Below the pieces are notes generated by a model. The model did no database searches and was not told the DNA's origin. It saw only the letters and a program-made list of their open reading frames with translations. A stretch of 63,168 bases of DNA, counting the filler, from Porpidia crustulata (Eukaryota), in assembly GCA_964255105.1 (NCBI GenBank). It is 5 parts of 5 records of this genome, joined end to end, with 100 filler letters (N's around TTAATTAATTAA, not from the genome) between each part and the next. Parts side by side here need not be neighbours in the genome. Positions count along the whole stretch, not along the records: positions 12,665 to 25,222 come from CAXUWE010000515.1; 4 more parts are not named here. One strand, written 5' to 3'. The stretch's first letter is position 1, and every line of letters starts with the position of its first letter. Below are positions 1-63,168 of the stretch, in pieces. The position numbers and the translations under genes were made by a program.

Positions 1-1431
1 CTGCTCCACCACCTCCTCCGCCTCGCTGACGCTCATCTTCCCCAGCACCTCGTTCACCCGGTCGAGGGTCCCGCTCTCCAGCGCCCTCTGCAGACCCGGT
101 GGAAAGCGCTCAAAGATGTCGCGGGCTGCGATCTCGATTTCGTCGGTACTGGAGGGTTGGGGGATGTTGATGGTGATGGTGGTGTTGGGGTCGACGGCGT
201 GGAGTTGGATTTGCTCGACGTCCTGGGTTGCGGTGGGGTTGGCGGCGCGCTCGGCGCGGATTTCGGTGCTGCGGGTCCGGATGCGGTTGTAAGTTGTGTT
301 GACGTCGTCCAGGAAGACTTTTTGGGCTTGATGGCCTGGGGTAGTGATGCTGTGGGGCGTTATATCAGTATCAAGGGTGGCAGGGATTTCGGAAAAGTAC
401 AAATTAGAAGCTTACCGTTTGAAAAACATGCCTACGCCATCTCGGCCGAGGGATCGACAGTATTGAAGGAGCAAGGCTTGATGAACACATTGTTTAGCAT
501 AGGTGGAATTATTGTGGTCAAGTTGGGCGTTGAAAGCTTCGATTAGCAGGCCATCGGTTTCTTGCTCCGCGACAACGTCTGGGTGCTCGGATATAAATTG
601 AAGGCATGCCTTGTAGTCACCAATTTTGATCTGTGCAAATTTCTTACCAATCTTCGTAGGTTCAATATGCTCTTTATCGGGGTCGGCGTTGTTGCTAATT
701 GGTTCATCCACATCAGCTTCGGCACCAGATGATTGAGCACTGTCCATACGACGAAGTTGGTCTTTTTTTATAGAACCGGGATTGAGGACCTCGACTACCT
801 CTTCTCTTGGCTTAGACTTGGTTTTGGGCTTTTCCGTCTCCTTGGGTTTTGACTTATTGACCGAGGAGCTATCGAAGCCTGTGTATATGCTTTCGCTCGT
901 AATCTTCTTCCCAGCCTCTTTTTCAAGCTCTCCAAACTTTTGCATTAATTCTTTTTGCAAATGTATGACCTTCGTTCTATGGCCCTCAATTCCTATGAGA
1001 TAGCTCTTATACCAATCTGGCTTCGAACCTACCTCTTTCTTTACTTGATCCACCAGGCTCGCCATCATCTGAGAATACTGCGGCTGCTCGGATTGAGAGT
1101 GTACACCTGGCGGAGGTTTTGGTGGCTGATCCTGTGCAGGGTCTCCAGCACTTTGCATCAGCGCTTGCATCATAAAATCATCAGGATTCCTTGCATCTGC
1201 CTCATGACTGCGCAAGGCCGCCAGAAGGGTGTCGATGCGTTGTAATAAGCCGTCGTTGATAATGCGCTCATACTTGAGTGTCTCAATACGGTGGCTTCTC
1301 TCGGCTCTCTGTTGATGTATCTGATTTTGTTTTGCTCGTATGAAAGAGCGTTTATCGACGTTTGGGTGCGGCTCAAAATCCGAGTCGTCGGAGAGCTCCA
1401 AAGCATCCCATTTACTGTAATTCACCGGCAT
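1..1431 (-). CDS. CDC37: Hsp90 co-chaperone Cdc37 (3' end truncated by contig edge)
   Basis: N-terminus MPVNYSKWDALELSDDSDFEPHPNVDKRSFIRAKQ is the fungal Cdc37 signature. GT-AG intron 350..415, then RITTPGHQAQKVFLDDVN continues to position 1. Confidence 0.95.
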
Positions 1432-2047
1432 GGTAGGGAGTCCAGACAGAACTCTTCACGGGCTTTGAAATCCGGTGATTGCGCAAACCAACAGACCTTT
1501 GGAATGAGGCACCCTAGCTATGCTCGAAGAAGATCTGGATGTGAACGTCAATGTGCAGGGATAGGCGGGACCACCGTCTCTAAGGCTGCCTAAGGTCTTA
1601 CCGCGTTAGGATTTGAATAACTAGCAAGACATACAAGACGATGTACAATGGAAAAATCTCCTACGATGGCAGTGTTTTTGAAGTAATCGGTGCGCTTTTG
1701 ACAAGCTCTCTTTTGCGTTTATCTTGAATACCAGATAGTCAATCATTCTTAATAGCACCATGCACATTGGTAGCTTGGAAGATTAGGCACACAGCCGAAT
1801 CAAAGGCAGAAAGGGTATCAGAATCATTATAATAACATTCCAATCATCCTTGAATGCTGATACGCTGTCTGCTACCCGGATGCCTCAAGGAGCTTGAGCG
1901 TAATGGTGACATACAGTATATGGAGACCATCCTACGACCAGGTATCGAATGCAAGCCATAATGCTCCAACGCCCTGCCCCTATTCACAATACTTCTCTGC
2001 CTTCTCCACTGCCCTGGTTACCCGTTTGGGTGAAATTTTCGGTGCGA

Positions 2048-2969
2048 TTAATATCCTCCCGCTCCAGGCGCCTTTTCGTCCTTCCGTAACTCCCCCAGTA
2101 ACTCCCGGAATCGCTCCTTACCCAAGCCCGTGGCCCCACCCTTCGCTCCTTTGCCACTCAGATCCACAAGCTTTGCAATGCGCTCCCAACTTGTGCCTCC
2201 AGCAGAAGTGTCTTCGCGGCTGGCCAAGAATTCTTCGGCGTCTTTTCGAGTACGAGTGAGGGACTTCTCTTTTTTAGCGTTGTAATTTTCATAGAAATCG
2301 TCGATGGATTTTTGGGCAGTGGCGATGGTTTCTTGCTTTTTCGAGCCAGAAATCTTAGCACGCTCAGCTAATTGGACGTCGCGACTTTCACGCCATTGGC
2401 TGGGACGAGACCAAAATTAGTGTGGAAAATCCTACAAGAAGAGGATAATTCACCGTATAGGCCCGGGGTCTTCTTCGGGCGATGTGTAGCTGCTGTATGA
2501 CTGTTGAGAAGGCCGAAAGGGTAGCGCGGAGTTAGTGATGGTGCCACCTGGTCCGACTGCCTACCCATTGTCAGATGGTGAGTTCGGTAACATCCCAAAC
2601 AGGTATCCATACTTCATTACGCGTGTTATCTACAGCAGGGAAAGAGCTCTCGAATTGTCCAATGTCGTCTCCACCAGCTTGTGTGCCGTCATAGCTTTCC
2701 CCTAATAAATCATCCTCTGCGTCCTCTGCAGTAGCTGTAACGGCATGGTCGTTCGATGATGCAAACTGGTCTGCGTCGTCACCGAGCAAGGCACGCTCAC
2801 GGCTTAGGAAGTCTTCTCCCCCAACGTCGTCATGACCGGAGGTACTATTGCCCTTGATTCCTATCTGGCCTAGAGGAGGAATATCTATGATTAGCAAAGG
2901 CTTGTGAAAGTGAGCAGCAATTGGCTCACCTTCTGAGAAATCCTCCAAGGAAGGAAATTTATCAGCCAT
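2048..2969 (-). CDS. CLC1: Clathrin light chain (spliced)
   Basis: MADKFPSLEDF...DFLSRERALLGDDA...FESSFPAVD...QWRESRD...SIDDFYENYN...ELRKDEKAPGAGGY* assembled across GT-AG introns. Confidence 0.92.
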
Positions 2970-3395
2970 GGAGGCAGGTGCGCTGAGATGAAACCTTTTG
3001 AGGAGGGAGCTTCAGCTTCCTAGCGATGGTGATTTGTCTCGTTTGTCTACAAAAGCGGCAGTGGATTAGTACGAATCGGGCGTTCCAGTGACTCGTTGCC
3101 CGTTTGAGGAATTACTGACGCGACACTATCTCCTTTAGATAGGACCTCTAGGGAGCTCTAAATACCCAAAATAATTCCGCACCAATCGTCCTTAACAGTC
3201 GTCCCATACTTTGAAACAATTATATCATTTAGGCAGAGAACAGTGTGTGAATCTTACAGCTACGATCTTCTGTGCATATTCAGAAGTAGTATTCCTTTAA
3301 TCCTGCGTCTGATTCACTAACCTGTGAACGTCCCATCTCCCCCCCTTAGTTATCGCACTGCAAACCGAGTCAGTAGATAGCTATAGCAAGCTACA

Positions 3396-4754
3396 ATGGC
3401 GTATACGGATGATGGTGTAAAGGCAAAGCTCTCGGCTCTGAACGAGACCCAGGAAAGCATTGTGACCGTGGCTCAATGGGTGATTTTCCACAGGTATATT
3501 CAAGTTCCGTGCTCTCATCGTATCTAGTACACTGATTCCTGGATTCGTAGGAGACACGCAGACCGCACTGCCACCATCTGGCTTCAACGTCTCAAGGACT
3601 CCGGCTCTAATAAACGTCTCAATCTCATCTACCTCGCTAACGAAGTAGCTCAACAATCACGTGTCAGAAAAAAGGATGACTTCCTTATTGCTTTCTCCCC
3701 AATCATCGCGGAGGCGTCTGCCATAGCCTACAAAGGCGCTACAAACGAGGTCCAGCAGAAAATCCGCCGCGTCATTGAGGTATGGCGGCAGCGACAGATT
3801 TTTGAAGGCGCCATTCAGGAAGCTATTGAAGCCCGCATCGACGAGCTCGATAAGTCGCGCTCATCAAGCAAGAAACCTCTACTTGGTGGCTCTCTCTTCG
3901 CCAACGCATCCGGACCATCCGCACCGCTGGAAATCCAGCCTCTCGTTCCCCTGCAAGTCGCTGTCTCAAAGGCCGCAGCATCCATAAAGGGCCTTGCAGC
4001 AACCGCAAATTCCGAATATGAGAAATTAAACGACCCGAGCAAAACCATCCCCACACCACCCGTACACGCCGCTCGCCTCAGCGCGCTCCTGAAATCTCTC
4101 GCGAGCGCTGAAGGCGCCGTATCCGAAAGCATCAAAGCCCGCCGCGCGCTCGTCGAAGGGCTCGAGAAAATTCTAGAAACGAACCGCACAGCTCTCACCA
4201 CCGAAGAGTCGCAGCACTCCGAGCTCCTCACCCGCAAAGCGGCCGCCGAAGCCAAGAAGCGCGAGGTCGAAGACGGCATCATGCGCGGCCTGTCCGCCGA
4301 ACCCTCACCCTCGACACATCAGGCAGGAACTAACGCCTTCGAAACCCACACCAATGGCAACGGCCGAAGCACGCCTCTCGAGAGCCACAAGACCGAGCCA
4401 GAACGCCCCGATATAGAAGAACTTACACCTCCGCCCGTGGAATCCCTCACACCCCCCCAATCCTCGGCGCAGACCCCTTTCCAAACCTCGCCCCCTGCAT
4501 CGCTCGTCTCCCAAGTGCCTCAATACGCCTCACAGCCACCGCTAGCGGTACCACAAGCCGGCTCAGACCTACTCTCCTCGCTGTCCATGCCGCCGGTACG
4601 CCACTATGCCGGCAGTCCGGGGAGTGCAGGAGGAGTGACGAAAAAGAGGAAACTAGAGGACGAGACGGATGGGTTCGGGGTTGGGGAGGACGCTATGGCG
4701 GATCTGGACGACGATGTGGCTGAGCTTTTGAGGGCGGAGAGTGGAGGTTATTGA
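3396..4754 (+). CDS. RTT103: CID-domain RNA polymerase II CTD-binding protein (Rtt103/RPRD-like)
   Basis: MAYTDDGVKAKLSALNETQESIVTVAQWVIFHR, one intron, then KRLNLIYLANEVAQQS (CID motif); C-terminal part is ORF 4281..4754. Confidence 0.85.
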
Positions 4755-5577
4755 GGTTTTCCATGTAGCTGGATTGGTACCGAGGTATCTAGCGAAATCT
4801 GTAGCTAGGAGATACATAATGCCACGCATGGTGCCTTTTGTTTCAGTCCACCCCCAAATTATCACTTCCAGAAGTCTCCCCTTTTGGCCTCGTCGATCAG
4901 CCCCATGGAACAAAACTTCTGCCTGGCTTTGAGCTTGCATACTCCGTACATCCCGTCCCCGGAAGCACGAAGCGTAGACAATGCCATTCTCACTTCACGC
5001 AATGGCCTTCTTCGGCTCCACTAAACGAGCTTTCAAATGGTTCCTCATCCATCTCTGCGGCGTCTGAGCTCTCGTATGCACGTTCTGACTCGTCGTCCTG
5101 GCTGGAATTGTTCATGTCGGCCTCATCATCAGGGAAAGTCGGCACCAGCAGGAAACGAGGGGAAGTATGCTGCGAAGGGGTCAGTTGGACAACATTTTAG
5201 TTGGAAGTTATGGTGACAGGAGGACTAGGTTAGGTGAAGGGATCAACCTACAGGATTTAGAGTCAAACTTTTCTAGCTCATTAATTGCGATGCCGGTGCC
5301 TGGCATTGACGGCATGTTGACCTCTTCGTCCAGAGGAGAGGCAGCGTAAGAGAGTGGCGAAGGGAGGGAAGCTGCGAGAGGGTTGGTGGGACAGCACTAG
5401 AAATGAACGTGATGGTGATGGAGATTAAACTGGGGACATGGAAAATGATCGACTTACAGGATTCACACCCAAGCTTTTCCGGATTTGTACAGGAATCTAG
5501 GAGTGAAAGCACGAGTAAATATCGCTTTGCAATACGGGACTAAATTGCATTTACGAAGAAAGAATACGGATAATCAC

Positions 5578-6797
5578 CTAAGGTCTACCCATGAATGCAG
5601 GTTCACGAGATGTATCGTTTGTTCTCTTCGGCTTCACCAACAGGAGAATGAACATGCCAATGACGAGGAGAAGAAGGAATAGGAGAATCTTTCGCTTCGT
5701 GGATTTCCGCTGATATTCAGTTGCCTGATCCCATTTCGTTAGCTTTATTTACTCGCCCGACTAGGATGCATACGTACGACGACAAGTTCCTTTTCCGCTT
5801 CCTTGACATTGACGACCATATTTTCTATATTATAGTCGATTCGATCCAGCATAGTCCCTTGATCTATGACCATCATCTGAAGGTCCTTGAAAATATCCGC
5901 CAGCTCGATAATTCCCTTGGCAATCTCATTGATCTCTCGCTCTCTTTGTGCAATTGCAGCTTCATTTCCGGTAAGACGCTTCTGTGCTGTTTGTTGAATC
6001 GTGGCTTGCTGAAGAGTTGATTGAGAAAAAGACTTGTCAACCTCGGATTCCATCATGGACGGATCAGAGTAAGGGTTCTGCGAAGGGGTAGCTGATCCTG
6101 GGAATGGAGAGGACATGCCGCCCAGCTGGCGAATTTCTAGAGATTGAGTCAGTATAGTGTGAACTGCATGTAGTTTACAACATACTCTTCAAGTAGTTGC
6201 TCTGTTTTTTTCGAAACCCAGCGCTGGCCTCTTGCACTGCAGCAGCCAATGCGATCTGGATATTCCGAGCCATAGTTTCGTCTGCCTTGGTAACCCCACC
6301 TTGCCGCTTTGCTTCTCTAACCATCATCTCTACCTTCTGGATGGCCCTCTGACAGTCATGAAAGCGTCGTGTGATTTCTAGTGTGAGCTGCTCAATCGTT
6401 ACCTCCTCCTTCTTTCTCACATCCTCGTCTTCAAAGTTTGGTAATACATGTTTCTGGTGCATCTTATCTAGGTTTGCTGACTTTTTGGCTATATTATCCA
6501 GGAGCTCAGTGACCTCATCTTGAACATCCATCCATCTTGGTGGAAGTAGATCCATTTCAATAATTGCATCTCCGTCATCTTCGAAGGCTCCGGCTGACAT
6601 GAGCCCGCGGCGCTCCTCAGATTCCGATCCTTGACTAGAGAAGCCATTGGCAGACGCGCCAACAGACTTTCGCTTCTTGGCTGGGTGATGGGCATACGAC
6701 TGTCGGTAGGATATGTAGCTATTAGAAAGCTCAGATCAGCTCATTACCGAAGCCCACAGAAACGTGACACCCACAGGTTTGTCCTATCTCTCCACAT
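5578..6797 (-). CDS. TLG2: t-SNARE syntaxin Tlg2 (syntaxin-16 like)
   Basis: MWRDRTNL|YISYRQSYAHHP N-peptide, SNARE motif (QREREINEIAKGIIEL...DQGTMLDRIDYN), C-terminal TM helix KRKILLFLLLLVIGMFILLLVK; 3 introns. Confidence 0.93.
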
Positions 6798-7141
6798 GGT
6801 TACCAGGAGCCCCTAAGGGTCTGGGACACAGCTTAAAAAAGTGCACCTATCAGTTTGAAACTTCCATCAATATTGTCCGCGATTATCACCAGCAAGGGGA
6901 CGTGAGAGATGTTATTAACGAGCCTCCAGGCTACCGGCATCCTCCGGTCAGGGATCACTTGGCTGGCTCGTGCTTCTTTTCAGCCTTGCGAGACCCTTTC
7001 TATTCCTACGCACAGTGATTGATCCCGAACGTACAACCCATCGCAGCCTATTCCTTACGGTGAACAGCTCTTGACAACTTTGAACTACTTACTACTCAAA
7101 AATTCTTACTATCCTCACTCATATCCTCAGTGCCAGGCACC

Positions 7142-8006
<865 letters not shown>

Positions 8007-8925
8007 GAGCCATGTTCTGACCGCTCTTTTGTACGGTAGCTTTTCACCTTTCATGGCTCGCAAGCGTTGTAGTCAGGCTTCCCGCCTTGCGAGGGTTCGG
8101 CTTGGGATGATGTAAGGATTGGATTGGAGATTGTTAGGCATCAAATCGAGAGATCCTCCATCAGCAATCAAATTCATGCTAGCGATTGCGCACTACACTG
8201 CGTCGTCTTCTAAAATTATAATTTTCATCACACCTCAGATATTGCCAAAGAATGGTCTTCCAATCTGCGAGCCTGTATCCAATCTGCCTTGGATTGTCCG
8301 ACGCGCGAATGTCGATAGTGTTCAGTACAGTCAATTTAGTCCTTCAGACAGTAGATACCTCACTCCTCTTTAGATGTTTTAGTATTATGAGATCGCATTG
8401 CCCATTAGTATCCCTACGTTCATAGGCTTACTTTTCTCGTACATGCTATACTGCTTCGTGGAAGTTCTCGCCAGTTTATTCTTATGCTCATGTTCATATC
8501 ATATTCCGTGACATGAAATCAAATTTGGCTATGGCTACCGGTGTCATCCCGATTTCTTCGATCATTAGATGCACTGCTAGCCAGGATCAAATTAGGAGCA
8601 AACTTTTGAAATCCGGAATTACATAGCATCTATACTAACAGTAGGGAGTTTTCGGTAGTAATTGTCAGGTGCCGGTTCACAGCCATGCTGGATGAGTTAC
8701 ACCTAGATTTGACGGGATGGAGCATCTCGTGCATGCATTGGACGATTCGAGCGTCGAGTGTAGGACAGACAAGATCGAAAGGCACTGCTAGTGTCCCGTA
8801 TGACACTGAAATGTTTCTGTTGCAGGAATCCATCCATGACAATCGAATGTGCCAAAGTCCGATGTGTCGAGCAAAGGATCACGGTCTCCACATATACTCC
8901 TTTAAGCATTCTCTTATGAAATGCT

Positions 8926-9387
8926 TTACGTCCGTTTCACACCCTTATCATTTCTTAACCCGACTCCCGCACAAAAGGCCAGTCTCATTCCGCCCGGCCC
9001 ATAGAGCATCACAAAATTGACCCACTCCTCCAACCTCCACCTTCTAGGGTCTAGAAAGACCTCCGCACCCAGAATACTCCACATACCATACAAGTGGAAA
9101 ACATCACACAGTGCCATACCAAAAAGGACAGCTTTCCACACATTGACATCTGTAGTAACACGTAAGACGACAGCTTGCGACCACGCAAATAATGTGAGTA
9201 AGCCGGCGAGTTGCGCGAATATAGGTCACATCAGAGGGTTGTAGGTCGACGAAGGCATGTCAGGTACGTAGCCAGCAAGCCATAGAGCAGGATGGGCGAG
9301 CGTTAGGTAGACGCCGCCGAGGGCGGCGAACGGTTCGAAGTAAAGGAAAAGAGCGCGGTAGGGCAAGGGGATTCCGCGGGGAGACAT
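8926..9387 (-). pseudogene. Small multi-TM fungal membrane protein gene interrupted by an in-frame TGA at 9226..9228
   Basis: ORFs 9226..9540 and 8926..9141 share a frame. They read MSPRGIPLPYRALFLYFEPFAALGG...YNPLM*PIFAQLAGLLTLFAWSQAVVLRVTTDVNVWKAVLFGMALCD... with no other stop. Confidence 0.65.
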
Positions 9388-9739
9388 CTTTGGCGGAGTA
9401 TAGTAGGCTTCGAAATTCAAGAAGAGTGATTTTGGGAAAGAGAAACGGACTTTCAGAAGCCCACGATTATTGAATTTTTGATAAAGTAAAAGGAGGTATC
9501 TCCGTAAGACAGTTGAAATGGTTCGAGAAGCTCGGACCATGAATATTTACCTATATGCACGTCATGCAGCTAGTTCATTTGCGATTTAGACGAGTATTAC
9601 AAAAGACCCTTGTCAATAAATGTACTACTACAAAGTACTTTCTCAGGCTTCCACTTCTTCGACTCAAGCTACCACAGCATAGCAAAGTACACCATGACCA
9701 GGCACTCTCAAAGAGTGTTTTGCTACTTTAGTCGGTAAC

Positions 9740-12197
9740 ATGAGTGGATGGAGAGCAAATAACAAAGTCATGCGCAGTTCTGAGCTGCTTCTACGGCGAA
9801 TATGCAAAGCCCCTGTGCTCAGTACTCAGCAATCGTCTCCGCAAAGCAGACTGATGTGTCGGGCTATGCAATGCAGGTTTTCTACCCATATCCCAACACC
9901 TAAGCAGAGCCTTCCAACTTCTCTAACGGCCTCAATATCAACTTCGTACACTCCATCCCGTTTCCTAGCTTCCCACCCTCGACCAGCAATTACGCCTTTA
10001 GCTCGACTACTTCTTACCCCTCATAAGCGGCGAAAATCGGATTTACCTGTGACTAGACTCAGGGATGATAATGACGATGGCCTCGAACCCGAGGAAGAAG
10101 AGCGAGGCTTTGAGATGTCCCACAAAGCTTCGCAAGCCGCGCAAGTAAATCTTAGCGCTCGCCTAGCCAAGGATGGGAAGTCTCAGGGTCAGACAGCTGG
10201 CTTTGGCGAAGTCTGGAGATTGATCAAGATCGCTAGACCGGAAGCCAAGGTTTTAGGATATGCATTTGTCTTTCTATTGGTGTCTTCTGCCATCAGCATG
10301 GCCGTTCCGTTCTCCATTGGAAAGATACTGGACATTGCTACAAAATCGGAGGATGGGACTGATCAACTTTTCGGGTTAGACCTCACAACGTTCTACATTG
10401 CGTTAGGCGGTGTTCTGGCGATAGGGGCAGGTGCAAATTACGGTCGTATTATCATACTTCGAATCGTTGGAGAGCGTATTGTTGCCCGTCTAAGGTCTCA
10501 ATTATTCCGACGAACCGTTATACAGGATGCCGAATTCTTTGATGCCAACAGAGTAGGAGACCTCATTTCCCGATTAAGTTCGGATACAATTATTGTTGGA
10601 AAAAGCATTACCCAGAATCTGTCAGACGGACTTAGGTCTTTGGTGAGCGGAGGTGCTGGATTTGGGCTGATGGCATTTGTCAGTGTCAAACTTACAGGCA
10701 TATTGACCCTCATGTTTCCACCCGTAGCCATAGGTGCGTTCTTTTACGGTCGAGCTATTAGGAATCTCAGCCGAAAAATCCAAAGGAATCTAGGGACCTT
10801 GACTAAGATTGCCGAAGAGCGACTTGGCAACATGAGAACGAGTCAAGCGTTTGCTGGTGAGATCCTCGAGGTTTCTAGGTATAATCATCAAGTAAGGAAG
10901 ATATTCGGGCTTGGGAAGAGAGAAGCATTCATTAGTGCTACTTTCTTTAGCACTACCGGCATGATGGGCAATTTAACGATTCTTGCACTTTTATATGTCG
11001 GAGGTGGAATGGTGAAAGATGGAACCATTAGCATTGGCGAGTTGACATCATTCCTGATGTACACTGCCTATGCAGGATCCAGTCTTTTTGGGTTATCCAG
11101 TTTCTACTCGGAACTGATGAAAGGTGTCGGAGCTGCGAGCAGACTGTTTGAACTCCAGGACAGAGAGCCAACTATATCACCGACTGTCGGCTTGCCTGTT
11201 GTATCAGCACGTGGTCCGATCAAATTTGAGGGTGTTTCTTTCAGCTACCCGACGCGACCTGCTGTCGACATCTTTAGCAACCTCGACTTTGAGATTCCTC
11301 AAGGGACGAATGTAGCCGTTGTTGGACCGTCGGGTGGAGGAAAGTCAACCATTGCATCGTTGATGCTTCGCTTCTACTCGCCTACGCAAGGGCGCATCAA
11401 GGTCAATGGCGTAGATATTTCCACGATGAACGTCAAAGCCTTGCGGCGGAAGATTGGTATTGTGGCCCAAGAGCCAGTCTTGTTCTCTGGCACAATAGCC
11501 GAAAACATTTCTTACGGCAAACCCCGTGCCACGCGATCGGAAATCATCGCCGCCGCCCGGAAAGCGAACTGTAGCTTCATCAGTGATTTCCCTGATGGTC
11601 TAGATACCTCTGTCGGAGCGAGGGGAGCCATGTTGTCCGGAGGTCAGAAACAGCGCATAGCGATCGCCAGAGCACTAGTCAAGAACCCAGACATCTTGAT
11701 CCTCGACGAAGGTAAACGCCCACCACGGCCATTCTGACTATCATCTAGCTAACAACCACATCATAGCCACATCCGCCCTCGACGCCGAATCCGAAACCCT
11801 CGTCAACTCCGCCCTCGCCGCCCTCCTCCGCGGCAACAACACGACCATCTCCATCGCCCACCGCCTCTCCACCATCAAGCGATCCGACACCATCATCGTC
11901 CTCTCCTCCGACGGCAAAGTCGCCGAACAAGGCTCCTACAAGGACCTCAGCAACAACCCCAACGGCGCCTTTACCAGACTCATGGAATGGCAGATGAGTG
12001 GCGGTGAGACCGAGGGGGTTTCCGGGGGCGGGGTGTCCGCTGAGCGGAACGGGACGTTAGAGGAGGGTGAGCGGTTCTTGCCGGATGTGGATGATGGCGA
12101 TGAGGGTGATGAAGAAGAGGATGGCGTAAAGGTACGGAGCGCCGAAGATACCAAGTCCGAAGCTGCACATCAAACACCCACAAGACACCCACAGTAG
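9740..12197 (+). CDS. MDL1: Mitochondrial half-size ABCB transporter (Mdl1/Mdl2-like); start may be 9770
   Basis: Basic presequence, TMD, Walker A GPSGGGKST, LSGGQ signature, ILILDE; intron 11712..11766 then ATSALDAESE. Confidence 0.9.
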
Positions 12198-12564
12198 CAA
12201 ATTCATCCTAACCCAGCCCATTCATTCACTGTCATATATCATCGCAAGCATCCATCTCGGAGTTTTTTGTCACCCCAGGAACCGTATCTAGACGCAAGGG
12301 GCGTCTTGAAGGGATCCCGCAACGCCTCTCTTACTAAGTGTACTTGAAGGTTTTGTACAAATAGGCGATACAAATCCATGCAGAAGGCGTGCTTCTGCTC
12401 CCTGTTGTAGTTGATTGTGAAGATGTTGTTGAGTTTGTGCGAGGAATTTGATGCTGGTGCAGGAGGTTGCTGGAGGGATGGGGGGTTTGATAGGTTAGGT
12501 GGTCGGAGCATTTTTTCGTGCTTCAGTTGGTCTTTTTCTTCATCCCTCCTCACACCTCCTCATC

Positions 12565-12664
12565 NNNNNNNNNNNNNNNNNNNNNNNNNNNNNNNNNNNN
12601 NNNNNNNNTTAATTAATTAANNNNNNNNNNNNNNNNNNNNNNNNNNNNNNNNNNNNNNNNNNNN
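12565..12664. other. Artificial contig-joining spacer
   Basis: 44 N + TTAATTAATTAA (stops in all six frames) + 44 N. Confidence 0.99.
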
Positions 12665-12730
12665 GATGTAGACAGAATGGATGGAAAATTCCAGAAAACA
12701 GGGGAGATCGCTTCTGACGGGATGATCTAG

Positions 12731-13186
12731 ATTCTCGAGAGATAGGGCACGGTTTACGGATACGCTGGATGTGATCAAGTTTCTATGCAAAGACATGTGG
12801 ACCTTAGTGTTTAGGAAGCAGATCGATAATCTGAAGACCAACCACCGGGTAGGAGCCATCTCCGCTCAGCAATTATTATCCTCATGCGGAATGCTCACAT
12901 TTTGTTAGGGTACTTATGTCCTCACCGATACCAGCTTCAGGCTGTTTGCGCGGATGAGCGCAATCTCATCGTCTGAAGCAGTACTGCGGGCTCAGCCGGT
13001 CAGAAATGTTGCACCATCTACAATATTACAGAGAAATGCTGACCAGCTCATCAGTTCCTCTGGTTTCCTTGCGGTATTATTCGAGGGGCTTTGTCCAGCA
13101 TGGGCATCAATGCTACTGTTCAGGCAGAAAGCCTCGAGTTGCCAGCTGCTACGTTTCACATCAAGACGGTTACTGCTAAGGCATAG
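12731..13186 (+). CDS. TRS33: TRAPP complex subunit Trs33/TRAPPC6 (5' end truncated; last three exons)
   Basis: Manual splicing gives [46 protein letters not shown]...[29 protein letters not shown]...*; not a single ORF in the track. Confidence 0.9.
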
Positions 13187-13532
13187 GGCTTACCATCTAC
13201 TACTCTTGAATCGAGCGTGATATTTCGAGACTTAGCCGCATGGAAGGCGTTCAGGTCCTGAACTTAGAGCTTTTCAGAGCATAGAGAATGAGTTTGCATT
13301 GATCTAGATTTCATTTGACCTTCGCAGCCCTGAAACACTTCCACAGCCAAATCTTAAGCAGAATTTCATGATCCGAGCTCCTAGCAACTCTGAAGATTTC
13401 GCTTTGATCCTAGCGCTCCGTCATAGTCTACCTAGCAAACGCCATTCGTCAGTGCTGGATCTCGGAAGAATTCTAAAGCCCTAGCATTCTTGGAATGGGG
13501 TTGAGAGGAAGTTATTCCTACACTCGGGAGAT

Positions 13533-14914
13533 TCACTTGGGCGGTGGGTTTAGCACGAATTCGACACCCTTCTCAATGTTTCCCTTCAAACCGGTCTTGC
13601 AGGCTTCCAGGAGTTTCTTCTCATTATCGTCTATTTGGCTCAACATATTGTGGGCTTTCTCTACGCCCGATGGCTGTGAATTTGTCAGCGTTCAGCCACC
13701 AGGATGTGATTGTCACGAGAGGCCATACACCGAGCTCAACAGGAACCGAGAAATAATCAAGGCCAATTTCTTTCCCAATCGCTTCACCACCAGCGACACC
13801 AGGAAGGAACACGTATGATGGCTCGACGATACCTTTTTCCCCCTTGGTAGCCTTAATGAGCTTCTCTGCGAACCTAATCCTACGTCAACGGTGTGCGTTC
13901 GACCTGAGCGTAAACATATTATGATATACCCACCGGAAGCCAGCATATGCCATTGACAACGTTGCAGAGCCTGCGCCACCCTTGGCCTCTACAACCTCGT
14001 CACCGCCGAATTGAACACCTACAATAACTCAGCATATTTGCACCCACTAGCGCAGCTGAGCAACAGACGCTTGATCAATGGGGCGAGTTTCTCAGCCGGA
14101 ATCTTGACCGCAGGCTTTGCCAAGCTGAAAAGAGGTACAATCGTCTCGCCGGAATGACCACCAATTACGGGAATGACAGTCTTTGAGGGGTCCTTCTCGC
14201 CAGTGAGGTCCTGGACAAAGGTCTCCGCGCGTACCACATCCAAGGTCGTAACACCAAAGAGACGTTTGGGGTCGAACACTCCAGCTTTCTTCATAATCTC
14301 TGCAGCAATCGGAACTGTAGAGTTGACAGGGTTGGAGATGATCAAGAGGAAAGCTTTTGGGCAGTATTCGACGCAGCCTTTGACGAGGTCGCGGACTATC
14401 CCAGCATTGATCTTGAAGAGATCATCACGAGTCATGCCAGGCTTGCCTGATGAGCTTTAGTACATGAGGCCCATGCATAGTCTCAAGCGTACATACGAGG
14501 AATACCAGCAGGGATGACCACGATGTCGGCGCCCGTCAACGTCTTCTTTAGTCCATCATCTGTTGGAAGATAACCACTGATTTTCTGTGGCCTCTTAGTT
14601 CTACCATAGCGAGGCTCGAAAGGTTTTATGAGGACATACTGCCACAGAGGAGATATGGGATAGGTCGGCTGTTACCCCCAGTGTATTGACAACATCGTAG
14701 AGGGAAAGCTCGTCAACTAGTGGGCAGGCTTTCATGAGAAGTGACAAGGGCTATCAACACGTATCAGCGACGAGACACAAATCGACGGCTCATGCCAGTG
14801 CTACTCACCTGCCCAATACCCCCAGAGGCTCCTAAGACACCTGTATGCAGATTAGAACAATGCGTTCAAACAGCATCCGAGCCGACCGAAGTCCCACGCA
14901 CATGCTTTGACCAT
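13533..14914 (-). CDS. MDH: NAD-dependent malate dehydrogenase without mitochondrial presequence (cytosolic/peroxisomal type); alternative stop at 13421
   Basis: [20 protein letters not shown]..., [40 protein letters not shown], ends NPPPK*. Confidence 0.96.
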
Positions 14915-15363
14915 GGTGTAATTGATCGACAGATGCCTCTCGAGGTGACGAATGCTGAATTTTATTACACTAAGCTCAATATTTCAGTGAGGGAGGCGGT
15001 TTCTCTGGCGATGTGAGCTTGTGTAGATGTCCAATTGCAACTGTGTTATACCTGTGGTGGGAAATGCGAGGCAAGTCTTTGGTGTCGCTTCGACAATTCC
15101 CGCCCCACCTCTTTGGTGGGGTATCTAGATAATTCCATTTGGCTTTGCTGGACCCTTCCGTGCGGAACGTGAGAGAGGTGCTACACTACCAGTGACTACC
15201 CCAACGATGACTGGATACTTGCGTATAATCCACAATTGGATGAGCACGGTAAGGGGAACGTGGTCACGTGTAAAGGTTGTAAAGCTGCCGATCTTCGGAT
15301 GTGTCACCATTTTGGGGGAAATTGTAGAAAATCTATGATGGCTGTTACCACCAAGAACCTCGA

Positions 15364-16065
15364 CTACGATTCTCCTTCTGCTGCCTTCTTTGCTCGGGCA
15401 CCGCGCACCTTCTTCTCTGGACTCTCCTTCTTCGGCCGCTGGCTTTGCCTTATAGCACTTGCACGAGCCACAGCTTCCTGGCGGAGATCTGCCCTATAGC
15501 CCTGCTTGGCCGTGTAGTTGACAATACCTTTATAAGTTCTATATTTAAGCTTAGTACATAGCACCGCCTCCAAAGCTAAGAAGAACGATTGAGGGCTTAC
15601 TTCGGCCCTGACTTATTTCCACCCCACGTCACCTCATTCTTGTTGGACGATGGCCGGCTGTGATGCTTGCTTTTCTTGGTAGTCAACATGACTCCGCCGT
15701 TCTCAACTGGGTGGATACCAATGGCCTGAGGTTCATTATTTGATGAGCACCTCTTTCTAGTAGTCATGGTAGGGTATGCGTGATATACCTTATCATTAAG
15801 GAAACCAGCATGCTAGCTTATTATCAGTGGTCATCCCTGAGCCCCTGAAAAGTTGGAGCGTACCTTCCTGGAGTGCTTGTTCATGAGGTTGAGGGGATCT
15901 CGTGAGAATTGTACTCCTCCTGCAGTCTTGCGCTTTACCAGATAGGCATTGTCTCGCCCTGTCGCCAAGCCATCAGTCCAAATATTGCTATATGTTTCCC
16001 GGAGGAGACTCACGACAGATCTCCCAGATCAAGTCTTGTGACACGTTTGATGACTCGTATGGCAT
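15364..16065 (-). CDS. RPL28: 60S ribosomal protein eL28 (spliced)
   Basis: MPYESSNVSQDLIWEI...NAYLVKR...QFSRDPLNLMNKHSRK|HAGFLNDK|AIGI...GYRADLRQEAVARASAIRQSQRPKK. Confidence 0.93.
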
Positions 16066-16317
16066 AATTGAGGTGTATATTCAACCAAGGGCACTTTTGT
16101 CTTTTGCAATTGTAGAACCTCAACGTTTGTGTGCGCAAGCCTCGGCCCGCTTCGCCGAACTAGCGCAAACTGGTGGGCTCGCTTCGTAAGTTCAGCCCTT
16201 CTCGGTCTGTTTGTCTGTGTCTTATTTCAGGCACGTTATGCACACTTAAGCCATCTGCTCCATTGTACGAGCCATCGCCATTGAATCAGTCATCCACATG
16301 AAGCCGCATCCACAATC

Positions 16318-16739
16318 ATGGGCTACCGTCTTCTATATTCTCTAACCTTCTCCTCTTTGATCCTTGTCACAGGTCAGTCAGTCGTTGCTATGGTCTCTGA
16401 ATGGGACTGACATGATTAGCGCTCTATCTCACTCGTGGTCGCTGGATGCATCTGATACCAATACCTGACTACGTTTACCAGAGACTGCCTTCGTCATTCT
16501 CCAGTGATATCGAATCCGGCTTTACTTCTGACGCGTTCAATCTCGCAGCGAATATCGCGACCGGGGATACGCGCGCAGGGTTAGACCAGACTGCAAAACG
16601 AGAAGTGCAAAAGATCATGAGAAGTAAGAAAGTTGGGTTCGATGAGGCAAGGAGGATGTACACAGAACGACATTTTGCGAACAACAATATCGGACCGGAT
16701 GGGAGACCAAGAGATCCGAAGTTTGTCTCGTTTTCATAG
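16318..16739 (+). CDS. Conserved fungal protein, DUF2015/YCL012C-like, N-terminal hydrophobic helix
   Basis: MGYRLLYSLTFSSLILVT|ALYLTRGRW...SFSSDIESGFTS...GDTRAGLD...IGPDGRPRDPKFVSFS*; one intron. Confidence 0.8.
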
Positions 16740-17158
16740 TTAGTTACAAGCATTGTGACGTCGTTTGATATTGGCAGAAGTGAGGCTGGGATATGACGCA
16801 TGGCGTTTGGAATAATCATGTAGTAAGCTATGAGTTTCAGTGCATTACAATGTTTGTTTAAAATTCCGAATTCAAATTGATCCTACATAGTGCTGAAGCG
16901 TCTCCACGAGTCTGTTTGGATCTTAAGAAATTTGGATGCACCTGAGCGCTTGAACACCTTGGAGGCCCGCAAGCAGTGCCATTTCGACATTCTCAACGTA
17001 TGTGCATAATAGATTCTAGAATGTTGGTTACTTCTAGTGTCCACAGAAGGATAACTTGGCACTAACATGGAACGTACTTTCCAAGTTAAGCTAAATCCAT
17101 GGGCGCGCGAGATCGCTCGGCGGGGCAACTGGTTATCAGCTGAATTTGTTTAAGTGTT

Positions 17159-18331
17159 TCATCTTGCTCTTGTGTAGCCTTGCTGCTGGAAGCCAGGCGG
17201 CATACCAGGAGGTGGACCTTGCCCTGGAGGTGGGCCAAAGCCTGGAGGACCGAATCCTGGAAGAGGCGGTGCGCTTTGCTGAGGAAATCCTTGTTGTGCT
17301 GGAGCGTTAAACCCCGGAGGTAGGAAGCCTTGCGGTCCTCCATATCCAGCTTGAGAAGGTGGAGGCCGTGCTGGTAAGCCTGAAGGAGGAGCAGGCAGTG
17401 GTTGGGAAGGTGGTGTAGGCCGCTGTTGCTGGGATTGTGGCGCATTTTGGACAGTGCCACTCGGAACGCCTCCTCTGCTATTTATATACCCTGCTGAGCT
17501 GATTTGAGATCCACCGCCTGGTCGATTCATGTCAACGTCGAGCATGGCTGCCGGAGCACTGGGTGCCCCTCCTGAGAAGAGTCCTGCTGGCAATGGTTGG
17601 GTTACTGGTTGCACATTATGTTTCCTTGCTTGAGCCGCCAGCATACGTTCGGCTTGATCGCCGTGACGCTCTCCTTTACCGTCTTTTTTGTACGCGTATT
17701 GCACTGATATTTCCTTGTTCATCAGATATTGTCCATTCATATTGGCTATGGCTTCGTCTGTGGCCTCAAAGTTCGAGAAAGAAACGAATCCGTAGCCTTT
17801 AGATAGATTAGCATCATCGCGAGCAACCTATTAAGCTACAGAATCAGCCAGAGACTCAGAGCGCAAAAGGGATAAGAGTAAATATGACCTTCGGAGCAGA
17901 TATTAGACTACCAAAACGGCCGAAGGTATCATAGAGTGTTTGCTCGGATACCATAGGATCTAGATTCCCAATGAATAGCTCCGCGCCAACTTCGACAAGC
18001 TTCTGTTTATCTGCAGAAGCTTTATTCACCCTTATGGGTTTCCCATATAGCCTGACCTGGTTCATGATCCTCGCTGCGTACTCTGCATCCTCTTCACTTA
18101 TGAATTCCACAAAGCCATAACCCTGATGAGTCTGGGTGACTCGATCCTTGGGCAAATGTACGTTGATAATTCGACCAGCCTGTAGCATTAGTTCCCATAC
18201 GAGGCTGTCAGATACCCGCTCATCGAGGTTTCCGATATAGACGGTAGCCTCTTTGTCCTGCTCCCTGTGAGGTGTTAGAATATGTGGATGACTTCGGGAC
18301 CCCATACATACCAATGTCGAGCACCAGACAT
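17159..18331 (-). CDS. HSH49: Splicing factor SF3B4/SAP49 (two RRMs plus Pro/Gly-rich tail)
   Basis: [24 protein letters not shown]...[19 protein letters not shown]...[27 protein letters not shown]. Confidence 0.95.
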
Positions 18332-19215
18332 GATTAGCACAATCGCCAATGAGGTAAGGAATTCTAAGATGCTCCGAGCAAGTGTTGCGCAAAAACTATC
18401 TTCCGGAGCCCGACGTACTTTATAAAATACGCTATCATGGAACGGCAAATCTGAGCCTCAAATTTATATATTACTACCTACATACTTCACATCCCTAACT
18501 ACACTCCTCGCAACTATCGGCCACGCGTGCACAAGATATATAGTTGGGCCTCCGCTATAATGTTCCAGCTTTCGGAGGAGTCAAAAGTAAAGTGCCAGCT
18601 AGTCCTTCAAAAGCTAGATCAAAGGGATTGACATGTCAGTAGGAGAGAATCACTAGGTTAATCGACGTCTCTCGGATAGCAATACATTAGTAAGAGCTAG
18701 AAATCTGCCCAGATCGATGACATAAGTTTAACAATCAATAGCGGCTATCTTCCATTGATCATATACCTCGGTAATCCCCCTAAGGCGCCTGCTAGTTACA
18801 GCATTTTCTAACCATCGATATAGGTTATACAAGAAGTGAGCCGAAACCAGCATTTATACGGTACAATACATGATTGTTCTACAATGTTGGGCATTGAGCT
18901 TCACTGACACCATGATAGGCTCTTTTCGCCTCTTGCATAGAGGTCCCGGACCCGAACATCTTGCTGGCAGAGAAGCCGAGTGACTGTTCCATCGGCGGCA
19001 TAGGATCAGTGTATCGGAGCGTTCGATAACCATAGATACAATGCCTCAAACCGACGGTAGCGATGCGTTATTGGACTGGGTTCAGACCTTGAGTACTTAG
19101 AGACAAAATCGCGCTGGCTGGATCAGTCCTGAGTGAATATTACCTCTAGTAAACCTGCTGTATTTATAGAACGCCCTTGTTCGTCTCCCAAATGCGGTCA
19201 ATTGTTGCGTGTGCC

Positions 19216-20256
19216 ATGAATCATAATGATACACGCCCTCAACCACTCACAGAGTCGGTAGCAGGTTTGATTGCCGGATTCGCTTCCACGATTGCTGCCC
19301 ATCCCCTTGACGTAGTCAAAACTCGTTTGCAAGGTATGCATGTATCTAAGCATCTACACTATACTAAGTCCACACCTACTGAAAGCAACATCTCTAATAT
19401 TGCATAGTTGATCGATCTGTGGTGCCGCATTTTGGCAGCTCATTCCGTATCATTCAAGGGATTGTCCGTGATGAAGGAAGTCTGACCGCATTCTACCGTG
19501 GACTCTCACCCAACATTATAGGAAACTCCATTAGTTGGGCATTATACTTCTTATGGTACGACAGGCTCAAGAATGGGCTTCAAGTCTATCACGGATCAAA
19601 AGAAAGCCTTTCATACTATGACTTCTTCGTCGCTTCGGGCGCCGCAGGTGCGATAATCGTTGATTAAATAATGTGCCCTCTAATTTCTTTCTTCTTATGC
19701 ACCAATAGGAGCCCTCACTGCTGTTTGCACCAATCCAATATGGGTAATCAAGACACGCATGCTCTCAACTTCGCTGAATCATCCTGGAGCATATAGCTCG
19801 ATCCTAGACGGTTCACGGCACATCTACCAGGGAGAGGGACTTCGAGGATTCTATCGTGGTTTAACTCCGTCTCTTCTTGGGGTTTCCCACGGTGCATTGC
19901 AGTTCATGATCTACGAAAAGTTGAAGATATACCAAAGCAAAGGGCAAAGCGGAGCCCCGAGGCATCTCGGCTCATTCGACTTTCTCTTACTGAGTGGTAT
20001 ATCCAAGATTTTCGCAGGGTGTGTGGCCTATCCTTATCAGGTTGTGCGAGCTCGACTTCAAATGTACGATGCAGAGACGACATACAACAGTGCAAGAGAT
20101 GTTGTGGTTCAAGTGTTGAAAAAGGAAGGATTCAAAGGGTTCTACAAAGGACTGGGGCCAAATCTGCTGAGAGTTTTGCCGAGTACTTGGGTCACTTTCT
20201 TAGTCTACGAGAAGACCAAAATTTACCTGCCCACGATTCTCGGAGATACCGACTGA
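19216..20256 (+). CDS. FLX1: Mitochondrial carrier, FAD/folate transporter-like
   Basis: Three carrier repeats HPLDVVKTRLQ, NPIWVIKTRM, YPYQVVRARLQ; ISWALYFLWY motif; 2 introns. Confidence 0.85.
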
Positions 20257-21448
20257 AATTTCACTATTCTAATCGACTGATTCCATCACTCCGACATCTT
20301 AGCGCCCACCTGATGTTTGGTGAACTGCTGCTTTGTCAAAGTAAGGTATTCGCCTCCAGGATAAACAGCACATGCGCACAAGTACTTAGATGCTCACGAA
20401 ATACTTACAAGTTTCGGTACCTCACCACCTTACATGTTCTATCTTCTGTACTGTTAATTTTAATTGCCACATTGCGTACCTGAGCGTTCCTATCAATTTA
20501 CTTTACCGAGACAAGGTACGGGATGTAGGTAGTGTTTAGGTGGGCGTTGGGCGAGGAGGTAGGCACAAGAGGGGCCAGCCTACCCCACTCGATGGTCTGT
20601 GCTTTCCGTAGTTTAGCCCAGCCGTGCCAGTATATACGTGTGTACCTATATAGTACTATGTACTGCTAGGTAGGTAGTACTACCTTACTCTACAGTGGTG
20701 AGTGTCTACCTACTCTATTCATGTTGCGAATAATCTAAATGGTCACATGATTCGATCCATCGTTTCTGATTCGTAGATATCTCAGACTTTGAACAGCGTG
20801 ACCAATCAAATTATTCGCATCATAAGTATTACTCGGAGTACAGAACGTTAGAGCCCACCACTTGTGTGACTTACGTGCTTACTACATCATTTAGGGTTAG
20901 TTTGCATCTTGGAGGCGCTACACTTCCGTCGTCCAACCTCCCGTCGCTTTTCGCGTACTCGTTCGTAAATTACTACCTACCTACTTACGCATGTACGTCG
21001 TCCTCTTCTTTGCTCGACCCTTGCACTGCACCCCATGAGACGCCCATTTTCTGTATGAGCCTCACCAGACTCTACGCTATTGATTCTCGCCTCATAGATC
21101 GGATTGTGACTACTCCGCTTCGCCATCTCCAGCCTGGCTTGTCTTGTACGTCAGCCTTGGGATTTGGGAGAAGCGCAGTCTGCTGTATCCATTCACGGTG
21201 AATCACTCCCCATTGGCAAATACCGACGATAAATCGCGACCCATCCTGCCGCATTCGCGAGTTCTATCGCATCGTCAAGTCGCCAATCGTCTGTGCGCAA
21301 ACCAGTGTTCATTTATTATCAGCGCAAAATAACAGCCGACAGCTAGCTACATTCTTTTCGTTGGAAATACGCACTTGAAAGCTTCCAAAAGCCGTTTCTT
21401 CCGAAGACGTACCAGCCTCACAGGCTCCGAGAAAGAGTGTCTGCCAAT

Positions 21449-23794
21449 ATGTTCAATACACATCGTGGGATGGTTTCCGCACCAAATAGTCGACTAACCG
21501 AGCTACTGGACCAGGTGCGCGCTGAATTCGATAATCAGCAGAATCGGACTGGTGATTATGAGCAGCAGAGTGAGTTCACTGGGTTTGGTTTACCCTCAGC
21601 TGCCGGCATGCATTTCTCTGCACCTTTGTTTCCATGTAAATCCTGCATCGGTCGATACAAGCCTTGATCTCCTCGTTATTTGGGCATCTTCAAATCACGT
21701 GCGAAAGAAACGGCGAGTTTGAAGACGGCAACGATGAAATCGCTAATGAGTCTCGATTCTCTAGTGGCAACTCAGGTTCAAGAAATGGAAGTAGTGAGAC
21801 AGAAAGTCTATAGTCTAGAGCAAACCCAGATCGCTATCAAGCAGAGGTGTGTCCTTTCTTCATAAGAATATTGTGTTGGCATAAATCGCTGAATCTTCAT
21901 ACTCCAGGTATGAGGAAGACATTACTCGCTTACGACATGAGTTAGAGGTTCGTGGAGGGCCTTCATCTCATGTAAGCCTCAGTGGCCTACCTCCGCATGG
22001 AGGTATTGCACAGCCGCATCCTCCCGCCATCGGGCATGGCCCTAGCAATCTGTTCGGCGGTATCATGGCGAATCCGCCAGGTCAAGGTAATCCAGGTCTC
22101 GTCCCACCGTCCCAAGACCAGCAACAACAAGGTCCTCCGCCACACCAGATGCCTCAGCCACCACCAGTGCTTCACCAACCGCAATTTTCAGGCTACCAAC
22201 AGCCACCGAGCGTTAACGGCGGTAAGTGTAGCCTCGGGATCGCACATATGCCTAGATATCTGTTTAGAGATTAACCTGCTCATTACAGGCTACAATCCCC
22301 AACCACCACAGTCGACTGCGTCTCCTGGTCCTGGGAAAGGCCGTAACAACCGCGGACCGCCCGGGCCGACAACTCCACATCAGAGCCAGCCGATACCTTA
22401 CCCCGACTCTAGACCTTCGCCGCAAATGGGAAGGCAAGCGTCACCTCCTCAACAACAGATTCCTAACGTGGGAAATATGCTTGCAGACCTGGATCCCGAT
22501 TCGCTCCCCTCCCATCAAAAACGTGAAGGCGTTGACTGGTTTGCTGTCTTCAACCCCCGTGTGCGCCGTGTTCTTGATGTCGACCTGGTTCATAATCTGA
22601 GCCACGAAAGTGTTGTCTGTTGCGTCCGGTTTAGCCACGACGGAAGATATGTTGCAACTGGATGTAATCGCTCAGCACAAATCTTCGAAGTATCGACCGG
22701 CAATCAAGTCACGAAATTGCAGGACGAATCCGTGGACAAAGACGGGGATTTGTACATTCGGAGCGTTTGCTTCAGCCCCGACGGGAAGTACCTTGCAACA
22801 GGCGCCGAGGATAAACAAATCAGGGTCAGTCATTAGATCAGCTGAAGTCGTTCTCCGTTTCTCTTCATGAGTAATTTACTGACTTGGACTAAGGTTTGGG
22901 ATATTCAATCTCGAACCATAAGGACTACGTTTTCTGGACACGAACAAGACATCTACTCGCTTGATTTTGCTCGAGACGGCAAACACATCGCCTCCGGTAG
23001 TGGTGATCGTACAGTTCGTGTCTGGGATATTGAGAGTGGACGAGAAGTATTGAATCTTAGTATCGAAGACGGTGTAACCACAGTAGCTATTTCCCCTGGG
23101 GGTGATTACGTTGCAGCAGGATCTCTGGACAAGAGTGTCCGTGTATGGAATGCTCGTACCGGAATACTCATTGAAAGGCTCGATGGCCTCGAAGGTCACA
23201 AAGACAGTGTTTATTCAGTAGCATTCGCCCCTGACGGTCGATCACTCGTCAGCGGAAGTCTCGACAAAACCATCAAGATGTGGCAACTGGCCGACAGTCG
23301 AGGAATGAGTGCAGGTCAGGCAAGGGGAGGGAAATGTATCAAGACTTTTGAGGGCCACAAAGTGAGCTGGATTGAATCTAGTGGTTGATGTCTATGGTGC
23401 TAATAACATATATCAGGATTTTGTGCTCAGTGTTGCCCTCACGCCCGATAGCCAATGGGTCCTCAGTGGCTCAAAGGATCGGGGCGTACAGTTTTGGGAT
23501 CCACGTACAGGCGACACTCAGCTGATGCTTCAAGGCCACAAAAATTCAGGTACGTTCTCAGTCCCTGAAGCACGGCAGCTAGAAGATGAACAACAATTTC
23601 ATCAAATGCTGATATCTACGTTTACAACTAGTTATCTCTGTGGCCCCAAGCCCCCAGGGCGAACTATTTGCTACCGGTAGCGGGGACATGCGGGCCCGAA
23701 TCTGGAGGTAAGTCCACGACTTTATCTGAAGGCTCCGCATGGCTGAAATGCTAAATTGTTTGCCTATAGATACGGCCCGTGGCAGAATCAGTAG
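21449..23794 (+). CDS. TUP1: General transcriptional co-repressor Tup1/Rco-1 (Tup_N plus WD40)
   Basis: [14 protein letters not shown] (Tup_N), [55 protein letters not shown]; multiple GT-AG introns. Confidence 0.97.
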
Positions 23795-24465
23795 TCAAGG
23801 ACAGCAATTTCCAAGATCAGATACAGTGTGCAAATATTCCCAGCTGTCGAATCTTTGCTGAGGGCATGGTTGTGTATCATAGTCGATTGAGGTGGACCGG
23901 CTTCGCGGTCATCAACGGTCTCTCTGAATATCTAGGTGGTTTAGCAAGTAGCCAGCTACTACTCAAAGTATTCCGAATTATAGAGGTCTTTATAGCGGCG
24001 ATCGGTGTGTTGGCCAATCATTTTGGCGATTGGCGCTCTGGACGAACACTTCGCGACTATGGTTACTGGAGAATGCTGCAGGTACAGGATCGAGTCAGAT
24101 AAATTTTGTAATGGCGTGGGCAAATGTGAGATCGGACCAATTTGTAATTTTCTCGAGTGGCCATGGATGGTGTGCATGGGTGAAAATATCTGCTGGTGCA
24201 CCTCCTCGGCAGCAGATCTGGTGTTTAGACGCTTGCAAACACAAAGGGCCGCGTTTGCCCCAGCAGTGAGGGTGGGAGGCTAGCTTGGTACTACTGCCTT
24301 ACTGCAGCTGTTGTGCAGGATGGATTGTGGGGTAGGGAAGCCTAGACGTGCATAGTCGTGGTGATGATCAACAGAGTCAATCCGTTTATAAACCGATGCA
24401 TGCCACGCTGAGGGTCAACCAACCGACGACGAAGAGCCTTGCATCTCCGTGGTGTTGCTTTCTCG

Positions 24466-24500
<35 letters not shown>
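24466..24500. repeat. Interrupted (CT)n microsatellite
   Basis: ctctctctctctctt-tctctctctctctctctctc read directly. Confidence 0.9.
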
Positions 24501-24501
<1 letters not shown>

Positions 24502-25222
24502 TCTTTCTCGCATCCCATCCATTGGAGAAAACGCCAAGCATGATGCAATGCTACTATGCCTAATTCTCTCGATGACCTTCCTGATTAAATAATCCCACCC
24601 TCTTTGTCAGTCGGGCGATCATGTTTTCGTTTAGAGTGAGTGCTGCCATAAAGATTGCTGCTGATCTTCAAAGTAGTGAGGATGGGAGTAGATACTCACG
24701 AAATTATTGCATGCATTGTGATTTGAAACTTTAAGGACTCCAGTGAGCCGCATACATCTGATGCGGGGGAAAGGTAAGGAAGAGGGATGTAAAGTAGGAT
24801 GCTAGTCACTCTAGTAAGATGGTAGTGGCAGCGATTGAATTGAGCTTTCAAGCACTAGTACCAGTACTATCCGACATGTCCATCCGTATAGATAAGATCA
24901 AGCCACTTACCAACCCCTGTCTGTGGTCTGATCAAGTTCATTACCTCATAAGTACCTGCCTGTATACGACACATAAAGAGGCATGGAGTGAACAGCGTCA
25001 TTTCATAATACAGAGAATCCGTCGACCATTCTCCTGCCTCCTAATCGCAGAATACAGATTCAAGGTTGTAAGCGCGGTGGCTGCTGACGTGAAAAGGAAG
25101 TGTCTAGTAGTAGAAGCAGTAGCAGGAGAAGGAGATGAAATAGGAGAAGACAATGTTCATGATAATACAGGTACTTGGGGAATGGTGGTGATCATATTGA
25201 TTGATAATTGATAATTGATAAT

Positions 25223-25322
25223 NNNNNNNNNNNNNNNNNNNNNNNNNNNNNNNNNNNNNNNNNNNNTTAATTAATTAANNNNNNNNNNNNNNNNNNNNNN
25301 NNNNNNNNNNNNNNNNNNNNNN
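25223..25322. other. Artificial contig-joining spacer
   Basis: N44-TTAATTAATTAA-N44. Confidence 0.99.
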
Positions 25323-27141
25323 GCATGTCCGGGTGGCCGGCGAGAACGGCGGCGACGCTGCCGCCGCGGCCGCCAAACGGCAGCTGCACGGCGTAAGTGA
25401 CGGCGAAGTCGTTGACGCTGACCATGCCCGCGTTTACGCCGTGGACGAGGATTTCGATGTCTGACGGCGAAGTGCCGAAGACGCTGGCGCCGAGGGCGTA
25501 GGGGGTTGAGTTTGCGAGGGCGAGGGCGTTTTGGACGGAGGAGGCGCGCATGAGGATGCATATGGGGGCAAAGAGCTCTTCCTGCGCGATACGCATCGCG
25601 GGCGTCACGTCGACCACGAGGGTTGGTGCGAAGTAGTGGCCTTTTGGGAATTTCGGGTGGTTGTAGTGTTGGCCGCCGACGAGGCAGCGGGCGCCTTGAG
25701 CGACGGCGTCAGCGATGAGGTTTTCAAGGCGGGTGAAGCTACTCTCGGATATCATGGCGCCGACGTCGGTTTCTGGATCATCAAGGGCGGAGCCTGGGCG
25801 AAGTGCGCGGATGCGGGGTTCGAGGATACGTATAAGCGAGGTATAAGAGTTTGGAAGAGCGATGATGCGTTCAATGCCAATGCAGTTTTGGCCGGCGGAC
25901 TGGAAGACCCCACGCATGAGAATACTAGCAATTTGGCTTTCGAGGTTTTTCGCGTCGTCAAGAATAATAGCTGGGTCTTTGCCGCCTAATTCTACTAGTA
26001 CTGGGGTTAAGCTCTTAGCGGCAGAGGCGCAGACTGCGTGGGCGACAGGTCGGGAGCCAATGAAGGTAATATGGGAGATGCTTGGATGTGAAGTTAGGTG
26101 ACTTGCTGCTGCGGGCCAGCAAACCAGGGGCTGGAGGAGGTTTGGCGAGTGACCGCACGCTGCCAAGGCCGCACGAGCAATTGAAGTAGTGTATGAGAGG
26201 GACCAGGCAGTCTGTTCAGAGCCTTTGACAAGCAGGGCGGAACCGGTGAAGATAGTGGATATTATTGGAGAGAAAACGTTGTGAATCTGACATGGCTTAG
26301 CGATGTCAATTGGGAGCAGGAACAAATAGGCCTTACGGGGTAACTGGACTCGGTCAATTCACAAAGAAACGGTAAAGAGGAGAGGTAGAGGGGTCAAATA
26401 CTTCCAACTCACACATGCGGCCAAGGCCCCTAATGGCTCCCACCGGACTTCATTGTACTTGTACATCATGAGGAAGTTCGTCGGTCTCCGCTCTGGCTGC
26501 AATGCATTCTCCCCATGCTGTATGGTCCACTTCAACTTCTCCACCGTGACTAAGATCTCTCCAAGCGAAGCATCAATCATTGTCTTTCCAGAGTCCAAGC
26601 ATGCCACTCTTGCTATGGTTTCTTGATTGTCTAGGATGTACCTATGATAAATCCCAATGAGCTCATCATCTCCTGATCTCAAGAAGACCATTCGCGTACT
26701 TGAGCATAGTTTTCAAGACCCTTCTTCGCTGTTTGAACGAAGTCCTTGCCCATTCGATCTGAGCATCTCTCGCCTTGGAGATTGCTCGATCGATTCCATC
26801 AGGTGTGGCCGGGTTGACCTGACCTAGGAGCCTCCCGGTAGCTGGACAATAGCATTGTATAGCGCTTGAACCAGAAACCTACACTTCTGCTCAGCTATCT
26901 GCTTTAGACGTTGATGCATTGTTGTCTTAGCTACCTTTATGCTAGGCTCATTCAATAACGTTCCCTGCCAATTCGGCTTGCATTGTTCAGGTATAGGAAC
27001 ATGGATATCAAGCGCCGATTCCTCGTCATTACCGATGACAGTGTAAGTAAAGAAAAGGTAGATGATAGTACTTGCGGTGATTGCAATGAACAGTTCAGGC
27101 CACGGAAGACCTGCGGAGAGGATGTGGTTCAGGGAATCCAT
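25323..27141 (-). CDS. MSC7: Membrane-anchored aldehyde dehydrogenase, Msc7-like (3' end truncated)
   Basis: N-terminal TM helix, LDSGKTMIDASLGEILVTVEKL, FIGS, VELGGKD, QSAGQNCIGIER (catalytic Cys), EELFAP, QLPFGG. Confidence 0.88.
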
Positions 27142-27977
27142 TTGAAGGTCGGGCTGCAATCACCGACAAGGATCCTCTCGTCTCGAACCCGATGCCATGA
27201 TAAATCATATAGATGTATGACATTTGAACAACATAAAATTTACTACGTATTTTCATAAAACTAGATGTGGAAGAAACTGTTTAAAACATCTTTTGCAACA
27301 GTCTACTTGATTCACAACGTGCCGGGTTGGGTGCGAAATCCCTACCCGAATCTAACCCAACGGTCACCCTGGAGTATCTACTCAGAATTGGAGCTGTTTC
27401 AGGTATCACATGTCAACTTCTCAGGGCAAGTTTGCACCTCACTCGGGTAGATAATTTCCATACTAGATAGATGGAGCTCAATCCCTGGTAAACGTCAAGG
27501 GCTACTCTTAGATACAGTCCCCATCGACATATCTACATTACACCTACACGTACAACAGTGAAGGAGGTCGGGAAGGCATATATCCGAAGGCTTTATAGAT
27601 GAAGATGTTGATGGAAATAGATACACTAAAGAGTAATCAGATTTGGATGCGAGTGAGCGTTCCTGGTCCTTGACGGGATTGATTGACGGGCTTGAACGCT
27701 GATGTACTTCGTTATAGATGCGTTTCAAAGTATCCTATAACACTCTCTCGCTTGTGTATGTAACTTCAAATGGCAAAGTCATAGACAACATTATATTGAA
27801 CTTAGGAACCGATACAACACCTTAGCCAGCTGGTGAAAGAAGCAGATGTAAGAATTGCGGACACTAAATTTAAAAAAAAAGAGTATCAAAGACATGGGTC
27901 CGTCCTAGTGATCGCTGTCATTATATATCCAACAAATCCCGTTCTTCTTTGGTGATAATCCAAGTCAAAGGTCTTGT

Positions 27978-30900
27978 TCATCGCCGATGGCTGCGTTCTT
28001 CACTTCTTCCGGACCAATCCTTGCCAGACTTCTTCCATGCCAATTCGGCTTCCTTGAGTATAGCTAGTATCTGTTCCTTCACTCCAGTCTGAACCTCGGA
28101 ATAGAATTGTGCCTTTCTTGGTGTCCTGCTCAACAACGATTGACCCCAGAGCCATTTAGCGCAAGGATTGGCACCGTGCTCTAGCAACAGATTCACCATC
28201 CTTATATTGCCTTCGAAGACTGCATAACAAAGAGCCGTCACACCATTATTGGTCTTGGCTTCTATTTCGACACCGGATTCCAAGAGTTGAGCGGCGCATG
28301 CTTCATTCTGGGATTGTACAGCCAAAATCAGAGGGGTATAAGCTTAGTACCTGCTTCTTGCTTCTCTGTTCGCCCCGGCATTGAGCAAGCGTTCCACCAA
28401 CACAGCCGCGATCGGATGTTTACAATACTGCGCAACCACGTGCAGTGGGGTCGCTTCCCATACCCCCTTAGTTTTTACATCAACCAATGCCCCTTCCCTG
28501 ATTAATAAGGTGATCAATTCTGAGCTTCTTTCATTTTGCGCTGCACAATGCAGGATCGATCCTCCCATATTATCGTGGGCGTGAATATCTGCACCGTCAT
28601 GTATCAATTTTACAGCGAGTTCCTCTTCGCCATGTACGCATGCGATCGTAAGTGGGGTTTCCCCATCCCGGTTCTTCACGTCGAATGGTGGCCGATATTG
28701 AAAAAATAAATCAATACAAGTTTCAGTAAGTTTTACGCCATTGTATCGTGATAAATGGTGCAACGCCGTGAAGCCGGCTTTGTCTTGGACCCCCTGACTT
28801 GCTCCGTGCTCTATTAGAAGCTTGATCATATGCTCATGCCTGTGTATCGTTGCAGTAATCAGAGGTGTCTTGCCGCCGAGAGAGGATTTGCAGTTCACAT
28901 CGTAGCTCTTCAATAGCCTCAGCGTTCTCTCAACATCTCCAGAACTAACAGCAGTACTCATATTGAGGCCATATTCCATGCTTTTTCTTGCGTCACCCTC
29001 TCCATGCGAAGCAGTCTGCGGTTGTAAGCGTTCGCCCACAACAGGATCTGAAGCAGCTGAAGACGGCGGATTTGCAGCACACTGCCCAGGAGCGACCGTT
29101 GTTTCAATAGGCATCGGCGATTTCGTTAGATTTAAATCAGTTGTGATTTGCTGTTCGTTGGACCTGTCCAATCCCATTGAGGACGATTCTACTCGTTGGG
29201 GAGTAAGGTCTGAATTCTGTCTAGGATGATTTCCAGTTGAGACACGCAATCCAGGAGATGTAGGTGTATTCTACCCTTGACTATCAATGTCGCTCTGTAC
29301 AATAATATTGGGGATGGGACACATACCTCCGTGCTATGCGATGTTGTTGATTCATTCTCTTTCCCTTCTTCACGAATGCCTAATGTACTGAATGTCATAT
29401 CCGATATTGAAGGGCTAGGTTTCGAGTTCATATCATTATTTACGCAATCATCTGTGCCTCTTTGCCAATGAGAAATAGTTTGCTCAACATCTCGACGATC
29501 ATGCTGACTAGTATCTAAGGTAGATGGCTGATTTTCATGCTGATTGGTTGCATCTTCGGATTGGGACATTGGCTGCCCTGCTACTAGACCAGCAACGCGA
29601 GTCTCCAAGGAAATTGAGCTTTCGTGATGTGAATCGTCTAATATGCCTGGACGAAGGGGGGGCTCATCTTCAGATGCGTCATGTGAGGTCCCATTCTCGC
29701 CCTGTTGCTTCCCTCCATTATAGAGATCGGCCGCACTAAGCAAGGCTTGTTTGATTGCCCATCTGACACTCGGATATATACCACTCTCACCACGTTTTAG
29801 TTTCGCCATTTGTGAGTGGTCTGCGTTGGAGGCGACACGCTCTTCACGAGGATACCATAGTCGTGCAGAATCATGCGAGACCATCATCTCAGCTTGACCC
29901 TCCCGTTTCCAGGATCCTTCGGGCATCTATATCTATTATTCAGCAAGTATAGTTTGTCTCATCTTTTCGGTACTTACCTCAATTACAGTCTTGGTAGGAC
30001 TCAACTCACAGCACGTAAGAATGTCTATGTCTTGAGCGGCATACCGGAATTTGTCATTCAATTCTGTTAAAGTTCGGGATTCAGACTTGAGCTCTCGGAT
30101 CATGTCCTTAGTTGATTTAGATTCAACTAATGTCTCTAGAGCTGTTGTGTGCAGCCCTTTATGGGGTGCACCGAGGAAAATGATCGAACGTACTGGCAAT
30201 CGAGAGCTGTGGATAGAGCCGTAAATACCGACTGAGCCATTGATATCATAAAGGGCCTTGAGGGAGGTGAATTAGTAAGACCGTAATTAGAATTTGTTCA
30301 AATTACGTCTGTTATATATTACCTTCTTGATGATGAGGCACCCAAGGCTATGGCCGATGAAATCAATAGGTCGATCTTAACACTGTGGTACGCTTGTTGG
30401 CTGTGTAGTCATCGGATATGTAGGATTCGAAAGACAAACCTTGGCCGATTCACGCATAGTCAGAAGTCTATGGATGAGATTGGTACTATAATCCGAAAGA
30501 ATACTTCTTGACACATTCCCTTGTAATTGCGAAGGGTAGCCATAAATTATTATCCGGGCATTATTGATGTCTCTAGGGAGATAGTCTCGCAGCCACATGT
30601 TTTGAGCTGAGTGAACCCATGAGCCAAACGCATGAGCAGCGAGGCCTGTGACTGCGATTATACTAAAAATCTTCTGTCAGCGTATTTGCTTATTGACCTA
30701 TAAGACTTACTCGGCTGCAATGGGCTCTTGGGGATGAACGAGAGGAGTGAACCCGTGGAAGTCGCTATCTATGCTGATATTATCATCTAGAACACGAGGG
30801 CATAACACCATTCGATTGGAAGATCGGAATGAAATTGTGGCAGTCAATTCCTGGACGTCCAACTCATAGTTGTCAACAGCGGGTACAATGGATTTGACTT

Positions 30901-31006
30901 GGATGCCAGGTTGATCTTCCGTATAGGAATACGCCTTCAGCTGCTCTTCTGTTGTGCCTAGAGGAATATTCTCAACGCGAAAGGTCCAAGGCCGACTGAG
31001 ATCCAT
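27978..31006 (-). pseudogene. SesB/SERAC1-like alpha/beta hydrolase fused to about 8 ankyrin repeats, with two in-frame TAA codons
   Basis: Spliced exons give DIIAVTGLAAHAFGSW...MWLRDYLP...YGY...RPIDFIGHSLG...FLGAPHKG...NADHSQMAK, a linker, then ANK repeats (GKTPL, GFTALH, GETPL, ATPLH, YTPL, GVTAL). Stops at 30377..30379 and 28344..28346. Confidence 0.8.
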
Positions 31007-33595
31007 GATGCTCGGGAGTCAACAATATTCCTTGAAATGCAGCAAGAATGCGATGAAAATTTTCTTATCAAAGAGCAACGAGGCTGAAGACATCTTATGC
31101 AACCACAACCATGTAGGCCAAAGAGGGAAAGGTTAAACGTAATGCTTGCATGTAAGGTATCGTACAATATCATTGGCCATTCTCTCCGCATCAACAAGCG
31201 CCTGCCAAACATTTTTACACATCGTGCCAGATCTGGAAATAGCAATAAAGGACTTTGTGACAATTTTCCCGTGCCTGTCCTCCCTGGAAAGTCCCTCACA
31301 TTGCATTATTAGAAGGCGCTGCGGGAACCAGTCCTTGTAATTGAGCACTCATATCTGCAACTTCATTGGTTGATTGATATCCCATATTTGACGATGTGGT
31401 ATTGAAAAGCTCAGAGAATCTCCAGGGACAGAACCTTGCGTGGGGCGGCACGGGGCGTGTGTGCTACTCGATTCTACCCCCTCATCGGACCGTTGCACCT
31501 AGGGTTAGGGTACGTTTCAAAAGACTCTTACAATCCCGCTTGATTGGTAGATACCGGCAAGCGAAACGAGGTGGCAGGGAGAGGGGCCTAAACAGGCTAT
31601 ATGTTGCGATAGAATGCAATCCTAGTAAAGATTGGCCTGCCCAGCGAACGGATCGTTTGACAACCAACGAGACTGGCGGAGTTTTCAAGTTCTTCCATTA
31701 CCGTCTTGTATTCCGACCATGCTACCGCTATAGCTAAGATGCCTTATTCTGCATCTATCGAGCTGAACATGTCTGTTCTCGTCCATTCTGAGTCGCTGCG
31801 AGTCCTATGACCTCGATCGTAAAACTCTCCCTTTTTATGCTTCTTTCTCTTGCCCCTCTTTCTCGTGAAATAGAAAGGAAAACAAATTAAAAGAATGATC
31901 GAAGAAATGTCTGATGTTCCCTAATACTGGTAACATTCATGGATGTTTCTCCCCTAAGCAAATATGTCGGAACTCAGGACTTCACTGATCAAATCTCGTA
32001 TCGCAGCTCCTCTACCTTGAGTAAAAAAGAATTGTACGTGACTGATAGTTCTTGGATTTGTTCATTCTTCAAAATCTAAAAATTCATGACTATGAGGCTC
32101 TGGCTTCATGCCATAATACAAATCACCGACTTACTTATATCGCTATCTGTTTGAACCTCGCTGGCGCCCTCTAGCCAGATCCAGCGCCTACAAAAGTCCT
32201 AGAAGCAACCGTCAGGTGCCAAGAACTCCCTCTATCTATACGACTGATTTCTGAAGTTAACGAGTGAGGAAAGGTCGCCGTCTTGGCTAAATTCGACAGA
32301 ACGAGGAGCCAAAACAATGGGGGAAATAATCTGGATGCCCCTGCTCCCCACGAGCCAGTCTCTGGCACGACTGGCCTGTTCTGGTGGCACAGACAGTCAA
32401 TGTGGTCCTAGCTCTCCACATACCCCTGCTGCTCCCCTCGCTCACTCATAGCCCCCTTAGCTGGATCGATCTCTTCATGGTCATCAAATCGATCAATCGG
32501 GACCCTACTACTTTCCCTCACACCAAATCCAATCTTATCCTGGCTAACGACCACAGTCTAACAACATCCGCTATCTCTGAATAAGATCTTGATATCTCGT
32601 ATTCAACCTACATCGCTCCCTGCAAAAGCCCTCTTTGCAACTTTAATAGAGCTCAAGCGTGTTTACATAGGTGTAAGGAAATGTGTTCTTCAGATCTAAT
32701 AACGGACGGTACGACTACGCACAATAATCTTACGGGAGACAAAAGCCTGGGGATCACAGACACATCCACCTCAACACGAACCAAGATCCGACAAACCAAC
32801 CTCTCAAGACTCGACTAATCCCACAATCCCCCACCCTCTTTCCCACCAACGCTTATCCCCAGGCACTCCTCACTCCTCACTCCTCTGCCAAGCAGCCACT
32901 CTCAGTTTGAGCATCTACCCAGGCCTATCCTGACCATTCCCCCGGGGAGCCTTTGCGTAAAATCTGGATCTTGCCATACCGCCACCGTCATCGTATCGTA
33001 CACCATTCAGACGTCATGTTGGGGTGGATGAAAGAAACCGAGAGTGGGGTTGTCAATAGCTGGGTTTTTTTCTGATGGATTTGAGATGGGTGAAGTCGAT
33101 CAGGTTGTTGATGGTTGAGGTAGGTGGGTGGAGAGCTTCGAGGGGATTGTGCTCTTCGTAATTGTTTGGTTGTTTGTGGTGGATGGAATGATACTTAGGT
33201 ATATCTATTTGGTAGTAGTACTGGACAGTATTTCCAAGGTGTTTCTTCTGGGAGGACGTTTTTATTTGGTGATCGAGAGCATCTGGTTCGATAACTTGAG
33301 AGGATAGGGGAAAGTCTTCTAAAATAATTGCAGAGGATGATGAATACCTTATGTAGATGCCAACTTTCATGTTGTGAAACGTGTGGGAAGGTATTGCCTT
33401 TCGAGCATAAAGCGACAGCATTTCAATGATTCTGCCACAAAACCCTGTGCTGCCTAACATAGCTTCCCCCCCCTTTCCATCAAGAAAACAACAATGGTAT
33501 CATCCGCCCGCCTCGCATTATCCCCTGTACAGAATAACCCATCCTACAGCACGCATGAACCCTCTCATCCGCCCCGGTATGATCCTTTATTGGTG

Positions 33596-34255
33596 CTAGA
33601 CAGTGCTTCTTCCCATTCCTCGCCGGCGTCCCCCTCCGCGTCCGCAGGTGAGGCAGCTCACGATGATGTCGATCAGAGAGACGCAGCCGCCGATGATAGC
33701 TTGGAGGATGGCGCCGATGCCGTTAACGACGGCCATGATGCAAGCACCGATGGTGCGGAAGATGGATTCGAACTGTAGAGATATGTCAGTAATGAACGTG
33801 GTGATTCTGTCAAGGCAAGGGTTCAGTGATAGAAGTAGTGTGACGGAGTGAAGGGCTTCAGAAGGAATGCGAAAGTATGTGGAAGAGTGTAATGACTGTG
33901 GGAGCCGAAACTTTGCTCGGTGCTTCAGTCGTTGATGCGAAAGATTGTGTAGGTGAACGGCACGCAGAAAGACTCGACGCGTCTTGTCGTAGCCGTGTAG
34001 GACCTGGGGACTGATGTTTTGTATGCACCGGCAAGATGGAAGAGCTTAGAACCGTTCAATACTACCAAAGCGGCATCATGTACGGGGCATCAAACCCATC
34101 ACAATGACGGTGCTGTGTAAAGTACTCATGCCGCATATGATACGCAGCTTGTGTATGCCAGAGCAGCGGATGTCTCCCACGAACAGGAAATTCATGGCTT
34201 GAAAGGGGTTGCAGGAACTTGAATGTGGACTTACGCATGATACAACGGCACCCAT
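33596..34255 (-). CDS. 65-aa small hydrophobic protein (two exons; missed by ORF track)
   Basis: Exon 34235..34255 MGAVVSC, GTAAGT...CTGAC...CAG intron 33773..34234, exon 33596..33772 FESIFRTIGACIMAVVNGIGAILQAIIGGCVSLIDIIVSCLTCGRGGGRRRGMGRSTV*; C-ending codon bias. Confidence 0.85.
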
Positions 34256-35117
34256 TGTGCTTGATGCGGATGTGTTTTGGTTTGCTAGAGGATCGAAGAC
34301 GTTGTGGTAGCTATGGACTTGGATGGTAGATGGAAGGGTAAATCGGACACGGTGATTGTGATATTGTTGATTGTAGACTGTGAGAAGTGAAGAAGAGAGA
34401 GAGTCAACAACTTTTCGGTTCAAAAATATTCCGTATGAGGCGATGCCGCTTTTGGATGTGGTTATTTAAGAATCGAATGCAATTTCCTCAAAAGTTGGCA
34501 AACATCGCGTCCTTAAATGTCTCGACTTCCAATCCACTTGTCTTCGATCACGCTCCTTAGTCAATCCTCCGTTGGACTTCATCGTCCGATGGGAGCGCTT
34601 TGAACCAGGTATGACGCAGTGATAATCCATTTCTAGCTTGTTGCAGCAATACGAAAAGACTGTAAAACAAGCTTTTGGTGCAGGAAAGGAGATTTGAAGG
34701 CTTTTGTTGTCAGGCCGGTTATGCGCACAGCCACCGCTAAGACATAGACGACCCGACGCTACGACGTGACAAGTACGTTAGACGTCGATCTTCTGTGGCG
34801 TCGCAGTGGCTAAGACTAAAGTACATTAGCTGTGGATGATCGCTGTGGCTGATCGGCCATCATCCGACTAGCGAGCCAGACGCTTCATTTCACCTCTTCA
34901 AAGATCATCCATCCATCGTATCACAGTCTTCCGAAAGGATAACGTGATTATTCAGATTCTCGAACACAATGCAAAGCGACGATCAGTCATATCCTCAAAG
35001 TATCATCTCAAGGATCGCAAAAGTCGCTTGGGACCTTGTAGTGAAAGCCAGCCAATCACAACAGGCTGCCTGCCACAATCTGAATCTGAAGATCACTTTT
35101 ACAACCTCGAAACCCAA

Positions 35118-36503
35118 ATGACACCGATCAGGGTACGGGGCAAGAAGCAGAATGGCTCTATGAAACATCGACAGGCTATCAACTTTTCACCACCTTCAGG
35201 CTCCATCAATGATAGCATGGCTAAATCAGCTGGAAATCTTTCCACGCTAGAGAGACTTCCCACCGAGTTATTACAGCAAATCTTTCTACAGAGTCTCAAC
35301 TTAGACCTACCGCGTGCTTCACTCTTACTTGGTTCTGCATTATCGTCTCTTCATGTTAAAATTCTCCTAGTCTTCAAAGCATTTTCCTCTGGTACCGGTT
35401 ATGGGCTGAAACATTCTGTGGAATTGCTCCAAATTCTGCACACAACGAAAGAAGTCGCGAAGCTGCAAAGCGCTATCCTGCGTCTCAGATGGATGGATCT
35501 CGCTTTCCTACGTCACTGCATTCGTATCTTTTTTGAAAAGACTTTGCTACAGCTTTTTACCGATCACAAGTTTGACTGGAAGGAGACTGGGCCAGAGCCA
35601 ACAAAAAGCAATGTAGTGGATTTGGTGGCAATGGCCTACCAAGACCATTTGGTCGGCGCCGCTCAATCTGGTATGCTAGGATTGCAACAATATACTTGGA
35701 ACCTGGGTGGCCCAATCCAACTAGATCTCTCGCTCGGGTTTCGCGATGGACTGATAAGATTTCACGTGCATGCTGCAGGGCACCATCCCATTTTACCGTG
35801 TTTCGGATTGTCCAGGTGGAGGCTATTGTACTGCTTAGATGATTGCCAGATCCCAGATAAGTTGTTGCATGGACCGTGGACCGATGATAAATGTGATTTT
35901 CTAGAAGTTGTGACTAGAGGAGGGGCGGTGATTGATTGGATCAACTCAACGGCTGGAGAAATTGCCGATGCCGGACTCAGTGACGCTGTGCGCGAACAAA
36001 ACCAGCGAGCGGTCGAAGTACTGGTACAGATTCCAATCCGTGCCGTTCGCCCGGCGGGCTATCTCGATTATGGCGCTGATCATATTCATCGCCCCTGCGA
36101 CGGTGTCAACTATCGTAAGATGCCGGAGTTCATCTGCACCAAAAATTCTTCTCAGAGCTCCGTTGGTGTTCGACCAAGAACGGAACATCTTATGATTGCT
36201 GTAAACCAGCCAGTCTTTCATAAAGGAATTGCCAAATGCTTGATGACGGGACCAGGTTCTCGAATTGATAAAGAAGATGAAAGAATTGTGCAGTGGGCTC
36301 TGCAAAAGAAGATTTCAGGCGATCGTCATGGTACTTGGCTTTACCAGATGTTGTCCAATCTTGAGATATCCCCTGAGCGCGGGCTGGCATCCTGGAATGC
36401 TGAGATAAATTTCGACGCTTTAGCGGACCAATATTTTGTGGACCAATATTTTCCGGACACCCAGGAGAATGAAGTGGATGAAGTGGATGGCATCAATTTT
36501 TGA
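35118..36503 (+). CDS. Hypothetical protein with N-terminal F-box-like motif
   Basis: Long intronless ORF; LSTLERLPTELLQQIFLQSLNLDLPRAS resembles an F-box helix; first in-frame ATG at 35118. Confidence 0.75.
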   Translation: MTPIRVRGKKQNGSMKHRQAINFSPPSGSINDSMAKSAGNLSTLERLPTELLQQIFLQSLNLDLPRASLLLGSALSSLHVKILLVFKAFSSGTGYGLKHSVELLQILHTTKEVAKLQSAILRLRWMDLAFLRHCIRIFFEKTLLQLFTDHKFDWKETGPEPTKSNVVDLVAMAYQDHLVGAAQSGMLGLQQYTWNLGGPIQLDLSLGFRDGLIRFHVHAAGHHPILPCFGLSRWRLLYCLDDCQIPDKLLHGPWTDDKCDFLEVVTRGGAVIDWINSTAGEIADAGLSDAVREQNQRAVEVLVQIPIRAVRPAGYLDYGADHIHRPCDGVNYRKMPEFICTKNSSQSSVGVRPRTEHLMIAVNQPVFHKGIAKCLMTGPGSRIDKEDERIVQWALQKKISGDRHGTWLYQMLSNLEISPERGLASWNAEINFDALADQYFVDQYFPDTQENEVDEVDGINF

Positions 36504-37525
36504 TGAATTCTGAGACGACATAGTAAGCATCACACATATTAGACATAGACGACGCTGTTGATTAGAAATTTTCGATGCTCCTAATTGGCTCAGATCACGA
36601 AGTCTAATAGATACAAGTCAAATATCCACTAAGCGAGGTTCAACGAGGGAAGCGATGGACCGCATGACCCGCACTATCGAGATGAATCCAAAAATAGAGC
36701 AAAAGACAAAGTTTCTCTATAGAGCCTGAAGCTGGACTCGGTATGACTATTCGAGGTTTAGTCGTCAGTGATGGCCTGTCATCGAAGGATTTGTGACCGT
36801 GTATGGAATGGTGTCATGGATTCTCGTGGTCGAATATGTTCCAAGTCTTCTGGGGTCTATTTACATGATGTTTCCAGTGATCACTATACCGGCTACGCTC
36901 TTAGATATTGCTAGATAGGAGAAACTTCGATAGAGACTACTGTCTCGTGCCTCCTTCACCAACTTGTTGCGAACGCTTGCAGTGACTTTGCCTTCTCTAG
37001 GTAGCAATTTTTGGAGCGTGAGAGAGAAAAGTCAAAATATTGCTTGAAAATCACTAGCTCACTGTTGAAAAGAATTTCACGCGAGAGAAAAGAATAATGG
37101 AAAGCTGCAGGCTTGCGGAGCTCGTAAATGCCGTCTAATAGATCGGCGTCAATACGCAGATGATAGTACCATAAGCGTCAAGATCAGCGAGGCAATTCAA
37201 GGACAGCAGGGGAGAACGGATGAAGGATTGTGCGCGTTTAGTCGAAATAGGACATGCTGCGGGAATTTTGCAGTAAAACTAAAAAGAATAAATTGAGGGG
37301 ATAAGAGAGATGAATGTCAGGTATTGAGGCCATGCGATCAGAACCTGATGGATTGGGTCATGGTTGTGTTCACTATACTGCACCAGTACCAACAAATTTC
37401 TATTACCTCTACCGTCTCCGTTTTTAAATTGTACAATCAACGCCCGGCCGGTTTTAAAGTCCAGAATCTTGACAAACGGCGGGCTCCACCGTCACTTTCC
37501 AGACCCCTTATGTTCGACACCGCCA

Positions 37526-37877
37526 CTAGAACATAGCAATCGGATTGGTGGCATTCGCCGGCCTCGGCTGCGCCACATCCCAATGCTCCACAATACACGT
37601 CCCATCCATGCGATAAATATCCGCCAGCGCCACCGGCTCCGGCTGCTCATTCACCCTCACGTGGATCAAGCCAAGGTTGCTGTCGAAATTCTGGCGCAGC
37701 ACCTCGAAGCTGGCGTAGGGGATGATGCCGCTCAGCTTGGCGGCGTTGGCGTCGCGGCCCTGGGCGTCGAAGGGGTCGTGCTCGATCAGGTCGACGGCGA
37801 CGTAGGTGTTGAAGGCCTTGGTAGCATTCTTTTCGCCATAAAGGACGTTGACAAAGTCGAAGAAGAGGTCTTTTTGG
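37526..37877 (-). CDS. SnoaL/NTF2-like protein (5' end truncated)
   Basis: Minus-strand reading QKDLFFDFVNVLYGEKNATKAFNTYVAVDLIEHDP...ALADIYRMDGTCIVEHWDVAQPRPANATNPIAMF*; DIYRxxGxxIVEHWD is a SnoaL-like motif. Confidence 0.82.
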
Positions 37878-37977
37878 NNNNNNNNNNNNNNNNNNNNNNN
37901 NNNNNNNNNNNNNNNNNNNNNTTAATTAATTAANNNNNNNNNNNNNNNNNNNNNNNNNNNNNNNNNNNNNNNNNNNN
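37878..37977. other. Artificial contig-joining spacer
   Basis: N44-TTAATTAATTAA-N44. Confidence 0.99.
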
Positions 37978-38294
37978 AGTTGGGGGTTTGGGTTGATCGG
38001 TGATGTAAAGCAGCCAAGGGTATTTGTTCGTGGAGCACGTCATTCATTCATTACTATCATTGCACAAGATGTGTTCGGGAAAAGCCCCTTTTGCGCAAAC
38101 TGGATATTTTGCTCCCGGTTTTGGTGGTATCTAGGTAAAGGAAAAGGGGAGCCCGCTGGCTAACTAGGTAGTTGATGGATGTGGTAGTTGATGGATGTAT
38201 GTGGGACTAGCTTGCTAATGGTCATGGTATTTTAATTTGTTGGAAATCGTGGACGGTCGTTTTTGTCACCATACCGAATTCCGGAATCGACGCT

Positions 38295-39880
38295 CTATGC
38301 CGAATCTGGTTTCTTGCCGTATACGGTGTGCCTGTTTTGCGTGATGAGTCTCCATCCCCCCTGGGCTTGGGGTGGACGCGTGCTTTGGAACAACTCACAG
38401 GTGGAACATCATGTGCAGCTTCGGATCTCGCATCTCCTTCCGAATGGACGAGCAGATGACGTCGACTTCCGGTTTCGAGTAGCCGAGCTGGCGGGTGAAG
38501 AGGGCAAAGGTGAAGGCTTCGAGACCTTCCATGATCTGGAGGTAGTTCCAGGCGCCGACTTCTTTCTGTTTTGGAAATGGACGGATGTGTTAGTTGAAGA
38601 GTTAGAGTAACTTGGGAGTTGTTGACGAGGGATTCTTTCGCACCAGATGCTTGTCTGCTGGCCATTCTCCGATGGGCAAGGCGAATTTCTCATGGTGTAT
38701 ATCTATGAAGCCGGCGGCTTTCACCCAGCCTTCGAGCAGTGGACCGGGACAAGGTTCCATGTTCGCTTTGCGCATGGCATTGATGAATTCGTTATTGAAT
38801 TTCAGCGACGCGTGTTTGGGTTTGAGCGAGCCGTCCGGGGACTGCCATGCAAGATCGAGGTCGATGAATTCAACATAGCCGTTGGGTTTTGTATTTCTGA
38901 AAATAGAAAGGAGCGTTAAGGCAGACACACCGATGATGGCTTTCACAATGGAATTGACAACGCAAATCAATCCATAAGGACTTACGTAAAGCATTGGCGA
39001 ACAAGGCGAGGCCAGTCCTTGATGGTGTTTCCCATAAACCGACAGTGGATATAGTCGAATTTCTGGCTATACGTCCATTCGGCTTCGACATCATCGACTT
39101 CAAATCGGACATTGGGAGGTACCCTATCGAAGCTTTAAAAGCTTGATCCACAGCACCTGGAGGGCAACCATACCAACGGGGTTGAATGGGGCTTAGATCA
39201 TTGCCAAGAATCTGCATTTCGGTACAAAGTAAGTCAGCACTTCCAAACGGACTGCTGCTGCTGCTACTACAGGATCCCATACCTCGGCTCCAGGAAACTT
39301 GTCGCCTGTCCAAGTCAAGATCATGGTTAGCATCATCCAGTCGAGGATGGGGTTCCTATAATCGGAAAGTGATCATACCCATTTCCATTGCCCATATGCC
39401 AGTACCAGTTCCAACGTCGAGGATACGCTGGGGACTCTTCATAATAGGTGCCAGATTTAGCTTCCCGCCCAGAGTGACCTCTGTCAATTTATGCATAATG
39501 TCCAGCCGATCCATCTCTTTCTCGTCATTCGGGTACATATAAGCTGAGGGAAGCTTTCAATGGCTAATCCGTGATTTTTTCTTTGGATTACCTACTGCCT
39601 TCCTTGTACGCATGGTATCGCCGTCCATTCTCGTGCTTGTATGCGGTAGTTATGGATGCCAACGATGTCGTATAGCTTGCTCTACAATCCATGTCATCAG
39701 CGACCGCCAGACATCTGTAGAGAGATTCCCATCATACATGTCCGAGTCATAGGCGGAATCTTTTTCTTGACCGTACTGCTGATCTGTTAGGAGGAACAGG
39801 ATTGACTGCTTGATAGTACGGACACTACTAGCTTCAAGATTAGGCTCCACCTCGACCGGCGTTGGTGCTGCAGCCGCCAT
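38295..39880 (-). CDS. LaeA-like SAM-dependent methyltransferase (many introns)
   Basis: ENGRRYHAYKEG|AYMYPNDEKEMDRLD...RILDVGTGTGIWAMEMG...GNDLSPIQP|WVPPNVRFEVDDVE...PIGEWPAD...HTVYGKKP. Confidence 0.9.
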
Positions 39881-41303
39881 TGTCGGATGGGATCAATTAA
39901 ATTCAATGTTCGGTGACTGTGATACAGCAAAGAATTGTCACAAGCCGAATGACACCGGTTTACAGTGGCTAGAGGCGGTTGTTGATTATCATCGCCTCAA
40001 CAGTTGATTCACGCCAGACTCCATGTAAGAATTCCTCGACCCTGTCAGGCCAATGGCAATCGCAGCGCGGATATGCGGTGAATCAAATACAGTCTGATGC
40101 AGGTCAGGGATCTGATTGGACATTAGTGTTGATTTAAGATGCATGGAGACGGCGGAGCATGGCGGCCTGGGGTCAAGTGGTCACGGACGCTGTCATCCGA
40201 GTGAAGCAAAGCCTCTTGAGGGTCTATAAGCCACAGGTGGGTGACGGATGTTGGGTAATAGATTGGAATTTGGGTGAGCGAACGTCGTACTCGCAATGCG
40301 AATAACCCACATGTTCATATGACTATAATCGCCGTTCCGATTTACGATCTGGATGCCTAGGGCAAGGACCAAGTGACCATGTGGGAGAAGTCCATCACCA
40401 GTAGGTTAAGAATTGTGACTGGACCCCCACTCCCCACTTCCTCTTCCCTCTCGTGCCTCTGTGCCTCTCCCGTCGCTTGCCCTACGGATACGGCCCTTAG
40501 TCCGTTATTGCTGTCAATCCCACGAGGCCTATGCAAATGCGCACAAGCCTTTGAAGTGAGAAATTAGATACTGATGACATTACGATTCCTGTGTGTACGC
40601 CTGACAAGATCGAAATATCAGCCCTGGACCGAAACTCTGGACTCGAAGCAGACCTCAGTACAGAGCTGCAATGCCAATAGTGTTCATGTCGTCTTGCGTG
40701 GTCGTGTTTCAATCAAAGTCGTCAAGATCTTCGGGTATCTCGATTGATAGACATTGGTAGGGTGGTAGGCTAGGTTCTGCTCCAGACCTCAAGCGGGAGA
40801 CTTCTACACCACCTCAGGGATGCAATTATGAGTCAGAGATTCCTACATTGCAGATTGTCAATATACTGCATTCATATTCGCATTGCGCGCAGAGAGATGC
40901 AGAATGGTTGAATTGATAAGGCGATGTTAGGCAAGGCGCATAATGAACATGGGTACAGAGTCCCCCCTATGCACTTTCGACAGGCAAGCCCAAGCCATGC
41001 TACGTGAAATTTCTACCTCGACGATTCATTGATTTTGACCCCGCCTACCAAATGTAGTTATCGTGGGCGGCATGCTAATTCATCAGTAGCGGCGGGAACT
41101 ATGATAGCAGAAGCAAGTGTCATGGAGATTGACGGTCATTTCAACCGTCATTACTCACACCTTCTTAATTAATAAATCCTCCTCCTCTCTGCAGCAATGG
41201 CTAGGTAATCTTTTATGGGTGAGAGGAAAGCTCGAGTCATTCTGACATTCTCTCACATCATCAGCTACATGCTACAAATCTCGCGCCCTTCAGTTAGTCT
41301 GTA

Positions 41304-44300
41304 ATGTCCCCCAAGTGTGAAGGCCCGATATGGAGGTTGGACGATTTCACTCCATGCTTCCAGCAAAGGTCCGGTCAATGTCTCGCTCATTTGATTTCTC
41401 TGCTAATGCTATCGCACAGCTACCTCCAGATCCTACTCCCTTTGATCGCCTCCGGTACATCCCTTCTCTACCTTCTAATTCAACTGATGTGGCGAGGTAT
41501 ACAATCACGGCAGGATAATGGCTACTCAAAATTGAAGAACTCTCAAAGACCATATAGTGACAATCAGTCCTTCATTGACCACCAGGAAAGATTACAGCGT
41601 GTTCAGAGCGTTGACGAGACTGGCGAGAATCACGGACTGGCCTTGCAACGAACAATTAGTGGCGCGAATGAGTCTATGTTAGAGGTCAGTCGTCCTGTGG
41701 GGGAAATTGCTCTTGTGATCGTCGAGGTCATTGCACTTGCGGGCCAAGTGTGCCTGAGCCTAGCAGCTTTGTTGACCAATGCCTCGGGGCGACATGGGAG
41801 CCTCGCAGCTACAGCGGAGCTTGCTGCTTGGAGTTATATCTTTGCGCTTGCACTGCTAAGATTGCTGCTTCCGCTTTTCAAATTAAGCCGACCTCCAAGG
41901 CTTTGGAACCACACGGCCGCTCTCTATGCGGTACAATGGCTGTTGACTGTTCTTCTGTTTCGATCTGCCATCATACATCCGCGCTCAAAGCAAGCTCAAA
42001 TTCTAATGATTGTTCAATTTTCCTTAATTAATATACTTATCATCATTGCTACTACGTCGAGGAAAGGAAACAAAATTGTGGTTTTAGAATATGAGGATGA
42101 TATTGAGCCCTCCAAAGAGCCGCTAGCAAGCCTGTTTTCGATTGCCACCTTTGGCTGGGTAGACGCAATTGTCTGGCAAGGCTATAAGAAAGCCTATCAG
42201 ATATCCGATGTATGGAATTTGGCTCCCAAAGATAAGGCGGCCGCTGTCATTGCCGAGTACAGACAGCTTAAGAAAACCTCTAGATTAGCATGGCACCTAT
42301 TAAAATACTTTGAAGGCTATTTCTTAAAGCAAGCGGCATGGGCATTCGTCTCTGGCACCTTCACCTTTGTTCCAACCATACTCCTGAAAGCATTTTTGGA
42401 GTACGTTGAGAATGCTGAAGACACGCCTGTGAACGCCGCCTGGTTTTATATCTGTCTACTCGCCGCCTCTGGATGTGTCAATGCTGTTGCATCCGGTCAA
42501 GCTCTCTGGATAGGACGTAGAATCTGTATTCGCACACGTGCCGTCATCATTGGAGAGATATATGCCAAGTCGCTAAGGCGAAAAGCAGCTGCCAGAATAG
42601 ACACAGTCTTAGGTGCGGAAACGAAAAAAGTGAATATCAAAGGAGATCAAGATCAAGGACTAAAGAATAAGGTTCTATCTTTCGGGCGGAGAAAGAAGGA
42701 AGGCCGGAAGACCAAGGCTGATCCTGCACCCGCCAAAGACGTCACGGACTCTCAGGTCAATGTAGGGACTATCATCAATCTGATGGCTGTGGATTCGTTC
42801 AAGGTCAGCGAAGTCAGTGCGTACTTGCATTTTCTATGGGCAGCTACTCCAGTGCAACTCGTCTTGTGTGTGGTCCTTCTGTATCGAATTCTTGGGTGGA
42901 GTTCGTTTGCCAGTATCGGGTTGATGATTTTGGTCACTCCCCTCAACCTATACATCGCCAGACAATTCAGCAAATTCCAAAAGATTATCATGGCTGCCAC
43001 TGACGCCCGGATTCATACCACTAACGAGGTTTTGCAAAATATCAGGATCATCAAATATTTTGCTTGGGAGCTGCGCTTCGCACAAATCGTCAACGAAAAG
43101 CGAAGAGTAGAACTTCGGGCCCTCCGAAACAGGTATATTCTCTGGACCTTTGCAGCCACGGTCTGGACTGGAGTGCCTCTGATGATCACTTTCTTTTCAT
43201 TCTTAGTTTATACCGTTATCGAGAAAAGACCTCTGATACCATCTGTGGCTTTCACCGCGCTTTCACTTTTCAGCCTCTTGCGGATACCCTTAGATCAATT
43301 AGCGGATATGGTTGCCCACGTTCAGGAGTCCAAGGTTTCAGTTGATCGAGTCGAAGAATTCTTGAACGAGGATGAGACCGAAAAGTATGATCAGCTTTGC
43401 CAGGGTGTCGTGGATGAAAACGGAGAACCGCTGATTGGATTCGAGAACGCAACTTTTTCGTGGGGATCCCAAAACAGTCAGCATGGGGACGGATCGAGAG
43501 CTTTTCGCATGATTGACATGACGGTCCGGTTCCAGATCGGTCATCTAAATATTGTCGCTGGCGTTACAGGATCGGGAAAGACGTCACTTCTAATGGCGCT
43601 GCTGGGAGAGATGACACTTATCGATGGCTCAGTTCATTTGCCTGGTGGTTATAGCAGAGAAGAGCTTAAGCCAAAACCAGAAACAGGTTTGACCGAGAGT
43701 GTCGCATACTGCGCGCAACAGGCGTGGCTGATTAACGATACGATCAAGCAAAATATTTTATTCGCAGCACCTTCGGACCACTCGCGATATAATTCCGTTA
43801 TAGCCGCCTGTGCTCTAGAGAGAGACCTTCAGATACTAGATGGGGGGGATTCCACTCTGGTAGGTGAGAAAGGTGTGACGCTCTCTGGAGGACAGAAACA
43901 ACGGATCTCACTAGCCAGAGCACTTTATTCCAATTCACGACATGTCATCCTCGACGACTGTCTAAGTGCTGTCGACTCACATACCGCGAAACATATATTC
44001 GAGCACTGTATCATGGGTCCTTTGATGGTTGGCCGGACTTGCATTCTTGTTACTCACAATATCTCACTTTGTGTACCGCTCTCACATCATGTTGTCGTCT
44101 TAGGAAATGGAAAGATCATCGCTCAGGGTCCTCCTGGGGACGTGATGTCTTCAGGGGCGCTGGGCGAGGATATCCAGAAATCTAGACCAGGATCTAAAGG
44201 TGGAACTCAAGTAAATTCTCGAGTACAATCGACACTTCATCTTGAAGATGAAGCCAATAAGCGTGGCAACGGAAATACTCAAACATCCAAAGGAAACACA

Positions 44301-46466
44301 ACCGAAACAAACGATGGAAAGCAAGCCCTACCGAGTGAGGGAGTTGAGATTGCAAATGCAAGGACCGAAGGAAAAGCTGAGGGGGGTGTGAAGATAAAGG
44401 TTATACAATTATACCTTGCTGCCATGGGACCTTGGTATTACTGGGTGACTGCGTTTGTCTTCTTCGCTGCACAACAAGTGGGATCAGTGGCTTGTAATGT
44501 GTGGATTCGCCAATGGTCTAATACTTATAACACCGAGAATACGGCTTTACAGGACTTACATTCGCATTCTCCCATGGCCGACTACGTTCATACTAGCAAT
44601 ATCTTCTCCTTTAGCTGCTCCTCCAGGGGCACCTGTTTCTGGAACCTGCCTTTCTCATCCAAGGCCTCCAAGACAACGCTCGTGGCATCTGCAATCCACG
44701 ATGCAGACTCCCTGTATTATCTAGGTGTGTACGCAATGCTCGCAGCGTTATACCTAGTGATATCTTTTAGCAAAGAGGGCATCATTTTCTGGGGCTCTTT
44801 GACGGCATCCTGGAAAATCCATAATCATTTGCTTGACGCAGTGACAAGAGCCAAGTTTAAATTCTTCGATTCGACTCCCCTTGGCCAACTAATGAATAGA
44901 TTCTCTAAAGACATCGAAGCGATAGATCAGGAGGTCGCTCCTGTCGCCGTCGGTGTTCTTGGATGTCTGGCTTCTGTGATTACCATTGTGGTGCTCATCT
45001 CAGTCATCACTCCTGGGTTTCTCATTGCTGGGGTTTTCATTACGGCAATATATTTCGCAATCGGGAAATTCTATCTCGCATCATCTGTGAATTTGAAACG
45101 ACTAGAGTCGGTATTAAGAAGTCCTTTGTACCAGCAATTTGGGGAGACCCTTAGCGGTGTTACCACAATTCGAGCTTATGGAGACGAGAGACGTTTCATT
45201 CGAGATAACCAGCATCGGGTTGATACCCATAACAGACCGTATATCTATCTTTGGGCAGCGAATCGATGGCTTGCGCTCAGAATCGACTTTACCGGAGCGC
45301 TCGTAGCTTTTTTCGCAGGCGTGTTTGTAATCTTACGTATAGGCACAATCGATGCTGGGGCTGCTGGTTTATCACTAACATACGCTGTCACTTTCACGGA
45401 AAACGTCTTATGGCTTGTGCGGCTATATTCAATGAACGAGCAAAATATGAATTCGGTCGAACGGGTCAAAGAGTATCTAGAGGTCGAGCAAGAAGCAAAA
45501 TCCATCATTCCTGAATCTCGACCACCGGGCAATTGGCCCAGTAGGGGAGCCATTCAGTTCATCAATTACCTGACAAGATATCGATCTGACCTTGAGCCAG
45601 TCCTCAAAAATGTTACTTTTAGCGTTCTGCCTGGTGAAAGAGTTGGTATAGTTGGTAGAACAGGCGCTGGGAAAAGTTCTCTTGCACTTGCTCTGTTCCG
45701 AGGACTAGAGGCCGAAGAGGGCAAAATCATCATAGACGACATAGACATAGGTCTCATTGGTCTCCAAGACCTGAGGGAAGCCATTACTATAGTTCCTCAG
45801 GACCCCACACTCTTCACAGGTACTATACGCAGTAACCTGGACCCATTTGGTCTTTTTACTGACGAGGAAATATTTGATACGCTACGTCGGGTACAGCTAA
45901 TCGATGCTCCGTCTCCCAATACAGCCTCAAGATCAAGCACACCGTCGAATCCAGCTACAGCAAACCAGAGCGAATCTGGACCATCATCGGCCGAAGATTC
46001 GGAGGTGGAGATAGATCTTTCGAAGAAAATGACTAACACGCACGAGAACACCAACGTTTTCACTAAATTATCATCTCCAATCGCCGAGTCTGGCTCGAAT
46101 CTTTCTCAAGGACAACGGCAGCTTCTATGTCTAGCGCGGGCACTTCTAAAGTCACCTCGCGTACTGCTTATGGATGAAGCCACGGCATCTATAGACTACG
46201 CCACAGACGCTAAAATCCAGGACACGCTGAGAGAGGTCAAAGAGAGCACAATAATTACCATAGCACATCGCCTGCAGACTATCGTCGACTATGATAAGGT
46301 GCTAGTTCTTGATAAGGGAAAGGTGGTTGAATACGATGCGCCATGGGAGCTGATAGAGAGAGAGGACGGAGTATTCCGAGGGATGTGTGAAATGAGTGGT
46401 GACCTGGACAAGTTGCTGGAAGGAGCGAGAGAAGCGGGCAATAAGAAGAAACTAATAGACGTCTGA
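41304..46466 (+). CDS. YBT1: Full-size ABCC/MRP transporter, Ybt1/Bpt1-like
   Basis: 1720-aa ORF, N-terminal TM extension, two TMD-NBD halves (GVTGSGKTS/LSGGQ; GRTGAGKSS/LSQGQ). Probable in-frame 51-nt intron 41369..41419. Confidence 0.9.
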   Translation: MSPKCEGPIWRLDDFTPCFQQRSGQCLAHLISLLMLSHSYLQILLPLIASGTSLLYLLIQLMWRGIQSRQDNGYSKLKNSQRPYSDNQSFIDHQERLQRVQSVDETGENHGLALQRTISGANESMLEVSRPVGEIALVIVEVIALAGQVCLSLAALLTNASGRHGSLAATAELAAWSYIFALALLRLLLPLFKLSRPPRLWNHTAALYAVQWLLTVLLFRSAIIHPRSKQAQILMIVQFSLINILIIIATTSRKGNKIVVLEYEDDIEPSKEPLASLFSIATFGWVDAIVWQGYKKAYQISDVWNLAPKDKAAAVIAEYRQLKKTSRLAWHLLKYFEGYFLKQAAWAFVSGTFTFVPTILLKAFLEYVENAEDTPVNAAWFYICLLAASGCVNAVASGQALWIGRRICIRTRAVIIGEIYAKSLRRKAAARIDTVLGAETKKVNIKGDQDQGLKNKVLSFGRRKKEGRKTKADPAPAKDVTDSQVNVGTIINLMAVDSFKVSEVSAYLHFLWAATPVQLVLCVVLLYRILGWSSFASIGLMILVTPLNLYIARQFSKFQKIIMAATDARIHTTNEVLQNIRIIKYFAWELRFAQIVNEKRRVELRALRNRYILWTFAATVWTGVPLMITFFSFLVYTVIEKRPLIPSVAFTALSLFSLLRIPLDQLADMVAHVQESKVSVDRVEEFLNEDETEKYDQLCQGVVDENGEPLIGFENATFSWGSQNSQHGDGSRAFRMIDMTVRFQIGHLNIVAGVTGSGKTSLLMALLGEMTLIDGSVHLPGGYSREELKPKPETGLTESVAYCAQQAWLINDTIKQNILFAAPSDHSRYNSVIAACALERDLQILDGGDSTLVGEKGVTLSGGQKQRISLARALYSNSRHVILDDCLSAVDSHTAKHIFEHCIMGPLMVGRTCILVTHNISLCVPLSHHVVVLGNGKIIAQGPPGDVMSSGALGEDIQKSRPGSKGGTQVNSRVQSTLHLEDEANKRGNGNTQTSKGNTTETNDGKQALPSEGVEIANARTEGKAEGGVKIKVIQLYLAAMGPWYYWVTAFVFFAAQQVGSVACNVWIRQWSNTYNTENTALQDLHSHSPMADYVHTSNIFSFSCSSRGTCFWNLPFSSKASKTTLVASAIHDADSLYYLGVYAMLAALYLVISFSKEGIIFWGSLTASWKIHNHLLDAVTRAKFKFFDSTPLGQLMNRFSKDIEAIDQEVAPVAVGVLGCLASVITIVVLISVITPGFLIAGVFITAIYFAIGKFYLASSVNLKRLESVLRSPLYQQFGETLSGVTTIRAYGDERRFIRDNQHRVDTHNRPYIYLWAANRWLALRIDFTGALVAFFAGVFVILRIGTIDAGAAGLSLTYAVTFTENVLWLVRLYSMNEQNMNSVERVKEYLEVEQEAKSIIPESRPPGNWPSRGAIQFINYLTRYRSDLEPVLKNVTFSVLPGERVGIVGRTGAGKSSLALALFRGLEAEEGKIIIDDIDIGLIGLQDLREAITIVPQDPTLFTGTIRSNLDPFGLFTDEEIFDTLRRVQLIDAPSPNTASRSSTPSNPATANQSESGPSSAEDSEVEIDLSKKMTNTHENTNVFTKLSSPIAESGSNLSQGQRQLLCLARALLKSPRVLLMDEATASIDYATDAKIQDTLREVKESTIITIAHRLQTIVDYDKVLVLDKGKVVEYDAPWELIEREDGVFRGMCEMSGDLDKLLEGAREAGNKKKLIDV

Positions 46467-46878
46467 GCAGGTGAACATATGGGTGTGGTTAGGCCGGCTG
46501 GCTTTGAGGCTGGTCAATGGTCTTTGCATAAGCATTACTTGCCAAAGGGGATATCGTACGCTTCGGCGTCGACTTTATTGTACTTACGTAATGTGTACAC
46601 TTTAAGTGTAGCTTTGAGGAGACAAATTCCTATCAATCATTAGTCCTGTCTGTTTGTCGCTGTATGTCACTATCTGGCAAGCTGGTCTTTATTTAGTACA
46701 CTTGCGTACGCTCTGTCGGTTGCAAGGCCCGATATTCCGGCGCAATTCGTGGTCTCAAAGAACCTTACACATGACAAGTAACGTAGTGCGTACCTACCAG
46801 TTGATAAATTCTTCCACTGCTTCATGATCATCCTCCACTACCTGGCAAGAAAAACATCCTACTTGAAAATGCAGGGAG

Positions 46879-49737
46879 ATGTTACTGAGACGCAGCTATG
46901 TAACCTCAGCGGTAGCAGGAGTACTGATACTTCTAGGACTTCTTTCAGGCGGCCAGGCTCTAAGGTCTAGGACCACCATTGAAGGAGCGAGCGACCCGTC
47001 GTCAAAGGGCGCCTCTCTCTGTCTCTCCAGGAGTATCAACTACATAACTCAGACTCTACCTCAGCAATGTCTGAGAACAGACTGGACTAGAGAAACCGAG
47101 GCACCCACACTGGGCTCTACTCAGTCGGAAGTCCATGCACAACGCCCCCCGTTCACAGGTTCTGGCACCCATCACGATGCCACTACTACATACTCTAGCC
47201 ACCAGAGTCCTACAAACCTAGTAAAGGGCACAATCACAAAAGCTCTCAGCGAGGTCTTACCAACAATCCATGACCAGGCCATCCTCCCATCAAGCTCCTC
47301 TGCATCGACGCAGAGCCATCCTCAATCTGTAAGCGGTGATACTGCGGCTAACGAAGAAGAGTCGCCTCTGGATAAAGTGAATTTCCTTTCATTTGAGGAA
47401 TGGAAGAACTTGAATCTTGCGAAGGCTGGGCAGTCTGCAGACCATGTCGGCTCTGGCCGAACAGGGATTGGGGAGACAGAGCCAAGGTATAAGCCTGGTT
47501 CCATTCATAACGACTTAGTCTCACTGGGAGAAGATGATGAGATAGAGATAGACTTTGGAGGCTTCTCAAGTCCTGGTGTGCCGAGTCAAGCGGTTTCTTC
47601 TCAGGACAATCCTACAAATGACGGTACGCGAAGTCCTTCAGGCCAAAAGGGAGAAACGAGGAAAATAGAAGACATACCAGCACCACATCCCAGAGGCAAA
47701 GACGCAGGGAAGACCTGCAAAGAGCGGTCAAATTATGCGTCATTTGACTGTGCCGCTACCGTGCTGAAGACCAATCCCGAATGCAAAGGAGGTACTTCCG
47801 TACTCGTCGAGAACAAAGATAGTTATATGCTCAATGAGTGCTCCGCAAAGAACAAGTTCTTCATTGTCGAACTATGTGACCATATTTTGATTGACACAAT
47901 TGTCCTCGCGAATTTCGAATTTTTCAGCTCCATGTTTCGAACATTCAGGGTCAGCGTCTCGGACAGATACCCTGTCAAGCTTGATAAATGGAGAGAGCTT
48001 GGAATATTCGAAGCTAGGAACACCAGGGAGGTGCAAGCGTTCCTGGTCGAGAATTCACTTATATGGGCGCGTTACATAAGAGTCGAATTTCTCACGCACT
48101 TCGGCAATGAATATTACTGTCCGGTCAGTCTTTTTAGAGTTCATGGAACTACGATGATGGAAGAATTCAACCATGACATGAAGAGTTCAATGGGCGAGGA
48201 TGACGCTGAGAACGAGTCTGTTGTAGAGGAAGGATCAGAGCGCATATCCGGAGTTGTCACTGCGGACGCTTTGAAGGATACGTCTCAATCTACGTTAGAG
48301 CAGATTCCAACGATGACCAACCTACCTATAACATCGACGTCTGCACAAGTGGGGATATCGAGCAATGTATCACACAGTACATCGGGCGACATAGCTTCAA
48401 ATTGTGAGAATTCTGAGAAAGATTTCACCCCATTTGAATCTTCATCGCAAGTGGACATAGAATCGCTGTTTCTGTCGCAGAAGCTTTACAACTCAATGTG
48501 CGCTGTGGTACAACAGACACCACTTACCTCTCCTACCATTGCTAGCCCATCACCAGCCCACAATTTCGCTGAGACCACCAAGGTGGTACAAGCGGTATTG
48601 TCTCCGTCCGTCCCTGACTACGTGACTACTTCGAAAAATAGAGCATCAATAGAGGTTGGCAAATCTACTGAAAGCTCGGTAGGGGTAGCTCTAAGCAGCT
48701 CCTCAGAATTGGGCAATCATACAAAACCTCCAAGCTCGTCGCAATTTGCTACCCCGGTACCGCAAGATTCCGCAAAACACCATACTTCTGCCACACAACC
48801 CTCTTCACCAAATCCTACCACACAGGAGTCATTCTTCAAGTCCGTCCACAAACGCCTCCAACTCCTTGAATCAAATTCCACTCTCTCACTGCAATACATC
48901 GAGGATCAATCTCGTATCCTCCGTGACGCTTTCTCCGCCGTTGAGAAACGCCAAATGGCCAAAAGCACTACTTTTCTTGAAACACTAAATTCCACGGTTC
49001 TCAATGAACTCCGTGAATTCCGAACTCAGTACGACCAAATATGGCAGTCAACCGTTTTGGAACTTTCTGCTCAGCGTGAAAGTTCGCAATACGAGGTCCT
49101 CGCACTAAGCGCCCGCATTAGTCTTCTGGCCGATGAAATTGTGTATCAGAAACGAATTGCTATTCTTCAATTCGCACTAATCCTACTTTGCCTCTGTCTT
49201 GTCATATTCTCTCGCAACGGCGCTAGTGCAAATCACCTCGAGTTCCCTTCCCTGGCATTCAACCGCTCAACCTCCAATCTTTCTGGTTTCGGCCCACACT
49301 TCGAGACACCACCATCTACGAGACCCCCTTCCAGATACGGCCTCTTCGGCCGCGGGAATGCCCACGAACGAAATGCCTCTTCGCCCCCTCAGGTGGTTAG
49401 ATCCTCGTCTAGATATAGCATTTTCAGGCGTGGGACTGCACACGAGAGATGCCCTTCGGAAGAGTCGGCCCTGAACGGATCGGCCAAAGGCCCGGATATC
49501 GAGTATTCGCCGCCGACGCCGACGTCGCAAAGTACCGAGGCAGGAAGTAATGGTGAGGGAGAGGCAGAAGTAAATGAGACCTCAAGTCAAGGCTCGGACC
49601 TAGATAGGACCGCGAGGAAAATACATAGCAATCCCGCTACTTTAGGTCGAAATGGTATCGGGCGGCCAGATCTGGATGAGGGTGGATCGCTCACACCGGA
49701 GCCGGAGCATGAAACTACCCATGAGCGAAGTGTATGA
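46879..49737 (+). CDS. SLP1: Mid-SUN (Sad1/UNC-like) domain ER protein
   Basis: Signal peptide, FLSFEEWK, ERSNYASFDCAATV...NKDSYMLNEC...ANFEFFSS...YYCPVSLFRVHG, TQESFFKSVHKRLQLLE coiled coil, C-terminal TM. Confidence 0.9.
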   Translation: MLLRRSYVTSAVAGVLILLGLLSGGQALRSRTTIEGASDPSSKGASLCLSRSINYITQTLPQQCLRTDWTRETEAPTLGSTQSEVHAQRPPFTGSGTHHDATTTYSSHQSPTNLVKGTITKALSEVLPTIHDQAILPSSSSASTQSHPQSVSGDTAANEEESPLDKVNFLSFEEWKNLNLAKAGQSADHVGSGRTGIGETEPRYKPGSIHNDLVSLGEDDEIEIDFGGFSSPGVPSQAVSSQDNPTNDGTRSPSGQKGETRKIEDIPAPHPRGKDAGKTCKERSNYASFDCAATVLKTNPECKGGTSVLVENKDSYMLNECSAKNKFFIVELCDHILIDTIVLANFEFFSSMFRTFRVSVSDRYPVKLDKWRELGIFEARNTREVQAFLVENSLIWARYIRVEFLTHFGNEYYCPVSLFRVHGTTMMEEFNHDMKSSMGEDDAENESVVEEGSERISGVVTADALKDTSQSTLEQIPTMTNLPITSTSAQVGISSNVSHSTSGDIASNCENSEKDFTPFESSSQVDIESLFLSQKLYNSMCAVVQQTPLTSPTIASPSPAHNFAETTKVVQAVLSPSVPDYVTTSKNRASIEVGKSTESSVGVALSSSSELGNHTKPPSSSQFATPVPQDSAKHHTSATQPSSPNPTTQESFFKSVHKRLQLLESNSTLSLQYIEDQSRILRDAFSAVEKRQMAKSTTFLETLNSTVLNELREFRTQYDQIWQSTVLELSAQRESSQYEVLALSARISLLADEIVYQKRIAILQFALILLCLCLVIFSRNGASANHLEFPSLAFNRSTSNLSGFGPHFETPPSTRPPSRYGLFGRGNAHERNASSPPQVVRSSSRYSIFRRGTAHERCPSEESALNGSAKGPDIEYSPPTPTSQSTEAGSNGEGEAEVNETSSQGSDLDRTARKIHSNPATLGRNGIGRPDLDEGGSLTPEPEHETTHERSV

Positions 49738-50093
49738 CTGATGAAAGACGACAAGTTTTGCAATAACGTCCTCATTTGTTAGAGTTCTACATAGATCGTT
49801 TGCGGCATAGCGTCGGAGTTCCGAGTCGGGCTTGCTTGGGATGTGGGAGGCCGAATATCTGCAATGCATCGTTGTTCCACCCTTTGACTGGGGCTGCCTG
49901 CACAGATATGTATTCGTATTAATATCGATGAAATGTATCTATTCAGCACGTTTGTCTGTATTCAAACAAGGGATTTATCTCATGACAGCTTCACGGCGTC
50001 TGAGAAGTGACCGTCTGTGATTGCGAATATCTAAAACCCCTCAACGCCTACCAATGCTTGCCTATGTACATCACTCCCTCGACCTCTTCTCAA

Positions 50094-50450
50094 TCATCTT
50101 GGCGCCGCCTCCGGCACCCAAGCGCTATATTTTGGTTTTACCCTACAACAACATCAGCAAACCCATTTCCCCTTCCCTTCATTCCTTGCCCCCCCCGCGC
50201 AAAGATCTTCAACAATCGCACAGCACGAAGGAGAAACCGAGAACTCACGTAGAATAAGGCTTGTAAGCCGCCCTCGTCGCCGTCAAATTCATCCGATGCT
50301 CCGGCAGCTCCCACGTCCGTTGGCCGGGCTTGAGCAGAGCGTCTTCGGTCGGCGGCTTATCGATCATGTACGACATCCAAGCGTGCCAGCCCGGTTCGAT
50401 CTGCGAAGGGTCGTATTCGGAGTCTTTGTAGTCGACCCAGCGTGTGCGTA
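50094..50450 (-). CDS. NDUFA12: Complex I subunit NDUFA12/B17.2 (last two exons; 5' end truncated)
   Basis: RTRWVDYKDSEYDPSQIEPGWHAWMSYM...NLTATRAAYKPYST|VKPKYSAWVPEAAPR*. Confidence 0.88.
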
Positions 50451-50526
50451 CTGTTGTTCGCGGCGGCGGCGGGTGTTAGTGAATCATTATTCTCGGATCA
50501 ATATGAAAGGAGAAAAGGAAGGAAGA

Positions 50527-50626
50527 NNNNNNNNNNNNNNNNNNNNNNNNNNNNNNNNNNNNNNNNNNNNTTAATTAATTAANNNNNNNNNNNNNNNNNN
50601 NNNNNNNNNNNNNNNNNNNNNNNNNN
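50527..50626. other. Artificial contig-joining spacer
   Basis: N44-TTAATTAATTAA-N44. Confidence 0.99.
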
Positions 50627-50665
50627 GCTGGTTTGGGGTGTGGGGGGAGGGGAGAAGGGACTTAC

Positions 50666-52675
50666 CTCGGCGCAGAGCTGGAAGTAGGTGGCGACGATGG
50701 TGACTTCGACGACGGTGACGATGCATACCAAACTCACGACGCTCAAGAATCCAAAGACGTAGTAGTATCCGCTTTTGTCTTGCCATAGACTTCTGAACAC
50801 AAATAGCAATTCAATGAAAATGACGGCAAATGGGACGAGGCCCGCAAGTAATATACTGTATATGCTTCTGGTGTACCAGGACTGCGTGGGGATCTGGCGG
50901 GGTATGTTGTTGGTTTTCGTAGGATGCTCATACGGCTGGCTGCGATGAAAGCCGTACCAATTACCGACATAGACCAGAGGCAATTGGATGAAGAGCCAGA
51001 GGGCGAGCAGACCTATCAGGGTCCCAAAGGGGAGGGCGGTGCTGGAGGCTTGGGCCCACACGAAGAGATTGAGGATGAACATCGTGATGAAGAGGAGGCC
51101 GGGAAAGAGGAGAGCGGTCTGCTCGTATGTCAGCTAGGATTTTGGGACCACAAGGAGAGAGACCTTGCCATCAAGGTGTTCTTCCTCCAATTCATGCCAC
51201 CAAACGTCTTATACACTCTTCCGGAGAAGTAACCAGAGAATATGCCTGCAAATACAAACAGACCCATACCCACACTAACAAATCCTCCTCGGAAGCTGGG
51301 ATTGAGTATGCCCAGACAGCTGAGCACAAGAAGCCCTGTAGACATGAAGACGAGTTGCATTCCCGAGCCGATCAAAGGGGCAAGGAAGCCTGCGTAGGGT
51401 GGAGCACGGAAGACGTCCCCGTGAAGGAGCTTCCAGCCAGTAATGTCCTCGATAAATTCATCGTCGGAAGAAACATCTCCGTCATTATCTGCGTCGCCTT
51501 TTTGTTCCAAAAGGCCAGGGCCTTTCTCTCTCATGCGTGGAGATCTGTTTCCAGTCTTCATTTTCCGCTTCGGATTCATCTTTCCCTCCTCTTCCTTGAA
51601 GCGACCCTTTCCATCCATAGAGAAGGTCCGATTGAGGATCATTACCACGACGGCTGTAAGGAGGCCACAGATCACGAGTGAATTTCCAATAGCCAGCCAA
51701 TGGATGCTTGTGCTCTCTTTCTGATTGTTGAAGTACATATCCCACCTCCTTGACCAGTCAATTCGTTCATCTTCGCGAAAGTAGACCGAGTATGAGAATG
51801 GAATGGTCAGAGTTGAACCATCATCGACATCGTCTTCTTCCGGGATATATGATGAATGAGGATATTTGTTGGCGAGGTTCGTGGCATTTTGCCCAATGTA
51901 TATTTCCATGCCTTCACTATCCCCATGAATATCCTGAGGGCAGCTCGTACCGTCCCGATGCCCAGCCTCAACGCTTTTGGTGTAGACCTCAAATCCTACG
52001 ATGACCTTGCCTCCGTCATCGCCTGCACGCCCCGGTGCCTTTCGCCACCTTATCACAATTGTGACGTGGTTGTTTATAAAGTATCTCGGTTTTCCCGTGA
52101 CTGGCGAAATGTCTTTGTAGCCCAATTTGAATCCTGCCGCATAGTACTTATGTGACTTATCGACCGTCACAAAGCTCGTCGCCCCCGGCAAATTGTCAAC
52201 AATCCACTCAGCCACGTAGCCATCCTCAATGAGCTGCTGGGCCCGCTTGACACCTTTCCGGTCTGTAATATGGCTACACAAAAATTGACATTCCTGATCT
52301 TGTCCCATGGCAAGGTCGTAGTCCGAGGTCATTATCCTGTCACCACGAAGGACCTCCCCGAGGTTGAGAGACACGCCTCGACCACTGGCATGTCCAGCGT
52401 GCTTCTGACCTGTAGCGGGGCAAACGAATGGGAGATCGTAGTACGCATACTGTAATTGAGTATTGTCGGAGTAAACCTTGTTAACGTGTAGTGGTATAGC
52501 TTCGTTTTCAACATAGGTTCTGATCGACCATCCTATCACAACAAAGTGTCAATGATGTTATAAACATTCGTATCGACATTCAAAGCGTACCTGGTATGTA
52601 AAACGCCTGAATGGAGCTTATCGTAGTCGCAACCGCCAGGAGCCTGCCAAATCTATTCCGGAAATCGGCATGCAT
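50666..52675 (-). CDS. Nonaspanin (TM9SF/EMP70 family), 3' end truncated
   Basis: Signal peptide ending AFYIPG|WSI, NLGEVLRGDRI, IHWLAIGNS, GWKLLHGDVFR, PRQIP, TYFQLCAE| then intron running into the contig edge. Confidence 0.93.
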
Positions 52676-53678
52676 CCTGCCCGGGGACAACAGCAATAAT
52701 CACAGCGATGATCGAAATTGGTCAAAAGGTACGGTACTGCCTTGCCTCGGTTGAGGCTTGCTTCCGTGAAGGTGAACTTTCACTTGTTTTGTTGCTATAG
52801 CGAGTGACTACCTGGTTGACCTTGGGTAGACAACTCTTCAGTACTTGTCAACGCCAGGTCATTGAGCTACAACGAGCGTAAGCGGTACAGAGTACCTTGA
52901 CAAGTAACGGATGGCGATGAGAGCGAAGGTCGATCGCTCGATGCAAGACAAAGATCGCAGATGGTGAAAAATTACTTGAAGACCTTGGATTTCTTGACAA
53001 ATCGGGAATGTGATAGCGGGCCGGTCACTAGCGCTGTTTTGGAGATACTTACCCGTTTTCTGGTTAAAGAGCAAAGGCGAACGTCAAAGCTGTCTCGTGC
53101 CGGTGATCTTAGGTGTAGACTGAAGATAGTGAAGCTTGTGATGATAGCAAAGTTCAACTACATGAAAATGAAACTGATAACGTCGATTTCTGCAAGGTTT
53201 CGATAACGCCTTTCTCTGATTGCTAGGTAGTTATATAACTTTAGATAGCCGATTGCTGCATGTCACTTCGGCTCAGCCACCATGACCTGCGCAGACTACA
53301 CTCATCTTCCCAGACTCCTCCTGTTATGCTATTCATGAGTATCTATCAGGTACAAGTCATATTGCTACTCGACCTACAATGGAATTGCCAGACAAAGGCT
53401 TTTTGCACGCGTTGATAACACAAAGCACCGAGTTCTTTCACTGTCACAATAGCTTTGTTCTTGCATTCGGTATTAGAAGAGGGTTTGGACGTACGGGTCT
53501 TCAGACAGTAGGAGTTTAGACAATCGAGAAAGTGTGTGTTATAAGCCTTCGAACATATTCCTTGATCTCTTCCTTCCAATCTTCTGTCTCAAAACTCCCA
53601 ACGATCCACCGGTTCCGTCCATTCCAAGGCAATATCCTCGAATCTAACAGCCAAGATCCTTGATCCTTTGTTGACGCA

Positions 53679-54374
53679 ATGGAGAACTCGCGGAGGTTTA
53701 CACACAGTACCGCAATGTACCCTGCGCATGATGAAGATCCTCAGATGGAGCTCGTGCCCGAGCCACTCTTCGCCGGTGGAGTCTCAGAGTTCCGAACCAG
53801 TCAAGAGTGTCTAGACAATACCATGGGCGACATTGATACGTACATGGACTCTTTCCAGCACGACATCTCTGAGCTTCAAATAATGGAAGAAGCCAAACAC
53901 CCATCCAAGGACATTAGATCGATAGCGGAAGAGGAGACTGCCAGCCCACCGTCGAGATCACATGATTTGCAGAAGCCGATCAATAATAAGCTTGCCATCG
54001 TCAAGAGAAGTACTCCAGAGTCTACAGTTCCCAACCCTCTGGTCGTGCGAAAGACTTGCGTAAAGCGGGCAGAACAAGATAAGTCCTCCACCGTACCGTC
54101 ACCCAGCACTAACACTGTGCAAAGCCAAAATCCAGCTGTTGCTCAATCAAGACCACAAAATCAAATTTCGAGGGCGCAAGCCCCGAGATGGTCGGTTGCT
54201 GGCTTAAGCCGAATCGATCTCCCACCCCGGCGCCGTATGGACGTGGGCAGCTCTGGTGCCAGTACTGTGGTCGATTACCAGATCCACCAACAGCTGGCGC
54301 AGTACGAATTTTCTTCGGACCCTGTATCTCCCAAAACCCCACCGATCAGCCCGAAGACGCAGTACTTCAAATGA
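53679..54374 (+). CDS. Hypothetical, probably disordered protein
   Basis: 231-codon ATG ORF after a pyrimidine-rich leader; no recognisable domain. A possible short terminal intron near 54362 could alter the end. Confidence 0.5.
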   Translation: MENSRRFTHSTAMYPAHDEDPQMELVPEPLFAGGVSEFRTSQECLDNTMGDIDTYMDSFQHDISELQIMEEAKHPSKDIRSIAEEETASPPSRSHDLQKPINNKLAIVKRSTPESTVPNPLVVRKTCVKRAEQDKSSTVPSPSTNTVQSQNPAVAQSRPQNQISRAQAPRWSVAGLSRIDLPPRRRMDVGSSGASTVVDYQIHQQLAQYEFSSDPVSPKTPPISPKTQYFK

Positions 54375-55567
54375 GCGAGTAGAGGAAGATGACTGACAGA
54401 TCAAGGTTAAGGGCAAGGTGGTCCTTTGTAAGCGAAACCGATAGATAAAATAGACTTCAAAATATTAGATCAAAGGCGAAATCCACTGCATACATGATGT
54501 TTGTGAACACAGCAAGAATATAGAAGACGGGGATGAAAGCATAGTGAAGGAATGACGTGAGAGAATTGATGGAAATCAGCTGCTTGAGGGTAGCCATGCC
54601 CACTTAATGTTGCATCTCGACCAAGCATGTAGATAGGACCTGGTATCTTAGTCTTTTCACGACCAGGAATCGATAGACGCAGAACCCTATACTCTATATA
54701 GTAGTGCGACAACATTCACTAGAAGCCTAGAACACGGAAATCCTCGTACTCAAGAACGACAAAGGAGTATCCCGAACGACTGAGAAGACGCTGATACTTC
54801 GTGTGCGAGAACGCGTCTGGTTTGGAGTGTCAATGCCACATACGAGTAGTTTTCTGGATGAACGAAATCTTTGAACTGAGAAAAAATGTGAACGATCAAA
54901 AGATTGTTTAAGCGGTCTAAAGATTAGCATATCTGTTGCAGATGTCTATACATACATATGCAATTGAAATATTACTGAATTTCGATGATGATAAAGCTGA
55001 TAATGGATTAAGTAGATTAGGTCTGTGGGTTGGTTACACAGCAGCGTTAGTCAATTAATACAATTCATCATGGTTCAAAGACTTTCAACGATACGAGCAT
55101 CTTCAACGAACTTATCCTGAGCGCAGAATCCCGAAAACGACTTACAAGCATGGCAAGATGAATATTGAGCTCGCTGTTGCTTTCAGCGTAACTCATCGTG
55201 TTTCGAGTGAGAACTATTCTACTGTACGAATGGAATGTCAGCGCTCACTGCTGCACTGGGTGAAAACTGCTCGAACACGCTTCTATGTTCATAATTGCAG
55301 TTGAACGTCGATATTTTACAACAGCATGTTGACGATTAGTTTCTGGTCTGTGTCGACAGCGAGCTTTGGTCTCGCTGTGCCGCTTCAAATCCCTGCACTC
55401 ATCTCACGGTAAAATAGGTTGGCGTTGGCGTTTTGCAGGGAAATAAGTTTTGTTCTAGACTGCTGCCTAAATGAAACTATCTGGTTTCGGAATGAAGTAA
55501 AATATAGGGTTTCATTACTTTCGCGACTCTTTCCTATGATATTTGTGTAGCGTCACGTCGTCATTTG

Positions 55568-57583
55568 ATGATGAGCAATATCTCGGTCTCAATTCCCTTG
55601 GCGAACGCTTCCGCAACGCTCGATCAATTCTACTGCCAAAACACCCGAGACGACAAACTCAGCTGTCTATCCTTAACGCAATTTGCGACAAGCAATTTCG
55701 ATCAACTATGTCCGTCGGGCAACTGCCTGGAGGCATGCGAGGATCTGGAACGTCTTTACGGGGTCATTCCGCCTGGGATGCAGGTACAAGCAGACAACTT
55801 TGGCCTCCCTACCAAAATCCCTGATATGATCACATTGTACGGAATTTGTCTGGGGTATGCAAACGTCTCCCGAGCGCTGGACGGCGGATTCGTCCCGCAA
55901 AAAGAGGCTGGAGCGCTTCGTCCGTTATTCCCATCGAACGCAGAGGACGACCTGCAAAAGGTCAGCAATAGTGCTTCTAAGTGCCTGTCGGAAACGTGCG
56001 AGAAGTCGGCAAACCGGTCGGGCTGTGCTTGGCACTGCTCGCCGACGCAACTCCTGCTCAACAGCACAACGCCGAGACTGTCTGGGCCATATCAATGCTT
56101 GAAAACCATCTGTAAGGGCGGTGCCGGTCTTCCGTTTGCCAACCAGGACGTGGTGGGAGTTGGTGTAGGTTGTCTCTTCGCATCCGCCGAGAACGTGGAA
56201 GTATGCCCGCTCCAGGACTGACGATTGACAGGTTACCGCATCCTACGCTATTCAGAGTGCCCTTGTCTTGTTTACCTGGCTCGGACTGGCCATCGCGTCA
56301 ACGATATCCTTCTATCGGCCCACACATTCAGTATCAGCCGAAAGGGCCAAGGACGTCTTTTTAGAAAGCTTGAACGGTTTCCTGCAGGCACAATGCTATT
56401 TCAGCATCCCGATTGCAGTGAGCACCTTGATCACCGACCCCTTCCATCTGGACGCAATCAACGGCTTTGGATTCCTTCCAGTCGCGATCAATGGGTTCTT
56501 ACCCCAGACGTTCACATTATTGCAGCTGCATCGGAACAAGCGATTTTCGTGGTATATCTCCGGCTTAACCTTCCTCAGCTGGCTGCTGTCGACTATCAAC
56601 TTCTGGGCCATCATCAAATACCTTAGCATCGAACGTATTGGGACTCGAGACGCCGAGTTCCGCTCCCTCTCACAGATCGAGTCCTGCGGCAGCCTAAACG
56701 CCCTGACCCTGTGTGCTCAAGCCCAAGGAGTCTCGCCCATTGGCTGGCTCTTCTATACCAAACTCAAATCCACTGCTTTCGGCGCCTCTCTCCTTTTCGG
56801 CGCCACCACTATTGGTACCCTGATTGTCCCCACCATCTGGGTCTTCTGCACTGCCAATCTACTTCTCCTTCTTGGTCACCAGTGCCTCGGGAGCACTGGC
56901 CTCAAGGTCTTTCATTCGCGTGGCCATGCTCCGCCTCGCCTATCTACGCAACGTTCCCGTAAAGAAGGACTACTCTTTAAGATCCGCCATCTGTTCACCA
57001 ATCCATGGACCGCGACAGCTGGCTTCTACGTCGCCTCGGGCATGTACTTCCTTTGCATCATTTATCAGGGTCTGCTCTATTACAATTACCTTGCTCTCGA
57101 CCTTGTCGACCTCTCCGGCTGGTCCTTTGGCCAGATCATTGCCATTACTGTCTGGATCCCCGTCATTTCAGATTACCTGCACCTGCAATTCAGTAAGTTC
57201 ACCCCTTTCTTCTCTCCGCTCTGCCGGCAAAATCAAAGAGGCAGACAAGGGTTGACCACCCATTAGAAGAGTCCGCACCCCTCCTCGCCACGGTTCTCCG
57301 TCGTAGCAACGACAAATCGGAGACCCATCTCCCGTTAACTGCCCCAGAGCCCTTCTCACACCCCCACGATGGCCATGCGTATGAGCGCATGCAAGATTCG
57401 CCGCCACAGCAGCAACAGTACCAGGGCATCGGTGGCCGCAGAAGCTTTGATGATCGCGATGAGAATTACGACGGGGATATTGAGGATCCTAGGGAGAGAA
57501 ATTCGACATCGGCTCTCGAGCAACGAGAGACTGGGGTGGAGATGCGGAGCATACCTACTAGCCGGACGGGGAAGAGGGAATGA
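55568..57583 (+). CDS. Multi-TM membrane protein with Cys-rich N-terminal domain
   Basis: ORFs 55565, 56268 and 57389 join via two GT-AG introns: ...NQDVVGVG|VTASYAIQ...FLQAQCYFSIPIA...WSFGQIIAITVWIP...QF|KESAP...*. Confidence 0.78.
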
Positions 57584-59244
57584 TGCGGCGTCATGTCAAT
57601 CGGCTTACCAGGATCTTTTCCAGACTTGTAAACGGCAATCTAAAGTGAAATGAGGTATTGATCATAGCGTAACTCTACAAATGTGTAGACCCAGAAGGCT
57701 GACTTGAGAAATGATTTAGGGTTTCGTATATATTTCCAGAATATTTTGCCGCTCAAGGAATAACAGGGCGCTCCCGTAAAGAGTGACTAGGGCACCAACG
57801 ACATGGAGGTTTAGAAGTCCATAGAAGCGTACGGAAACATTCACAGATATATTCACAGAGATCTGGGGAAGATATGTAAGATGATCATGCTAACGACGGT
57901 CTTCCTACTTGCATGGCGCAGGAGGAGGTCGCTGGATCACATAATGCAGTTCCCTATCTGATCTAGTGCCCTCTGCGAATTCTGTACAACCATATGATTG
58001 CTGAAACAACATGTCTATGCTACGCGGATGGCTCAATATGAAATAAGGATGGTCCCATCGACCGATTAGATTTGATGTGGCTGAAAAGGGTAAATTCCGA
58101 GATGAACGCTGTTTGACGTTGAGAAAGGGAAGATCACAATTTGATTATGAGGAACCGAACCGAATCGATATCAGGCCTCTCAATGCAAGTTTTTAAGTGG
58201 GCTTGGGCGGGAGAGTCAGGAGTTAAGTACAATCTCTCAGCCCTAAGGCGTGCCACAATTAGCCACAAGGGCGGAAAAGACGGGGAGGCGGCCGCCGATG
58301 GCTGAGTCACCAGCAAACATCGAGAAATGTCTGCAAATAGATGCCCCTAACTCAGCCTTAGTCTCACGACCAAAGGGACACCATCAGAACACTGAGAGTA
58401 CTCATCATTGCGCGAGCCACCACCATGATCACGTCCAAGCTTCAAATGCTCTGCTCGTGTAACCTGTAAGCCATACCGAGGCACCAGAAATTCCAGATTA
58501 TACCACACGGTCGGACTGCACATCTGTACTTGTGGCGCCGCTGATGAGGTTGCAGTGCCACGTTGCTTCTATTCGGGATATTACGAGCGACATTACGGGG
58601 TGCTCTCCTTCTTTACGAGGAAGACGAGCTCCTGATTACTCTCACTCCATATGACTACTATGGCTGTGACAGATTGACAGGTTGAACTCAACACTAGACT
58701 CTGCCCTTAAGGCCTCCTTGGGCAATCTCCGCCACACCGTTATGCTCTCGTGCTAGTCACCTAGTCATCTCACCCTTCTTGGCTCTCGCTTTCGGGCTGC
58801 TAACTTGCTAAGGCAAACCTTGATCAAACAGCTATGCCGCTTCCATCGCGATTTTGGTTGTTGGGAATTTGTCCTGGCCAATGCGGCTGACCAAGCTGAC
58901 GTTCTCACGCCAAGTTGGACCCGTAAGAGACCGTGAAGGGAATCGTTGGATCGTATGTTTCGCCCATGCACCGCCTGCGCTAGGGATATCGCCGTGTGAT
59001 GAGATATTGTCAGCTCCACACCACAACGATAGGTAATAGTAATCCTCGAGGCCTTTCCTTAGTCCTACACTATAAGATCTACAGCCTTTCCTTATATTCT
59101 ACCTTTCGGTATTCAGCAATTTTTCCAATTTTCAGCGTTTCTTTTTTCCCTACTTCCTATACCGGACACTCGTTTGATCCCTGACTGCAAATCATTTTTA
59201 TCATCTTTTGTCTAACCATTTCAAACTTCTCAATAAACCTCATC

Positions 59245-60387
59245 ATGCATTCGTCCCTCGCTCTTGTTGTTACTGCATTGGCCGCATCTGCATCTGCTTT
59301 GGGTGTCCGAGCTGTACCTTACGGTTATCTTCCCCCATTCAGTCAGCCATATGGCGCTGCCCCAGTTGGCCCTGTTGTCTACAGCACCGGTCTTGTCCCC
59401 ACAGGTGGTAGCCCCATGCCCACAGGCAAGGGGCCCCACAAACCTACTGGTACTGGTGTTCCCCTTCCTCCTGGGACTGGTCCTATAGGTACCGGGAAAG
59501 GTCCAATCGGTACTGGTGGAAAGGCTCCAATTGGCACCGGCAAGGCTCCTATTGGTAGTGGTTCGGGGATTGTTGGTCCTACTGGGACTGGGTCGGGCGG
59601 ATCCCCACCCGGTATCACTCCTCCCGCTGGTCCCATCACCACCACGATATTCGGCTCTGGCACGACAACAGTCACATCCACGATCATCGGCACCACCACC
59701 TTTGTCTCAACCATCACAAAGTTTGTACCTTGCTCTACGCCTGTTGCCACCTCGGCTCAATCGACTTACTACTCCACCTTCCTGACCGCCTCATTCTCGA
59801 CTACCACAGTCACATCATTGACGACCAAGATTCAGGTTATTTGCCCCAGCACAGTAGCCGGCAGTCAAGCGACTGGAGTTGCAGGCTCAGGCTCAGGCTC
59901 AGGTTCGGGCTCGAGCAGTTCGGAATCTAATAGCCCAGTCAACAAGGATAATTCCAACTCTGGCTCAGGATCATCAGGTTCCAACAGCAACGGTAGCAAT
60001 GGCAGCAATGGCAGCAACGGTAGCAACGGCAGTAACGGCAGTAATGGGTCTAATGGTCAATCATACACACCAACCACCGTCTATGGCGTGCCCTCTGCCC
60101 CAACTAGCGGCACTTGCGCACCAGCCCAAACCGTATACTCGACCATGGTCATATCCGTCACCGTGACGGCTGGAAGCCCGACAACTCCTTGCACTGTTTG
60201 CCAGACCCACGTTCTCACTCTACCAAATGGCTCTCCATACACCGCCACCGTCACTCCCTCGCCCGCACCTTACCCCATTCCCGGTCAAGGCGGTTCGGGC
60301 GCCCAAGGCACCGGTTCTTCATACGTGCCTCCTGCAGGACCCAGCGCAAGTGGCACCCGCGGATATGGAAGGAAGATGTACCTATGA
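59245..60387 (+). CDS. Secreted Ser/Thr/Gly/Pro-rich cell-surface protein
   Basis: Signal peptide MHSSLALVVTALAASASA, GTGKxPI repeats, Thr-rich segments with Cys, NGS tandem array. Confidence 0.85.
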   Translation: MHSSLALVVTALAASASALGVRAVPYGYLPPFSQPYGAAPVGPVVYSTGLVPTGGSPMPTGKGPHKPTGTGVPLPPGTGPIGTGKGPIGTGGKAPIGTGKAPIGSGSGIVGPTGTGSGGSPPGITPPAGPITTTIFGSGTTTVTSTIIGTTTFVSTITKFVPCSTPVATSAQSTYYSTFLTASFSTTTVTSLTTKIQVICPSTVAGSQATGVAGSGSGSGSGSSSSESNSPVNKDNSNSGSGSSGSNSNGSNGSNGSNGSNGSNGSNGSNGQSYTPTTVYGVPSAPTSGTCAPAQTVYSTMVISVTVTAGSPTTPCTVCQTHVLTLPNGSPYTATVTPSPAPYPIPGQGGSGAQGTGSSYVPPAGPSASGTRGYGRKMYL

Positions 60388-62248
60388 AGTGGGCGGCAAC
60401 CCCATATCGTTCGGTCGATTTGGCAAGCGAGCATTCTAGACGGCGTCTCCTTTTTCCTGTGATGGCCAACGTGCCTCATGCGAAGTGCTCATGGCTATGA
60501 GCTTGGAATTGTACTTTGCTTTTCTCTCAATTCGTACCTTGAGAGGTTTTTTTTATAGAAAATTATCGACCATTTTGTGATTACTATTGCCTCAAAGAGA
60601 CGGAGTGAAATGAAAGCATTCGATTGTCATAATGCCCGCCACGCTCTTGCTCAACTTCTGCACTGCGAGTAGCCCAAATTCCAATAGTGCGCCAGTTTAC
60701 CATCACCATCATCATGACCTTTCCCCACCGTCAAATGTCAATATCAATATTCGGCAGCGCCAACGTTCGAGGAAAAGAAACAACGCTCCAACGTTCCTCC
60801 GTCATCAACTTCGCACACACCAACATCCAGCCCTCTCCCTTCCATCTAATCCTTCCTCAATCGCACATGCACCAACAAATCTGACCTGGCGACGGACCAC
60901 AAGGCGACTGCAAGGCAGTCTATGCTGACCAAATTCCAACCTCACCCAACAACCAACAAACACCGAAATTCCACACGCAAAACAATCATCAAATTAAACA
61001 ATCCCTCATCAACCTGACAATCTCGGCGTCTCGCAACTGTGGCGGTGCAACCATTCATTTAAAAACCGAAACATGAAACGACCTGTCAGGATGAAATCCT
61101 ACAAGATTACAGCAAACGTGAAACATGCTCAGTGTGTTTATCTGACACACATTATCGATAGTGTTCACCATTTTCCAGTCTCTAGGAATATATTCATTCA
61201 TATTAATTGAATCAATCGTAAACATTCCTGTTGGAAGGAGCACGTCGACGGTGAGATGGCAAGGTGGATGATGGGACCAGAAGAGGAAACCATGGCGAGA
61301 GAGGAGGTGGTTTCACTCAGATTGGGTCTGCGACACGGGTGTCGGGAAGGATCTTGGAAGTTTTGTTGTTTTGAGAGGATATATCAGTCGCAGGCGGAGC
61401 TGCCAGGTGAGAATGATGCGTGAAGGCTGTATGAGAAGAGTGGTGTTTTGCTTCCGTCAATGTGGCCACAGGTGCACGATGAATATCATTATTGATGAAG
61501 ATGATCTTCTGCACTTTCATCTTGCCTATTCATCATGTTGGCATCTCAGCGCAGGGCGATATAGACGCCGCAATCCTGCCTGATCCTTCGCCCCCCTGCC
61601 AACACTTACTCTCTAGTCAAAAGGTATGTATCTTGCATGATATGATCGAGGCAAAGCTCAAGCGTGGAAAAGCTGACCAGTGGTTTCGCAGATGTATCAC
61701 TTACACCTTCCGCTACTACTTCAAATCCCACATTGCTCTCTGTCCCACTCATATCCGCTGGTCGGTGGCACTGCTATCGCGTACTAGCAAATTCCTAATT
61801 GAGTGGAGCCAATAGAGCAGGCCTACGGATATCGAGGTAGAAATGCTGGGGCATTACTTTTACATGTTCCTGGGGATTTGGGAGCTGCTGTGTGAGCTTT
61901 ATACGGTGCTGATTATTATTGTGTAAGGAGGAGTGTGGAGGGGTGGAGGTGTGCTGGGTGAAAGATGTGTTCTTTAGCAAGGTGTTTGGCGGTTGGGTCA
62001 GGTGATCATCTGATGCACGTGGGTGTTACAGTCGATTGACATTCAAATGTACATATAAAGACATCGACATTTCGGCCTTCTACAATTATGAAAGTAAGCG
62101 TCAGGAGACAATGTAACGTGTAATCCTCAGATTGATATTATTGACATGTTTTGCTCGAAAAACGTCGGTGCATTTCAGTCTTTTACGGCCTCATATCATT
62201 CCATTTAGCATCTTCTCTTCAGAATCCTGAGTAAAAAAGCCACCAACG

Positions 62249-63168
62249 ATGGCCATCTCTTCGTTGATCGACTCCATCCGAGAGCGTATGCCAGAAAGCT
62301 CGAGTCAACATGGGACTATCCTCCCAGGTATCGTCGAGGTGATCAAGACTCAATGGCATCTCGGCTTCACTGCTTTTGGCGGGCCACCCGTACACTTTCA
62401 AATAGTAGGTCTATTTCATCAAGATGATTCGACAGGCAAGAGAAACCGTACATACTCAAACACTTGCATAGTTCCATAAGCTTTTTGTAGAAAAGCATAA
62501 ATGGATCGACGAACAAATGGTACGATGCTCGACCTAGTAGATAGAAAGATAGCTCAGAAGCAAATCGCAGTACCAAGAACTCTTTGCCATTTCCCAGGCG
62601 CTGCCGGGGCCTGGAAGTACGAAAATGCTGTTTTGTATCAACAGTATGCATAGCGGCTTCGTCGTCGGAATATTCTCCTTCCTGCTCTGGAGGTGCCTCG
62701 CTCTTCCGCACCTCAGTCAAAGAAATCTCTAATCCCTTTGATAGCCTCCCCGGAGCAGTAGGCATGTACGCCCTTTCCCTCGGAATCCACAACGTCAAAA
62801 CCAGTCTTCCAGATCCCGTATACGCCCTACTATCAGGTCTCAACGCAGCCACAGTGGGAATTGTATTGCTGGCGGCGGTGCAGTTGAGCCAGAAAGCCAT
62901 CACCGATAAGCTGACGCGGCTGCTCGTATTTTTCGGCGGTGCCGCGGGAATGTTGTATACTGCACTCTGGTATTTTCCCGTCTTAATGGTCGCCGGTGGT
63001 CTTGCCACCCTCCTATGGGACCTGCGTGTACCCCATAAAGTTGCCAAACCAATCACTCATGTATTCGCCCGTCGACGGCAACGGCAGCGCAGTCCTGATG
63101 AACCCAACCAAGACATCGAGTTCAATACCTACACCACCCCTCACCAACCCAGCCCTCCAGCCCAGAAC
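62249..63168 (+). CDS. chrA: Chromate ion transporter, CHR family (3' end truncated)
   Basis: WHLGFTAFGGPPVHFQI|FHKLFVEKHKWIDEQM|YQELFAISQALPGPGSTKM...W|SLPGA...LSGLNAATVGIV. Confidence 0.9.

Follow-up and report, generated by a model that had tools for sequence, protein, structure and literature searches.

A predicted terminal-intron switch with tandem acceptors in an ascomycete malate dehydrogenase gene and its conservation in related fungi

Beta-oxidation and the glyoxylate cycle have peroxisomal malate dehydrogenase (MDH) as their NADH-shuttle partner. A readthrough extension of animal MDH1/LDHB was reportedly described by Hofhuis and colleagues in 2016. For the MDH gene of Aspergillus fumigatus, the available part of Hurtig et al. 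(2020, RNA 26:1464, PMC7491326) describes three mRNAs detected by RNA-seq. The form that retains the final intron is the commonest and the annotated one, a proximal AAG acceptor leads to the same protein as retention, and a distal UAG acceptor, 4 nt further on, adds one residue to give a "putative PTS1." The same source reports that Lipomyces starkeyi MDH gives a cytosolic form by retention and a PTS1 form through a single acceptor, and it dates the MDH splice event to more than 590 My. In Yarrowia lipolytica, the last intron of MDH2 can end at either of two 3' splice sites with a spacing of 4 nt, and the resulting proteins end in P-A-N or A-K-I (Kabran et al. 2012, DNA Res 19:231, PMC3372373). 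According to the available sections of that paper, the distal form makes up 17-53% of the junction reads, tagged MDH2 isoforms localize to the cytosol or the peroxisome, with the distal form being peroxisomal, and Y. lipolytica is the only one of the yeasts compared there to show the event.

Cytosolic enzymes also reach peroxisomes by other routes. Animal MDH1 and LDHB acquire a PTS1 by readthrough at TGA CT, and the published pattern for fungal PTS1 sequences is [SATPCVNG]KL (Stiebler et al. 2014, PMC4207609). Readthrough is likewise the origin of further peroxisomal enzymes with a cytosolic counterpart, for example phosphoglycerate kinase (PGK) in fungi (PMC4207609 and the accessible portion of the review PMC3798809). 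That portion also credits Freitag et al. (2012) with cryptic PTS1 motifs produced by alternative splicing in Ustilago maydis GAPDH and Aspergillus nidulans PGK. In Saccharomyces cerevisiae, Mdh2 is imported into peroxisomes by piggy-backing, as stated in the available part of PMC9549241.

Our full-text literature search found the MDH splice event of filamentous fungi in PMC7491326 only, and papers beyond the searched literature may exist. The event is unmentioned in the available parts of five reviews (PMC3798809, PMC9549241, PMC3764329, PMC12316961, and PMC3597508). A sequence-only reading of the locus studied here had inferred an extension of the Yarrowia mechanism to Pezizomycotina and had cited Y. 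lipolytica MDH2 as making its isoforms through closely spaced 3' splice sites. This agrees with the 4-nt spacing given in PMC3372373. As for the extension, the three-isoform pattern is already published for A. fumigatus, as the accessible text of PMC7491326 makes clear, and the mechanism itself is already described in Aspergillus and Yarrowia.

The MDH gene and its predicted terminal intron

The window, i.e., the whole stretch of 63,168 bases that was analyzed, carries the MDH gene on its minus strand. The gene model was assembled by eye and by script on the basis of reading-frame continuity.

13533..14914, minus strand: coding sequence of a malate dehydrogenase (cytosolic/peroxisomal type, NAD), from the in-frame model, Pfam, and homology
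14914-14902, 14840-14809, 14750-14640, 14584-14497, 14446-14069, 14018-13934, 13873-13729, and 13673-13533, minus strand: MDH exons, with the TGA included in the last

The model comprises 8 exons, starts at the ATG at 14914, and encodes a product of 330 aa with the C-terminus NPPPK. The seven upstream introns are 50-61 nt long, all are GT..AG, and G occupies donor position +5 in all seven. Exon 5 gave Pfam matches to Ldh_1_N and Ldh_1_C. When exon 5 alone was used as the protein search query, the best match was the malate dehydrogenase of Usnea florida (91% identity), and the next matches were from Stereocaulon, Schaereria, and Puttea (88-90%); lichen-forming fungi were thus the nearest. The enzyme appears to have no mitochondrial presequence: the nearest proteins begin with MVKA or MKA directly before the GASGGIGQ nucleotide-binding loop, and the N-terminus of the model is alike.

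The elements of a terminal intron lie at the very end of this reading frame.

13538-13536, minus strand: last sense codon AAG (Lys), within CCC AAG TGA, read from the sequence
13535-13533, minus strand: stop codon TGA of the unspliced frame, read from the sequence
13531..13536, minus strand: predicted 5' splice site GTGAAT, beginning at the third base (G) of the Lys codon and containing the stop TGA
13448..13454, minus strand: predicted branch site CACTGAC, with the branch A at 13449
13434-13432, minus strand: proximal acceptor TAG, read from the sequence
13428..13430, minus strand: distal acceptor TAG, also the stop codon of the proximally spliced mRNA, read from the sequence
13432..13536, minus strand: predicted terminal intron, proximal form, 105 nt; its junction to 13431 reads AAG TAG
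13428..13536, minus strand: predicted terminal intron, distal form, 109 nt; its junction to 13427 reads AAA CTA TGA
13421..13427, minus strand: coding part of the micro-exon, i.e., A (completing Lys), CTA (Leu), and TGA (stop), read from the sequence

The distance from the branch A (13449) is 17 nt to the proximal AG and 21 nt to the distal AG, and the two TAG acceptors are spaced 4 nt apart. The final intron stands at the very end of the frame, and its retention still leaves a complete protein. By translation, proximal splicing gives K-stop and a protein identical to the unspliced product (...NPPPK), and distal splicing gives K-L-stop, with the C-terminus ...NPPPKL and the terminal tripeptide PKL. 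The sequence-only reading had proposed this donor, branch site, acceptor pair, and set of translations, all of which proved correct when the minus strand was read. Unlike the other seven MDH donors, which have G at +5, the terminal donor GTGAAT has A, and the terminal intron, at 105 or 109 nt, is about twice as long as the other MDH introns. The weak donor and the long intron suggest an intron that would be mostly retained, as in A. fumigatus. A plus-strand open reading frame at 13477-13815, which overlaps the splice site, had no Pfam match.

We consider it highly probable that the gene is the single cytosolic/peroxisomal-type MDH gene of a lichen-forming (Lecanoromycetes-like) ascomycete and that it carries an ancient ascomycete terminal-intron switch. 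The Lys codon together with the stop (AA/GTGAAT) would make a weak 5' splice site, with three mRNAs expected. If the intron is retained, translation would end at the TGA and yield cytosolic MDH with the NPPPK end. Use of the first TAG downstream of the CTGAC branch would exchange nothing but the wobble base and the stop, with no change to the protein. Splicing to the second TAG, 4 nt on, would shift the frame by one codon and add Leu, so that the protein would end in PKL, which Pex5 should recognize as a type-1 peroxisomal targeting signal. One gene could in this way supply the cytosolic and the peroxisomal halves of the malate/oxaloacetate NADH shuttle. From the DNA sequence, we infer splicing in this organism, the isoform ratio, and peroxisomal import of the PKL form. 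The single matching sequencing run, X1, is a DNA contig with no joints that is identical to the window and may be its source. The C-terminal tripeptide was scored by pattern alone; PKL fits [SATPCVNG]KL (PMC4207609), in agreement with its earlier designation as a PTS1-type tripeptide. It would be a noncanonical PTS1 within the accepted pattern, and its Pex5-dependent import is a prediction.

The other genes of the window were identified by Pfam matches of long open reading frame pieces.

4-1455, minus strand: CDC37
2051-3011, minus strand: clathrin light chain gene (PF01086)
3528-4751, plus strand: CID-domain protein
5748-6188, minus strand: SNARE
9698-11734, plus strand: ABC transporter
16416-16736, plus strand: DUF2015
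17162-18395, minus strand: RRM protein
19684-20253, plus strand: mitochondrial carrier
21976-23677, plus strand: WD40 protein
27981-29270, minus strand: ankyrin-repeat protein
41298-46463, plus strand: ABC transporter
46867-49734, plus strand: Sad1/UNC
51133-52548, minus strand: EMP70
62545-63165, plus strand: chromate transporter

Runs of N at 12565-12664, 25223-25322, 37878-37977, and 50527-50626 form four pairs of 44 bases, about 12.65 kb apart, and seem to reflect masking, not biology. The first pair follows the MDH micro-exon at a distance of about 770 bases on its downstream side.

Conservation of the terminal intron in related loci

For the survey of relatives, the last exon of the window was aligned with 13 C-terminal pieces of stored proteins, and the alignment was scanned against metagenome contigs. 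The scan matched 261 stretches, of which 215 were confirmed and the best 80 were kept (L001-L080). By a rough assignment from the nearest named proteins over 46 aa, these best 80 loci resemble those of Lecanoromycetes, Dothideomycetes, and Eurotiomycetes. Their layouts past the stop codon were as follows.

51 of the best 80 loci (including L001-L008 and L022-L032): tandem motif 47-173 nt past the stop
15 of the best 80 loci (L009-L021, L033, and L056): single acceptor (R-Leu-stop after it), pyrimidine tract, and CTGAT/CTAAT branch site 20-22 nt upstream
3 of the best 80 loci (L035, L048, and L057): intronless contig with the proximal junction
1 of the best 80 loci (L070): intronless contig with the distal junction
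3 of the best 80 loci (L060, L063, and L065): too short to tell
7 of the best 80 loci (L036, L047, L049, L059, L068, L071, and L072): no K-L-stop product

Dereplication of the best 80 loci at 97% over the last 120 coding bases left 45 groups, with 28 tandem, 7 single, 3 proximal, 1 distal, and 6 without the product. The nearest relatives, L001-L008, have the donor hexamer GTGAAT as well. In an alignment of the window with L001, L004, L022, and L025, the CTGAC was invariant, and conservation extended over the end of the coding sequence as well as the block that begins with CTGAC and finishes with the Leu-stop. The intron interior of the same five sequences was not alignable, with many substitutions and indels. 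Conserved ends around a diverged interior are the pattern that a spliced intron followed by a translated micro-exon would leave.

The 13-nt tandem motif, AG-R-TAG-R-(Leu codon)-(stop), was rare elsewhere. On both strands of the window it had 1 match, which is the MDH site, and control sequence from related loci, 188,098 bases in all, also had 1. Of 200,000 mononucleotide shuffles of the 401-nt stretch downstream, 130 contained it. The conservation data rule out a chance motif as an explanation. The single-acceptor pattern is short, with about 0.04 chance matches per 400 nt, and the support for this class therefore comes from the branch site and pyrimidine tract and from the fact that it recurs, with differing Leu codons, in five sequence groups.

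Spliced and retained forms were both present among the environmental contigs. All 7 introns of genomic locus L080 are absent from contig L070, and the last gap of L070 on L080 is 83 nt (GTATGT...AGATAG) and ends at the distal AG; L070 reads AAG TTA TAG, for a PPPKL end, and it has an upstream frameshift, i.e., its assembly is imperfect. Gaps ending at the proximal AG were found for L057 on L037 (67 nt), L048 on L054 (53 nt), and L035 on L067 (84 nt). In L034 and L074, which still contain the terminal intron, an open reading frame of about 330 aa runs without interruption. The retained, proximal, and distal isoforms all exist in environmental mRNA-derived contigs of related fungi. Among the 120 homologues listed, two proteins end in PPPKL, namely P0046, from an environmental contig of 1343 nt, and P0095, from Malbranchea cinnamomea. 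The sequence-only reading had claimed a terminal intron with tandem acceptors and had proposed looking in relatives for a conserved donor, branch site, and acceptor pair. The 51 tandem loci among the best 80, the two kinds of junction in intronless contigs of relatives, and the PPPKL ends of P0046 and P0095 all support the claim.

Several loci depart from the tandem layout. In the lichen-like single-acceptor loci, the acceptor is CAG or TAG, lies about 155-170 nt past the stop, and is without a tandem TAG; the choice there would be between retention and a PTS1-type form (AKL, QKL, or TKL). The QKL ends predicted in several relatives fall outside the published PTS1 pattern. The product has apparently been lost in L049 and in L059/L071/L072, in which the stop after the Leu codon is absent and the distal product would be extended to a C-terminus that is no PTS1, as well as in the cDNA-like L047, where TAG has become TAA and the distal acceptor is gone. 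The terminal intron of L068 (1638-1690) is still spliced, since contig L060 is without it. In that lineage, and also in L036, the acceptor is followed by G TGA, so that the spliced mRNA would end with K-stop and no PTS1 form is visible. Locus L080 (1633-1717) has the donor AA/GTATGT with no stop after Lys, and retention would give no clean cytosolic end; the catalogued tail of protein P0078 (Delitschia confertaspora) looks as if it were read into an intron of the L080 type. With no K-L-stop product in 7 of the best 80 loci, or 6 of the 45 groups, the device is apparently dispensable in some lineages.

Signs of selection on the micro-exon and competing explanations

Codons were counted in 36 unspliced representatives, the window included. 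The last sense codon was AAG in 36/36 and never AAA, which is explained by the GT donor, as this requires AAG. After the distal AG, all six Leu codons were present (TTA 7, CTT 6, CTC 8, CTG 6, CTA 4, and TTG 5). The search pattern also permitted Ile, Met, and Phe codons at this position, and none was found among the 36 representatives. The final stops were TGA in 23, TAA in 12, and TAG in 1. Because the Leu-stop varies synonymously, the micro-exon would appear to be translated.

These counts bear on the possibility that the terminal intron is real and spliced but that use of the distal acceptor is splicing noise. In that case, the PKL form would be of no consequence, being either too rare or too weakly targeted, and the source of peroxisomal MDH would be another gene or piggy-back import. 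The donor is indeed weak, the retained form is the commonest in A. fumigatus (PMC7491326, in the part available), S. cerevisiae is known to import Mdh2 by piggy-backing (PMC9549241, likewise in part), and a separate peroxisomal MDH gene could be present in this genome. However, the Leu-stop directly follows the K-L-making AG in 35/45 groups with all six Leu codons in use, and untranslated sequence would not keep it. Furthermore, the 15 single-acceptor loci among the best 80 are without the proximal site and have retained the acceptor that gives K-L-stop, and the distal form of Yarrowia is both peroxisomal and far from rare in the junction reads given in the available sections of PMC3372373. 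We therefore regard noise at the distal acceptor as unlikely.

It is less likely still that the signals are an inherited relic, unspliced in this species, with only the NPPPK protein being made. The weak donor, an intron that is long for this gene, and the visible loss of the product in some lineages (L049; L059/L071/L072; L047) are what a relic would be expected to show. On the other hand, every element is intact in the window and shared with L001-L008 despite the diverged interior, and GTGAAT acts as the inferred donor in a second gene. The third intron of the clathrin light chain gene starts with GTGAAT at 2453-2448 on the minus strand and ends near 2400, as deduced from frame continuity, and because the frame needs that intron, GTGAAT would be usable as a donor in this genome. 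The use of the same donor in this PF01086 gene had been noted from the sequence, and it holds by reading frame. As a word, GTGAAT is not enriched in the window (35 matches versus 38 expected).

We give almost no credence to readthrough of the TGA, rather than splicing, as the source of the peroxisomal form: it makes peroxisomal MDH1 in animals and other peroxisomal enzymes such as PGK in fungi (PMC4207609; PMC3798809, available part), but here the stop context is TGA ATC and not TGA CT (PMC4207609), the tail would be ISRV, and the explanation was rejected because 0/44 tails from the window and its relatives fit the PTS1 pattern. In L022, L046, L054, L073, L044, L062, and L074, where the length of the intron preserves the frame, readthrough plus retention would yield GRL or DRL ends. 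These tails are a by-product of in-frame reading of the same Leu-stop and lie outside the PTS1 pattern.

The terminal-intron switch, our preferred reading, may have a wider scope. We tentatively propose, as an idea that is plausible without being one we would yet favor, that it is a near-universal device of Pezizomycotina that lineages have rebuilt, with the Lys-stop serving as a 5' splice site and the TAG as both stop and acceptor. Lineage-specific donor strength would set the share of peroxisomal MDH, and in lichen fungi the device might be the only source of the peroxisomal malate shuttle, and a regulated one. The layout varies by lineage, with the tandem form in the window, L001-L008, and L022-L028, only the K-L-making acceptor in L009-L021, and a few loci without the product. 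Donors are GTGAGT or GTAAGT in the short-intron, Dothideomycetes-like loci versus GTGAAT, GTGATT, or GTAATA in the lichen-like loci.

Relation to described systems

What is added here is the breadth of conservation, the codon-level signature of selection, and the turnover of tandem, single, and lost acceptor layouts. A published observation in a single species is extended to many lineages, and the turnover of the acceptor layout could guide genome reannotation. In filamentous and lichen-forming ascomycetes, annotated MDH is almost always the K-ending form only, and because of this, peroxisomal MDH is absent from predicted peroxisome inventories. The sequence-only reading had expected annotation based on open reading frames to miss the KL form, and this holds among the 120 homologues listed, in which the C-terminus is K in 93/120 and KL in 2/120.

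The locus resembles animal MDH1/LDHB in having a PTS1 hidden behind the stop of a cytosolic MDH and in its dual localization, which is a prediction here. In contrast, the animal extension comes from ribosomal readthrough at TGA CT, whereas in the window splicing would be responsible and readthrough yields no PTS1. In U. maydis GAPDH and A. nidulans PGK, too, a cytosolic enzyme has a minor splice form with an added C-terminal PTS1, which annotation from open reading frames misses, as would be the case here. Those are different enzymes with different exon layouts, not homologous to MDH.

Yarrowia MDH2 resembles the locus as well. In both cases, a gap of 4 nt separates the 3' splice sites of the last intron, use of the distal site creates the PTS1, and one gene serves cytosol and peroxisome (predicted here). 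In the available account of Yarrowia MDH2, however, the intron is always removed and the ends are P-A-N and A-K-I, whereas in the window the donor overlaps the stop, retention gives a complete protein, and the ends would be PPPK and PPPKL. As far as the consulted parts of these sources go, localization by experiment is given for Yarrowia MDH2 only. The layout of Lipomyces starkeyi MDH, as presented in the accessible text, is that of the 15 single-acceptor loci; the window keeps both acceptors.

The A. fumigatus gene shares several features with the locus: it is of the orthologous type, its final intron can be retained, its 3' sites are 4 nt apart, and the distal site adds one residue to make a putative PTS1, on the evidence of the available part of the paper. 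The two differ in the proximal site, which is TAG in the window and AAG in A. fumigatus, and in the kind of evidence, since the A. fumigatus forms are backed by RNA-seq and the window is known from its DNA sequence. In the part of Hurtig et al. (2020) that was available, A. fumigatus is the sole representative outside Saccharomycotina, whereas here the layout has been traced through the best 80 environmental loci.
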